This document shows, in pieces, positions 1-64,000 of a stretch of 64,000 nucleotides of DNA (position 1 is the stretch's first letter; the number at the start of each line of letters is the position of its first letter). The stretch lies in NCBI GenBank assembly GCA_009914755.4, contig CP086569.2, positions 10,976,001-11,040,000 of the forward strand, read 5' to 3'. Both the position numbers and the translations under genes were made by a program. The notes below the pieces were generated by a model, which saw only the letters and a list, made by a program, of their open reading frames with translations, was not told the origin of the DNA and did not search any database. Source of the DNA: the human T2T-CHM13v2.0 reference genome, Homo sapiens.

Positions 1-671
1 CCGTTCCATTCCACCTCACTCCATTCCTATCCATTCCATTCCATTGCACTCCATTCCATTCCACTCCAATCCACTCCACTCAACTCCACTCTAGTGTAAT
101 CCACTCCACTCCATTCCATTCCATTCCATTCCATTGCATTACCATCCATTCCACTGCACTCCGATGCACTCCACTCAAGTATACTCCACTCCACTCTACT
201 CCATTCCATTCTGTTCTCTTCTATTCCATTCTACTCCATTCCATTCCACTCAACTCCATTCCATTCCACTGCATTTCACTCCATTCCACTACACTCCACT
301 GCACTCCACTCCACTCCAATCCATTCCATTCCACTCCATTCCATTCCATTCCACACCATTCCATTCAATTTCCTTCCACTCCGCTAGTTTCCATTCCAGT
401 CCACTTCATTCCATTCCATTCTTATCCACTCCGTTCAACTACATTCCACTCCAATCCTTTCCACTCCACTCCATTCCACTCCACTGCTCTCCATTCCGAC
501 CCATTCCTTTGATTCCACCAAATTCCATTCCATTCTATTCCACTCCATTCCACTCCACTCAATTCCACTCCACTTCATTCCACACGACCCATCTCCATTC
601 CACTCCATTCCACTCCGTTCAATTCCACTCCACTCCGTTCCATTACATTCTAAGGCATTCCATTCCATTCC

Positions 672-745
672 TTTATTTCGAGTGCATTTCACACTTTCAC
701 CCAGACTGTAGTGCAGTAACACAATCTTAGCTCACATTTCATTTC
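672..745 (-). mobile_element. Alu 3'-end-derived fragment (satellite-unit component), subtype A, diverged
   Basis: tttatttcg...tttcacccagactgtagtgcagtaacacaatcttagctcacatttcatttc; antisense match to Alu right-arm terminus. Confidence 0.6.
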
Positions 746-1151
746 TCCATTCCATCGCATTCCATTCCATAACATTGCATTCCATTCCACTGCACTCCAA
801 TACACTTCTCTACTCAACTCTACTCCACGTCACTCGGTTCCAATCCGATCCATGCCATTTCGTTCTTTTCCGTTCCATTCCACTTCATTCCATTTCACTA
901 TACTCCATTCCACTGCAGTATGTTTCACTCCATTCCACTCCATTCCACTCCACTTCACTCAACTCTACTCCACTCCACTCGATTCCAATCCGTTCCATGC
1001 CATTTCGTTCTTTTCCGTTCCTTTCCACTCCATTCCATTTCACTATACTCCATTGTACTGCAGTATGTTTCACTCCATTCCACTCCATTCCACTCCACTC
1101 CTCTCCACTTCACTCTACTTCATTCCATTCTACTCCGTTCCACTGGATTCC

Positions 1152-1228
1152 TTTACTTCAACTGAATATCACTCTTACACCCAGACTGGAGTGCAGTGGC
1201 ACAACCTTAGCTCACATTTCATTTGACC
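1152..1228 (-). mobile_element. Alu 3'-end-derived fragment, subtype A
   Basis: ...atcactcttacacccagactggagtgcagtggcacaaccttagctcacatttcatttgacc. Confidence 0.75.
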
Positions 1229-1528
1229 ATTCCATTCCGTTCCATTCTGTTTTATTCAATTCCATTCCACGGCATTCCGATCCACTCCACTCTACTCCAT
1301 TCCACTCTACTACACTCCACTCCATTCCATTTCCGGCCACTCCATTCCATTCCATTCCACTTCTTTACACTCCATTCCACTCTTCTCCACTCCATTCTGC
1401 TCTCTTCCACACCATTACATTCCACTCCATTCCATTCCACTGCATTCCACTACATTCCACTCCTTTCCACTCGATTCCATTCCATTTCTCTCCATTCCAT
1501 TCCATTCTACTCTATTCCCTTCCATTCC

Positions 1529-1604
1529 TTTATTTTGACTGGATCTCACTCTGTCACTTAGACTTGAGTGGAGTGACACAATCTCAGCTCACATTTCATT
1601 TCAC
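1529..1604 (-). mobile_element. Alu 3'-end-derived fragment, subtype A
   Basis: tttattttgactggatctcactctgtcacttagacttgagtggagtgacacaatctcagctcacatttcatttcac; paralog of copy at 18213. Confidence 0.7.
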
Positions 1605-1950
1605 TGTTCCATTCCATTCCACTCCATTCCATTCCATTCCATTCCATTCAAATCCATTCCATTCCATTCCCCTCCACTGCACTCCGATCCACTCCACTCA
1701 ACTCCACTGCATTCCACTACACTCCACTATGTTCCATTCCATTCAATTCCATTCTAGTCCCTTCCATTCCATTCTATTCCATTCCATTCCATTCTATTCT
1801 TTTCCATTCCCTTCCATTCCGTTATGTTCCATTCCACTCCATTCCACTTCACTCATTTCCACTCCACTCCACTCCATTACGCTCCACTACATTCCACTCC
1901 ATTCCATTCCACTCCATTCCATTCCATTCTACTCTATTGCATTTTATTCC

Positions 1951-2027
1951 TTTATTTATACTGGATCTCACACTATGACCCCTACTGGAGTGCAGTGGCA
2001 CAATCTTAGCTCTGATTTCATTTCACC
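1951..2027 (-). mobile_element. Alu 3'-end-derived fragment, subtype A
   Basis: ...ccctactggagtgcagtggcacaatcttagctctgatttcatttcacc; paralog of copies at 2863 and 18881. Confidence 0.7.
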
Positions 2028-2580
2028 AATGCATTAGATTCCTTTCTGTTCCATTCCATCCCACTCCCTTCATTTCCATTCCACTCCATTCCATTCCATT
2101 CCACTCCATTCCATTCCATTCCACTCCACTCCATTCCATTCCATTCCATTCCATTCTAATCCATTCCATTCCACTACACTACACTGCACCGCATTCCATT
2201 CCATTCCACTCCATTCCATTCCATTGCACTACACTACACTGCACCGCATTCCATTCCATTCCACTCCATTCCATTCCATTCCACTCCATTCCATTCCATT
2301 CCATTCCACTCCACTCCATTCCATTCCATTCCATTCTAATCCATTCCATTCCCCTCCACTACACTGCACCCCATTCCATGCCATTCCAATCCATTCCACT
2401 GCATTCCATTACACTGCAGTCCCACCCACTCCACTGAACTCCACTCCACTTCACTCTACTCCACTCCATTCCATTAGGTTGCATTCTGTTTCGTTCCATT
2501 CCTTTCCATTCCACTCCACTCCAGTCCACTCCACTCCATTTCACTTCATTCCAGTCCATTCCACTCCACTCCATTCCATT

Positions 2581-2790
2581 ACACTGCATTCCGAATGATT
2601 CCACTACTTTCCATTCCATTTCACTCCATTCCACTCCATTCCATTCCACTGTACTCCATTCCACTCCACTCCACTTCATTCCATTACACTGCATTCCGAA
2701 TGATTCCACTACTTTCCATTCCATTTCACTCCATTCCACTCCATTCCATTCCACTGCACTCCATTCCACTCCACTCCACTCCATTCCACT
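2581..2790. repeat. Tandem duplication, ~105-bp unit x2
   Basis: acactgcattccgaatgattccactactttccattccatttcactcc... recurs at 2581 and 2686. Confidence 0.7.
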
Positions 2791-2862
2791 CCATTCCATT
2801 CCACTCCATTCCATTCCACTCCACTCCATTCTATTCCATTCTACTGCATTCAATTCCATTCC

Positions 2863-2937
2863 TTTATTTCGACTGGTACTTACTCTGTGAACCCTACTGG
2901 AGTTCAGTGGCACAATCTTAGGTCTCATTTCATTTCC
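2863..2937 (-). mobile_element. Alu 3'-end-derived fragment, subtype A
   Basis: tttatttcgactggtacttactctgtgaaccctactggagttcagtggcacaatcttaggtctcatttcatttcccc. Confidence 0.7.
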
Positions 2938-3014
2938 CCAATCCATTCCATTCCTTTCTGTTCCATTTCATTCCATTCCATTCTATTCCAATCTACTCCA
3001 TTACATTCCAGTCC

Positions 3015-3090
3015 TTTATTTCAACTGGATCTCACTCTGTCATCAAGACTAAAGTGCAATGGCCCAACCTAAGCTCACATTTCATTAGCC
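3015..3090 (-). mobile_element. Alu 3'-end-derived fragment, subtype A (caagactaaagtgca variant)
   Basis: tttatttcaactggatctcactctgtcatcaagactaaagtgcaatggcccaacctaagctcacatttcattagcc; near-identical to 3750 and related to 39128. Confidence 0.75.
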
Positions 3091-3360
3091 TTTCCATTCC
3101 ATTCCATTCCATTCCATTCCATTCCATTCCATTCCATTCCATTCCATTGCATTCCATTCCACTCCACTCCACTCCATTTCCCTCCACTACACTGCACTTC
3201 ATTCCATTCCGTTCCTTTCCATTGTATTCCATTTCATTTCTTTGCACTGCACTACCATCCACTCCACTCAACTCTCCTCCACTTCAGTCTATTCCTCTCT
3301 CTTCCATTAGGCTGCATTCCATTCCACTCCACTCCATTCCACTCTACTCCGTTTTACTTC

Positions 3361-3620
3361 TTTCCACTCCATTCCACTCCACTCCACTCCAGTCCAGTCC
3401 ATTCTATTACACTCCATTCCATTCGATTCCACTCCATTCCACTCCATTCCATTCCATTCCACAACATTCCACTCCACTCCACTCCATTTTATTTCTTTCC
3501 ACTCCATTCCACTCCACTCCACTCCAGTCCATTCTATTACACTCCATTCCATTCGATTCCACTCCATTCCATTCCATTTCAATCCATTCCACTCCATTCC
3601 ATTCCATTCCACAACATTCC
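3361..3620. repeat. Tandem duplication, ~130-bp unit x2
   Basis: ccactccagtccattctattacactccattccattcgattccactcc... at 3391-3410 and 3521-3540 (attctattac), period 130. Confidence 0.7.
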
Positions 3621-3749
3621 ACTCCACTCCACTCCATTCCACTCTGCTCGATTCCACTCCCTCCATTAAACATCACTCCACTCCATTCCACTGCATTCCA
3701 TTCCACTCCACTCCATTCTATTCCATTCTACTCCATTCCATTCCAGTCC

Positions 3750-3825
3750 TTTATTTCAACTGGATCTCACTCTGTCACCAAGACTAAAATGCAGTGGCCC
3801 AACCTAAGCTCACATTTCATTAGCC
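3750..3825 (-). mobile_element. Alu 3'-end-derived fragment, subtype A (735-bp tandem paralog of 3015)
   Basis: tttatttcaactggatctcactctgtcaccaagactaaaatgcagtggcccaacctaagctcacatttcattagcc. Confidence 0.75.
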
Positions 3826-4269
3826 TTTCCATTCCATTCCATTCCATTCCATTCCATTCCATTCCATTCCATTCCATTCCATTCCGTTCCACTATACTCC
3901 GATCCAATCCACTCAACTCGACTTCACTCCACTCATTCCTTTCCATTCTGCTCTATTCTCTTCCATTCCATTCGATTCCATTCCGTTCTTTTCCATTCCA
4001 TCCCACTCCACTCCATTCCATTCTACTCCATTCCTCTCCACTCCTTTCCACTCCACTCCATTCCATTTCACTCCATTCCATTCCATTCCATTCCATTTCA
4101 TTCCATTCCATTCCAGTGTACTCCGATAGACTCCACTCAACTTCACTCGACTTCCCTCTGATCCATTCCGTTCCGTTCCTTTGCATTCCAGTCTACTACA
4201 TTCCATTCCACCTGACTCCATTCCACTCCACTCCATTCCCTCCCATTCTAATGCATTCCATTCCACTCC

Positions 4270-4347
4270 TTTATTTCGACTGGATATCAAACTGTCACCC
4301 AGAATGGAGTGCAGTGGCACCAAATTAGATCATATTTCTTTTCACCC
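4270..4347 (-). mobile_element. Alu 3'-end-derived fragment, subtype A
   Basis: tttatttcgactggatatcaaactgtcacccagaatggagtgcagtggcaccaaattagatcatatttcttttcaccc. Confidence 0.7.
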
Positions 4348-4590
4348 TTCCATTCCATTCCATTCCATTCCATTCCATTCCATTCCATTCCATTTCACAC
4401 CATTCAACTCCACTCCATTCCACTCCCCTCCACTCCACTCTATTCCACTCCACTCCTTTCATTCCATTGCATTCCATTCCTATGTAATCCAATCCACTCG
4501 AGTCAAATCCACTCCACTCCACTCCACCACACTCCATTCCATTCCCCTCCACACCGTTTCATTCCATTATACTCTGTGCCATTCCATTCC

Positions 4591-4666
4591 TTTGTTCCGA
4601 TTAGATCTCACTGTGTCACCCAGAATGGAGTGCAGTTGCCCAATCTTTGCTCACATTTCATTCACC
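4591..4666 (-). mobile_element. Alu 3'-end-derived fragment, subtype A
   Basis: tttgttccgattagatctcactgtgtcacccagaatggagtgcagttgcccaatctttgctcacatttcattcacc. Confidence 0.7.
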
Positions 4667-5190
4667 ATGTCATAGCATTCCATTCCATTTCATTCCATTC
4701 CATTCCATTAAATTCCATTCCACTGCACTCCGATCCTCTCCACTCAAATCCACTCCACTCCGTTCCATCCCGTTCCATTCCTTTCCTCTTCATTCTATTC
4801 CATTACACTTAATTCCATTCCATTCCATTGCACTCCATTCCACTTTACTTAATTACACTCCACTCCATACCACTCCACTATACTCCATTCCATTCCCTTC
4901 CATTCCCTTCCATTCCATTCCACACCATTCCATTCCATACCACTCCAGTACGTTCTTCCCCATTCCACTCCACCCCATCAACTCCACTCTATTCCATTCC
5001 ATTCCATTCCTTTTCTTTCCACTTCACTCCTATCCACTCCACTCAACTTCACTCCATTCTACTCCACTCCACTCCGTCCCATTCCATTCCATTACTTTCC
5101 ATTCCATTCTACTCCATTCCATTCCATTCCACTCCTATCAACTCCACTCTATTCCATTCCATTCTACTCCCTTCCATTCCATTTCATTCC

Positions 5191-5267
5191 TTTATTTCAA
5201 CTGAATCTCACTCTTTCACCCAGACTGGAGTGCAGCGTCACAACCTTAGCTCACATTTCATTTCACC
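5191..5267 (-). mobile_element. Alu 3'-end-derived fragment, subtype A
   Basis: tttatttcaactgaatctcactctttcacccagactggagtgcagcgtcacaaccttagctcacatttcatttcacc. Confidence 0.75.
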
Positions 5268-6042
5268 ATTCCTTTCCATTACATTCCATTCCGTTCCATT
5301 CCATTCCATTCCAATCCATTGGAGACCTTTCCATTCAACTCGAATCCACTCCACTCCACTCCACTCCATTCCACTCCTCTGCATTGAATTGCATTCCATT
5401 CCATTCCTTTCCATTCCACTGCATTCTGATCCACTCCACTCAACTCCATGCCACTCCAGTCCATTTGATTCCATTCTGTTCTATTATGTCCCGTTCCATT
5501 CCATTCCACCCCATTCCATTCCACTCCACTCCATTCCACTCCCCTCCTTTCCATTCCACTCCATTCCATTCCATTCCACTGCATTCCATTCTATTCCATT
5601 ACACTCCCTTCCACTCCATTCCACTACCCTCCATTCCACTCCACTCCACTCCATTCCAATCCATTCCATTCCATTTCACTCCATTCCATTCCATTTCACT
5701 CCATTCCATTCCATTCCACTCCACTCCACTCCATTCCACTCCACTCCATTTCACTCCATTCCCCTCCTTACCACTCCATTGCCCTGCATTCCACTCCATT
5801 CCCTTCCGTTTCATTCCACTCCACTCCATTCCACTCCACTCCATTCCATTCCATTCCACTTCATTCCATTCTATTCCATTACATTCCTTTCCACTTCATT
5901 CCACTCCACTCCTTTCCTCTCCACTCTACTCCATTCCATTCCATTCCATTCCACTCCACTCCATTCCACTCCACTCCACTCCACTCTATTCCTTTCCATC
6001 CACTCCATTCCACTCCATTCCACTACATTCCATTCCATTCCT

Positions 6043-6118
6043 TTATTTTGACTGGATCTCACTTTGTCGCCAAACTGAAGTGCAGTGGCACAATCTTAGC
6101 TCACATTTCATTTCACCC
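6043..6118 (-). mobile_element. Alu 3'-end-derived fragment, subtype A (retains GTCGCC CpG)
   Basis: ttattttgactggatctcactttgtcgccaaactgaagtgcagtggcacaatcttagctcacatttcatttcacc. Confidence 0.75.
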
Positions 6119-6487
6119 TTCCATTCCATTAGATTCCACTACATTCTATTCCATTCCACTGCACTCTGATACAGTCCACTCAATTTTGCTCCACTCCAGT
6201 CCATTACATTGCATTCCACTCAATTCGATTCCACCACATTCTATTCCATTCCACTCAATTCCACTCCACTACTTTCCACTCCACTACATTCCACTCCACT
6301 CCATTCCAATCTATGCCATTACTTTCCCTTCCATTCCTTTCCATGATATTCCATTGCACCCCATTCCACTCCATTCCTCTGCACTCGATTCCACTCGACT
6401 CCATTCCACTCTGCTCCACTCCATTTCAGTTCATTCCATCCCACTCCACTCCATTCCATTTCATTCTACTCCATTCCATTCCATTTC

Positions 6488-6560
6488 TTTATTTCGAATG
6501 AATCTCACTCTGTCACGCATACTGGAGTGCTGTCGCGCAATTTTAGCTCGCTTTTCATTA
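6488..6560 (-). mobile_element. Alu 3'-end-derived fragment, subtype A, unusually CpG-rich copy
   Basis: tttatttcgaatgaatctcactctgtcacgcatactggagtgctgtcgcgcaattttagctcgcttttcatta; 5 CpGs vs 0-1 in typical copies. Confidence 0.7.
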
Positions 6561-7068
6561 ACAATTCCATTGCATTCCACTCCATTCCATTCAATTACGT
6601 TCCATTCTATTCCATTGAATTTCATTCCGTTCCATTCCATTGCACTCCATTCCATTCCATTCCACTGCAATCCAGTCCACTTCACTGAATTCCACTCCAC
6701 TCCACTCCACTGCATTCTATTCTGTTCCATTCCTTTTTGTTTTGTTCCATTGCATTCCACTCTACTCCACTCCTGTCCACTTTACTGCATTCCCCTCCAC
6801 TTCACTGCATTCCGTTCCATTCCATTCCATTCCATTCCATTCCATACCACTGCACTCTGATCCACTGCACTCAACTCCACACCACTCCACTCGGTTCCAT
6901 TCTGTTCCACGCCATTCCGTTCTGTTCCATTCCATTTCACTCCAATCCATTCCGCTATACTCCATTCCATTGCCATACATTTCTCTCCATTCCACTCTAT
7001 TCCACTCCATTCCACTCCACTCTTCTTCACTCCACTCTATTCCAATCTACTCCATTCCACTATATTTC

Positions 7069-7146
7069 TTTATTTCGACTGAATCTCACTCTGACACCCA
7101 GACTGGAGTGCAGAGGCACAACCTTGACTCACATTTTATTTCACCA
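7069..7146 (-). mobile_element. Alu 3'-end-derived fragment, subtype A
   Basis: tttatttcgactgaatctcactctgacacccagactggagtgcagaggcacaaccttgactcacattttatttcacc. Confidence 0.75.
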
Positions 7147-7152
7147 TTCCAA

Positions 7153-7285
7153 TCCATTCCATTCCATTCCATTCCATTCCATTCCATTCCATTCCATTCC
7201 ATTCCATTCCATGCCATTTTACTCCATTCCATTCCATTCCATTCCATTCCATTCCATTCCATTCCATTCCATTCCATTCCATTCC
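7153..7285. repeat. Near-perfect (CCATT)n run, ~25 units, two blocks separated by 14 bp
   Basis: ccattccattcc... uninterrupted pentamers 7153-7212 and 7226-7285. Confidence 0.85.
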
Positions 7286-7324
7286 ACTCCACTCCACTCC
7301 ATTCCATTCCATTCCATTCCCTGC

Positions 7325-7397
7325 TTTCGACTGGATCTCACTCTGTGACACAGCCTGGAGTGCAGTAGCGCCATCTCATTTCACATTTCATTTGACC
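7325..7397 (-). mobile_element. Alu 3'-end-derived fragment, A/B hybrid; paralog of copy at 32036
   Basis: tttcgactggatctcactctgtgacacagcctggagtgcagtagcgccatctcatttcacatttcatttgacc. Confidence 0.75.
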
Positions 7398-7802
7398 ATT
7401 CCATTCCACTACATTCCACTACACTTCAGTCCACTCCACTCCACTCCCATCCACGCCATTTCACTCCATTCAATTCCATCCCTGTCCATTCCACACCACT
7501 CCCGTCCACTCAACTCCATTCCATTCCTCTTCAGTCCACTCCACTCCAGTCTACTCCACTTCATTACACTCCATCCCATCCATTCCACTCCATTTCACTG
7601 CACTGCCCTTCTCTCCACTCCACTCCATTCCATTCCATCCCAGTCCATTGCTCTGCATTCCACACCTATCCACTCCACTCCACTCTATTCCATTCCATTC
7701 CATTCCATCCCATTACATTATATCCCACTCCATTCCATTCCATTCCATTCCATTAAATTCCATTCCATTCCATTCCTTTCCATTTCGTTCCATTCCATTC
7801 CT

Positions 7803-7877
7803 TTCTTTTGACAGGATCTCACTCTCTCACCCAGGCTGTAGTGCAGTGACACAATATCAACTCACATTTCATTTCAC
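7803..7877 (-). mobile_element. Alu 3'-end-derived fragment, subtype B
   Basis: ttcttttgacaggatctcactctctcacccaggctgtagtgcagtgacacaatatcaactcacatttcatttcacc. Confidence 0.75.
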
Positions 7878-8265
7878 CATTCTCTCCCATTGCATTCCAT
7901 TCCATTGTATTCCATTCCATTCCATTTCTTTCCAATCCATTCCACTCCCTTCCATTCAACTCCACTCCACTCCAATCAATTGCATTCCTTTTCATTTCAT
8001 TCGAGTCCATTCCACTCCCTTCCATTCAACTCCACTCCACTCCATTCCATTCCATTCCATTCTATTGTAGTCCACTCCACTGTATTTGACTCGACTCCAT
8101 TCCATTAGACTTCACACCAATCCATTCCCCTCCATCCCATTCTAATCCACTCCATTCCCCTCCACTCCACTCTACTCCACTACAGTCCACTCCACTCTAC
8201 TCTACTCCACTCCATTCCATTCCACTCCGTTCCATTCCACTCCATTGAATTCCATTCTTTTCTTT

Positions 8266-8343
8266 CGACAGGATCTTACTCTTTCACCCAGTTGCAGTGC
8301 AGTGGAACTATCTCAGCTCGTGTTTCATTTCACCATAGCATTC
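8266..8343 (-). mobile_element. Alu 3'-end-derived fragment, subtype B
   Basis: cttttctttcgacaggatcttactctttcacccagttgcagtgcagtggaactatctcagctcgtgtttcatttcacc. Confidence 0.7.
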
Positions 8344-8660
8344 CATTCCTTTCCTTTCCATTCCATTCCTTTAAATTACATTCCATTCCATTCCTCTTCA
8401 CTCCACTCCACTTCACTGCACTCCACTCCACTCCACTCCACTCCATTCCATTCTATCCCATTCCTTTCAACTCTATTCCATTCCACTCCACTCCTTTCCA
8501 TTCCATCCCAATACATTCCACACGATTCCACTCCAATGCACTCCACTCCTGTCCGCTCCATTCCATTCCACTCAATCCAATTGCATTCATTTCACTCCAC
8601 TCCACTCCACACCATTCCAGTACACTCCATTTTATTCCACTCCTTACCATTCCATTTCAT

Positions 8661-8734
8661 TCTTTTGACAAGATCTCACTCTGTCACCCAGGCTGGAGTA
8701 AAGTGACACTTTCTCAGCTCACATTTCGTTTCAA
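8661..8734 (-). mobile_element. Alu 3'-end-derived fragment, subtype B
   Basis: tcttttgacaagatctcactctgtcacccaggctggagtaaagtgacactttctcagctcacatttcgtttcaa. Confidence 0.75.
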
Positions 8735-8865
8735 CATTTCATTGCATTCCATTCCATTTCATTCCATTCCACACTTATCCATTCCATTCCACTCCACTCC
8801 ACACCACTACATGCCACTCCACTCCATTCCATTCCTTTCCATTCCACTCCTTGCCATTCCATTCC

Positions 8866-8940
8866 TTTCTTTTGATAGGATATCACTCTGTCACCCAGGC
8901 TGCTGTGCAGTGGCACAAACTCAGCTCAGAATACATTCCA
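8866..8940 (-). mobile_element. Alu 3'-end-derived fragment, subtype B, 3' junction altered
   Basis: tttcttttgataggatatcactctgtcacccaggctgctgtgcagtggcacaaactcagctcagaatacattcca. Confidence 0.7.
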
Positions 8941-9453
8941 CCATTGCATTCCACTCCATTTCACCCCTTTCCATTCCATTCCTTTCAATTCCATTCCTTT
9001 CCATTCCATTCCATTTCACTCCACTCCACTCCACTCCATTCCACTCCATCCAATCTCATTCCACTCCACTCCACTCCATTCCATGCCGTTTCATCCTATT
9101 CCATTTCCCGCCATTCCAATCTACTCCACTCAACTCCATTCCGTGCCATTCCATCCCATTCCATTCCACTCCATTCCACTCCACTCCACTCCATTCAAAT
9201 CCATTCCACTCCATTCCATTGCATTCCATCCCCCAGCACTCCACTCCACTCCATTCCACTCCATTCCATTCCATTCCACTCAATTCTGTTCCTCTCCACT
9301 CCATTCTTATCCATCCCATTCCATTCCACTCCATTCCCCACCACTCCACTCCACTTCATTCCATTTCATTCCATCCCATTCCATTCCACTACACTCCACT
9401 CCACTCTATTCAATTCCATTCCTTTCCATTCTACTCCATTGTATTACATTCCT

Positions 9454-9526
9454 TTCTTTCGAAAGGAACTCACTCTGTCACATAGGCTCCATTGCACTGA
9501 ACCAAACTCAGCTCACATTTCATTTC
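9454..9526 (-). mobile_element. Alu 3'-end-derived fragment, subtype B-like, diverged
   Basis: tttctttcgaaaggaactcactctgtcacataggctccattgcactgaaccaaactcagctcacatttcatttcaa. Confidence 0.6.
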
Positions 9527-9916
9527 AACATTCCATTCAATTCCATTCCACTCGACTCCAATCCACTCCACTCTTCTCCACTCCACTTCACTCCAATCCA
9601 TTCCATTCCAATACATTACATTCCACTCAACTCCATTCCACTGCACTGCACTCAAATCCATGGCATTCCATTCCACTCCATTCATCCCATTCCATTCCTC
9701 TCCACTCCATTCCACTCCACTCCACTTCACTTCATTCCATTTCATTCTATTCCATTCCACTCCAATCGATTCCACTCCACTCCCCTCCCTTTCACTCCAT
9801 CCCATTCCATTCCACTCCATTCCACTCCACTCAACTCCACTTCACTGAAATACACTGCATTCCATTCCTTTCCACTCCCTTCCATTTTTTTTTCCACTCC
9901 CTTACATTTCTTTCAT

Positions 9917-9990
9917 TTCTTTTGACAGTTTCTCACTCTCTCACCCATGATGGTGTGCTGTGGCACAATCACAGCTCACATTTCATTTCG
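9917..9990 (-). mobile_element. Alu 3'-end-derived fragment, subtype B-like
   Basis: ttcttttgacagtttctcactctctcacccatgatggtgtgctgtggcacaatcacagctcacatttcatttcg. Confidence 0.65.
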
Positions 9991-10826
9991 ACATTCTATT
10001 CCATTGCCTTCCATTGCACTCCATTCTATTGCGTTCCATTTTATTGCATTACATTGCACTGCATTCCTTTCCATTCCCCTACACTCCACTCAATTCTACT
10101 CCACCCCACTCCACTCCACTCCAGTCCATTCCATTCCTTTCCCTTCCATTCTGTACCAGATCATTCCACTCCATTCTATTCCATTTCTCTGAATTCCATT
10201 CCATTGCATTCCAATCCATTCCACTCTCCTGCATTCACTCCTGTCCATTCCTCTCCACTCCATTCCTTGGTACTCCACTCCATTCCATTCCACTCCTTTC
10301 CACTCCATACCACTCCAGTCTATTCCATTCCATTCCACTCCACTCCACTCCACTCCACTCCATTCCATTCCATTCCACTGCACTCCGTTCCACTCCAATC
10401 AACTTCACTCCACTCCAATCCCTTCCATTCCATTCCATCCCTTTCCATTCCATTCCACTCCATTCCCTTAAATTCCACTCCTTTCCACTCCTCTCCATTT
10501 CACTCCATTGCACTCCACTCCACTCCATTCCACTGCATTCCATTCCATTCTACTCCACTACAATCCATTCCACTTTACTCCATTCCATTCCACTCCATTC
10601 CATTCCATTCAACTCCATTCCATTCCATTTCATTCCACTCCTTTCCACACCAGTCCATTCCACTCCTCGCCTCTCGCTTCCAATCAATTCCAGTCTTTTC
10701 CATTCTGTTCCACTACCTTCAACTCCATTCCACTCCACTCCATTCCACTCCACTCTCCTCCATTCCACTCCATTCCATTCCACTCCACTCCATTCCATTT
10801 CATAATACTCTATTCTATTCCATTCC

Positions 10827-10906
10827 TTTATTTCGACTGTGTCTCACGTTGTCACCAGAGTGAAGTTTAGTGGCACTATCTTAGCTCACCTTTTATTTCA
10901 TTCACC
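10827..10906 (-). mobile_element. Alu 3'-end-derived fragment, subtype A
   Basis: tttatttcgactgtgtctcacgttgtcaccagagtgaagtttagtggcactatcttagctcaccttttatttcattcacc. Confidence 0.65.
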
Positions 10907-11201
10907 ATTCCATTCTATTCTGTTCTTTTCCACTACGTTCCATTTCAGTCCATTGCACTTCGATCCAGTCCATTCAAATCCACTCAACTCCAGTTCCTTC
11001 CTTTCCGTACCATTCTATTCGATTCCACAACATTCCATTCCATTCCACTCCATTCTTTCCCATTTCATTCCACTCCATTCCAGTCCATTAGACTCCACTC
11101 CATTGCACTAAACTCCATGTAACTCCTTTCCACTCCTTTGCACTCCATTCCATTCACCTCCAATAAATTCCTTTCCATTGTACTCCGTTGCATTCCATTA
11201 G

Positions 11202-11278
11202 TTTATTTTGACTGGGTCTCACTCTGTCACCCAGACTGGAGTGCAATGGCACAATCTTAGCTCACATTTCATTTCACC
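11202..11278 (-). mobile_element. Alu 3'-end-derived fragment, subtype A
   Basis: tttattttgactgggtctcactctgtcacccagactggagtgcaatggcacaatcttagctcacatttcatttcacc. Confidence 0.8.
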
Positions 11279-11956
11279 GTTCCATTGCATTCCATTCCAT
11301 TCCATTCCATTCAGTTCCATTCCAATCCATTCTTTTCCATTCCACTCCACTCCATTCCATTCTACTCCATTCCAATCCACTCCACTCCAATCCAATCCAC
11401 TCCACTCCATTCCATGCCAACCCTTTCTAATGCACTCCAGTCCAATCCACTCAACTCCAATCAACTCCACTCCACTCCCCTCTGTTCCATTTTGTTCCTT
11501 CCTGTTGCTTTCGGATCTGTTCCATTCCACTCCATTCCTTTCCAGTCCACTCCATTCCACTCCACTACATTTCTCTCTATTCCACAACATTCCACTCCAC
11601 TTTACTCCACTCCACTCCACTCTGCTCCATTCCATTCCATTCCATTCCGTTCCATTCCGTTCCGTTCCGTTCCGTTCCATTCCATTCCATTCCATTCCTT
11701 TCCACTCCGTTCCACTATATTCTACTCAATTTCACATCATTCCTCTCCGCTCTATTCCACTCAACTCCCTTCCACTCCCCTCCACTCGATTCCAGTCCAT
11801 TCTCTTCCATTTCACTGCCTTCCATTTCATTCCATTCCACTCCATTCTTCTCCAGTCCATTCCCCTGCACTCCATTCCACCCCACTAAACTCCATGCTAA
11901 CCTTTTCCATTCCACTGCACTCCATTCTATTCGATTTTACTCCATTCCTTGCCATT

Positions 11957-12035
11957 CTTTGTTTCGACTGGAACTCACTGTCTCACCCAGACTCTAAGTG
12001 CAGTGGCACATTGTTAGCTCACATTTGATTTCACC
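11957..12035 (-). mobile_element. Alu 3'-end-derived fragment, subtype A
   Basis: tttgtttcgactggaactcactgtctcacccagactctaagtgcagtggcacattgttagctcacatttgatttcacc. Confidence 0.7.
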
Positions 12036-13092
12036 TTTCGATTCCATTCCACTCCATTCCATTCCATTCCATTCCATTCCATTCCATTCCATTCCATTCC
12101 ATTCCATTCCTTTCCATTGCATTGCATTCCTTTCCATTGCATTCCATTCCACTCAACTCCACTCCACTTCACTCAACTCCACTCCAATTCACTTTACTCC
12201 ACTCCGTTCTCATGCATTCCATTGCATGACGTTCCATTCCATACCATTCCATTCCATTCCATTACTTTCCATTCCATCGCATTGCATTCCATTCCACTCC
12301 ATTCAATTCCATTCCATTCCATGCTATTCCATTCCACTGCACTTTGATCCACTCCACTCAACTCCCCCAAACGACATTCCACTCCTTTCCATTCCATTCC
12401 ATTCCATTCCATTGCATTCCATTCCAGTCCAATTCCATTCCATTCCATGCCATTACATTCCACTGCACTCCGAACCACTCCACACACCTCCCCCACACGA
12501 CATTCCACTACTTTCCCTTCCGTTTCGTTCCATTCCATTCCATTCCATTCCATTCCATTCCACTCCACTCCATTCCACTCCACTCCACTCCAGTCCACTC
12601 TACTCCCCTCCATTCCATTCCATTCTATTCCACTGCACTCCAATCCTCTCCACCCATCTCAACTCCATTCCGCTCCACTCCGTTCCATTGCGTTCCATAC
12701 TGTTCAGTTCTATTTCATTCCACTCCATTCCATTCCTCTCCAATCAATTCCTCTCCACTGTATTTCACTCCGTGGCATTAAATTCTACTACACTCCTCTT
12801 CCCTCCACTCAACTCCATTCCACTCCACTCCATTATGTTCCATTCCGTTCTGTTCCATTCCATTAAATTCCACTCCATTACATTCCACTCCACTCCATTC
12901 CACTCCACTCCATTTCACTTCATTAAACTTCATTCCTCTCCCCTCATCTGCATTCCATTCCACTCCTCTCCTTTCAATTCCACTCCATTCCATTCCATTC
13001 CTTTCCACTCCATTACACTCCACACCACTCCATTCCAATCCATTCCATTCCACTTCATTCCATTCAGTTTTACTCTATTCCTTTCCATTCCT

Positions 13093-13168
13093 TTATTTCG
13101 ACTGGAACTCACTCTCTCACCCAGACTGGAGAGCAGTGGTACATTCTTAGCTCACATTTCATTTCACC
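13093..13168 (-). mobile_element. Alu 3'-end-derived fragment, subtype A
   Basis: tttatttcgactggaactcactctctcacccagactggagagcagtggtacattcttagctcacatttcatttcacc. Confidence 0.75.
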
Positions 13169-13817
13169 CTTCCATTCCATTCCATTCCATTCCATTCCAT
13201 TCCATTCCATTCCATTCCAATCTACTCCACTGCACTCAACTCCAGTCCACCTCACTCCACTCCACTCCACTCCACTCCACTCCACTCCAATACACTCCAT
13301 TCCTTTCCTTTCCATTCCATTCCATTCCACTGCACTCTGATCCACTCCACTCAACTCCACACCACTCCACTCCATTTCGTTCTGTTCCATTCCGTTCTGT
13401 TCCATTCCTTTTCCTAAACTCCATTGCTTTCCACTCCACTCCATTCCACTCCACACAATTTCACACCATTCAACTCAACTCCACTCGACTCCACGCCACT
13501 CCACTCCGCTCCACTCAAATTCACTCCATTCCATTCAACTTCATTCCATTCCATTCCACTCCTTTCCATTACATTATATTCCACCCCATTCCACTCCACT
13601 CCATTGCATTCCAATCCACTCCACTCCACTCCATTCCATTATACTCCACTCCATTCCATTCCATTCCACTTCGTTCCTCTTTATTCCACTCCACTCTATA
13701 CCACTCCACTCCATTCGTCTCCACTGCACTCCTTTTCGCCCCACTCCACTACATTCCACTCCCTTCCAATCCACTCCACTCCATGCCAGTCCATTCTAAA
13801 CCATTCCATTCCATTCC

Positions 13818-13894
13818 TTTATTTCAACAGGATCTCACTCCGTCACCCATACTGGAGAGCAGTAGCACAATGTTACCTCACATTTTTTTTCACC
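13818..13894 (-). mobile_element. Alu 3'-end-derived fragment, A/B mixed
   Basis: tttatttcaacaggatctcactccgtcacccatactggagagcagtagcacaatgttacctcacattttttttcacc. Confidence 0.7.
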
Positions 13895-14499
13895 ATTCCA
13901 TTCCATTCCACTCCATTCCATTCCTTTACATTCTATTCTACTCCACTCCACTCCACTCCATTTCGTTCAATTCCGTTCCATTCCATTTCGTTCCATTCCA
14001 TTCCAGTGTCTTCTGATCCACTACACTCAACTCCAGTACACTCCACTCCACTCCACTCTGTTCCATTCTGTTCTGTTCCTATACCTTCCCTTCCTTTCCT
14101 CTCCTTTCCATTCCAGTCCAATCCATTCCAATACACTCCACTTTATTCCACTCCACTCCACTCCTCTCCACTCCACTAAATTCCATTCCGCTCCATTTCA
14201 TTCCATTCCACTCCATTCCGTTCCATTCCACTCCATTTCACTCCTCACCATCTCCCTCCACTCCTTGCCAATTTACTCCTCTTCACTCCACTCCACTTTA
14301 TTCCTTTCCATTCTGCTCCTTTACATTCCATTACCCTCTATTCCAGTCCATTCCACTCCACTCCATTCCACTCCACTGTATTCCACTCCACTGCACTCCA
14401 TTTCACTCCACTCCGTTCCACTCCACTGCATCCTACTGCAGGCCCTTCCATTCCACTCCACTCCATCCCATTGCTTTCTACTTGATTCCTTTCCATTCC

Positions 14500-14576
14500 T
14501 TTATTTCGACTGGATCTCACTCTTTCACCCAGACTGGAGTGCTGTGGCACTATCTTAGCTAACATTTCATTTTACC
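14500..14576 (-). mobile_element. Alu 3'-end-derived fragment, subtype A
   Basis: tttatttcgactggatctcactctttcacccagactggagtgctgtggcactatcttagctaacatttcattttacc. Confidence 0.75.
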
Positions 14577-17298
14577 ATTCCATTCCATTCCATTCCATTT
14601 CATTCTATTTCATTCCATTCCATTCCATTAGACTCCACTGCACTCCCCTCCACTCTACTCCACTCCTCTCAATTCCACTCCACTCCATTCCATTCCATGC
14701 CATTCCAGTCCATTCCACTGAATTCCTATCCTCTCCCGTCAACTCCACTCCACTGCACACCACTATGTACCATTCCGTTCCATTTCATTCCGTCCCATTC
14801 CATTCCACTCCGTTCCATTCCATTCCATTCCACGCCATTCATTTCTGCTCCATTCCACTCCACTCCATTCCATTCCACTCCATTCCCTTCCATTCCACTC
14901 TACTCCTTTCCATTCCATTCCATTTCACACCACTACATTCCATTCCATTCCTCTCCATTCCTTTACATTCCACCACATTCCATTCCTTTCCATTCCACAC
15001 CAATCAACCCCAATCCACCCCAATCCACTTCACTCAACTCCACTCTGTTCCACTCCACTCCACCCCTCCACTTTCCATTCCATTGCTTTTTATTCCATTC
15101 CATTCCATTCCATTCCATTCCATTCCATTCCATTCCATTCCATTCCACTCCAATCCAATCCATTCCATTCCACACCACTCCACTCCACTCCATTCCATTC
15201 CACACCACTCCAATCCACTTCACTCCGTTCCTTTCCATTCCATTCCGTTCCATTCCATTCCATTCCATTCCGTACCGTTCCGTTCTGTTCCATTCCGTTC
15301 CATTCCGTTCCATTCCATTCCATTCCATTCCATTCCTTTCCATTCCACTCCATTCCAATGCACTCCATTCCACTCCATTCCATTCCACTCAAATCCACTC
15401 CTCTCCTCTCCACTCCGTTCCATTGTGTTCCATTCCATTCTATTCGATTCACTGCATTTCATTCCACTCCACTGCATTCAACTCCACATGAATGCGCTAC
15501 ACTCCCCCTCACATCACTCAATTTCATTTACTTCACTCCATTTCACTATATTCCATAGTATCCTTTACACTGCAATTCGATCTGATCCACTCCACTCCAC
15601 TCAACGCCTCTCCACTCCTCTCCACTCTAGTCCGTTTAACTCCACTCCATTCCATTTCATGCCATTCCATTCCCTTGCATTCCACTGCACTCCATCCACT
15701 CCACTCAATTCCACTCCACTTCACTCCATTCCACTCCACTCCTTTCTATTCCATTCCTTTCCGTTCTGTACCATTAAATTCCATTCCGTTCTATTCCATT
15801 CCATTTCACTCCATTCCATTCCACTCCACTCCATTCCTCTCCACTCCACTCCATTCTATTCTGTTCCATTCCACTCCATTACATTCAACTCCACTCCATT
15901 CCACTCCACTCCATTTCACTACTTTCCACTCTATTCCACTCCTCTCCACTACTGTCTGCAGCACTACATTCTTTCCACTTCATTCCATTCCATTCCTTTC
16001 CATTCCACTCCACACCACTCCACTCCACTTTGCTCCACTCCATTCCATTCCACTCCAGTCCATTCCTTCCAAACCATTCCATTCCACCCCACTCCACTCC
16101 ATTCCACTCCACTCCATTCCGTTCCACCGCACTCCACTCGACTCCACTCTATTCAATTCTATTCCATTCCATTCCACAGCCCTCCCTTCCATTCCACTCC
16201 ACTCCACTAAACTCCACTTCACTCCACTCCACTCTGCTCCACTCCACTCCACTGCATTCCTTTCCATTCCACTCCAATCCATTCCTTTGCATTCCTTTCC
16301 ATTCCATTGCTGTGCCTTCTGATCCACTCCACTAAACACCACTCTACTCAAGTCCATATCAATTTGTGCCGTTCCATTCCATTCCATTCCTTTCCATCCC
16401 ATTCCATTCTGTTCTATTCCATTCCATTCTACTCCATGCCATTCCATTCCACTCATTTCTACTCTACCTCACTCAACTCCACTGAACTGCACTACAATCC
16501 AGTACATAACACTCTACTCCGTTCCATTCAACTACACTCCATTCCATTCCTTTCCATTCCACACCAATACACTCCATTTCATAAAACCTTACTCCACTCC
16601 ATTCAATTCCATACCTTTTTGTTCCATTCCTTTCCACTCAATTCCATTCCACTCAACTCCATTCCGCTCTACTACACTCCATTCCAATCCTCTCCATCCC
16701 ATTCCATTCCATTCCATTCCATTCCGTTCCGTTCCATTCCATTCCATTCCAATCCATTCCATTCCATTGCATTCCACTGCACTCTGATCCAGTACATTCA
16801 TGTCCACTCCACTCCAGTCAATTCCATTCTCCTCTGTTCCATTCTTTTCCATTTCATTCCATTCTACTCCATTCCATTCCACTACACTGCATTTCACTAC
16901 ATTCCTCTCCATTCCACTACACTCCACTGCACTCTACTGCATTCCTTTGCACTCTATTTCATTCCATTCCACACCATTCCTTTTGATTGCATTCCACTCC
17001 ACTCCATTCCATTCTGTTCCACTTCATTCCATTTTATTCCACTCCACTCCTTTCAACTCCATTCCACTCCAATCCATTCCAATCTACTCCATTTCACTCC
17101 ACTATTCTCTGTTCCAATCAATTCCTTTCAATTCCACCCCATTCAATTCTATTCTATTCTTATCCATTCCACTCCTTTCCACTCCACTCAGTTCCACTCC
17201 ACTTTTCCTCTGCACTCCATTCCATTACACTACGTTCCTCTCCATTTAATTCCACCCCGGTCCATTCCTTTCCATTTTGTGGCATTCCATTCCATTCC

Positions 17299-17374
17299 TT
17301 TATTTCAACAGGATCTCACCTTTCACCGAGACTGCAGTGCAGTGGCAGAATCTTATCCCTCATTGCATTTCACC
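17299..17374 (-). mobile_element. Alu 3'-end-derived fragment, A/B mixed
   Basis: tttatttcaacaggatctcacctttcaccgagactgcagtgcagtggcagaatcttatccctcattgcatttcacc. Confidence 0.7.
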
Positions 17375-17614
17375 CTTCCATTCCATTCCATTCCACTGCT
17401 CTCCGATCCACTACACTCAACTCCACTCTACTCCACTCCACTCGGTTCCATTCCAATCCGTGCCATGCCCTTCTGTTCTGTTCCATTCCACTCCATTCTA
17501 TTCCACTCTACTCTATTCTACTGCAGTACATGTTACTCCATGCCACTCCATTACACTCCCCTCCACTACACTTCACTCCACTCCATTCCATTTCACTCCA
17601 TTCCACTACAATCC

Positions 17615-17690
17615 TTTATTTCGACTGAATCTCACTCTGACATGTAGACTGGATTGCATTGGCACAATCTTAGCACACATTTCGTTTCAG
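17615..17690 (-). mobile_element. Alu 3'-end-derived fragment, subtype A
   Basis: tttatttcgactgaatctcactctgacatgtagactggattgcattggcacaatcttagcacacatttcgtttcag. Confidence 0.7.
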
Positions 17691-18212
17691 CATTCCATTC
17701 CATTCCACTCCACTCCATTCCATTCCATTCCACTCTATTCCATTCCATTCCTTTCCACTGCACTCTGATCTACTGCATTCTACTTCATTCCACTCTACTC
17801 CATTCCACCCCACTCCACTCCATTCCATTCAGGTCCATTCCTTTCGGCTCTCTTCCATTCCACTCCATTTCATTCCACTCCTCCCCATTCCACTCTTCTC
17901 CATTCTGCTCCATTCCACTGCACTTCACTTCACTCCACTCCACTCCACTCCATTCCATTCCATTCCACTCCATTCAACTCCGTTGCTCTCTACTGCACTC
18001 CACTCCATTGCACTATACTCTACTCCATTGCATTTCACTCCACTGTTCTCCATTCCACTTCATTCCTTTCCATTCCTCTCCATTCCATTCTATTCCGCTC
18101 CATTCCACTCCAATTCATTCCACTCCATTCCATTCCACCCCATTCCACTCCATTCCATTCTATTCCACTCCATTACATTGCATTCTATTCTACTACATTC
18201 CATTCCACTGCA

Positions 18213-18285
18213 TTATTTCAACTGGATCTCACTCTGTTACTTAGACTTGAGTGCAGTCACACAATCTAATCTCACATTTCATTTC
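18213..18285 (-). mobile_element. Alu 3'-end-derived fragment, subtype A; paralog of 1529
   Basis: tatttcaactggatctcactctgttacttagacttgagtgcagtcacacaatctaatctcacatttcatttct. Confidence 0.7.
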
Positions 18286-18438
18286 TACATTCCATTCTAT
18301 TGCATTCCATTCTGTTCCGTTCCTTTCCATTCCACTCCATTCCATTCAACTGCACTCCATTTCATGCCATTCTGTTCCATTCCACTTCACTGCACTCTAC
18401 TCCACTCCATTCAATTCTACTCCATTACATTCCAATCC

Positions 18439-18515
18439 TTTATTTCTACTCAATCTCACTCTGTCACAAAGACTGGAGTGCAGTTGCACAATCTTAGCTC
18501 ACATTTCATTTCACC
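18439..18515 (-). mobile_element. Alu 3'-end-derived fragment, subtype A
   Basis: tttatttctactcaatctcactctgtcacaaagactggagtgcagttgcacaatcttagctcacatttcatttcacc. Confidence 0.75.
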
Positions 18516-18880
18516 ATTTCATTCCATTGGATTCCATTGGATTCCATTCCATTCCATTCCATTCCATTCAATTCCTTTCCATTCTACTGCACTCCGATCT
18601 GCTCCACTCAACTCCACTCCACTCCACTCTGTTCGGTGCCATTCCATTCCATTCCATTCCATTGCATTCCATTCCATTGCATTCCATTCCATTCCATTGC
18701 ATTCCATTCCATTCCATTCCATTTCATTCCATTCCATTCCGCTCCACTCAATTCCACTCCACTCCATTGCACTCCACTCCACTCCACTGCATTCTACTCC
18801 ACTCCACTCCACTCCATTCCACTCCACTCAATTCCACTCCACTCCATTCCATTACCTTCTTCTCTATGCTTTTCCATTCC

Positions 18881-18957
18881 TTTAATTCGTCCGGATCTTA
18901 CTCTGTGATCCCGACTGGAGTGCAGTGGCACAATCTTAGCTCCCATTTCCTTTCACC
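18881..18957 (-). mobile_element. Alu 3'-end-derived fragment, subtype A; paralog of 1951
   Basis: tttaattcgtccggatcttactctgtgatcccgactggagtgcagtggcacaatcttagctcccatttcctttcacc. Confidence 0.7.
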
Positions 18958-19074
18958 AATCATTTCCATTCCATTCCATTCCATTCCATTCCATTCCATT
19001 CCATTCCATTCCCCTCTACTCCACTACAATCCACGATGCTACACTCCACTCCATTGCACTCCATTCTATCCCGT

Positions 19075-19175
19075 TCCGTTCCATTCCATTCCATTCTTTT
19101 CCATTCCATTCCATTCCATTCCATTCCATTCCATTCCATTCCATTCCATACCATTCCATTCCATTCCATTCCACT
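19075..19175. repeat. Near-perfect (CCATT)n run, ~19 units
   Basis: uninterrupted ccatt pentamers with single ccata variant. Confidence 0.85.
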
Positions 19176-19502
19176 GCACTCCCATCCACTCCACTCAACT
19201 CCACTCCACTTTACTCTGCTCCACCGCCTACCATACGGTTACATTCTGTTGCGTTCCATTCCATTCCATTCTATTCCACTCCACTCCATTCCGCTCCTCT
19301 CCATTGCACTTCATTCCACTCCACTCCACTGTGCTCCACTCCATTTCGTTCCACTCATTCCATTCAACTCCATTTCACTCCATTCCATTCCACTCCACTC
19401 CATTCCACTCCACTCCACTCCACACCACTTTAATCCATTCTTATCACTTACTCTCCATTCCATGACATTCTATTCCACTCTACTCCATTCCATTGCATTC
19501 CT

Positions 19503-19577
19503 TTATTTCGACATCATCTCACTCTTTTTCACAGGCTAGAGTGCAGTGACCAAATCTCACCTCACATTTCATTTCAC
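19503..19577 (-). mobile_element. Alu 3'-end-derived fragment, subtype B; first unit of 2.2-kb HOR copy 1
   Basis: tttatttcgacatcatctcactctttttcacaggctagagtgcagtgaccaaatctcacctcacatttcatttcacc; paralog of 21797. Confidence 0.75.
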
Positions 19578-19824
19578 CATTCCATTCTATTCCATTCCAT
19601 TCCATTCCATTCCACTCAACAGCTTTGCACACCCCTCCACTCCACTCTATTCCATTTCATTGCATTCCATTCCATCCCATTCCATTCCACTCTATTCCAT
19701 TCCACTCCACTCCATTCCACACCACTTCTCTCCATTCCTTTCTATTCCATTCCATTCCCTAACCTTTCATTCCACTCCATTCCACTCCACTTTGTTCCAC
19801 TCCATTCCAGTTAATTCTATTCCT

Positions 19825-19899
19825 TCTTTTGACGGGATCACACTCTGCCATACAGGCTGAAGTGCAGTGGCACAATCTCATCTAACATTTCATTTCACC
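19825..19899 (-). mobile_element. Alu 3'-end-derived fragment, subtype B
   Basis: tcttttgacgggatcacactctgccatacaggctgaagtgcagtggcacaatctcatctaacatttcatttcacc; paralog of 22109. Confidence 0.75.
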
Positions 19900-20196
19900 A
19901 TTCCATTGGATTCCAGTCCATTCCACTTCATTCCACTCCAACCCACTCAAGTCCACTTCACTCCATTCTATTCCATTCCAATGTGCTCCACTACACTCAT
20001 CTACTCTCCATTCCATCCAACTCCATTCCACTGCATTCCATTCCACTCCACTCCACTCCATTCCTTTCCTTTCCTTTATGTCACATTCCACTCCACTACA
20101 ATCTGCTCTATTCCATTCCATTCCATTCCATTCCATTCCATTCCATTCCATTCCATTCCATTCTATTCCATTCAAGTACCCTCCATTACCTTAGAT

Positions 20197-20275
20197 TTCT
20201 TTCTTTCGACAGGATCTCATTCTTGCACCCAGGCTGGAATGCAGTGGAACAATCTCAGCTCACATTTCATTAAAC
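20197..20275 (-). mobile_element. Alu 3'-end-derived fragment, subtype B
   Basis: tttctttcgacaggatctcattcttgcacccaggctggaatgcagtggaacaatctcagctcacatttcattaaacc; paralog of 22438. Confidence 0.75.
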
Positions 20276-20619
20276 CATTGCATTGCATTCTATTCCATTC
20301 CATTTCATTCAATTCCATTACATTCCATTCCATTTTCTTCCGTTCCGTTCTGTTCCACTCCACACCACTACACTCAATTCCACTCCACTCCACTCAATTC
20401 CACTCCACTCCACCCCAGTCCACTCCATTCCACTACACTCCACTCCATTCCATGCCATCCCATTCCATTCCTCTCCAATCCACACCACTCCACTCCAGTC
20501 CACTCCATTCTATTCCATTTCATCCAATTCCACTCTACTCCATTCCATTCCATTCCATTCCATTCCATTCCATTCCATTCCATTCCATTCTATTCCATTC
20601 CATTAAACTTCATTCCATT

Positions 20620-20704
20620 TCTTTCCCTAGTTGCTACAGAATCTCACTATGTGACACAGGCTGGAGTGTAATAGCAAAATCTCATCTCTCATAGCATTTC
20701 ACCA
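20620..20704 (-). mobile_element. Alu 3'-end-derived fragment, subtype B, diverged
   Basis: ctagttgctacagaatctcactatgtgacacaggctggagtgtaatagcaaaatctcatctctcatagcatttcacc; paralog of 22836. Confidence 0.65.
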
Positions 20705-20787
20705 TACCATTCCTCACCATTCCACTTCACTTCACTTCACTGCACTCTTCACCAATGCACGCCATTCCACTCCATTCCATTCCATTC

Positions 20788-20856
20788 CTTTGTTTCGACA
20801 GGATCTCACTCTGTTACCGAGGCTGGAGTGCAGTGGCACAATCTCAACTCACATTC
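20788..20856 (-). mobile_element. Alu 3'-end-derived fragment, subtype B, short 3' end
   Basis: tttgtttcgacaggatctcactctgttaccgaggctggagtgcagtggcacaatctcaactcacattcc; truncated paralog at 22985-23040. Confidence 0.7.
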
Positions 20857-21066
20857 CATTCCATTCCATTTCATTCCACTCCATTCAATTCCACTCCAAT
20901 CCACTCCATTCCATTCCATTCCATTCCACTCCACTCCACTACACTTCATTCTGTTCCATTTCACTCCACTCTACTCCCCTCCAATCCACTCCATTCCACT
21001 GCATCCAATTCCACTCCACTCCACTCCAGTCCACCTCATTCCATTCCAGCCCCTTACATTCCATTC

Positions 21067-21144
21067 CTTTCTTTTGACAGTATCTCACTCTCTCACCCAG
21101 GCTACATTGCAGTGGCACAATCTCCGCCCACATTTCATTACACC
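21067..21144 (-). mobile_element. Alu 3'-end-derived fragment, subtype B
   Basis: tttcttttgacagtatctcactctctcacccaggctacattgcagtggcacaatctccgcccacatttcattacacc; paralog of 23156. Confidence 0.75.
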
Positions 21145-21464
21145 ATTCTATTCCATTACATTCCATTGCATTCCATTCCATTGCATTCCATTCTATTGTA
21201 TTCCATGGCATTCCATTTCGTTCAATTCCATTCCAGTCCACTCCATTCAACTACAATTAAATCCACTCCATTCCTTTTCATTCCATTCCATTCTATTCCT
21301 TTCCACTCCAGTCCACTCCACTGCACTCCACTCCACTACTCTCCACTCCATTCCAGTCCACTCCATCCCATTCTATGCCACTTCATTCCCTTCCACTCCA
21401 ATCTACTCCACTCCTGTCCACTCCACTCCACTGCATTCCATTCCACTCCATTCCATTCCATTCC

Positions 21465-21542
21465 TTTCTTTCGACAGGGTCTCTCTCCCTCACCCAGTTT
21501 GCAGTGCAGTGGAACAATATCAACTCGCATTTCATTTCACCT
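21465..21542 (-). mobile_element. Alu 3'-end-derived fragment, subtype B
   Basis: tttctttcgacagggtctctctccctcacccagtttgcagtgcagtggaacaatatcaactcgcatttcatttcacc; paralog of 23565. Confidence 0.75.
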
Positions 21543-21796
21543 TTCCATTTTATTCCATTCCATTCCATTCCATTCTATTCCATTCCATTCTATTCCATTC
21601 CACTCCACTCCACTCAATTCCACTCCACTCCACTCCTCACCACTCCACTCCATTGCAATCCATCCCAATCCATTCCATGACATTCCATTCCACTCCATTC
21701 CACTGCACTCCATTCAACTTCATTCCACTCCATTCCACTGCATTCGTTTCCACTCCACTCCATTCCATTCCGTTCTACTCCATTCCATTCCATTCC

Positions 21797-21873
21797 TTTA
21801 CTTCGACATCATCTCTCTCTGTTACACAGGCTGGAATACAGTGGCCCAATCTCAGCTCACATTTCATTTCACC
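21797..21873 (-). mobile_element. Alu 3'-end-derived fragment, subtype B; first unit of HOR copy 2
   Basis: tttacttcgacatcatctctctctgttacacaggctggaatacagtggcccaatctcagctcacatttcatttcacc. Confidence 0.75.
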
Positions 21874-22108
21874 ATTCCATTCCATTTCATCCCATTCCAT
21901 TCCATTCCACTCAACAGCACTACACACCCCTCCACTCCATTATATTCCATTCCATTCCATTCCTTCCAATTCGATTCCACTCTATTCGACTCCACTCCAC
22001 TCTGTTCCACACGACTCCTCTCCACTCCATTCCATTCCATTCCATAACATTCTATTCCACTCCATTCCACTCCACGTTATTCCACTCCATTCCAGCCAGT
22101 TCTATTCC

Positions 22109-22184
22109 TTTTTTCGACAGGATCTCACTCTGTCATACAGGCTGCAGTGCAGTGGCAGAATCTCATCTCACATTTAATTTCACC
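22109..22184 (-). mobile_element. Alu 3'-end-derived fragment, subtype B
   Basis: ttttttcgacaggatctcactctgtcatacaggctgcagtgcagtggcagaatctcatctcacatttaatttcacc. Confidence 0.8.
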
Positions 22185-22437
22185 ATTCCATTGCATTCCT
22201 TTCCATTTCACTCCATTCCACTCCACTCCACTCAAGTCTTCTTCGCTCCATTCCATTGCATTCCACCGTGCTCTACTCCATTCCTCTCCTTTCCATTCCA
22301 CCCAGTTCCATTCCACTCCATTCCATTCCACTCCACTGCATTCCGTTCCTTTCCATTAAGTGTTATTCCACTCCACTTCACTCCGCTCCGCTCCACTCCA
22401 TTCCATTCCATTCCATTACACACCACTACATTACATT

Positions 22438-22516
22438 CCTTTCTTTCGACAGGATATCACTCTTTCATCCAGGCTGGAATTCAGTGTCACACTCTCAGCT
22501 CACATTTTATTTAATC
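22438..22516 (-). mobile_element. Alu 3'-end-derived fragment, subtype B
   Basis: tttctttcgacaggatatcactctttcatccaggctggaattcagtgtcacactctcagctcacattttatttaatc. Confidence 0.75.
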
Positions 22517-22835
22517 ATGGCATTCCATTTCATTCCATTCCATTTCGTTCCATTCCATTCCATTCCATTACATTTTGTTCCATTCCTTTCTGTTCCACTC
22601 CACTCCTCTACACTCAATTCCACTCCACTCCACTCCAGTCTACTCCAATCCTCTTCACTCCATTCCATTCCTTGCCATCCCATTCCATTCTACTCCATTC
22701 CACACCGCTCCACTCCACTCCACTCCACTTCATTCTACTACATTTCATCCCCTTCCATTCCACTCCATTCCATTCCATTCCATTCCATTCCATTCCATTC
22801 CATTCCATTCCATTCCATTAAACTCCATTGAAATT

Positions 22836-22917
22836 ATTTCCGTAGTTTCTACAGAATCTCACTCTGTGACACAGGGTTGAGTGCAATAACAATATCTCAT
22901 CTCGCATATCATTTCAC
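22836..22917 (-). mobile_element. Alu 3'-end-derived fragment, subtype B, diverged
   Basis: tttccgtagtttctacagaatctcactctgtgacacagggttgagtgcaataacaatatctcatctcgcatatcatttcacc. Confidence 0.65.
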
Positions 22918-22984
22918 CATGCCATTTATCACCATTCTGCTCCACTTCACTCCACTGCACTCCACACCAATCTACGCCATTCCA

Positions 22985-23040
22985 CTCCATTCCATTCCAC
23001 TCCATTCCATTCCATTCCTTTGTTTCAACAGGATCTCCAC
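22985..23040 (-). mobile_element. Truncated remnant of Alu-derived fragment (5' T-tail part only)
   Basis: ccattcctttgtttcaacaggatctccactccgctcc; same upstream context as full copy at 20788, body deleted. Confidence 0.5.
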
Positions 23041-23155
23041 TCCGCTCCACTCCAATCCACTCCATTCCACTGCATCCCATTCCACTCCACTCCACTCCAC
23101 TCCACCACACTCCACTCCACTCCACTCCATTCCATTCCACTCCCTTACATTCCAT

Positions 23156-23234
23156 TATTTTATTTCAACAGGATCTCACTCTCTCACTCAGGCTAGAGTG
23201 CAGTGGCACAATCTCAGCTCATATTTCATTTCAC
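23156..23234 (-). mobile_element. Alu 3'-end-derived fragment, subtype B
   Basis: ttttatttcaacaggatctcactctctcactcaggctagagtgcagtggcacaatctcagctcatatttcatttcacc. Confidence 0.8.
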
Positions 23235-23564
23235 CATTCTATTCCATTCCATTCCATTGCATTCCATTCCATTCCATTCCATTTCATTCAATTCTATTCC
23301 ATTTCATTCAATTCTATTCCACTGCACTCCATTCATCTACAATACATTCCACTCCACTCCATTTCATTACTTTCTATTCTATTCCTTTCCACTCCAGTCC
23401 ACTCCACTGCACTCCACTCGACTCCACTCCACTCCACTACTCTCCACTCCATTCCAATCTACTCCATCCAATTCTATTCCACTTCATTCCCCTGCACTCC
23501 ACTCTACTCCTCTCATGTCCAGTGCACTCCACTGCATTCCATTCCACTCCATTCAATTCCATTC

Positions 23565-23643
23565 CTTTATTTCAACAGGATCTCACTCCTTCACCCAGTT
23601 TGCAGTGCAGTGGAACAATCTCAACTCACGTTTCATTTCACCT
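23565..23643 (-). mobile_element. Alu 3'-end-derived fragment, subtype B
   Basis: tttatttcaacaggatctcactccttcacccagtttgcagtgcagtggaacaatctcaactcacgtttcatttcacc. Confidence 0.75.
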
Positions 23644-23793
23644 TTCCATTTTATTCCATTCCATTCCATTCCATTCCATTCCATTCCATTCCATTCCATT
23701 CCATTACACTCCACTCCGGTCAATTCCACTCCACTTCACTCCACTCCATTCATTTCCATTCCAATCCATTCCACTCCATTCCCTTCCTTTCCT

Positions 23794-23867
23794 TTCTTTC
23801 GACAGGATCTCACTCTGTCACACAGTCTGAAGTGCAGTGGCAAAATCTCGGCTCACATTTCATTTCT
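23794..23867 (-). mobile_element. Alu 3'-end-derived fragment, subtype B; first unit of HOR copy 3
   Basis: tttctttcgacaggatctcactctgtcacacagtctgaagtgcagtggcaaaatctcggctcacatttcatttc. Confidence 0.8.
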
Positions 23868-24032
23868 CCATTCCATTCCATTCCATTCCATTCTATTCTA
23901 TTCCATTCCATTCCATTCCATTCCACTCCACTCCACTCAGTTCCATTCCATTCCACTCCACTCGACTTCACTCTAATCCTCTCCATTCAATTTCATTCCA
24001 TTCCATTCCACTCCTATCCATTCCATTACTGT

Positions 24033-24106
24033 CTTTCTACAGGATCTCACTCTGTCACCCAGTCTGGAGAGCAGTGACACTGTCTCAGCTCACATTTCTT
24101 TTCACC
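24033..24106 (-). mobile_element. Alu 3'-end-derived fragment, subtype B
   Basis: ctttctacaggatctcactctgtcacccagtctggagagcagtgacactgtctcagctcacatttcttttcacc. Confidence 0.75.
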
Positions 24107-24357
24107 ATTCCTTTGCATTCCATTCCATTGCATTCCATTACATTCCGTTCCATTCCATTCTACTCCTCTCCTCTCCACTCCATCCCATTCCATACCATTT
24201 TATTCCACTCCACTCCACTCTATAGCATTCCCTGCCATCCCATTCCACACTCTTCCACCCCAGTCTGCACCACTCCACTGCACTCTAATGAATTCCATTC
24301 CATTCCATTCCATTCCATTCCATTCCATTCCATTCCATTCCATACCACTCCATTACT

Positions 24358-24425
24358 TTCTGTCGAGAAAATGTGACTCTGTCACACTGGCTGGAGTGCA
24401 GTGACGCAATTTCAGCCCATATCCA
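24358..24425 (-). mobile_element. Alu 3'-end-derived fragment, subtype B, diverged
   Basis: tttctgtcgagaaaatgtgactctgtcacactggctggagtgcagtgacgcaatttcagcccatatccactcc. Confidence 0.65.
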
Positions 24426-24679
24426 CTCCATTTCATTGCATTCCATTCTATTCCTCTCCATTCCAGTCCTCTCCATTGCACTCCACTGAATTCCACTCCA
24501 ATCCACTGCATTCCATCCCATTGCATTCCACACCAATTTACTCCACATCTCTGTACTCCACTTTACTCCATTCCATTCCACTCCCTACCATTCCATTCCC
24601 CTCCATTCCACTCCACTCCAGTCAACATCTCTCCACTCCATTCCATTCCATTCCATTCCACTCTATTCCATTCCATTCA

Positions 24680-24760
24680 TTTCTTTTGAAATTTTGTCAC
24701 TGTGTCACAGTTTGTGGTGCAGTGGAAGAATCCCAGTTCATATTTTATTTCACTGTAGCC
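24680..24760 (-). mobile_element. Alu 3'-end-derived fragment, subtype C
   Basis: tttcttttgaaattttgtcactgtgtcacagtttgtggtgcagtggaagaatcccagttcatattttatttcactgtagcc; paralog of 35932. Confidence 0.65.
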
Positions 24761-25383
24761 TTCCATTCCATTCCACTCCATTCTTTTCTTTTAAACTCCA
24801 CTCCCATTCAGTCCACTCCACTCCATTCCATTTCACTCCACTCCCCTCCATTCCACTCAACTCCACTCCGTCCCATTCCATCCCATTCCATTCCAATTCA
24901 TTGCTCTCAACTCCACTCCACCCCACTCCACTTCTTTCCATTCCATGCCATTCCATTCCACTCCACTGCACTTCAATCCATCCCATTCCATTCCACTACA
25001 TTCCACTCCACTCCACTCCAATCCATTCCACTTCTTTGCAGTCCATTCCATTCCAGTCCACTCCACTCCAATCCATTTAACTGCAGTCCACTCCACTCCA
25101 TTCCATCCCTTTTGATTCCACTCCTCTCCACTCCATTCGATTCCATTCCACTAAATTCCATTCCGTTCCATTGAATTCTAATCCACTCCACTCCTCTACA
25201 CTCCACTCCATGCCATTACATTCCATTACATTCCAGTCCATAGTCCTGCATTCCACTCCACTCCACTCCACTATATTCCATTCCATCCCATTCCACTCCT
25301 CTCCGCTCTAATCCACTCCACTCCACTCCTCTCCACTCCATTCCATTCCATGCCATTTCACTCCATTCCTTTCCATTCCGTGC

Positions 25384-25456
25384 TTTTGACAGCTTCTCAC
25401 TCTGTCACACAGGCTGGAGTGCAGTGGCACAATCTCAGCTCACGTTGCATTTCACC
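25384..25456 (-). mobile_element. Alu 3'-end-derived fragment, subtype B
   Basis: ttttgacagcttctcactctgtcacacaggctggagtgcagtggcacaatctcagctcacgttgcatttcacc. Confidence 0.8.
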
Positions 25457-26270
25457 ATTCCATTGCATTCTTTTGCATTGCCTTCCACTCCATTCCATTC
25501 CATTCCATTCCATTCCATTCCATTCCATTCCATTCCATTCCATTCCACTACACTCAGCTGCATTCCATTCCATTCCACTCCACTCCACCCCTATGAACTC
25601 CACTCGACTCCACTCCACCACATTCTACTCCTTTCCATTCCACTCCATAACATTCTATTCCAATACATTCCACTCCACTCCACTCTATTCCATTCCAGTC
25701 CACTCTACTAAACTCCCCTCCATTCCGCTCAACTCCACTCCTTCCCATTCCATCCTATTCCATTCCAATTCATTCCCCTCCACTCCACTCCGCTTCTTTC
25801 AATTCCATGCCATTCCATTCCACTCCACTCCACTTCAATCCATCCCATTCCATTCCACTACATTCCACTCCACTGCACTCCAATCCATTCCACTTCTTTA
25901 CAGTCCATTCCATTCAAGTCCACTCCACTCCAATCCATTTAACTCCACTCCACTGCACTCCATTCCATCCCTTTCCATTCCACTCCTCTCCACTCCATTC
26001 GATTCCATTCCATTAAATTCCATTCCTTTTCATTGAATTCTAATCCACTCCACTCCTCTACACTCCACTCCATGCCATTCCATTCCATTACATTCCTGTC
26101 CAAAGTCCTGCATTTCACTCCACTCCACACCACTGCATTCCATTCCATTCCATCTCATTCCACTCCATTTCACTCGTCTCCACTCTACTCCACTCCACTC
26201 CACTGCACTCCTCTCCACTCCATTCCATTCCATTCCATACCATTTCATTCCATTCCTTTCCGTTCCGTGC

Positions 26271-26374
26271 TTTTGACAGCATCTCAGCCTGTCACACAGG
26301 CTGGAGTGCAGTGGCACAATCTCAGCTCAGGCTGGAGTGCAACGGCACAATTTCAGCTCACATTTCATTTCACC
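26271..26374 (-). mobile_element. Alu 3'-end-derived fragment, subtype Bd (internal ~30-bp duplication)
   Basis: ttttgacagcatctcagcctgtcacacaggctggagtgcagtggcacaatctcagctcaggctggagtgcaacggcacaatttcagctcacatttcatttcacc. Confidence 0.8.
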
Positions 26375-26744
26375 ATTCCATTCCATTCCATTCCATTCCA
26401 TTCCATTCCATTGCATTCAATTCCACTCTATTCCTCTGTACTCCACTCCACTCTACTCCACTCCGTTCCATTCCACTCCATTCCACTCTATTCCACTCCA
26501 CTCCACTTTACTTTATTCCACTCCATTCCATTCCATTCCACTCCATTCCAATCCAATGCACTCCAATCGACTCCACTACACTCAATTCCGTTCAACTTTA
26601 TACCATTGTATTCCACTCCATTCATATTAACACCACTCCACTCTACTCCACTCCAGTCCACTCCACTCCGCTCTGTTCCATTCCAATCCACTCCTCTCCA
26701 CTGCACTCCATTCCATTTCATTCTGCTCCATTCCTTTCCATTCC

Positions 26745-26826
26745 TTTCTTTTGACAGGGTCTCACTCTTTCAGCCAGGTTAGAGTGCAGTGGAATAAACT
26801 CCGTTCACATTTTATTTCATCATAGC
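26745..26826 (-). mobile_element. Alu 3'-end-derived fragment, subtype D
   Basis: tttcttttgacagggtctcactctttcagccaggttagagtgcagtggaataaactccgttcacattttatttcatcatagc; paralog of 37091. Confidence 0.7.
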
Positions 26827-27158
26827 ATTCCATTCCATTCCATTTCCTAAAATTCCATTCAATTCCAGTCCACTCCAATCAACTCCACTCTACCTCATTC
26901 AATCCTATTCAATTCCACTCCACTCCATTCGATTCCATCCCATCCCATTCCATTCCATTCCATTCCACTCCACTCTTCTCCACTCCACTCCATGCCATTC
27001 CATTCCTTTCTATTCCAGTACATATTACTCCATTCCTCTCCACTCCACTCCACTACATTCCATTCCATTTCATCCCATTCCACTCCATTCCTCTCTTCTC
27101 CACTCTACTCCACCCCATTCCATTCCATTCCATTTTACTCCATTAAATTCCATTCCTC

Positions 27159-27264
27159 TCTTTAGACAGAATTTTACTCTGTCACACAGGCTGGAGTGCA
27201 GTGACACAGTCTCAGCTCAGGCTGGAGTTCAGTGGCATAATATCAGCACACATTTCATTTCACC
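27159..27264 (-). mobile_element. Alu 3'-end-derived fragment, subtype Bd (internal duplication)
   Basis: tctttagacagaattttactctgtcacacaggctggagtgcagtgacacagtctcagctcaggctggagttcagtggcataatatcagcacacatttcatttcacc. Confidence 0.75.
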
Positions 27265-27324
27265 ATTCCATTCCATTCCACTTTATTCCATTCTACTCCA
27301 CTCCACTCCACTCCATTCCATTCC

Positions 27325-27406
27325 TTTCTTTCAAAAGGAGCTCACTCTTTCACCTAGGTTAGAGTGCAGTGGAACAATCTCAGCTCACATTTCATTTCAC
27401 CATAGC
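27325..27406 (-). mobile_element. Alu 3'-end-derived fragment, subtype D
   Basis: tttctttcaaaaggagctcactctttcacctaggttagagtgcagtggaacaatctcagctcacatttcatttcaccatagc. Confidence 0.7.
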
Positions 27407-27633
27407 ATTCAATTCGATTCTGTTCCATTCCCTTCAATTCCATTCCACTCCATTCCACTCCAATGTACTCCACTCGACTCCACTCCAATTCACTCCTCTC
27501 CACTCCATTCCATTGTACATCATACCATTCTGTTCCACTCCATTCACATGCTCTCCACTGCACTCTATTCCACTCCAGTCCACTCCACTCCACTCCATTT
27601 CACTCTACTCCATTCAACTCCACTCCATTCCAT

Positions 27634-27711
27634 TCTTTTGACAGGTTCTCACTCTTTCACACAGGTTAGAGTGCAGTGGAACAACCTGAGCTCACATTTC
27701 ATTTCACCATA
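27634..27711 (-). mobile_element. Alu 3'-end-derived fragment, subtype D
   Basis: ttcttttgacaggttctcactctttcacacaggttagagtgcagtggaacaacctgagctcacatttcatttcaccatag. Confidence 0.75.
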
Positions 27712-27848
27712 GAATTCCATTCCATTCCATTGCATTCCCTAGAATTCCATTCCATTCCAGTCCACTCCACTCCATTCCACTCCACACCACTTCTTTCCAT
27801 CCCATTCTGTTCCACTCCATTCCACTCCCATCCACTCCATTGCACTTC

Positions 27849-27948
27849 TTTCCATTCCATTCCATTCCATTCCATTCCGTTCCATTCCATTCCATTCCAT
27901 TCCATTCCATTCCATTCCATTCCATTCCATTCCATTCCACTCCAATCC
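27849..27948. repeat. Near-perfect (CCATT)n run, ~20 units
   Basis: uninterrupted ccatt pentamers with a single ccgtt. Confidence 0.85.
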
Positions 27949-28056
27949 TCTCCACTCCACTCCTGTCCACTCCATTGCGTTCCATTCACGCCAATCCACT
28001 CAACTTATTTCCATTCCATTCCATCCTATTCCATTCCACTCCTTTCCATTCCATTC

Positions 28057-28131
28057 ATTTTCTTCAACAGGATCTCTCTGTCACCCAGGCTGGAATGCAG
28101 TGGCACAATCTCAGCTCACGTTTCGTTTCAC
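28057..28131 (-). mobile_element. Alu 3'-end-derived fragment, subtype B with small internal deletion
   Basis: ttttcttcaacaggatctctctgtcacccaggctggaatgcagtggcacaatctcagctcacgtttcgtttcacc. Confidence 0.75.
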
Positions 28132-28486
28132 CATTCAATTGCATTCTTTTGCATTGCATTCCACTCAATTCCATTCCATCTCATTCCATTCCATTCCGTC
28201 CATTGCATTCCACTCCACTCAGCTGCATTCCATTCCATTCCATTCCACTCCACTCCACTCCACTCCTATGCACTCCCCTCGATTCCTTTCCACTCCACCA
28301 AAGTCCACGCCATTCCATTCCACTCCATAATATTCTATTCCAATATATTCCCCTCCACTCCACTCTATTCCATTCCAGTTCACTCCACTCCACTCCAGTC
28401 CACTCCACTCCACCCCACTCCAGCCCACTCCACTTCACTCCACTCCATTCCACTCCATTCCATTCCACTCCATTTCATTCCATTCC

Positions 28487-28568
28487 TTTCTTTCGACAGC
28501 ATATCACTCTGTCACCCAGGTTACAGTGTAGTTGAAAAATATCAGCTCATATTTCATTTCACCATAGC
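28487..28568 (-). mobile_element. Alu 3'-end-derived fragment, subtype D-like
   Basis: tttctttcgacagcatatcactctgtcacccaggttacagtgtagttgaaaaatatcagctcatatttcatttcaccatagc. Confidence 0.7.
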
Positions 28569-28864
28569 ATTCCGTTCCATTCCATTCCATTCCATTCCAT
28601 TCCATTCTATTCCATTCCATTGCCTTCCATTCCTTTAACTTCCATTCCATTCCTGTCCACTACACTCCACTCCACTTCACTCCACTCCAATCCACTCCAC
28701 TCCGCTTCATTCCATCCCATTCCATTCCACTCCATTCCACAACACTCCAGTCCACTCAACTTCTTTCAATTCAATCCCATTCCATTCTACTCCAGTCCAC
28801 TCCACTCCACTCCTTTCCATTCCACTACATTGCATTCCTTTCCACTCCTTTCCATTCCATTCCT

Positions 28865-28940
28865 TTCTTTTGACAGAATCTGATTCTTTCACCCAGGCTG
28901 GAGTGCTGTCGCACAATCTGAGCCCACATTTCATTTCACC
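28865..28940 (-). mobile_element. Alu 3'-end-derived fragment, subtype B
   Basis: ttcttttgacagaatctgattctttcacccaggctggagtgctgtcgcacaatctgagcccacatttcatttcacc. Confidence 0.75.
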
Positions 28941-29209
28941 ACTCCATTGCATTCCATTCCTTTGCATTCCATGCCATTCCATTTTTTTTCCATTCCACTG
29001 CACTCCACTCCACTCTACTCCACTCTGCTGCATTCCATTCCATTCCATTCCATTGCATTCCATTCCATTCCATTCCATTCCATTCCACTCTACTCCACTC
29101 CTCTGCACTCCATCCCATTGCATCCCATCCCATTCCACACCATTCCACTGCACTCCACTCAACTGCATTCCATTCAATTCCATTACATTCCACTCTATTT
29201 CATTCTGTG

Positions 29210-29287
29210 CTTTTCTGTCAACAAGATCTCACTCTGTCACAGTGGCTGTAGTGTAGTGGCAGAATCTCAGCTCACATTTCATTCTAC
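29210..29287 (-). mobile_element. Alu 3'-end-derived fragment, subtype B
   Basis: cttttctgtcaacaagatctcactctgtcacagtggctgtagtgtagtggcagaatctcagctcacatttcattctac. Confidence 0.7.
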
Positions 29288-29474
29288 ATTCCATTCCATT
29301 CCCTTCCACTCCATTCAATCCCATTGTATTCCACTCCATTCATCTCCACTTCACTGAACTCCCTTCCACTTCATTCCATTAAACTCCACAACATTCCATT
29401 CTACTCCACGCCACTCCACTCCACTCCACAACACTCCATTCCATTTCATTCCACTGTATTCCATTCCATTCCTT

Positions 29475-29547
29475 TTCTTTTACAGTATATCACTCTGTTA
29501 CACAGGCTGGAGTGCTTTAGCGCAATCTCAGCTCACATTGCCTTCAC
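29475..29547 (-). mobile_element. Alu 3'-end-derived fragment, subtype B
   Basis: ttcttttacagtatatcactctgttacacaggctggagtgctttagcgcaatctcagctcacattgccttcacc. Confidence 0.7.
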
Positions 29548-29818
29548 CATTCCATTGCATTCCATTCCATTCTGTTCCATTCCAAATCACTACATTCCAT
29601 TTAGTTCCTATCCATTCCACTGCACTCCTCTCCACTCCACTGCACGCCATTCCATTCCATTCCATTCCAGTCCAGTCCACTCCACTACGCCTTATTCCAT
29701 TACATCCCGATTCATTCCACTCCATTCCACTCCTCTCCACTCTACTCCACTCCACTCCTCTCCACTCTATTCCGTTCTGTTTCATTCCATTCCATTCCAT
29801 TCCTTTGCATTCCATTCC

Positions 29819-29894
29819 TTTCTTTTGACAGGATCTCACTCTGTCACCCAGGCTGATGTCCAGCGGCATAAACTCAGGTGACATTGCAATTCAC
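29819..29894 (-). mobile_element. Alu 3'-end-derived fragment, subtype B
   Basis: tttcttttgacaggatctcactctgtcacccaggctgatgtccagcggcataaactcaggtgacattgcaattcacc. Confidence 0.7.
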
Positions 29895-30075
29895 CATTGT
29901 ATTCCATTCCATTTCACTCCATTCCATTCCATTCCATTCCACTCCACTCCACTCCACTCCACTCAATTCCATTCCACGCAATCCCATTTCATTCCACTCC
30001 ACTCCATTCCATGCCCTTCCATCCAATTCCATTCTATTCCGTTGTATTCCAATCCATTCCATTCCATTCAAATCC

Positions 30076-30151
30076 TTTCTTTCAAAGTGTTCTCACTTAG
30101 TCACACATGGTGGAGTTCAGTGGGAAAATCTGAGCTCACATTTCATTTCAC
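30076..30151 (-). mobile_element. Alu 3'-end-derived fragment, subtype B
   Basis: tttctttcaaagtgttctcacttagtcacacatggtggagttcagtgggaaaatctgagctcacatttcatttcacc. Confidence 0.7.
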
Positions 30152-30245
30152 CATTCCATTGCACTCCATTCCACTCCACTCCACTCCACCCCACTCCACT
30201 GCATTCCACTCCATTCCATCCCAATCCATTCCTTTCCACTCCATT

Positions 30246-30323
30246 CCATTCCTTTCCTTTCCTTCATCAGGATATCACTGTTTCACACAGGGTGGAGTGC
30301 AGTGGCACAATCTTAGTTCACAT
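30246..30323 (-). mobile_element. Alu 3'-end-derived fragment, subtype B
   Basis: ctttccttcatcaggatatcactgtttcacacagggtggagtgcagtggcacaatcttagttcacatttcatttcaac. Confidence 0.7.
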
Positions 30324-30374
30324 TTCATTTCAACTTTCCACTCCATAGCATTTCATTGCAATCCGTTTCTTTCC

Positions 30375-30456
30375 ATTTTTTTTCGTTTGACAGTTTCTCA
30401 CTCTGTCACTCCGGGTGGAGTGCAGTCGCATAATCTCAGCTCACATTACATTTGAA
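30375..30456 (-). mobile_element. Alu 3'-end-derived fragment, subtype B, with 8-nt T-run tail
   Basis: ttttttttcgtttgacagtttctcactctgtcactccgggtggagtgcagtcgcataatctcagctcacattacatttgaac. Confidence 0.75.
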
Positions 30457-30757
30457 CTTTGCATTACATTCCATGCCACTCCATTTCATTTCATTCGATT
30501 CCATTCCATTCCACTCTACTCAATTCCACTCCACTCCACTACATTCCATTTCATACCATTCCATTCCACTCCATTCCACTCTAATCCACTCAATTCCATT
30601 CCATCCCATTACATTCCACTCCACTCCACTCCATTCCATCCCACTCCATCCCATTTCATTCCACACCACTACACTCCACACCACTCCATTTCCTGCCATA
30701 CCATCCCATTTCATTCCATTCCATTTGATTCCTTTCCACTCCTTTGCATTCCATTCC

Positions 30758-30834
30758 TTTATTTCGACAGTATCTCAATCTGTCACAAAGTCTGGAGTGC
30801 AGTGGCACAATCTCAGCTCACATTTCATTTCACC
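30758..30834 (-). mobile_element. Alu 3'-end-derived fragment, subtype B
   Basis: tttatttcgacagtatctcaatctgtcacaaagtctggagtgcagtggcacaatctcagctcacatttcatttcacc. Confidence 0.8.
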
Positions 30835-30959
30835 ATTTCATTTCATTCCATACCACTCCACTCCACTACACCACACTCCACTCCAGTCCACTTCACTCCA
30901 CTCCACTCCATTAAATCCCAATGCATTCCATTCCTGTCTATTCCTATCCATTCCTCTGC

Positions 30960-31034
30960 TTTCTTTTGATAGGATCTCACTCTGTCACTCAGGGTGGAGT
31001 ACAGTGGCACAATCTCAGCTCATATTTTATTTCA
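30960..31034 (-). mobile_element. Alu 3'-end-derived fragment, subtype B
   Basis: tttcttttgataggatctcactctgtcactcagggtggagtacagtggcacaatctcagctcatattttatttcaa. Confidence 0.75.
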
Positions 31035-31141
31035 ATATTCCATACCATTCCATTCCATTCCATTCCACTCTACTCCACTCCACTCCACTCAATTCCATTC
31101 TATTCAATTACATGCCACTCCATTCCACTCCTTTCCATTCC

Positions 31142-31223
31142 TTTCTTTTCTGTCGACAGGTTCTCACTCTAACAAACAGGCTAGAGTGTAGTGGCACAAT
31201 CTCCGTTCAAATTTGACTTCACC
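31142..31223 (-). mobile_element. Alu 3'-end-derived fragment, subtype B
   Basis: tttcttttctgtcgacaggttctcactctaacaaacaggctagagtgtagtggcacaatctccgttcaaatttgacttcacc. Confidence 0.7.
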
Positions 31224-31522
31224 ATTCCATTCCATTCCATTTCATTCCATTCCATTCCATTCCATTCTACTCCCTTCCACTCAACTCCAACCCATTGCAT
31301 TCCATTCCACTCCACTCCACTCCTCTCCACTGCTCTACATTACATCCCATTCTATCCAACTCCATTCCCCTCCACTCCACTCCAATCTACTGAATTCCAT
31401 TCCATTACATCACATTCCATTCCATTGCATTCCATTCCACTCCACTCCAATCCACTCAAATCCATTCCACTATATTCCGTTCCTTTCCTTTCAATTCCAA
31501 TACACTGTATTACCTTAAACTC

Positions 31523-31600
31523 CTTTCTTTAGACAGGATCTCACTCTGTCACACAGGGTAGAGTGCAGTGGCACAATGTTAGCTCACATTACGTTTCACA
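31523..31600 (-). mobile_element. Alu 3'-end-derived fragment, subtype B
   Basis: ctttctttagacaggatctcactctgtcacacagggtagagtgcagtggcacaatgttagctcacattacgtttcaca. Confidence 0.75.
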
Positions 31601-32035
31601 ATTCCATTCCATTTCTCTCCATTCCATTCCATTCCTTTCCCTTCCGTTCCTTTAAGTTCCACTCCACTCCACTCCATTCCACTCCACTCCACTCCATTAC
31701 AGTACACTCCACTCCACTCCAGTAGACTCAATTTCATTACACTCCATCCCATTCCATTCCACTCCATTCCACCCCACTACAATCCACTCCACTCCTCTCC
31801 AATCTACTCCACTCCACTCCACTCCAGTCCACTCCATTGCATTCCATCCCATCCCAGTCCATTCCACTCCATTCTACATCAATCCACTCCATTCCATTCC
31901 ATTCCAACTGATTCCATTCCATCCCGGTCAATTCCATTCCATTCCATTCCATTCCATTCCATTCCATTCCATTCCATTCCATTCCATTCCATTCCATTGC
32001 ATTCCATTCCATTGCATTCCATTCCATTCCCTGCT

Positions 32036-32109
32036 TTCGACAGGATCTCACTCTGTGACACAGCCTGGAGTGCAGTAGCACAATCTCAACTCAAATTTAT
32101 TTTGACCAT
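32036..32109 (-). mobile_element. Alu 3'-end-derived fragment, subtype B; paralog of 7325
   Basis: tgctttcgacaggatctcactctgtgacacagcctggagtgcagtagcacaatctcaactcaaatttattttgacc. Confidence 0.75.
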
Positions 32110-32612
32110 TCCATTCCACTACATTCCACTACACTTCAGTTCACTCCACTCCACTCCAATCCATGCCATTCCACTCCATTCAATTCCATCCCAATCCAGT
32201 CCACACCACTCAGCTCCACTCAATTCCGCTCTAATCCACTTCAGTCCACTCCAATACATTACACTTCATCATATTCAATTGCAATCCATTCCACTACACT
32301 GCACTCCATTCAACTCCACTACATTCCTTTCGATTGCATGCCAGTCCATTGCACTCCATTCCACACCATTTCACTCCACTCCACTCCACTCCATTCCATT
32401 CCATCCCATTCCCTTCCATTTCATTCCATCCCATTCCAACCCATCCCATCCCATCGCATCCCATTCCATTCCATCCCATCCCATTCTATTTGCTTCCATT
32501 CCATTCCATTCCATTCCATTCCATTCCATTCCATTCCATCCCATTCCATTCCATTCCATCACATTCCATTCCATTCCATTCCTTTCCATTCCATTATACT
32601 TCGTTCCATTCC

Positions 32613-32694
32613 TTTCTTTTCTTTTGACAGGCTCTCACTCTCTCACACAGGCTGTATTGTCGTGGCACAATATCAGCTCACATTTCATTTCACC
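32613..32694 (-). mobile_element. Alu 3'-end-derived fragment, subtype B
   Basis: tttcttttcttttgacaggctctcactctctcacacaggctgtattgtcgtggcacaatatcagctcacatttcatttcacc. Confidence 0.75.
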
Positions 32695-33347
32695 ATTCTC
32701 TTCCATTGCATTTCATTGCATTCCATTCCATTGCATTATATTCTATTGTATTCCATTCCATTCCATTTCATTCTAATCCATTCCACTCCCTTTCATTCAA
32801 CTCCACTCCACTTCACTCCACGCCACTCCACTCCACTCCACTCCACTCCACTCCATTCCACTCCATTCCATTCCATTCCATTCCATTCCATTCCATTCCA
32901 TTCCATTCCATTCTACTCCAGTCCACTCCACTGCATGCCACTCGACTCCACTCCCTTACACTCAATTCCAATCCATTCTTCTCCATTTCATTCTATTCCT
33001 CTCCATTCCTCTCCACTCCACTCCACTACCGTCCACTCCAGTCCACTCCACTCCAATCCATTTCACTGCACTCCACTCCACTCCCTTCCATTCCATCCCA
33101 TTCCATTCTACTCCATTCCAGTCCACTGCATTCCACTCCATTATTTTCCATTCCATCCAAAGACGTTCCATTCTTTACCACTCTAATGCTCTCCACTACA
33201 CTCCACTCTTGTCCACTCCACTCCATTCCACTCCATCCAATTCCATTTACTCCAATCCACTTAGCTGTACTCCACTCCACTGCAGACCATTTCATTTCAT
33301 TCCATTCCATTCCACTCCATTCCATTCCACTCTTTACCATTCCATTC

Positions 33348-33424
33348 CTTTCTTTCGACAGGATCTCACTCTCCCACACAGGCTGGAGTAAAGGGACACA
33401 ATCTGAGCTCACATATCATTTTAA
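33348..33424 (-). mobile_element. Alu 3'-end-derived fragment, subtype B
   Basis: ctttctttcgacaggatctcactctcccacacaggctggagtaaagggacacaatctgagctcacatatcattttaac. Confidence 0.7.
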
Positions 33425-33631
33425 CATTTAATTGCATTCCATTCCCTTGCATTCCATTAAATTTCATTCCATTCCATTCCTCTCCATTGCTTTCCACTGC
33501 ACTCCACCCAACTACACACCAATCCACACCACTCCATTCCATTCTTTTCCATTCCATTCCATTCCATTTTATTCCATTCCATTCCTTTCCATTCCATTCC
33601 ACTCCATTCCATTCCATTCCATTCCACTCCG

Positions 33632-33707
33632 TTCTTTCATGAGGGTCTCACTCTATCACCTAGTCTGGAATGCAGTGACACAATCTCAGCTCACATTTCA
33701 TTTCACC
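33632..33707 (-). mobile_element. Alu 3'-end-derived fragment, subtype B
   Basis: ttctttcatgagggtctcactctatcacctagtctggaatgcagtgacacaatctcagctcacatttcatttcacc. Confidence 0.75.
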
Positions 33708-34036
33708 ATTCCATTGCATTGCATTCCATTGCATTCAAGTCCATTCCATTCCATTGTATTCCATTCCATTCCATCCCATCCCATTCCTTTCCATTCCATT
33801 CCATTCCATTCCATTCCATTCCACTCTGCTGCATTCCATTCCATTCCATTCCAATCCATTCCACTCCACTCTACTCCACTCCTCTCCACTCCATCCCATT
33901 CCATCCCATTCAATTCCACTCCACTCCACTCTATTGCATTCCCTCCCATCCCTTTCCACTCTATTCCACTCCAATCCACAGCACTCCACTCCACTTCACT
34001 CTACTCCACTCCATTCCGTTCCATACCATTCCATCA

Positions 34037-34114
34037 CTTTGTGTCACGAAAATCTCACTCTGTCACCCTGGCTGCAGTGCAGTGGCGCAATTTCAGCTCA
34101 CATTTCATTTCACA
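34037..34114 (-). mobile_element. Alu 3'-end-derived fragment, subtype B
   Basis: ctttgtgtcacgaaaatctcactctgtcaccctggctgcagtgcagtggcgcaatttcagctcacatttcatttcaca. Confidence 0.75.
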
Positions 34115-34312
34115 ACTCCATTCCATTCCACTCCACTCAACTCCACTTCACTTCACGCCATTCCATCCCATTGCTTTGCTCTCTATTTCACTCCACTTCA
34201 CTGCACTCCACTCCATTCCATTCCACTCCCTACCATTCCATTCCCCTTCACTCCACTCCTCTCCAGTCAACTACTCTTCATTCCATTCCATTAAACTCTA
34301 TTGCATTCCATT

Positions 34313-34393
34313 CTTTTTATTTGTAAGTATCTCACTCTGTTTCTCACGCTCGAGTGCAGGGGCACAATCTCAGCTCACATTCCATTTCACCAT
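34313..34393 (-). mobile_element. Alu 3'-end-derived fragment, subtype B
   Basis: ctttttatttgtaagtatctcactctgtttctcacgctcgagtgcaggggcacaatctcagctcacattccatttcacc. Confidence 0.7.
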
Positions 34394-34676
34394 TCCAATG
34401 TATTTCAATCCATTACATTCCTTTTAATTGCAATCCACTCCATTCCACTGCACGCCATTCCATTCCATTCCATTCCAATCCATTCCACTAAATTCCATTC
34501 CATTCCACTACACTACACTCCCCATCATTCCATTCCATGCCATCCTATTTCACTCCATTCCACTCCTCTCCACTCTACTCTACTCGACTCCACTGCACTC
34601 CTCTCCAATCCATTCCATTCCATTCCCTTACTTTCCATTCTATTCCATTCCTTTTCACTCCATTCCATTACATATA

Positions 34677-34753
34677 TTTCTTTCAACAGCATCTCACACT
34701 GTCAACCTGGCTGGAGTGCAATGACACAATCTCAGCTCACGTTTCAATTTACC
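34677..34753 (-). mobile_element. Alu 3'-end-derived fragment, subtype B
   Basis: tttctttcaacagcatctcacactgtcaacctggctggagtgcaatgacacaatctcagctcacgtttcaatttacc. Confidence 0.75.
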
Positions 34754-35048
34754 ATTCCATTCTTTTCCATTCCATACCATTCCATCCTACTCTTCTGCAC
34801 TCCACTCAACTCCATTCCATTCCATTCCATTCCACTTCATTCCACTCCACTCCACTCTATTCCAATCCACCCCATTCCAATCCAATCCACTCCACGCCAC
34901 TCCATTCCATTCCTTCCCATTCCATTCCTGTCCATTCTACTCCACTTCATTCCATTCTTTCCCATTCCATTCCACTCCATTCCACTCCACTCAATCCCAC
35001 TCCATTCCATTCCATTCCATTCCATTCCACTCAATTCCATTACATTCC

Positions 35049-35124
35049 TTTCTTTTGACAGGATCTCCCTCTGTCATAAAGGCTGCACTGCATTGGTCAA
35101 TATCAGCTCACATTTCGTTTCACT
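35049..35124 (-). mobile_element. Alu 3'-end-derived fragment, subtype B
   Basis: tttcttttgacaggatctccctctgtcataaaggctgcactgcattggtcaatatcagctcacatttcgtttcact. Confidence 0.7.
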
Positions 35125-35404
35125 ATTCCATTCCATTCCATTTGATTTCATTCCATTCCATTCCACTCCACTCCACTCCAATCCACTCCATTCCATTCCA
35201 TCCAATTCCATGCCACTCCACTCCATTCCACTACACTCCATGCCACTCCATCCCGTTCCATTCCTCTCCATTCCAATCCAGTCAACTCCACTTCACTCCA
35301 CTCCATTCCATTCCATTCCATTCCATTCCATTCCATTCCATTCCATTCCATTCCATTCCATTCCATTCCCTTATATTCCATTCCACACACTTCAATTCCA
35401 TTCC

Positions 35405-35482
35405 TTTCTTTCACAAGACTCCCTTTCTCTCACCCAGGCTGGAGTGCAGTGGCTCAATCTGAGCTCATATTACATATCACCA
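35405..35482 (-). mobile_element. Alu 3'-end-derived fragment, subtype B
   Basis: tttctttcacaagactccctttctctcacccaggctggagtgcagtggctcaatctgagctcatattacatatcacc. Confidence 0.75.
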
Positions 35483-35931
35483 TTCTATTCCACTGCATTC
35501 CATTGCACTGTATTCAATTGCATTCCGTTCCATTGCATTCTATTGCATCCCATTCCACTCCATTCCATTCCATTCCATTGTATTCCATTGCATTCCATTC
35601 TATTCCATTAAATTGCAATCCATTCCATTCCATTCCACTCCTTTCCGTTCCATTCCATTCCATTCCTCTCCACTCCATTCCATTCCTCTCCACTCTACTA
35701 AATTCCATTCCATTCCGTTCCATTCCATTCCATTCTATTCCATTCCACTCCACTCCAATCCACTCCAATGCTCTCCACTTGACTCCACTGCTCTCCACTC
35801 CACTCCACTCCATTCCATTCCACTCCATCCCATTCTATTCCACTGCATTCCCCTCCACTCCACTCCACTCTAGTCCAATCCAGTCCTCTCTACTCCACTC
35901 CATTCCATTCCCCTCCATTCCCTTCCATTCC

Positions 35932-36012
35932 TTTCCTTTGAAATTATGTCACTCTGTCACACATATTGGGGTGCAGTGGAAGAATATCAGCATATATTTC
36001 ATTTCACCATAG
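35932..36012 (-). mobile_element. Alu 3'-end-derived fragment, subtype C; paralog of 24680
   Basis: tttcctttgaaattatgtcactctgtcacacatattggggtgcagtggaagaatatcagcatatatttcatttcaccatagcc. Confidence 0.65.
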
Positions 36013-36649
36013 CCTTCCATTCCATTCCCCTCCATTCTATACTTTTAAACTCCACTCCATTTCAGTCCACTCCACTCCACTCCATTTCACTCCACTCCCC
36101 TCCATTCTACTCCTCTCTACTCCATCCCATTCCATTCCACTTCATTCTACTCAACTCCACTCCACTCCACTTCTTTCCATTCCATCCCATTCAATTCCAC
36201 CCCAATCCATTCCACTGCACTCCACTCCAATCCTTCCATTCAATTCCACTCCATTACACTCCACTCCATTCCAATCCATTCCAATTCTTTACATTCCATT
36301 CCATTCCAGTCCACTCTACTCCTCTACGTTTCTCTCCACTCCACTGCATTACATCCCATTCCATTCCACTCCACTCCACTCCATTCGATTCCCTTCCAGT
36401 AAATTCCATTCCATTCCTTTAAATTCTAATCCACTCCACTCCTCTCCACTCCATTCAATGCCATTCTATTCCATTACATTCCAGTCCATGGTACTCCATT
36501 CCACTCCACTCCACTCCACCACATTCCATTCCATTCCATCCCATTCCACTCCATTCCACTACTCTCCACTCTACTCCACTCCACTCCCCTCCACTCCTCT
36601 CCACTACACTCCATTCCATTCCAGTCCATTTAACTGCATAACATTCCAT

Positions 36650-36760
36650 TTATTTCTTTCGGCAGCATCTCACTCTGTCACACAGGCTGGAATGCAGTGG
36701 CACACAGTCAGCTCAGGCTGGAGTGCAATGGCACTGTATCAGCTCACATTTCATTTCACC
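36650..36760 (-). mobile_element. Alu 3'-end-derived fragment, subtype Bd (internal duplication)
   Basis: tatttctttcggcagcatctcactctgtcacacaggctggaatgcagtggcacacagtcagctcaggctggagtgcaatggcactgtatcagctcacatttcatttcacc. Confidence 0.8.
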
Positions 36761-37090
36761 ATTCCATTCCATTGCATTCAATTCTACTCCACTCCACTCC
36801 ACTCCATTCCATTCCATTCCACTCCAATCCACTCTACTCCACTCCACTTCATTCCACTCCACTCCATTCCATTCCATTCCACTCCATTCCACTCCAATGC
36901 CCTGCACTTGACTCTACTCCAATCCACTCCATTCGATTACTTTCTACTCCATAACATTCTATTCCACTCCATTCACATCCACTCCACTCCACTCTACTCC
37001 ATTCCAGTCCGCTCCACTCCACTTTACTCCACTCCCCTCCTCTCCACACCGCTCCGCTCCACTCCATTCCACTCCACTGCATTCCATTCC

Positions 37091-37173
37091 TTTCTTTCAA
37101 CAGGATCTCATTCTTTCAGCCACGTTATAGTGCAGTGCAACAATCTCAGCTCACATTTCGTTTCACCATAGCA
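37091..37173 (-). mobile_element. Alu 3'-end-derived fragment, subtype D; paralog of 26745
   Basis: tttctttcaacaggatctcattctttcagccacgttatagtgcagtgcaacaatctcagctcacatttcgtttcaccatagc. Confidence 0.7.
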
Positions 37174-37515
37174 TTTCATTCAATTCCATTCCCTAAAATT
37201 CCATTCCATTCCAGTACACTCTACTCCACTCCACTCCGCTCCATTCTATCCTGTTCCATTCCATTCCATTCCATTCCATTCCATTCCATTCCATTCCATT
37301 CCAATCCACTCCTCTCCTCTCCACTCCGCTCCATGACATTCAATTCCATTACATTCCAGTACATACTACTCCATTCCACTAAACTCCACCCCGCTACATT
37401 CCATTCCATTGTCCCATTTCACTGCATTCCACTACTCTTCACTCTACTCCACTCCATTCCACTGTACTCCTCTCCACTCCATTTCATTACATTTCACTCC
37501 TTTCCATTCCATTGC

Positions 37516-37624
37516 TTTCTTTCAAAGACATCTCACTCTGTCACACAGGATGGAGTGCAGTGGCACCATCTCAGCTCAGGCTGGAGTGCAATGACACAGT
37601 ATTAGCTCACATTTCATTTCAGCA
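37516..37624 (-). mobile_element. Alu 3'-end-derived fragment, subtype Bd (internal duplication)
   Basis: tttctttcaaagacatctcactctgtcacacaggatggagtgcagtggcaccatctcagctcaggctggagtgcaatgacacagtattagctcacatttcatttcagc. Confidence 0.8.
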
Positions 37625-37828
37625 TTCCATTCCATTCCATTCCATTCCATTCCATTCCATTCCATTCCACTACACTGTGATCCACTCCACTCAACTTCAC
37701 TGCACTCCACTGTTTTGCATTCCCTTCCCTTCCTTTCTTTTCCATTCCATTCCAATCCATTCCATTCCACTCCCCTCCATTCGACTCCGTTCTATTCCAT
37801 TGCATTGTACTGCATTCCATTCCATTCC

Positions 37829-37904
37829 TTTATTTTCACTTCATCTCACTCTTTCATCCTGAATTCAATGCAGTCACACAATCTTAGCTCACATTTCATT
37901 TCAC
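37829..37904 (-). mobile_element. Alu 3'-end-derived fragment, subtype A-like
   Basis: tttattttcacttcatctcactctttcatcctgaattcaatgcagtcacacaatcttagctcacatttcatttcacc. Confidence 0.7.
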
Positions 37905-38562
37905 CATTCCATTCCATTCCATTCCACACCATTTTATTAAACTCCTACACATTCCACTCCACTCTACTCAATTCCATTCCACTCCACTTCACTCCATTGC
38001 TTCCCTTTCCATTCCATTGTATTCCACTGCACTACGTTGCACTTCAATCAACTCCACATCACTCCAATCCATTTCATTCTCTTCCTTTCCATTATGTTCC
38101 TTTGTGTTCCATTCCACCTATTTCCATTCCACTGCACTCCATTCCACTCCACTCCGTTTCACTCCATTGAACTCCATTCCACTCCATTCCACTGTATACC
38201 ACTCCTTTCCTATCCATTCCACTCCACTCGACTCCATTTCTCTCCGCTCCATTCCATTCCACTCCATTGTATCCAATTCCACTGCATTCCATTCCACTCT
38301 CCACCACTCCCTTCCACTCCCTTTGACTCCATTCCACTGCACTCCAACTCTACTCCTCTCAACTCCATTTCAATGCTTTCCATTACTTTCCACTCCACTC
38401 CATTTCCATTCCATTCCATTCCATTCCATTCCATTCCATTCCATTCCATTCCATTCCATTCCACTACATTCCACTCCATTTCATTCCACTCCACTGTGTT
38501 CCATTCCATTCCATTCCACTCCACTGCATTTTATTCCATGCTTCTACATTCCATTCCATTCC

Positions 38563-38636
38563 TTTATTTCGACTGGATCTGACTTTGTCACCAGACTGAA
38601 GTGCTGTGGCACAATCTTAGCTCTCATTTCATTTCA
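38563..38636 (-). mobile_element. Alu 3'-end-derived fragment, subtype A
   Basis: tttatttcgactggatctgactttgtcaccagactgaagtgctgtggcacaatcttagctctcatttcatttcaa. Confidence 0.75.
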
Positions 38637-38666
38637 ACAAACAATTCCAATCCATTCTATTCCATT

Positions 38667-38765
38667 CTGTTCCATTCCATTCCATTCCATTCCATTCCAT
38701 TCCGTTCCGTTCCGTTCCGTTCCGTTCCGTTCCATTCCGTTCCGTTCCGTTCCATTCCATTCCAC
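38667..38765. repeat. (CCATT)n run with CpG-containing (CCGTT)n sub-run (38699-38752)
   Basis: cattccgttccgttccgttccgttccgttccgttccattccgttccgttccgttccattcc. Confidence 0.85.
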
Positions 38766-39127
38766 TCCACTCCACTCCACTCCACTGCTCCCCATTCTGT
38801 TCCGTTCCATTCCATTCCATTCCATTCCATTGCACTCCCATCCACTCCACTCAAGTACACTGCACTTCACTCTACTCCAGTCCATCCATTTGATTCCATT
38901 CCGTTCCATTACATTCCACTCCACTCCATTTCCCTTCATTCCACTCCATTCCACTCCAATCTACTCCACTCCAATCCGTTCCTTTTGACTTCATTCCATT
39001 TGATTCCACCATATTCCATTCCATTCCACTCCATTCCACTCCGCTCGATTCCACTCCACTCCATTCAACTCCACTCATCTCCATTCCATTGAATTCCATT
39101 CCACTCCACTCCATTCCATTCCATTCC

Positions 39128-39203
39128 TTTATTTCGACTGGATCTCACTCTGTCACCAAGTCTAAAGTGCATTGGCCCAACTGTAGCTCACATTTCATTT
39201 CCC
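39128..39203 (-). mobile_element. Alu 3'-end-derived fragment, subtype A (caagtctaaagtgca variant, related to 3015/3750)
   Basis: tttatttcgactggatctcactctgtcaccaagtctaaagtgcattggcccaactgtagctcacatttcatttccc. Confidence 0.75.
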
Positions 39204-39212
39204 ATTCCATTC

Positions 39213-39288
39213 CACTCCATTCCATTCCATTCCATTCCATTCCATTCCATTCCATTCCATTCCATTCCATTCCATTCCGTTCCGTTCC
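39213..39288. repeat. Near-perfect (CCATT)n run, ~15 units
   Basis: uninterrupted pentamers immediately 3' of Alu-derived fragment at 39128, as after 3015 and 3750. Confidence 0.85.
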
Positions 39289-39652
39289 ACTGGATTCCGA
39301 TCCACTCTACTCAACTCCATTTCAATCCAGTCCACTCCATTCTGTTCTGTTCCATTCTATTCCTTTCCATTCCATTCCATTCCGTCCTATTCCATTCCAT
39401 TCCACTCCACTCCATTCCATTCTACTCCATTCTGTTCCACTCCACGCCACTCCACTCCATTCCATTCCATTCTATTCCATTCCATTCCATTCTATTCCAC
39501 TGCCATCTGACCCACTCAATTCAACTTCACAGCACTCCACTCCGATCGATTCCGTTCCGTTCCATTCCGTGTAGTCCACTGCATTGAATTGCACTCCACT
39601 CCATTCCACTCCACTGCATTCCCTTCCATTCTAATGCATTCCATTCCATTCC

Positions 39653-39728
39653 TTTATTTCGAATAGTTCTCACACTGTCACCCAGACTGGAGTGCAGTGG
39701 CACCAACTTAGCTCATATTTCATTTCAC
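39653..39728 (-). mobile_element. Alu 3'-end-derived fragment, subtype A
   Basis: tttatttcgaatagttctcacactgtcacccagactggagtgcagtggcaccaacttagctcatatttcatttcaca. Confidence 0.75.
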
Positions 39729-39963
39729 AATTCCAATCCATTCGTTTCCACACCATTCCATTCCACTCCCCTCCACTCCACTCCCATCCATTCCACTCTA
39801 CTCCACTCATTTCAATGCATTCCATTCCTTTCCATTCCAGTGCACTCCAATCCACTGCATTCAAATCCACTCCATTTCACTTCACTCCACTACATTCCGT
39901 TCCATTATGTTTTATTCCACTCCACACCATTCCATTCAATTCTACTCCATGCGATTCCATTCC

Positions 39964-40040
39964 TTTATTTAGACTGGATCTCACTGTGACACCCACACTG
40001 GTGTGCAGTGGCCAATCTTATTTCATATTTCCTTTATCAT
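39964..40040 (-). mobile_element. Alu 3'-end-derived fragment, subtype A, diverged 3' part
   Basis: tttatttagactggatctcactgtgacacccacactggtgtgcagtggccaatcttatttcatatttcctttatc. Confidence 0.6.
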
Positions 40041-40686
40041 TTCTTTCCAATACATTCCATTCCATTCCATTGCATTCCATTCCACTGCACTCCAATCCAC
40101 TCCCCTCAACTCCATTCCAATCCACTCCATTCCATTCTGTTCTGTTCCATTCCGTGCCACTCCATTCCACTCCATTCTATTCCATTCCACTTAATTCAAT
40201 TCCATTCCATTCCACTCCATTGCTCTCCATTCCACTCCACTCCTTTCCATTCCTCTCCACTCCACTCCATTCCAATCCATTCCTTTCCATTCCACTCCAT
40301 TCCATTCCATACCACTCCACTCCACTCTTCTCCACTCCACTCCTCTCTATTCCATTCCATTTCATACCACTGTCCCCCATCAACTCCACTCAACTTCACT
40401 CCTCAACACTTCTCTCCGTTCTTTTTGTTCTTTTCCTTTCCATTCCATTCCACTCCATTCCATTTCATTCCACTCCATTCCATTCCATTGCATTCCACTC
40501 TTTTCCATTCCATTCCACTCCACTCCGTTCCACTCCACTCCACTCCACTCCATACCAATCCAATCCATTCCATTCCACTCCTTTCCATTCCATTTCACTC
40601 CATTCCACTACACTCCCATCTATTCTACTACATTCCATTCCTCTCCACTGCATTGTATTCCATGAAATTCCATTCCTTTCCATTCC

Positions 40687-40762
40687 TTTATTTCGACTGG
40701 ATCTCTCTTGGTCAGCAGAGTGAAGTGCAGTGGCACAATCTTAGCTCACATTTCATTTCACC
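40687..40762 (-). mobile_element. Alu 3'-end-derived fragment, subtype A
   Basis: tttatttcgactggatctctcttggtcagcagagtgaagtgcagtggcacaatcttagctcacatttcatttcacc. Confidence 0.75.
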
Positions 40763-41147
40763 TTTTCATTCCATTCCATTGCATTCCATTGCATTCCATT
40801 CCATTCCATTCCACTACAATCCATTCCATTTCACCGCACTCTGATCCACTCCACTCAACTTCGCTCAATTCCATTCCATTCCATTCCATTCCATTCCATT
40901 CCATTCCATTCCATTCCATTCCATTCCATTCCTATCAATTCCACTCCACTGAATTTAACTCCACACCATTCCACTTCTCTCCACTAAACTCCACGCTATT
41001 CCTTTCCATTCCTCTCCTTTCCATGGCATTCCATTCCACTCCCTTCCACTTCATTCCACTCCACTCGATTCCACTCGAGTCCATTCAACTGCACTGCACT
41101 TCATTCCAGTGCATTCCATTCCACTACACTCCATTCCTTTCTGTTCC

Positions 41148-41223
41148 TTTATTTCGACTGAATCTCACTCTGTTACGCAGACTAGAGTGCTGTGGCCCCA
41201 TCTCAGCTCACATTTCATTAACC
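41148..41223 (-). mobile_element. Alu 3'-end-derived fragment, subtype A
   Basis: tttatttcgactgaatctcactctgttacgcagactagagtgctgtggccccatctcagctcacatttcattaacc. Confidence 0.75.
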
Positions 41224-41546
41224 ATTCCATTGCACTCCATTCCATTCCATTCCATTCCATTGCAATCCATTCCATTTCTCTGAATTCCGATCCACTCCAC
41301 TGAACTCCACTCCACTCTGTTCTATTCTGTTCCCTTCCAAACCATTCCATTATGTTCCATTCCACTCCACTCCACTCCATTCAATTCCATTTCATTCCAC
41401 AACTCTGTTTTCCACTTTACTCCATTAACCACCACTCCACTCCACTACATTCCATTCCCTTCACTTCCATTCCATTCCTTTCCATACCCTTCCAAACCAA
41501 TGCACACCATTTCATTCCATTCTACTCCTTTCCCTTCCATTCATTC

Positions 41547-41617
41547 ATTTTGACAGGATCTAACTCTCTCACCCAGACAGGAGTTCAGTGGCAGAACCTT
41601 AGCTCACACTTCATTAA
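41547..41617 (-). mobile_element. Alu 3'-end-derived fragment, A/B mixed
   Basis: ttttgacaggatctaactctctcacccagacaggagttcagtggcagaaccttagctcacacttcattaatc. Confidence 0.7.
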
Positions 41618-42009
41618 TCATTCCATTCCTTTCCATTCCATTCCATTCTATTGAACTCTCTGCCATTCAAACTCTTTCCGTTCCATTACATTCCAGTCCA
41701 TTCCATTCCATTCCCCTCCACTGCACTCCATTCAATTCCACTCAATTCCACTCCATTACACTCCTTTCCACTCCATTTCACTCCATTCCACTTCATTCCA
41801 CCCTACTCCACTCCTGACCACTCCAATCTATTCCATTCCATTCCATTCCCCTGCACTCCAATCCAGTCCAATCAACTTCATTCCACTCCACTCCACTCCA
41901 TTCCATTCCATTTTGTTCCATTCAGTTCCATTCTACTCGACTCCGTTCCACTCTACTCTATTACACTCCACTCCTTTCCATTCCATTATACTCCATTCCA
42001 TTCCATTCC

Positions 42010-42086
42010 TTTATATCGACTGGATCTCACTCTGTCACCCAGACTGTAGTGCAGTGGGACAATCTTAGCTCACGTTTCATTTCACC
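42010..42086 (-). mobile_element. Alu 3'-end-derived fragment, subtype A
   Basis: tttatatcgactggatctcactctgtcacccagactgtagtgcagtgggacaatcttagctcacgtttcatttcacc. Confidence 0.8.
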
Positions 42087-42352
42087 ATTCCATTCCATTC
42101 CAATCCATTTCATTCTATTTCATTCCTCTCCACTCCACTCCACTCCATTCCATTCCACTCCACTCCACTCCATTCCATTCCATTCCACTCCACTCCACTA
42201 CATTCCATTCCATTCTATTTCACCGCACTCCGAGCCACTCCACTCAACTCCACTCTACTCTACACCACTCCACTCCATTCCTTTCCTTTCCGTTCCCTTC
42301 CATTCCACTCCATGCCATTCCATTCCATTCTTCTCCATTCCTTTGCATTCCT

Positions 42353-42427
42353 TTATTTCTACTGGATCTCACTCTGTCACTCAGAATGGTGTGCAGTGGC
42401 CCTATCTTAGCACACATTTGATTCCCC
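42353..42427 (-). mobile_element. Alu 3'-end-derived fragment, subtype A
   Basis: tttatttctactggatctcactctgtcactcagaatggtgtgcagtggccctatcttagcacacatttgattcccc. Confidence 0.75.
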
Positions 42428-43706
42428 ATTCCATTCCCTTCCTTTCCGTTCCATACAATTCCATTGAATTCCATTCTATTCCACTGCATTCTGAGGCACT
42501 CCACTCCACTCCACTCCACTCCTCTGCTTTCCGTTCCATGCCATTCTTCTCCATTCCATTCCTTTCTTTTCCATTCTATTCCATTCCATTCTAATCCACT
42601 CCATTCCAATCCACTCAATTCCATTCCTATCCACCCCAGTCTACTATATTACATTACATTCCATGCAACTGCACTCCGATCCACTCCACTCATTTTCACT
42701 CCACTCGTCTCCACACCCTCAAATCCACTACATTCCCCTCCACTCCACTAAAATCTATTTCACTCCACTCCACTCCACTCCACTCCATTTCATTCCATTT
42801 TATTCCATTCCATTGCATTCCACTCCCCTAAACTCCAGTCCACTCCACTCCATTTCATTCCACTCCACTCCATTGCATTCCATTCCACTCCATTCCACTC
42901 CACTCCACGGCACTCCGCCCTTCTCAATTCCATTTCATTCCACTCCAGTCCACTCCATTCCATTCTACTGCACTCCCATTCACTCCACTCAAATACTCTC
43001 CACTCTACTTCACTCCGTTCCATTCCATTCCATTGTATTCCATTTTATTCCATTCCATTCCATTCCATTCCATTCCATTCCATTCCATTAATTTCCATTC
43101 TACTCCACTCCACTCCACTACATTCCATTCCATTGCATTCCATTTCATTCCATTCCATTCCCTTCCACTGCACTCCGATCCATTTCACTCAACTCCATGC
43201 CACTTGACTCCACTCCTTTTTGCTCTGTTCTATATCATTCCTTTACATTCCATTCCATTCCACTCCACTCCACTCCATTCTAGTCCACTCAATTGAATTC
43301 CAAAGCATTCCATTCCATTCCACTCCACTCCATTCCATTCCATTCTGCACCGTTCCTCTCCATTCCATTCTACTCCATTCCACTCCATTCCATTCCACTC
43401 CATTCCACTCCACTCTATTCCACTCCATTCCATTTCAATCCACTCCATTCCCTTCCAATCCATTCCACCCCATTCCACTGCACTCCATTCCAATCCTCTC
43501 GGTTCCACTCCAATCCACTCCATTCCACTCCATTCCTTTCCATTCCACTCCATTCAATTCCATTCCATTCCATTCCATTCCATTCCATTACCCTCTATTC
43601 CACTCTACTCCACTCCAGTCCACTCCCCTCCTTTGCACTCCAGTCCACTCCATTACTATCCATTCCATTCCAGTCCACGCCATTCCATTCCATTCGATTC
43701 ATTTGC

Positions 43707-43783
43707 TTTATTTCGACTGAATATCATTATGTCAAAATTACTGGTGTTGACTGGCACAATCTTCACTCACATTTCATTTCACC
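43707..43783 (-). mobile_element. Alu 3'-end-derived fragment, subtype A, strongly diverged
   Basis: tttatttcgactgaatatcattatgtcaaaattactggtgttgactggcacaatcttcactcacatttcatttcacc. Confidence 0.55.
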
Positions 43784-44182
43784 ATTCCATTCCACTCCAT
43801 TCCATTCCATTCCATTCCATTGCATTCCAAACAATTCCACTCTATTCTACCTGACTCCACTCCATTTCACCCCACTCATCTCCATTCCATTCCCCACCAT
43901 TGCATTCCATTCCCTTCCATTCCATTCCATTGCATTGCATTCCATTCCATTCCAGTGCACTCCGATCCACTCCACTGAAATTCACTCCACTCCACTCCAT
44001 TCTATTCCGTTTGGTTCTGTTCCATACTGTTCCATTCCACTCCATTCCATTCCACTCCACTCCATTCCACCCCACTCCATTTCACTCCATTCCAATACAT
44101 TCCACTCCATTCCACTCTATAACAGTCCACTCCACTCCACTCTGATCCAGTCCTCTCAAATCTATTAAACGCCATTCTGTTC

Positions 44183-44272
44183 CATTCCATTCCATTCGAT
44201 TCCATTCGATTCCATTCCATTCCATTCCATTCCATTCCATTCCATTCCATTCCATTCCATTCCATTCCATTC
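44183..44272. repeat. Near-perfect (CCATT)n run with two CGATT variants
   Basis: ccattcgattccattcgattccattccattcc... Confidence 0.8.
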
Positions 44273-45296
44273 CTTTTCATTCCACACCATTCCATTCCAT
44301 TCTATTCCATTCCATTCCATTCATTCCATTCCACATCATTCCATTCCTCTCCAATCCAATGCATTCCATTCCACTCCAGTCTGCTCCACTCCACTCCATT
44401 TCACTCCACTAAACTTCATTCCACTTCACTCCATCCCATTCCACTCCTGTTCATTTCATTCCACTCCACTCCACTCCATTCCAGTCCAAACCACTCCATT
44501 CCATTCCATTCCATTCCATTTCATTGCATTCCACTCCATTTCATTCCATTCCATTACACTGCATTCCGATCCACTCCACTGAACTCAACTCCACTCCACT
44601 CCACTCCATTCCACTCCGTTCCCTTCCATTCCTTTCTGTTCCCTTCCATTCCACTCTATTCCATTCCACTCCAATGTATTCCACTTGACTCCATTTCATT
44701 CCATTCCACTCCATTCCACTTTACTCCTCTCCACTTCATTCCATTCCATTCCATTCCACTCCATTCCATTCCATTCCTCGCCATTCCATTCCATTACATT
44801 GCTCTCCTTTGCACTTAATTCCACTCCACTCCGTTCCACTCTTCTGCAATCTTTTCCAATCCTCTCTATTCCTCTCCATTTCATTCCATTTCCATTCATT
44901 CCTTTCCATTCCATTTCATTCCATTCCATTCCATTCCATTCCATTCCATTCCATTCCATTCTATTCCACTGTACTCCAATTCACTCCACTCAACTCCAGT
45001 CCACCCCACTGCAATCCACTCCATTCCATTCCACTCCATTCCATTCGATTCCACTAAGTTCCATTATATTGCACTCCATTCCACTCCATTCCATTCCACT
45101 CCACTTTTTTACACCCCACTCCGTTCCACTCCACTCAATTCCAATGCATTCCACTCCTTTCATTCCATTCCACTCCTTTCCTTTCCACTGCACTTCGATC
45201 CACTCCACTCAACTCCATTCCACTCCACTCCATTCCTTTCCGTTCCATTCCAGTCCACACCATTCCATTCCGTTCTACTCTATGACATTTCATTCC

Positions 45297-45372
45297 TTTA
45301 TTTTGACTGGATCTCACTGTGTCAGCCAGACTGGTGTGCACTGGCCCAATCTTAAATCACATTCCATTCACC
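45297..45372 (-). mobile_element. Alu 3'-end-derived fragment, subtype A
   Basis: tttattttgactggatctcactgtgtcagccagactggtgtgcactggcccaatcttaaatcacattccattcacc. Confidence 0.7.
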
Positions 45373-46759
45373 ATTTCTTTCCTTGCCATTCCATTCCATT
45401 CCATTCCATTCCATTCCTTTCTACTGCACTCTGAGCCACTACCCTCAAGTTCACTCCACTCCACTCCGTTCCGTTCCGTTGCATTCCAATCCATTCCTGT
45501 CCTTTCCCCTCCATTCTATTCCATTCCACTCAATTCATTTCCATTCCATTCCACTCTATTTCACTCCTTTCCTCTCCACTCCATTCCACTTCACTCCATT
45601 CCACTCCACTCCACTCTATTCCACTCCTTTCCACTACAATCCACTCCATTCCACTCCACTCCTCTCCACTCCACTTCTCTCCTTTCCATTCCACTGCACT
45701 GCGATCCACCAAACTCAAATTCACTCCTCTCCACTCCATTCCATTCCATTCTGTTCCTTTCCATTCCTTTCCACTCCATTAAATTCAACGCCACTCCATT
45801 CCACTCCATTTCATTTCACTCCATTTCACTCCATTCCACTCCACTCCACTCTAATCCACTCTAGTCTACTCCACTCCACTCTGATGAAGTGCTCTTAAAT
45901 CCACTTCAGGCCATTCCGTTCTGTTCCATTCCATTCCATTCCATTCCTTTCCTGTACACATCCCTCCTTTCCATTCCATTCCATTCCACCCTATTGCATT
46001 CCACTGCATTCTAGTGCATTCCATTCCACTCCACTCTGCTCCACTCCACTTCATTCCTCTCCACTCCACTTCATTCCACTCCACTCTATTCCATTCCAAA
46101 CCAGTCCATTCCTTTCCGCCCCAATTCACTCCATTCCAGTCCAAACCACTCCATTCTATTCCATTCCAATGCACTCCGCCCCACTCCACTCAACTCCACT
46201 CCACTCCGTTTCATTCCGTTCTTTTCTATTCCATTCCATTCCACTCTATTCCATTCCTCTCCCCGCCATTACACTTGACTCCATTTCACTGCATTCCACT
46301 CCATTCCACACTAGTCCACTCCACTGCATTCCATTCCTCTCAATTCCATTCCATTCCACTCCATTCTATTCCATTCGCTTCCATTCCATTCCACTCCATT
46401 CCACTCCTCTCCATTCCAGTGCACTACAATCCTCTCCAATCCACTCCATTCAATTCCATTACCCTCCATTCCATTCCATTCCATTCCATTCCATTCCATT
46501 CCACTACACTCCATTCCATTCCACTCCACTGCACTTTGATCCACTCCACTCAACTCCACTGCACTCCACTCCAATCCACTCCATTCCATTCTTCCATTAT
46601 TTCCACTCTAATCAATGACTTTCCATTCCCCTCCATTCCACTCCATTCCAGTCCACTATATTCCACTCTACTTCGTTCAACTCCACTCTACTCTATTCCA
46701 CTGCATTCCAATCCACTCCATTCCTTTCCTTTCCATTCTACTTCACTCTATTCCATTCC

Positions 46760-46835
46760 TTTATTTCGATTTGATCTCACTCTGTCTCCAAGACTAAGGT
46801 GCAGTTGCTCAATCTTAGCTCACATTTCTGTAACC
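46760..46835 (-). mobile_element. Alu 3'-end-derived fragment, subtype A
   Basis: tttatttcgatttgatctcactctgtctccaagactaaggtgcagttgctcaatcttagctcacatttctgtaacc. Confidence 0.7.
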
Positions 46836-47230
46836 ATTCCTTTCCATTCCATTCCATTTCATTCCATTACATTCTACTGCACTCCTATCCACTCCAATCA
46901 ACTCCACTCCACTCCACTACGTTCCTTTTTGTTCCTTTCTAATCCATTCCATTCCATTCCTTTCCATCTTGTTCCATTCCATTCCACTCCACTCCATTCC
47001 ATTCCACTCCATTCCACTCTACTCCACTCCACTCCACGCCCCTCACTCCAATCCACTCCATTCCATTCCATTCCACTGAATGCTGTTCCACTCCACTCAA
47101 TTTCACTCCACTCCACTCCGATCCATTCAGTTCCATTCCATTCCATTCCCGTCCACTGCATTCCATTTCACTACACTCCATTCCACTCGTCTTCATTTTA
47201 TTCCATTCTACTGCATTCCTTTCTATTCCG

Positions 47231-47306
47231 TTATTTTGACACTATCTCACATTATCACCCAGACTGGAGTGCAGTGGCACCAACTTAGCTCATATTTCAT
47301 TTCACC
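47231..47306 (-). mobile_element. Alu 3'-end-derived fragment, subtype A
   Basis: ttattttgacactatctcacattatcacccagactggagtgcagtggcaccaacttagctcatatttcatttcacc. Confidence 0.75.
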
Positions 47307-47606
47307 ATTCCATTCCATTCCATTCTATTCCATTCCATTCCATTCCATTCCATTCCATTCCATTCCATTCCATTGCATTCCTTTAAATTCCACACCATTG
47401 CATTCCACTCCACTCGACTCCATTCCACTCCGGTCCACTCCACTCCATTCCACTCCACTCCAATCCTTTCCTTCCATTCCATTCCATTCCATTCCATTCC
47501 ACTGCACTCTTATCCACTCCACTCCACTCCACTACATTCTGCTCTGTTCCATTCTGTTCCAGTGTACACCATTCCATTGCATTCTACTCCACGCCATTCC
47601 ATTCCT

Positions 47607-47682
47607 TTATTTTGAATGGATCTCACTGTGTCACCCAGACTGCAGTGCAGTGGCCCAATCTTGACTGACATTTCATTCACCA
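47607..47682 (-). mobile_element. Alu 3'-end-derived fragment, subtype A; starts ~510-bp tandem monomer
   Basis: tttattttgaatggatctcactgtgtcacccagactgcagtgcagtggcccaatcttgactgacatttcattcacc. Confidence 0.75.
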
Positions 47683-48119
47683 TTTCATTCCATTCCATGG
47701 CATCTTATTCCATTCCATTCCATTCCATTCCATTCCATTCCATTCCATTCCATGGCATTGCATTCCGTTCCTTTCCACTGCCCTCCCATGCACTCCACTC
47801 AACTCCACTGCACTTCAGTCTATTTCACACCATTCCTTTTCGTTCCATTCCGTTCCAATTCATTCCGTTGCATTCCACTCCATTCCATTCCTCTCCATTT
47901 CATTCCATTCCACTACATTCCATTCCATTCCACTCTATTCCTCTCCATTCCATTCCAATCCTCTCCATTCGTTTCATTCCATTCCATTCCTTTCCATTCC
48001 ACTGCACTCCAATCCACTCCACTCAGTTCCACTCCACTGCACTGCACTACACTCTGTTCCATTCCGTTCCCTTCCGGTCCACACCATTCCAATGCATTCT
48101 ACTCCATGTTATTCCATTC

Positions 48120-48196
48120 CTTTATTTTGAATGGTTCTCACTGTGTCACCCAGCCTGGAGTGCAGTGGCACAATCTTAGCTGACATTTCCTTCAGC
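48120..48196 (-). mobile_element. Alu 3'-end-derived fragment, subtype A; starts next ~510-bp tandem monomer
   Basis: ctttattttgaatggttctcactgtgtcacccagcctggagtgcagtggcacaatcttagctgacatttccttcagc. Confidence 0.75.
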
Positions 48197-48512
48197 ATTC
48201 CATTCCATTCCATTCCATGGCATTCCATTCCATTCCTTTCCACTGCACTCCCTTGCACTCCACTCAACTCCAATTCACTTCACTCTACTTCACACCCTTC
48301 GTTTCGGTTCCATTCCATTCCGATACTTTCCATTCCATTCCTCTCCACTTCATTCCATTACACTCCATTCCATTCGATTCCACTACATTCCATTCCATTT
48401 CACTCCATTCCACTCCATTCCACTTCACTTGATTCCACTCTACTCCATTCAACTGCACTACACTCCATTCCACTGCTTTCCATTCCACTCCAATCCATTC
48501 CATTTTATTCCT

Positions 48513-48586
48513 TTATTTCGACTGAATCTCACGTGTCACCCAGACTGGAGTGCCGTAGCCCAATCTTAGCTCATATTTCATTAACC
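48513..48586 (-). mobile_element. Alu 3'-end-derived fragment, subtype A
   Basis: tttatttcgactgaatctcacgtgtcacccagactggagtgccgtagcccaatcttagctcatatttcattaacc. Confidence 0.75.
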
Positions 48587-48902
48587 ATTCCATTGCATAA
48601 CATTCCATTCCATTCCATTTCATTCCATTGCATTCCATTCCATTCCGTTCCATTCCAATGCACTCTGAACCACTGCACTGAGCTCCTTTCCACTCTCCTC
48701 TACTCCGTTCTATTCCATTCCATCCTGTTCCATTCAATTCTGCTCCACTCCACTGCATTCCATTCCACTTCATTCCACTCCACTCCTATCCACTTCACTC
48801 CATTCCCCTCCACTCCACTCCATTCTATTCCTTTTCATTCCTTTCCATTCCATTCCAATGCAGACCATTACATTACATTCTACTCCATTCCATTCCATTC
48901 CT

Positions 48903-48976
48903 TTATTTCGACAGGTTCTCACTCTGTCACCCAGACAGGAGTGCAGTGGCCCAATCTTAACTCACATTTAATTAAC
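48903..48976 (-). mobile_element. Alu 3'-end-derived fragment, A/B mixed
   Basis: tttatttcgacaggttctcactctgtcacccagacaggagtgcagtggcccaatcttaactcacatttaattaacc. Confidence 0.75.
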
Positions 48977-49447
48977 CATTCCATTCTTTTCCATTCTATT
49001 CCATTCCATTCCATTTCATTCTATTGTGTTCCCTTCCATTCCATTCCATTCTATTGCGTTCCCTTCCATTCCTTTGCAGTCTGATGCACTCCATTCAACT
49101 CCACTCCATTCTTCTCCATTCCTTTACGTTCCATTCCATTGCATTCCGTTCTGTTCCATTCCACTCCAATCCATTGCGTTCCATTCCACTCCACTCCATT
49201 CCATTCCTCTCCATTCCTTTGCATTTCACTCCTTTCCACTTCATTCCAGTCCACTCCACTCCTCTCCACTCCACTCCACTCCATTCCTTTCCATTCAATT
49301 CCCCTGCACTCCAATCCACTCCACTCAAATTCACTCTATTCCACTCCGTTCCGTTCCATTCCGCTCTGTACCATTCCACTCCATTCCACTTCACCCTTCT
49401 CCAATCCACTCCACTCCATTCCTTCCCATTCTGTTCGATTCCATTCC

Positions 49448-49524
49448 TTTATTTTGATGGGATCGCACTCTGTCACCCAGACAGGAGTGCAGTAGCCCAA
49501 TCTTAGCTCACATTTCATTTCACC
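49448..49524 (-). mobile_element. Alu 3'-end-derived fragment, subtype A
   Basis: tttattttgatgggatcgcactctgtcacccagacaggagtgcagtagcccaatcttagctcacatttcatttcacc. Confidence 0.8.
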
Positions 49525-49809
49525 AATCCGTTCCATCCCATTGCATTCCACTCCGTTCCATTCCACTCCACTACACTGCACTCCATTCCATTCCATTCCA
49601 CTCCATTCTACTCCACTCCACTGCACTGCACTCCACTCCACTCCATTCCATTCCATTTCGTTCGACTGTACTCTCATCCACTCCACTCAACTTCACTCCA
49701 CTCCACTCAACTCCGTTCCATTTTGTTCCCTTCCTTTCCATTCCATTCCTCTCCATTCCATTCCACTCCACTCCATTCCATTCCATTCTACTCCATTTCT
49801 TTCCATTCC

Positions 49810-49886
49810 TTTATTTCAACTGGATCTCACTCTTTCAACCAGAATGGAGTGCAGTGGCACAATCTTAGCTCACATTTCATTTCACC
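49810..49886 (-). mobile_element. Alu 3'-end-derived fragment, subtype A
   Basis: tttatttcaactggatctcactctttcaaccagaatggagtgcagtggcacaatcttagctcacatttcatttcacc. Confidence 0.8.
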
Positions 49887-50436
49887 ATTCCATTCCATTC
49901 CTTTCCACTCCATTCCTTTCCACTCCTGTCCACTCCATTGCATTCTGTTCCATTGCATTCCATTCCACTGCCCTCCTGCCCACTCCACTCAAGTCCACGC
50001 CACTCCTGTGCATTTATTTCCATTCCGTTTAATTCCATTCCATTCCGTTCCATTCCATTCCATTCCATTCCACTCCTTTCTATTCCACTTCTCTCCATTC
50101 CACTCCACTCCATTTCATTCAATTCAACTCCTTTCCACTCGACTCCACTGCATTCCACTCCTTTTCTTCCTGTTCCACTCCACTCCATTCCACTCCCCTT
50201 GATTCTATTCCACTCCATTCCATTCAACTCCAAACCACTCCACTCCACTCCATTCCGTTCCCCTCCACTTCACTCCTTTCTAATCCATTCTATTCAAATT
50301 CTCTCCATTCCATTCCTTTCCATTAAACTCCATTCCACTCCACTCCATTCCAGTCCACTCCACTCCATTCCACTCCATTCCATTCAATTACACTCCACTC
50401 CTTTCCATAACAGGCAACTCTGTTCCATTCCATTTC

Positions 50437-50512
50437 TTTATTTCGACTGGATCTCACTTTGTCATCGGACTGAAGTGCAGTGACACAGTCTTAGCTCACT
50501 TTTCATTTCACC
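50437..50512 (-). mobile_element. Alu 3'-end-derived fragment, subtype A
   Basis: tttatttcgactggatctcactttgtcatcggactgaagtgcagtgacacagtcttagctcacttttcatttcacc. Confidence 0.75.
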
Positions 50513-50886
50513 TTTACAACCCATTCCTTTCCATTGCATTCCATTCCATTGCATTCCATTCCATTCCATTCCACTGCACTCTGATCCACTCCACTCCACT
50601 CCACTACAGTCAATTCCATTCCCTTCCACTCCATTCGATTTCACTACATTCCATTCCATTCCACTCCACTGCATTCCACTCCACCCCATTCCATTCCACT
50701 CTAAACACTCCAAGCCATTCCTTTCCCTTCCACTCCTTTCCATAATATTCCATTCCAATCCATTCCAGTCCATTTCACTCCACTCGATTCCACTCCAATC
50801 CAATCAACTCCACTTCCCTCCATTCCACTGCATTCCATTCCACTCCAATCCATTACATTCCATTCTACTCTATTCCATTCCATTCC

Positions 50887-50936
50887 TTTATCTCGACTGA
50901 ATGTCTCTGTGTCACCCAGACAGGAGTGACATTTCA
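50887..50936 (-). mobile_element. Internally deleted copy of Alu-derived fragment
   Basis: tttatctcgactgaatgtctctgtgtcacccagacaggagtgacatttcactcc; central GCAGTGG..AGCTCAC portion missing. Confidence 0.55.
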
Positions 50937-51006
50937 CTCCATTCCATTTCATTCTTCTCCAATCAACTCCACTCCATTTCATTCCATTCTATTCCATTCC
51001 ATTCCT

Positions 51007-51082
51007 TTATTTTGACGGGATCTCACTCTGTCACCCAGAGAGGTGTGCACTAGCACAATCTTAGCTCACATTTCCTTTCACC
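51007..51082 (-). mobile_element. Alu 3'-end-derived fragment, subtype A
   Basis: tttattttgacgggatctcactctgtcacccagagaggtgtgcactagcacaatcttagctcacatttcctttcacc. Confidence 0.75.
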
Positions 51083-51378
51083 AATCCATTCCAACCCATT
51101 GCATTCCTCTCCATTCCATTCCACTCCACTCCACTCCATTCCATTCCATTCCACTCCATTCCACTCCACTCCACTGCACTCCACTCCATTCCATTCCATT
51201 TCATTCCACTGCACACCGATCCACTCCACTCAAATTCACTCCACTCCATTCAACTCTGTTCCATTCCATTCCCTTCCTTTCCATTTCATTACTCTCTTTT
51301 CCATTCCACTCGATTCCACTGCACTCCATTCCACTGCACTCCATTCCATTTCCTTCTACTCCATTCCTTTCCATTCCG

Positions 51379-51454
51379 TTATTTCAACTGGATCTCACTA
51401 TTTCAACCAGACTGGAGTGCAGTGGCATAATCTTTGCTCACATTTCATTTCACC
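51379..51454 (-). mobile_element. Alu 3'-end-derived fragment, subtype A
   Basis: ttatttcaactggatctcactatttcaaccagactggagtgcagtggcataatctttgctcacatttcatttcacc. Confidence 0.75.
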
Positions 51455-51459
51455 ATTCC

Positions 51460-52555
51460 ATTCCATTACAATCCATCCCATTCCATTCCACTCCATTCCA
51501 TTCAACTCCAATCCACCCCACTCCACTCCACTCCATTCCATTCCACTCCAGTCCACTCCATTGCATTCCGTTCCATTCCATTCCATTCCAGTGCACTCCT
51601 ATCCACTCCACTCAACTCCATGCCACTCCACTGCGTTTCTTTCGATTCTGTTCCATTCCATTCCATTCCATTCCATTCCATTCCATTCCATTCCATTCCA
51701 ATCTTTTCCATTCCACTTCACTCCATTCCCCTTCATTCCATTCCACTCTATTCCTCTGCATATCACTCTATTCCACTTCATTCCACTCCACTCCATTCAA
51801 CTCCACTCCTTTCCATTCCATTCAATTCCCCTGCACTCTAATCCACTCCACTCAAATTCACTCCACTCCATTCCATTCCATTCCATTCCATTCCATTCCA
51901 TTCCATTCCATTCCGTTCTGTTCTGTACCACTCCACTCTATTCCATTTCACAGTTCTCCATTCTCCTTCACTCCATTCCAATCCATTCTACTCCATTCCA
52001 TTCCTTTATTTCGATGCGTTCTCACTCTGTCACCCAGACAGGAGTGGAGTGGCCCAATCAGAACTCACATTTAATTATGCATTCCATTCTATTCCATTCC
52101 ATTCCATTCCATTCCATTCCATTCCATTCCATTCCATTCCATTCCACTCCATTCCATTCAACTCCAATCCACCCCACTCCACTCCATTCCATTCCACCCC
52201 AGTCCACTCCATTGCATTCCATTCCATTCCATTCCATTTCACTGCACTCCTATCCACTCCACTCAACACCACGCCACTCCAGAGCGTGTCTTTCCATTCC
52301 ATTCCATTCCATTCCATTCCATTCCATTCCATTCCATTCCAATCCATCCCATTCCATTCCACTCCATTCCATTCAACTCCAATCCACCCCACCCCACTCT
52401 TCTCCATTCCATTCCACTCCAGTCCACTCCATTGCATTCCGTTCCATTCCATTCCATTCCATTCCAGTGCACTCCTATCCACTCCACTCAACTCCATGAT
52501 ACTCCACTGCGTTTCTTTCGATTCTGTTCCATTCCATTCCATTCCATTCCATTCC
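51460..52555. repeat. ~215-bp block present three times (51461-51690, 52141-52320, 52340-52550)
   Basis: ccattcaactccaatccaccccactccactcc...cagtgcactcctatccactccactcaac(t/a)ccatg... recurring. Confidence 0.6.
52005..52078 (-). mobile_element. Alu 3'-end-derived fragment, subtype A
   Basis: tttatttcgatgcgttctcactctgtcacccagacaggagtggagtggcccaatcagaactcacatttaattatg. Confidence 0.7.
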
Positions 52556-53361
52556 ATTCCACTCCTTTCCATTCCACTTCACTCCATTCCATTTCATTCC
52601 ATTCCACTGCTTTCCATTCCATTTCACTCTATTCCACTCCATTCCACTCAACTGCAGTGCATTCCACTCCATTCCATTCCACTCCACTCCACTCCTTTCT
52701 ACTCCCGTCGATTCTATTCCACTCCATTCCATTCAACTCCAAACCACTCCACTCCACTCCATTCTGTTCCATTCCACTCCACTTCACTCCATTCCAATTC
52801 ATTCCATTCAATTACTCTCCATTCCATTCCATTCCGTTAAAATCCATTCCACTCCATTCCACTGCACTCCATTCCACTCCATTCCATTCCACTCCATTCA
52901 ATTCTATTGAGTTCTCTTCCATTCCATTGCACTCTGGTGCACTCCATTCAACTCCATTCCACTCTTCTCCTTTCCTTTCCTTTCCTTTCCATTCCATTGC
53001 ATTCCACTCCAATCCATTCCAATCCATTCCACTCCACTGCATTCCATTCCTCTCCATTCCTTTGCATTTCACTCCATTTCACTTCATTCCCCTCCTCTCC
53101 ACTCCACTCCACTCCATTCCATTCCATTCCATTACATTCCTCTCACTTCCATTCTATTCCACTCCATTCCATTCAACTCCAATCCACTCCACTCCACTCC
53201 ATTCCGTTCCACTCCACTCCTTTCCATTCCAATACATTACATTCAATTACTCTCCATTCCATTCCATTCCATTCCACTCCACTCCACTTCATTCCACTAC
53301 ATTCCTTTCCACTCCACTCCACTCCATTTCATAACTTGCAACTCCGTTCCATTCAATTCCC

Positions 53362-53436
53362 TTATTTTTACTGGATCTCACTTTGTCATCAGATTGAAGT
53401 TCATTGGCACAATCTTAGCTCACATTTTATTTCACC
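53362..53436 (-). mobile_element. Alu 3'-end-derived fragment, subtype A
   Basis: ttatttttactggatctcactttgtcatcagattgaagttcattggcacaatcttagctcacattttatttcacc. Confidence 0.7.
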
Positions 53437-53790
53437 ATTCCATTTCTTTCCATTCCATTCCACTACATTGCTTTCCATTCCAATGCACTCCGATCCACTC
53501 CTCTCAAGTCTGCTCCACTCCCGTCCATTCCATTCCTTTCCACTCCGTTCGATTCCACTACATTCCATTCCATTCCACTCCATTCCACTCCACTGCGTTC
53601 CACTCCACTCTACTGAACTCCAAGCTATTCCTTTCCATTCCACTCCTTTCCATGATGTTCCATTCCACTCCATTCCACTCCACTCGATTCCACTCGTACC
53701 CAAACAACTCCACTCCTCTCCATTCCACTGCATTCCATTCCACTCCAATTCATTACATTCCATTCTACTCCAATCCATTCCATTCCATTC

Positions 53791-53866
53791 TTTATTTCGA
53801 CTGAATCTCACAGTGTCTCCCCAAGTGGAGTGCCATAGCCCGATCTTAGCTCACATTTCATTAACC
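53791..53866 (-). mobile_element. Alu 3'-end-derived fragment, subtype A (retains CGATC CpG)
   Basis: tttatttcgactgaatctcacagtgtctccccaagtggagtgccatagcccgatcttagctcacatttcattaacc. Confidence 0.7.
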
Positions 53867-54201
53867 ATTCGATTGCATTCCATTCCATTCCATTCAATTT
53901 CGTTCAATTCCATTCCATTGTATTTCATTCCGTTCCATTGCACTCTCTTTCACTGCTCTGAACTACACTCCACTCCGTTTTATTCTTTTCCATCCCGTTC
54001 TATTCCATTACATTAAATACCTCTCTACTCCACTCCATTCCATTCCATTCCACTTCATCCCAATCCAATCCACTCCACTTCACTCCATTCCCCTCAACTC
54101 CACTCCATTCCATTCCATTCCATTCCATTCCGTTCCATTCCACTCCATTCCATTCCTTTCCAATGCAGACCATTCTATTCCACTCTACTCCATTCCATTC
54201 C

Positions 54202-54262
54202 TTTTTTTTCTATGGGTTCTCATTCTGTCACCAAGATAGGAGTGCGGTGGCCTTCATCAACT
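54202..54262 (-). mobile_element. 3'-truncated copy of Alu-derived fragment with 8-nt T-run
   Basis: ttttttttctatgggttctcattctgtcaccaagataggagtgcggtggccttcatcaactattcc. Confidence 0.55.
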
Positions 54263-54687
54263 ATTCCATTCCATTCCATTCCATTCCATTCCATTCCATT
54301 CCATTCCATTCCATTCCATTCCATGCTGTTGCATTCCCTTCCATTCCGTTGCACTCCGATCCACTCCATTCAAATCCACGCCACTCTTCTCCATTCCGTT
54401 CCATTCCGTTCCATTCCATTGTCTTCTATTCCATTCCACTCCACACCATTCCATTCCACTCTATTCTTCTGCATTTCACTGCATTCCACTTCATTCCACC
54501 CCACTCCACACCACTACACTCCATTCCATTGCATTCAATTCCCCTTCACTCCAATCTACTCCACTCAACTTCACTACACTCCACTCCATTCCATTGCATT
54601 CCATTCTTTACCATTCCACTCTATTCCATTTCACCCTTCTCCATTCTACTCCACTCCATTCCAATCCATTCTTCTCCGTTCCATTCC

Positions 54688-54764
54688 TTTATTTTGACGG
54701 GATCTCACTCTGTCACCCAGACAGGAATGCAGTGGCCCAATGTTAGCTCACATTTCATTTCACC
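54688..54764 (-). mobile_element. Alu 3'-end-derived fragment, subtype A
   Basis: tttattttgacgggatctcactctgtcacccagacaggaatgcagtggcccaatgttagctcacatttcatttcacc. Confidence 0.8.
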
Positions 54765-55574
54765 AATCCATTCTATCTCATTGAATACCACACCATTCCA
54801 TTGCACTCCACTCCATTCCATTCTACTGCACTCCACGCCACTCCTCTCCAATCCATTCCACTCCACTCTACTGCAATCCACTCCACTCCACTGCACTCCA
54901 CTCCACTCCATTCCATTCCATTTCATTCCACTACTCTCTGATCCACCGCACTCAACTTTACTCCCCTCCACTCCACTGTGTTCCATTCCGTTCCCCACGA
55001 CTCCATTCCATTCCACTCCACTCCACTACACTCCATTCCATTCCACTCCAGTCCACTCCACTGCATTCAGTTCCATTCCATTCCGTTCCACTGTACTCCG
55101 GTCCACTCCACTCAACTCCATGCCACTCCATTCCGTTTCTTTCCATTCCTTTGCATTACATTCCATTCCGATTCATTCCATTCCACTTCACTCCATTCCA
55201 CTCCATTCCTTTTCACTGCATTCCACTCCTTTCCACTCCATTGCACTTCATTTCTCTCCATTCCATTTCATTCCCCTCCACTCCACTCCATTACATTCCC
55301 CTCCATTCTATTCCACTCCACTCCATCACCTCCAATCCACTCCACTCACTCCACTCCATTCTGTTCCACTCCACTCCATTCCAATCCATTCCATTCAATT
55401 ACTCTGCTTTCCATTCCATTCCATTACACTACATTCCATTCCATTCCACGCCACTCCATTCCACTTCATTCCACTCCATTCCACTTCACTCCACTCCATT
55501 CCACTCAATTCCATTGCATTCCACTCCACTCCACTCCATTCGATATCATGCAACTCCGTTTCATTATATTCCTT

Positions 55575-55647
55575 CATTTCGACTGGATCTCACTTTGTCA
55601 CCAGACTGAAGTGCAGTGGCGGAATCTTAGCTCACATTTCTATTCAC
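55575..55647 (-). mobile_element. Alu 3'-end-derived fragment, subtype A
   Basis: catttcgactggatctcactttgtcaccagactgaagtgcagtggcggaatcttagctcacatttctattcacc. Confidence 0.75.
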
Positions 55648-56043
55648 CATTCCATTACATTCCAGTCCATTTCAGTGCATTCCATTCTACAATATTCCAT
55701 TCAATTCCACTGCACTTCGATCCACTCCACTCAACTGTGCTCCAGTCCATTCCATTCCATTCCATTCCATTCCACTCCATTCGATTACACTACATTCTCT
55801 TCCATTCCTTTTCATTTCACTCCACTGTATTCCCCTCCACTCCATTCCACTCCACTCCACTGCACTCCATGCCATTCCTTTCCATTCCACTCCTTTTCAT
55901 GATTTTCCATTCCACTCCATTCCACTCTATTCCACTCCTCTCGATTCCACTCGAATCCAGTCAACTCCACTCCTCTCAATTCCACTGCATTCCATTCCAC
56001 TCCAATCCATTACATTCCACTATACTGTATTACATTCTATTAC

Positions 56044-56117
56044 TTTATATCGAGTGATTCTCACTCTGTCACCCATACTGGAGTGCTGTGTCCAATCTTA
56101 GCTCACATTTCCTTAAC
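56044..56117 (-). mobile_element. Alu 3'-end-derived fragment, subtype A
   Basis: tttatatcgagtgattctcactctgtcacccatactggagtgctgtgtccaatcttagctcacatttccttaacc. Confidence 0.75.
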
Positions 56118-56422
56118 CATTCAATTGCATTCCATTCCATTCCATTCCATTTCATACCATTCCACTGCATTCCATTCCATTCCACTGCATTCCTACCCAC
56201 TCCACTGAATTCGACTCCACTCCACTCCAGTCCACTGCACTCCATTCTATTCTGTTCCATTCTGTTCCATTCCGTTATGTTCCATTCCACTCCACTCCAT
56301 TCTATTCCATTCCCATCTATTCCATTCCATTCCATTCCATTCCATTCCATTCCATTCCATTCCATTCCATTCCATTCCAATGCACACCATTACATTCCAT
56401 TCTACTCCATTCCATTCCAGTC

Positions 56423-56497
56423 TTTTATTTCGACGGGATCTCTCTCTGTCCCCAAGACAGGAGTGCAGTGGCCCAATCTTAGCTCTCATTTCATTAA
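56423..56497 (-). mobile_element. Alu 3'-end-derived fragment, subtype A
   Basis: ttttatttcgacgggatctctctctgtccccaagacaggagtgcagtggcccaatcttagctctcatttcattaacc. Confidence 0.75.
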
Positions 56498-57057
56498 CCA
56501 TTCCATTCTATTCCATTCCTTTCCTTTGCATTCCTTTCCATTCCATTCTTTTGCATTATCTTCCATTCCACAGCACTCCTATCTACTCCATTCAACTCCA
56601 CTCCTCTCTTCTCTACTCTGTTCCGTTCCTTTCCACTTCATTCCATTCCATCCCATTCTACTCCATTCCATTCCATTCCATTCCACTCGACTCCATTCCA
56701 TTCCACTCCATTCCTCTCAATTTCACCCCATTCCACTTCATTCCACTCCACTCCCCTCCACTCCATTCCATTCCACTCCATTCCATTCCCCAGCACTCCA
56801 ATCCACTGCACTCAACTTCACTCCATGCCACTCCATTCCACTACATTCTATTCTACTCCATTCCACTCCACTCCATTCCATTCCACTCCATTTCACTCCA
56901 CTTCAATCCATTCCACTCTTCTCTACTCCACTTCATTAGATTCTATTCCACTCCACTCCACTCCACTCCATTCCATTCCATTCCACTCCATTGCATTCCA
57001 CTCTACTCCATTCCACTCCACTCCTTTCCATTACATTCTATTCCATGCTGTTCCATT

Positions 57058-57136
57058 CCTTAATTTCGATTGGATCTCACACTGTCACCCAGACTGGAGT
57101 GCTGCAGCAAAATCTCAGTTCAAATTTCATTTCACC
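57058..57136 (-). mobile_element. Alu 3'-end-derived fragment, subtype A
   Basis: cttaatttcgattggatctcacactgtcacccagactggagtgctgcagcaaaatctcagttcaaatttcatttcacc. Confidence 0.75.
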
Positions 57137-57336
57137 ATTCCATTGCATTCCAATCCATTCCACTCCACTCCACTCCACTGCATTTCATTCCACTCCACTC
57201 CACTCCATTCCATTCCATTCCATTTTACTGCACTCCAATCCAATCCACTGAACTCCACTCCACTCCATGGCACTCCACTCCGTTCCTTTCCCTTCTGTTC
57301 CACTCCATTCCATTCTACACCATTGCATTCCATTCC

Positions 57337-57412
57337 TTTATTTTCAGTGGATCTCACTCTGTCACTCAGAATGAATTGCAGTGCCCCAATTTTAGCTCAC
57401 ATTTCATTCACC
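57337..57412 (-). mobile_element. Alu 3'-end-derived fragment, subtype A
   Basis: tttattttcagtggatctcactctgtcactcagaatgaattgcagtgccccaattttagctcacatttcattcacc. Confidence 0.75.
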
Positions 57413-58619
57413 ATTCAATTCCATTCCGTTCCATACAATTCCTTTGAATTCCATTCATTCCACTGAATTCTCATACAGTCCAATCACCTCCACTCCACTC
57501 CTCTCTGTTCCATTCCTTTCTGCTCCATTCACTTCCATTCTTTTCCATTCCATTCCACTCCAATGCATTCCATTCCACTCCATTGCACTACAGTCCACTC
57601 CAGTCCACTCCACTGCACTCCATTCCATTCCATTCAACTACATTTTGATTCACTCTCTTCAACTTTACTACACTACTCTCCACTCCACCCAAATCCACTC
57701 CATTCCCTCCACTCCACTAAAGTCTACTTCATTCAACCGCAGTCCACTCCATTCCATTCCTTTCCATTCCATTCTATTCCATTCCACTCCCCTGCAGTCC
57801 TCTCCACTCAATTCCCTTCCATTCCACTACAGTCCCCTCCTTTCCATTCCACAGCACACCAATCCCCTCCACTCAACTCTTCTCCACTCCACTTTGCTCT
57901 ACTCACTTCTGTTACTTTCCATTCCATTACATTCCATTCTTTCCATTACACCAGTCCATTCCACTGCATTCCATTCCATTCCATTCCATTCCACTGCACT
58001 CCGATCCACTCCACTCAACACCATGACACTCCATTCCACTTGAATCCATTACGCTCTGTTCCATACTATTCCATTACATACCATTCCATTCCACTGCACT
58101 CCATTCTAGTCCACTCAACTCCATTCCAATCCATTCCACGCAATTCCACTCCATTACTTTCCATTCCATTCCACACCATTCCACTCCATTCCATTCCACC
58201 CTATTCCAATCTATTCCACTCCCATCCATTCCACTCCACTCCACTCAATTCCACTCAAGTCCACTCCATTGCATTCCATTCCTTTCCATTTGACTCCACT
58301 GCATTCCGATCCACTCCACTCAACTTCAATCCATTCTACTCCACTCCACTCTGTTCCATTTGATTCCATTCCATTCAGTTCCATTCCATTCCATTCCATT
58401 CCATTCCATTCCATTCCATTTCATTCCATTTAACTCGAATCCATTCCATTCTGATCCATTCCATTCCACTCCACTCCACTGTACTCCACTGCATGCCATT
58501 CCATTACATTCAATTCCATTCCAATGCATTCTGAGCCACTCCACTCCACTCCACTCCACTCCATTCCATTCCTTTCCCTTCCATTCCGTTCCTTTCCATT
58601 CCTTTCCACTGCATTCCAT

Positions 58620-59030
58620 TCCACTCCACTCCATTCCACTCCATTCCATTTCACTACATTCCATTCCATTCCACTCCACTCCATAGGACTCCACTCCTTC
58701 TATTCCATTCCAATCCACTCCATTCCATTCCATTCCAATCCAATCCACTCCATTCCGCTCCAGTCCATTCCAATCCACTCCGTTCCTCTCCAATCCACTC
58801 CAATCCACTCCATTCACTTCCATTCCACTCCACTCCATTCAACTCCATTCCATTTCACTACATTCCATTCCATTCCACTCCACTCCATAGGACTCCACTC
58901 CTTCTATTCCATTCCAATCCACTCCATTCCATTCCATTCCAATCCAATCCACTCCATTCCGCTCCAGTCCATTCCAATCCACTCCGTTCCTCTCCAATCC
59001 ACTCCAATCCACTCCATTCACTTCCATTCC
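58620..59030. repeat. Near-identical 204-bp tandem duplication
   Basis: ccataggactccactccttctattcc at 58681 and 58885; - strand ORF peptides at 58326-58838 and 58839-59042 share identical 67-aa stretch. Confidence 0.8.
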
Positions 59031-59175
59031 ACTCCATTTCATTCCATTCCATTACACTGTACTCAACTCCACTCCAGTCCACTCCACTCCTTTCCACTCC
59101 GCTCTACTCCGTTAGAATCCATCCAATTCCACTCCACTCCATTCCATTCCATTCTACTTCATTCCATTCAATTGC

Positions 59176-59251
59176 TTTATTTCAACTGTTTCTCACTCTG
59201 TCAAAAGAGTGGAGTGCTGTGGCACAATCTTAGCTCAGATTTCATTTCACC
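59176..59251 (-). mobile_element. Alu 3'-end-derived fragment, subtype A
   Basis: tttatttcaactgtttctcactctgtcaaaagagtggagtgctgtggcacaatcttagctcagatttcatttcacc. Confidence 0.75.
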
Positions 59252-59902
59252 ATTCCATTCCATTCTATTCCATTCCATTCCATTCTATTCCTTTCCATTC
59301 AATTCAATTCCATTGCATTCCACACAACTCCACTCAAGTCCAGCCTACTCCACTCCACTTCATCCCACTCCACTCCATTCCTTTCCATTCCACACCACTG
59401 CATTCCATTCCATTTCACTCCATTCTAATCCATTCCATTCCATTCCACTGCACTCCGATCCACTCCACTGAAATCGAAACCACTCCACTCCACTACATTC
59501 TATTCCATTCCTTTCCGTTATGTTCACTTCCACTCCATTCCTTTCCACTTCATTGCATTCCACTCCATTTCACGCCATTCTACTCCATTCCACTCCAACT
59601 CCAGTCGAACCCACTCCATTGCATTCAAATCCATTCCATTCAATTCCACTCCTTTCCATTCCTATCCATTCCACTCCATTCCACTCCACTCCATTCCGTT
59701 ACAATACATTCCACTACATTCCATTAAAATCCACTCCATTTCATTCCATTCCACTCCAGTCCACTTTATTCCACTCCACTCCATACCACTCCACTCCATT
59801 CCTCTTAACTCCACTCCGTTCCTCTCCACTCCACTCCATACCACTCCGTTCCAGTCCACTCCATTCCATTTCATTCCATTCTATTCCATTCCATTGAATT
59901 CC

Positions 59903-59977
59903 TTTATTTCGACAGGATCTCACTCTCTCACCCATACTGGAGTGCAGTAGCACAATCTTAGCTCACATTTCATTTCA
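59903..59977 (-). mobile_element. Alu 3'-end-derived fragment, A/B mixed
   Basis: tttatttcgacaggatctcactctctcacccatactggagtgcagtagcacaatcttagctcacatttcatttcac. Confidence 0.8.
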
Positions 59978-60364
59978 CTATTTCATTCCTTTCCATTCCT
60001 TTGGATTTCATTCCATTCCACTCTATTCTACTTCACTCCACTTCACTCCATTCCATTCCATGCTGTTCCATTCCATTCAGTTCCATTTCATTTCACTGCA
60101 CTCCAATCCATTCTACTCAACTCCATTACACTCCACCACACTCCACTCTGTTCCTTTCTGTTGTGTTCTGATATGATCCCTTCTATTCCTATCTGTCCCA
60201 TTCCACTCCACTCCATTCAACTGCAATCCAATCCACTCAACTCCACTACATTCCACTCCACTCCATTCAATTCCACTCCATTCCACTTCACGATACTCTA
60301 TTCCACTCCACTCCACTCCATTCCATTCCATTCCATTCCATACTACGTGATTCCATTCCATTCC

Positions 60365-60440
60365 TTTATTTCTACTGGATATCTCTCTGTCACCCATACT
60401 GGAGTACATTGGCACAATCTTAACTAATAATTCATTCCAC
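60365..60440 (-). mobile_element. Alu 3'-end-derived fragment, subtype A
   Basis: tttatttctactggatatctctctgtcacccatactggagtacattggcacaatcttaactaataattcattccacc. Confidence 0.7.
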
Positions 60441-62796
60441 CATTCCATTTCACTTCATTCCATTCCATTCTATTCCACTCCACTGCACTCGCCTCCACTC
60501 TACTCCACCACCTGTTACATTCCATTCCACTCCATTCCATTCCATTCCATTTCATGTCATTCCATACCATTCCATTCCATTCCATTCCATTTCACTGCAC
60601 TCCAATCCACTCCACTCAACTCCACTCCACTCCCTTCCATTCCACTCCACTCCGTTCTATTCCTTTGCTTTCCATTCCATTCCATTCCATTCCGTTCCAT
60701 TCCTTTCCCTTCTATTCCATTCCATTCCATTCAACTCCACTGAATTCAATTCCACTCCATTCCACTTCATTCCATTCCACTCGTCTCCATTCCCTTCCAC
60801 TCCATTCCTTTCCATTGCACTCTAATCCACTCCATTCCATTCCATTCCATAACACTCCACTGCATTCAATTCCATTCAACTCCATCCCATTCCATTCCAC
60901 CCCATTCCATTCCATTCCTCTCCATTCCACACCAATCCACTCCACTCAACCCCAATCCACTCCACTCAACTCCTCTCCATTCCACTCGACTCCACTCCAC
61001 TCCTCTTTGTTCCATTCCACTCCACTCCATTCCATTCCACCCCATCCCATTCCAAACTACTCCACTCCATTCCACTCCACCATACTCCATACCGTTCCAC
61101 CTCATTCTACTCCATTCCTTTCCATTCCATCCCATTTCATTCCATTCCACTGAATTCCATTCCACTTCAATCCACTCTACTCAAATCCACTCCAGTCCAA
61201 TCCACTCCACTCTATTCCATTCCATTCCATTCCTTTTCATTCCTTTCCATTCCATCCCATTCCATTCCATTCAACTCCACTCCATTCCATACCACTACAT
61301 TAAACTCCATTCCACTCCACTCAACTCTACTCCACTCCACTCCATTGCATTCCATTTCATTCCACTGAACTCCGGTGTAATCGACTCAAATCCACGCCAC
61401 TCCACTACATTCCATTCTGCTCCGTTCCATTCCGTTCTGTTCCGTTCCATTCCAGTCCAGTCGATTCCATTCCACTCCTCTCCATTCCACTGAACTCCAC
61501 CCCACCCCTCTCCACTCCATTCTATTTCACTCCAAACCTTTTCATTTCATTCTATATCATTCCATTCCATTCCACTGCAATCCGATCCACTCAACTCAAC
61601 CCCACGTTATTCCAATCCACTCTACTCCATTCCATTCTACTCTATTCCATTCCACTATACTGCACTCCATTCCATTTCATGGCTTTCCTTTCCCTTCCAT
61701 TTCACTACACTCCGTCCACTCCACTAAATTCCACTCCACTCCACTCCTTTCCATTCCATTCCATTCTGCACCTTTCCATTAAATTCCTTTCTGTTCCATT
61801 CCATTCCTTTTCACTCCACTCAATTACATTCCACTCCATTGCATTCCATTCCACTCTACTCCACTCCGTTGCATTCGGTTCGATTCCGTTCCATTCCACT
61901 CCACTCCATTCCGTTCCACTCCACTCAATTCGACTCTGCTCCACCACACCCCTCTCCACTCCATTCCATTTCACTCCAATCATTCTCACTTCATTCCATA
62001 TCATTAAAATCCATTCCATTGCAATCCAATCCACTACACTAAACTCCATTCTACTGCACTCCTCTCTACTCCATTCCATTATACTCCATTCCATTCCACT
62101 ACACTACATTCCATTCCATTTCATGGCTTTCCATTCCCTTCCATTTCACTGCACTCCGTCCACTCCACTCAATTCCACTCCACTCTAATCCATTCCTTTC
62201 TGTTCCATTACAGTCTTCTCCTTTCCATTAAATTCCATTCCATTCCATTCAATTCCACTTCACTCCACTCAATTCCATTCCACTCCGTTCTATTCCATTC
62301 CACTCCACTCCACTCAACTCCATTCCATTTCATTCCATTCCCTCCCAATCCATTCCATTCCACTGTATTCCATTCCATTGCACTCCATTCCACTCCACTC
62401 CTTCTCGTTTAATTAAATTACTTTCCACTCCATTCCACTCCACTCCACTCCTCTCCTCTCCATTGTGTTCCACTCCATTCCATTCCATTCTATTTCACTC
62501 ACTTCCTTTCTGTTCCACTCTAGTCCACTACATTCTACTCCACTGTACTCCACTCCATTCCACTACAATCTGTTCCACTCTACTCCATTCCACTCCACTG
62601 CTCTTCATTCCAATCCATTCCTTTCCATTCCACCCCATTCCATTTCATTCAATTCCACTTCATTCCACTCCTTTCCATTCCACTCAAATCCACTCCACTC
62701 CATTCCACTCCACTCCACTCCACTCCAGTCCATTCCACTACATACCATTCCACTCCTCTCCATTCCATTCCATTCTATGGCATTTCATTCCATTCC

Positions 62797-62872
62797 TTTA
62801 TTTCAACTGGGTATCACTCTGTCACCCAGACTGGAGTTCAGTCCCAAATTTTAGCTCACATTTCATTTCACC
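62797..62872 (-). mobile_element. Alu 3'-end-derived fragment, subtype A
   Basis: tttatttcaactgggtatcactctgtcacccagactggagttcagtcccaaattttagctcacatttcatttcacc. Confidence 0.75.
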
Positions 62873-63152
62873 ACTCCATTCCATTCCATTTCATTCCATT
62901 CCATTCCATTCCATTCCCTTCCATTTCATTCTACTTCATTCCACTGCACTTTTATCCTCTACACTCAACTCCAGTCCACTCCACTCGGTTCAATTCCATT
63001 CCGTGTCATTCCGTTCTGTTCTGTTCCATTCCACTCCATTCCATTCCACTCCACTCCATTCAACTCCACTCCTCTCGATTCCACTCCTATCCACTCCAAT
63101 CCACTATACTCCACTCCACTCCATTCCATGCCACTGCATTCCATTCCATTCC

Positions 63153-63226
63153 TTTATTTCGACTGAATCTCTCTCCGTAACCCTGACTAGGATGCAGTGG
63201 CAGAATCTTAGCTAACATTTCATTTC
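63153..63226 (-). mobile_element. Alu 3'-end-derived fragment, subtype A
   Basis: tttatttcgactgaatctctctccgtaaccctgactaggatgcagtggcagaatcttagctaacatttcatttct. Confidence 0.7.
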
Positions 63227-64000
63227 TTCTTTTCATTGCATTACATTTCATTGCATTCCATTCCATTTCATTCCATTCCACTGCAGTCAGATCCATTCCA
63301 CTCAGTTCCACTCCACTCCACTCAACTCCATTCCAATCCACTCCACTCCATTCCATTACACTCCTTTCCATTCTTTTCCATTCCATTTCACTCCATTCCA
63401 CTCCAATCCAATCCACTCCACTCCACTCCTCTCCACTGAACTCCTTTCCATTCTGTTCCATTCCATTCCATTTGACTGCACTCCAATCCACTCCAATTTA
63501 TTCCACACCACTCCAGGCCACTCCACTCCGTTCCATTCCATACTGTTCCATTCCATACCGTTCCATTCTGTTCCGTTCCATTCCACTCCATTCCATTCCA
63601 CTTCATTCCATTCTACTCCAGTCTCTTTAACTCCATCCCACTCCATTCCACTCCATTCCACTCTACTCCATTCCACCACAATCCACTCCACTCCAATCTG
63701 TTCCGATCCCCTCTATTCCATTCTTTTCCATTCCATTTCATTCCGTTTGATTCCATTCCATTCCACTGCACTCCGTTCAATTCCACTCCATTCCACTCCA
63801 CTCCACTCCACTCCACTCCACTCCACTCCACTCCACTCCATTCCATTCCATTCCATTCCATTCCATTCCTTTCTATTCCATTCCACTCCATTCCATTCCC
63901 CTCCATTCTATTCAACTCCACTCCAATTCACTCCACTCTCATTCACTCCCCTCAACTCCACAGCATTCCATTCCAGTGTATTTTATTCCACTCCATTCCA

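What the first reader, a model, noticed from the sequence alone, without database searches (positions are those of the whole stretch)
19503..25383. A ~2.2-kb higher-order repeat (3 copies) built from 6-7 Alu-marked submonomers
Submonomers pair in conserved order across copies, each pair sharing private variants (e.g. CGACATCATCTC at 19503 and 21797; CATACAGGCTG...AATCTCATCT at 19825 and 22109; CCAGTTTGCAGTGCAGTGGAACAAT at 21465 and 23565). Offsets shrink from 2.30 to 1.92 kb across the block, showing indels inside the pentamer spacers. A truncated remnant (22985-23040) corresponds exactly in position to the short full-length submonomer at 20788. A multi-monomer HOR on top of a composite unit is more structure than usually attributed to HSat3.
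Basis: seen in the sequence. Interest (0 to 1): 0.5.

Follow-up and report, generated by a model that had tools for sequence, protein, structure and literature searches.

The report
Old two-copy duplication in HSat3-like satellite
Inside a long, decayed pentamer satellite studded with Alu-tail fragments, one ~2.3-kb block of seven units was duplicated once, head to tail, long ago; it is a real but ordinary local duplication, not a three-copy higher-order repeat.

Summary
The whole 64-kb window is a (CATTC/CACTC)n satellite carrying about 120 same-strand ~60-78-bp fragments of an Alu 3' end. The spacing of these markers is irregular.

**What holds up.** Copies 1 and 2 are real. About 19385-21680 and 21680-23780 are collinear and 87.7% identical over aligned columns. 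Six of seven units are reciprocal best partners among 122 units. The truncated marker at about 23017 is the stub of unit e.

**What does not.**
- The third copy (23794-25383) scores at background against copy 1 (rank 53 of 99 matched controls) and copy 2 (rank 7 of 99).
- Its units pair with units elsewhere in the window, and it carries none of the private variants.
- No dominant periodicity exists in the window.
- The ~2.2-kb signal is one of several local or dispersed duplications with unrelated offsets (872 bp, 1.56 kb, 5.2 kb, ~10.4-11.3 kb).

**Reading.** This is a single old X→XX tandem duplication, later eroded by substitutions, 5-bp slippage indels and one ~165-bp deletion. HSat3 with Alu fragments, multi-kb nested repeats and hyper-local periodicity are all already described. 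Interest is low.

The parts
1..64000 (+). Context: a continuous (TTCCA/CTCCA)n satellite array with about 120 Alu-3'-end-derived markers, all in one orientation. Median marker spacing is 424 bp (5th-95th percentile 179-1355 bp).
   Evidence: TRF gives period 5 over 4-64000. GC is uniform at 0.44-0.46 with strong negative GC skew. Marker map. CATTC occurs 3537 times and CACTC 2339 times. Spacing statistics.
19385..21680 (+). Copy 1 (X) of the duplicated block, ~2295 bp, with units a-g. The left limit is approximate (19340-19460).
   Evidence: Collinear alignment with copy 2. In-phase identity at offset 2295 appears from ~19340-19360. Overall 1847 matches, 259 mismatches and 277 gap columns, giving 87.7%.
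21681..23780 (+). Copy 2 (X'), now ~2100 bp, with units a'-g'. It is shortened by pentamer-multiple indels and one ~165-bp deletion that removed most of marker e' and part of its spacer.
   Evidence: Homology to copy 1 ends at ~21680/23780.
19506..19583 (-). Marker a (Alu sense strand is the minus strand). Carries the private variant CGACATCATCTC, shared only with a'.
19827..19904 (-). Marker b. Private variant CATACAGGCTG, shared only with b'.
20204..20271 (-). Marker c
20631..20705 (-). Marker d, a diverged form. CTACAGAATCTCACT is shared only with d'.
20793..20860 (-). Marker e, full length in copy 1.
21072..21148 (-). Marker f
21469..21546 (-). Marker g. Private variant CCAGTTTGCAGTGCAGTGGAACAAT, shared only with g'.
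21801..21878 (-). Marker a'
22112..22189 (-). Marker b'
22444..22512 (-). Marker c'
22846..22920 (-). Marker d'
23017..23037 (-). Marker e' stub (CCTTTGTTTCAACAGGATCTC). It is the first ~21 nt of marker e; the rest is deleted.
   Evidence: CCTTTGTTTC occurs only at 20787 and 23017. Alignment.
23163..23239 (-). Marker f'
23570..23647 (-). Marker g'
23794..25383 (+). It is not a copy of X; it is the original right flank of the duplication. Its left part belongs to a local ~230-bp tandem run (23528-24247). Its right part (24594-25383) has its true paralogues at +872 bp and +11.25 kb.

Best explanation
The feature is a single, old, head-to-tail tandem duplication (X→XX) of a ~2.3-kb stretch of a decayed, non-homogenised HSat3-type satellite.

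The satellite's basic composite unit is the last ~57 nt plus the A-tail remnant of one Alu, followed by a variable run of CATTC/CACTC pentamers. That unit had already been amplified and had diverged before this event. The duplicated stretch happened to span seven such units.

Both breakpoints (~19385 and ~21680) lie in pentamer spacers, not in markers. This points to out-of-register pairing of pentamer runs, either unequal sister-chromatid or homologue exchange, or replication template switching. That mechanism is inferred, not shown.

Afterwards the two copies diverged by about 12% substitutions, many 5-bp-multiple slippage indels and one ~165-bp deletion that truncated marker e'. No further amplification followed, so no higher-order array formed. 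The same process, with other block sizes, produced the other duplications scattered through the window. The sequence has no indication of a function beyond being satellite DNA.
For: - Collinear homology 19466-21676 ↔ 21761-23782 in three BLAST pieces with offsets 2295, 2240 and 2091. Full alignment.
- 87.7% identity over 2106 aligned columns.
- The C1-C2 score is 2190, against 1061 mean and 1491 maximum for random segment pairs.
- Six of seven units are reciprocal best hits among 122 units. This is the only 6-unit diagonal run in the window; permuted unit orders gave a longest run of 4 at most.
- Markers are mutual nearest neighbours in 5 of 6 pairs, with p-distance 0.078-0.167 against a mean of 0.251.
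- Private variants are present exactly twice.
- Homology ends at 21680/23780 and starts at ~19340-19460, which matches 21680-2295 = 19385 and so an exact X→XX junction.
- 16 of 28 gaps are multiples of 5.
- No dominant period appears.
- Literature: HSat3 units include TE fragments and nested repeats evolve hyper-locally (10.1101/2021.07.12.452052). HSat3 is intermingled with Alu fragments without local homogenisation, and evolves by unequal exchange (10.1101/2022.12.01.518724).
Against: - The left boundary cannot be fixed to better than ~±60 bp, because in-phase pentamer runs give 70-80% identity by themselves.
- The mechanism (unequal exchange versus replication slippage or template switching) cannot be distinguished from sequence alone.
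- The ts:tv ratio of 121:138 between the copies is odd for simple neutral decay. It may reflect local misalignment or conversion from other units.
- C3 ranks 7th of 99 against C2, slightly high. This is explained by the similarity of unit 23797 to its neighbour g' rather than by collinearity.
Confidence: 0.85

Rival explanations
1. A genuine higher-order or nested tandem repeat array of three or more copies of a ~2.2-kb unit, with the third copy heavily decayed.
For: - C2 vs C3 ranks 7th of 99 controls.
- Unit 24034 is the second-best partner of c' at 0.93, around the 96th percentile.
- The third block starts with a marker exactly where copy 2 ends.
Against: - C1 vs C3 ranks 53rd of 99.
- No C3 unit has a C1 or C2 unit as its best partner, and the weak similarities are not in order.
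- In-order pairs are 79-83% identical, which is background.
- None of the private variants has a third occurrence.
- The right half of C3 has clear paralogues elsewhere, at 88.6-94.4% identity.
- No 2.2-kb period exists outside this pair.
Confidence: 0.05
2. The similarity is a chance product of low-complexity pentamer sequence plus a shared marker consensus.
For: Any two segments of this satellite align at ~79% identity. Near-consensus units such as 7073, 23797 and 30762 score well against everything.
Against: - The score is about 10 sd above matched controls.
- There are six collinear reciprocal best hits, while permutations never exceeded a run of 4.
- 12-25-nt private variants occur exactly twice.
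Confidence: 0.01
3. An assembly artefact, meaning a false duplication of one block.
For: Satellite arrays are prone to misassembly (general knowledge).
Against: The copies differ by ~12% substitutions plus 28 indels and a 165-bp deletion. False duplications produce near-identical copies.
Confidence: 0.02
4. The two blocks became similar by gene conversion between pre-existing neighbouring stretches, not by duplication.
For: Conversion is thought to act in satellites (general knowledge). The low ts:tv ratio and patchy identity could reflect mosaic conversion.
Against: - The homology is exactly head to tail, with the end of X abutting the start of X'.
- It covers the whole 2.1-2.3 kb, with unit number and order preserved.
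- The hybrid g unit of copy 1 (211 bp of g plus ~120 bp matching the sequence upstream of a) is what a duplication junction predicts.
Confidence: 0.05

Closest known systems
HSat3 arrays intermingled with Alu fragments (chrY and acrocentric short arms), Rhie et al., 10.1101/2022.12.01.518724
   Same: - A pentamer (CATTC-derived) satellite with interspersed short Alu fragments.
- The fragments are not locally homogenised: mean marker divergence here is 25%.
- Evolution by unequal exchange.
- Tandem ACTCC (=CACTC) pentamers, 40% of the pentamers here, are reported mainly on chromosomes 13, 14, 15, 21, 22 and Y (PMC11305138).
   Different: - I could not map the window to any assembly, so species, chromosome and subfamily are untested.
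- The paper calls the fragments AluY.
Nested tandem repeats (NTRs) of HSat2/3, Altemose et al., 10.1101/2021.07.12.452052 and PMC4022460
   Same: A multi-kb repeat unit built on a degenerate pentamer repeat, with irregular internal structure, TE fragments inside the unit, and periodicity that differs locally within an array.
   Different: Described NTRs (3.6-kb DYZ1, the 1.77-kb chr1 HSat2 unit, the 1366-bp pTRS-47 clone) are many-copy and homogenised. DYZ1 units are mostly more than 98% identical. Here there are only two copies at ~88%.
Alpha-satellite higher-order repeats
   Same: An ordered set of sub-units is repeated as a block. Orthologous sub-units are more alike than neighbouring ones.
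   Different: HORs have similar-length monomers, many copies and very high inter-copy identity. Here the units are 162-427 bp, there are two copies, and identity is 87.7% against ~81% background.
HSat1B / DYZ2 composite unit (Alu subunit plus AT-rich sequence)
   Same: A single ancient Alu piece became part of a satellite unit and was amplified with it.
   Different: The satellite backbone is different (AT-rich, 2.5-kb homogeneous unit). The Alu portion is much larger, and the copies are highly homogenised.

Membership tests
HSat3 (CATTC/GGAAT-derived pentamer satellite) | Sequence dominated by CATTC (GGAAT) pentamers in tandem | tested here: met
   TRF gives period 5 with consensus TTCCA over 4-64000. 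CATTC occurs 3537 times and CACTC 2339 times in 64 kb.
HSat3 (CATTC/GGAAT-derived pentamer satellite) | Assignment to one of the 11 HSat3 subfamilies through subfamily-specific 24-mers (Altemose 2014) | tested here: inconclusive
   None of the 14 published example 24-mers (11 HSat3, 3 HSat2) occurs exactly. The nearest are HSat3A2 and HSat3A4 at 1 mismatch. Only one example 24-mer per subfamily was available, so this neither assigns nor excludes a subfamily.
HSat3 (CATTC/GGAAT-derived pentamer satellite) | Human (or great-ape) pericentromeric or acrocentric origin | not testable with these tools
   No primate genome collection was available. The junction 24-mer is absent from prokaryotic genome contigs. 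It is present in at least 120 metagenome contigs, presumably host carry-over.
HSat3-Alu-fragment composite arrays (Rhie 2023) | Short Alu fragments interspersed in the pentamer array | tested here: met
   About 120 markers at 1.9 per kb, all in one orientation. The consensus aligns to the last ~57 nt of Alu plus the A-tail, with differences mostly at CpG sites. Rfam gave no SRP/7SL hit, which is not surprising for fragments this short.
HSat3-Alu-fragment composite arrays (Rhie 2023) | No local homogenisation of the Alu fragments | tested here: met
   Mean pairwise marker p-distance is 0.251. Adjacent units are no more alike than distant ones: adjacent mean score 0.73 versus 0.70 overall.
Higher-order repeat (alpha-satellite sense) | A discrete number of monomers of similar length | tested here: not met
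   Units in the block are 321, 377, 427, 162, 279, 397 and 332 bp.
Higher-order repeat (alpha-satellite sense) | Many tandem copies giving an array-wide period | tested here: not met
   Two copies only. No dominant period in k-mer interval spectra; every peak is 3% or less.
Higher-order repeat (alpha-satellite sense) | Inter-copy identity far above inter-monomer identity | tested here: inconclusive
   Orthologous units are 84-90.5% identical, against 70-85% (mean 81%) for non-orthologous units. This is higher, but not by the margin seen in active HORs.
Nested tandem repeat (Altemose 2021) | A multi-kb unit of irregular internal structure, derived from a simple repeat and repeated in tandem | tested here: inconclusive
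   The unit type fits, but there are only two copies. It is the minimal case, better described as one tandem duplication.
Simple tandem segmental duplication | Head-to-tail adjacency, collinearity and shared derived variants that are absent elsewhere | tested here: met

The most novel reading that the evidence does not exclude
The window could represent an HSat3-type subfamily not captured by the 14 catalogued subfamilies. It has a ~60:40 CATTC:CACTC mix, no exact match to any published diagnostic 24-mer, and an AluJ-like rather than AluY-like marker. Its layered, datable block duplications (31 bp within a marker, then ~890 bp, then a ~10-kb-distant copy, plus the 2.3-kb X→XX and an 872-bp duplication) would then give an unusually readable record of how a pentamer satellite grows by successive unequal exchanges.
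Probability: 0.07. Interest if true: 0.3.

Novelty: already known. Interest (0 to 1): 0.1.

Why it matters
It matters little. It is one more example of the local duplication and decay already described for HSat2/3 arrays. Its practical value is as a caution: in low-complexity satellites, a run of markers at roughly the right spacing can look like an extra repeat copy to the eye, and only matched controls separate real copies from background. The private variants shared by the two copies could serve as locus-specific markers for this stretch if the array is ever studied for structural polymorphism.

Tried and rejected
- **Regex fuzzy search for markers** timed out. Replaced by blastn-short.
- **Rfam scan of 19000-26000**, run to confirm a 7SL/Alu origin of the marker, gave only one chance-level snoRNA hit (E=6.8). 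The fragment is too short for the SRP model.
- **Altemose-2014 diagnostic 24-mers** gave no exact hit, so no subfamily could be assigned.
- **Prokaryotic genome contigs** had 0 hits for the junction 24-mer.
- **120 metagenome contigs of the same family** were fetched. None matches the window above ~94% over more than ~150-290 bp, and none carries the a-g block. They give family context only.
- **A deeper, decayed HOR-like unit order across the window.** Only runs of 3 units were found, at unrelated offsets. The apparent link 7806-8663 ↔ 23570-24034 is at background identity when aligned directly: 82% over aligned columns and 70% with gaps.
- **TRF** is limited to periods up to 500 here and 2000 at most, so it cannot see a 2.3-kb period. 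It did find the local 237-bp run at 23528-24247.
- **Molecular-clock dating** was considered and dropped. Markers differ by 25% on average, far more than neutral decay since any Alu insertion would give, so a neutral clock does not apply.
- **Literature.** Jarmuz 2007 (PMC1821104) is not held. The HSat3 transcription-factor paper has nothing on Alu fragments or nested repeats.
- **ORF, promoter and tRNA tools** were not used. They do not apply to a primate satellite.


Full report
**What the window is.** TRF reports one period-5 array (consensus TTCCA) from 4 to 64000. GC content (0.44-0.46) and GC skew (-0.69 to -0.83) are uniform throughout. CATTC occurs 3537 times and CACTC 2339 times. The classical 10-mer CAACCCGAGT is absent, and CpG is depleted (620 observed, 1340 expected).

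A blastn-short scan with a marker consensus finds 120 hits, all on the + strand, with irregular spacing. After merging the split hits from the 31-bp internal duplications and adding two hand-placed markers, I worked with 122 units. The median unit is 424 bp, with 5th-95th percentiles of 179-1355 bp. Unit lengths favour 2 mod 5 (54 of 117), as expected for a fixed marker plus whole pentamers.

The marker consensus is TTTATTTCGACAGGATCTCACTCTGTCACCCAGACTGGAGTGCAGTGGCACAATCTTAGCTCAC, followed by a conserved ATTTCATTTCACCATTCC. Its reverse complement aligns to the last ~57 nt of an Alu plus the start of the A-tail, and most differences fall at CpG sites. One orientation and the same fragment ends in nearly all copies imply a single ancestral Alu piece amplified together with the satellite, rather than repeated insertions.

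**Checking the observation.**
- Semi-global alignment of 19503-21796 against 21797-23793 gives 88.2% identity on aligned columns and a score of 2190. Thirty random segment pairs gave a mean of 1061 and a maximum of 1491.
- A BLAST self-comparison shows three collinear pieces with offsets 2295, 2240 and 2091.
- With boundaries refined to ~19340-21690 against 21640-23790, there are 1847 matches, 259 mismatches and 277 gap columns, giving 87.7%.
- In an all-against-all comparison of 122 marker-to-marker units, six of the seven pairs (a/a', b/b', c/c', d/d', f/f', g/g') are reciprocal best partners. Their normalised scores are 1.17-1.36, against an all-pairs mean of 0.70, sd 0.12 and 99th percentile 1.04.
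- The seventh pair, e/e', is weak because e' is truncated.
- In per-cent terms, orthologous units are 84-90.5% identical on aligned columns (81-86% with gaps). Non-orthologous units within a copy are 70-85%, mean 81% (61-80%, mean 71%, with gaps).
- Using the markers alone, 5 of 6 pairs are mutual nearest neighbours (p-distance 0.078-0.167 against a mean of 0.251).
They occur 0-1 times in 340 kb of related loci.
- The 'truncated remnant' is also correct. CCTTTGTTTC occurs only at 20787 and 23017. In copy 2 the marker stops after CAGGATCTC and runs straight into sequence that matches copy 1 about 165 bp further on.

**The third copy is not there.**
- C1 vs C3 and C2 vs C3 give 79-81% identity and scores of 803-859, which is background.
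- I compared C3 with 98 control segments of the same length, each anchored on a marker. C3 ranks 53rd of 99 against C1 and 7th of 99 against C2. A real copy scores 1590-1825, against control means of 928-968 with sd 67-82.
- The best partners of the C3 units lie elsewhere: 23797 pairs with its neighbour 23570 and with 7073, 24034 with 8663, 24361 with 34042, 24684 with 35936, and 25384 with 28060. Marker distances agree.
- In-order C2→C3 unit pairs are 79-83% identical, indistinguishable from within-copy background.
- No private variant has a third occurrence.
- The slightly high rank against C2 comes from unit 23797 resembling its neighbour g'. TRF sees a local 237-bp run at 23528-24247.
- The right half of 'copy 3' has real paralogues elsewhere. 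24840-25442 matches 25712-26329 at 94.4% (89% with gaps), and 24594-25431 matches 35846-36704 at 88.6%.

**Anatomy of the event.** Homology ends at ~21680 in copy 1 and ~23780 in copy 2. At offset 2295, in-phase similarity begins at ~19340-19360 and is strong from 19460. Since 21680 - 2295 = 19385, the data fit an exact head-to-tail X→XX duplication, with X ≈ 19385-21680.

Both breakpoints lie in pentamer spacers, not in markers. This explains two details:
- Unit g of copy 1 (332 bp) is a junction hybrid. Its first ~211 bp are g, and its last ~120 bp match the sequence upstream of marker a.
- g' (227 bp) keeps its original continuation into the ~230-bp units 23797 and 24034.

After the event, the offset between the copies shrank from 2295 to 2101 bp through 28 indels, 16 of them multiples of 5, plus the larger deletion in e'. 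Pentamer slippage and out-of-register exchange are inferred mechanisms. The sequence shows the products, not the process.

**No array-wide period.**
- K-mer interval spectra in the manner of NTRprism, at k=10, 12 and 16, show no dominant peak. The largest bins (100, 200, 850 and 2100 bp) each hold 3% or less.
- Rare-14-mer distance counts show that the 2.1-2.2-kb signal comes from 17-28 kb only.
- The unit-level matrix has one 6-unit diagonal run (C1/C2) and four 3-unit runs, all at different offsets. Permuted unit orders gave a mean of 0.64 runs of three or more units.
- BLAST lists further duplications with offsets of 872 bp, 1558 bp, ~5.2 kb, ~10.4-11.3 kb and 24.7 kb.

The picture is a patchwork of independent block duplications of various sizes and ages in an old, heterogeneous array.

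**Related sequences.** The Alu/satellite junction 24-mer GCTCACATTTCATTTCACCATTCC occurs 9 times in the window, with 0 expected. It occurs 0 times in 596 Gb of prokaryotic genomes.

Those contigs total 340 kb and are clearly the same family:
- 1.80 markers per kb, against 1.88 in the window.
- One orientation in 119 of 120 contigs.
- Median spacing 388 bp, with the same bias towards 2 mod 5.
- A CATTC:CACTC ratio of 57:43.
- Twenty contig pairs from different samples are at least 98% identical over 800 bp or more, as expected for carry-over from one host genome.

None matches the window above ~94% over more than ~150-290 bp, and none carries the a-g block. The 2.3-kb unit is therefore not a recurrent family-wide unit in this sample.

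**Comparison with what is known.**
- Multi-kb units have been documented for decades, such as the 3.6-kb DYZ1 unit, a 1.77-kb chr1 HSat2 unit and the 1366-bp pTRS-47 clone (PMC4022460).
- Rhie et al. describe HSat3 blocks 'intermingled with Alu fragments' on chrY and the acrocentrics, with 'no evidence for local homogenization' and with evolution by unequal exchange (10.1101/2022.12.01.518724).
- Tandem ACTCC (=CACTC) pentamers are reported mostly on chromosomes 13, 14, 15, 21, 22 and Y (PMC11305138).

The window fits that description, so an acrocentric or Y-type HSat3 origin is a reasonable inference. I could not map it to any primate genome. None of the 14 published example 24-mers is present exactly, so subfamily membership is open.

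**Verdict.** There are two copies, not three, with conserved unit order, private variants, a truncated remnant and 5-bp indels. The HOR interpretation is only partly supported, and the claim of unusual structure is not supported. The best reading is one old tandem duplication in a known kind of composite satellite (confidence 0.85). Novelty: already known. Interest: about 0.1.

Noticed in passing
window 26297-26360, 27187-27247, 36683-36746, 37546-37609: Four markers share the same 31-bp internal tandem duplication (CAGGCTGGAGTGCA.TG.CACAAT.TCAGCT x2). Units 26271/27161 lie ~890 bp apart and pair with 36657/37520 about 10.4 kb away. This implies a nested history: the 31-bp duplication first, then a ~890-bp tandem duplication, then a block copy ~10 kb away.
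   Followed up: partly
window 24840-25442 and 25712-26329: An 872-bp-offset tandem duplication at 94.4% identity on aligned columns (89% with gaps), the youngest duplication in the neighbourhood. The paralogous block at 35846-37671 has only one copy of it: the offset drops from 11252 to 10392. The 872-bp event therefore post-dates the ~10-kb block copy.
   Followed up: partly
window 48478-50928 vs 53758-56085; 49372-49926 vs 50930-51494: Two further block duplications: one at ~5.2-kb offset and ~78% identity, and one at 1558-bp offset and 84% identity. They show that duplications of different sizes occur all along the array.
   Followed up: no
window 14582-17302, 42420-45300, 57417-59178, 60447-62800: Marker-free stretches of 1.8-2.9 kb of pure CATTC/CACTC pentamers interrupt the otherwise ~1.9-per-kb marker density.
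   Followed up: no
all ~120 markers, e.g. window 23797-23874: The marker consensus fits an AluJ-like 3' end (...GACCCTGTCTC) slightly better than an AluS/Y-like one (...GACTCCGTCTC), whereas the T2T-Y paper labels HSat3-associated fragments AluY.
   Followed up: partly
window 19340-23790 (C1/C2 alignment): Substitutions between the two copies are 121 transitions to 138 transversions. That is a low ts:tv ratio for neutral primate DNA. It may come from pentamer mis-registration in the alignment or from patchy conversion by other units.
   Followed up: no
loci L001-L120 (metagenome contigs): At least 120 metagenome contigs belong to this satellite family, presumably host DNA assembled with the microbes. 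Twenty contig pairs from different samples are at least 98% identical over 800 bp or more. One contig has markers on both strands, which could be an inversion or a chimeric assembly.
   Followed up: partly
window 23528-24247: TRF finds a local 237-bp period (3.1 copies, 79% matches) spanning g', 23797 and 24034. This short run of ~230-bp units is the original right flank of the 2.3-kb duplication.
   Followed up: partly
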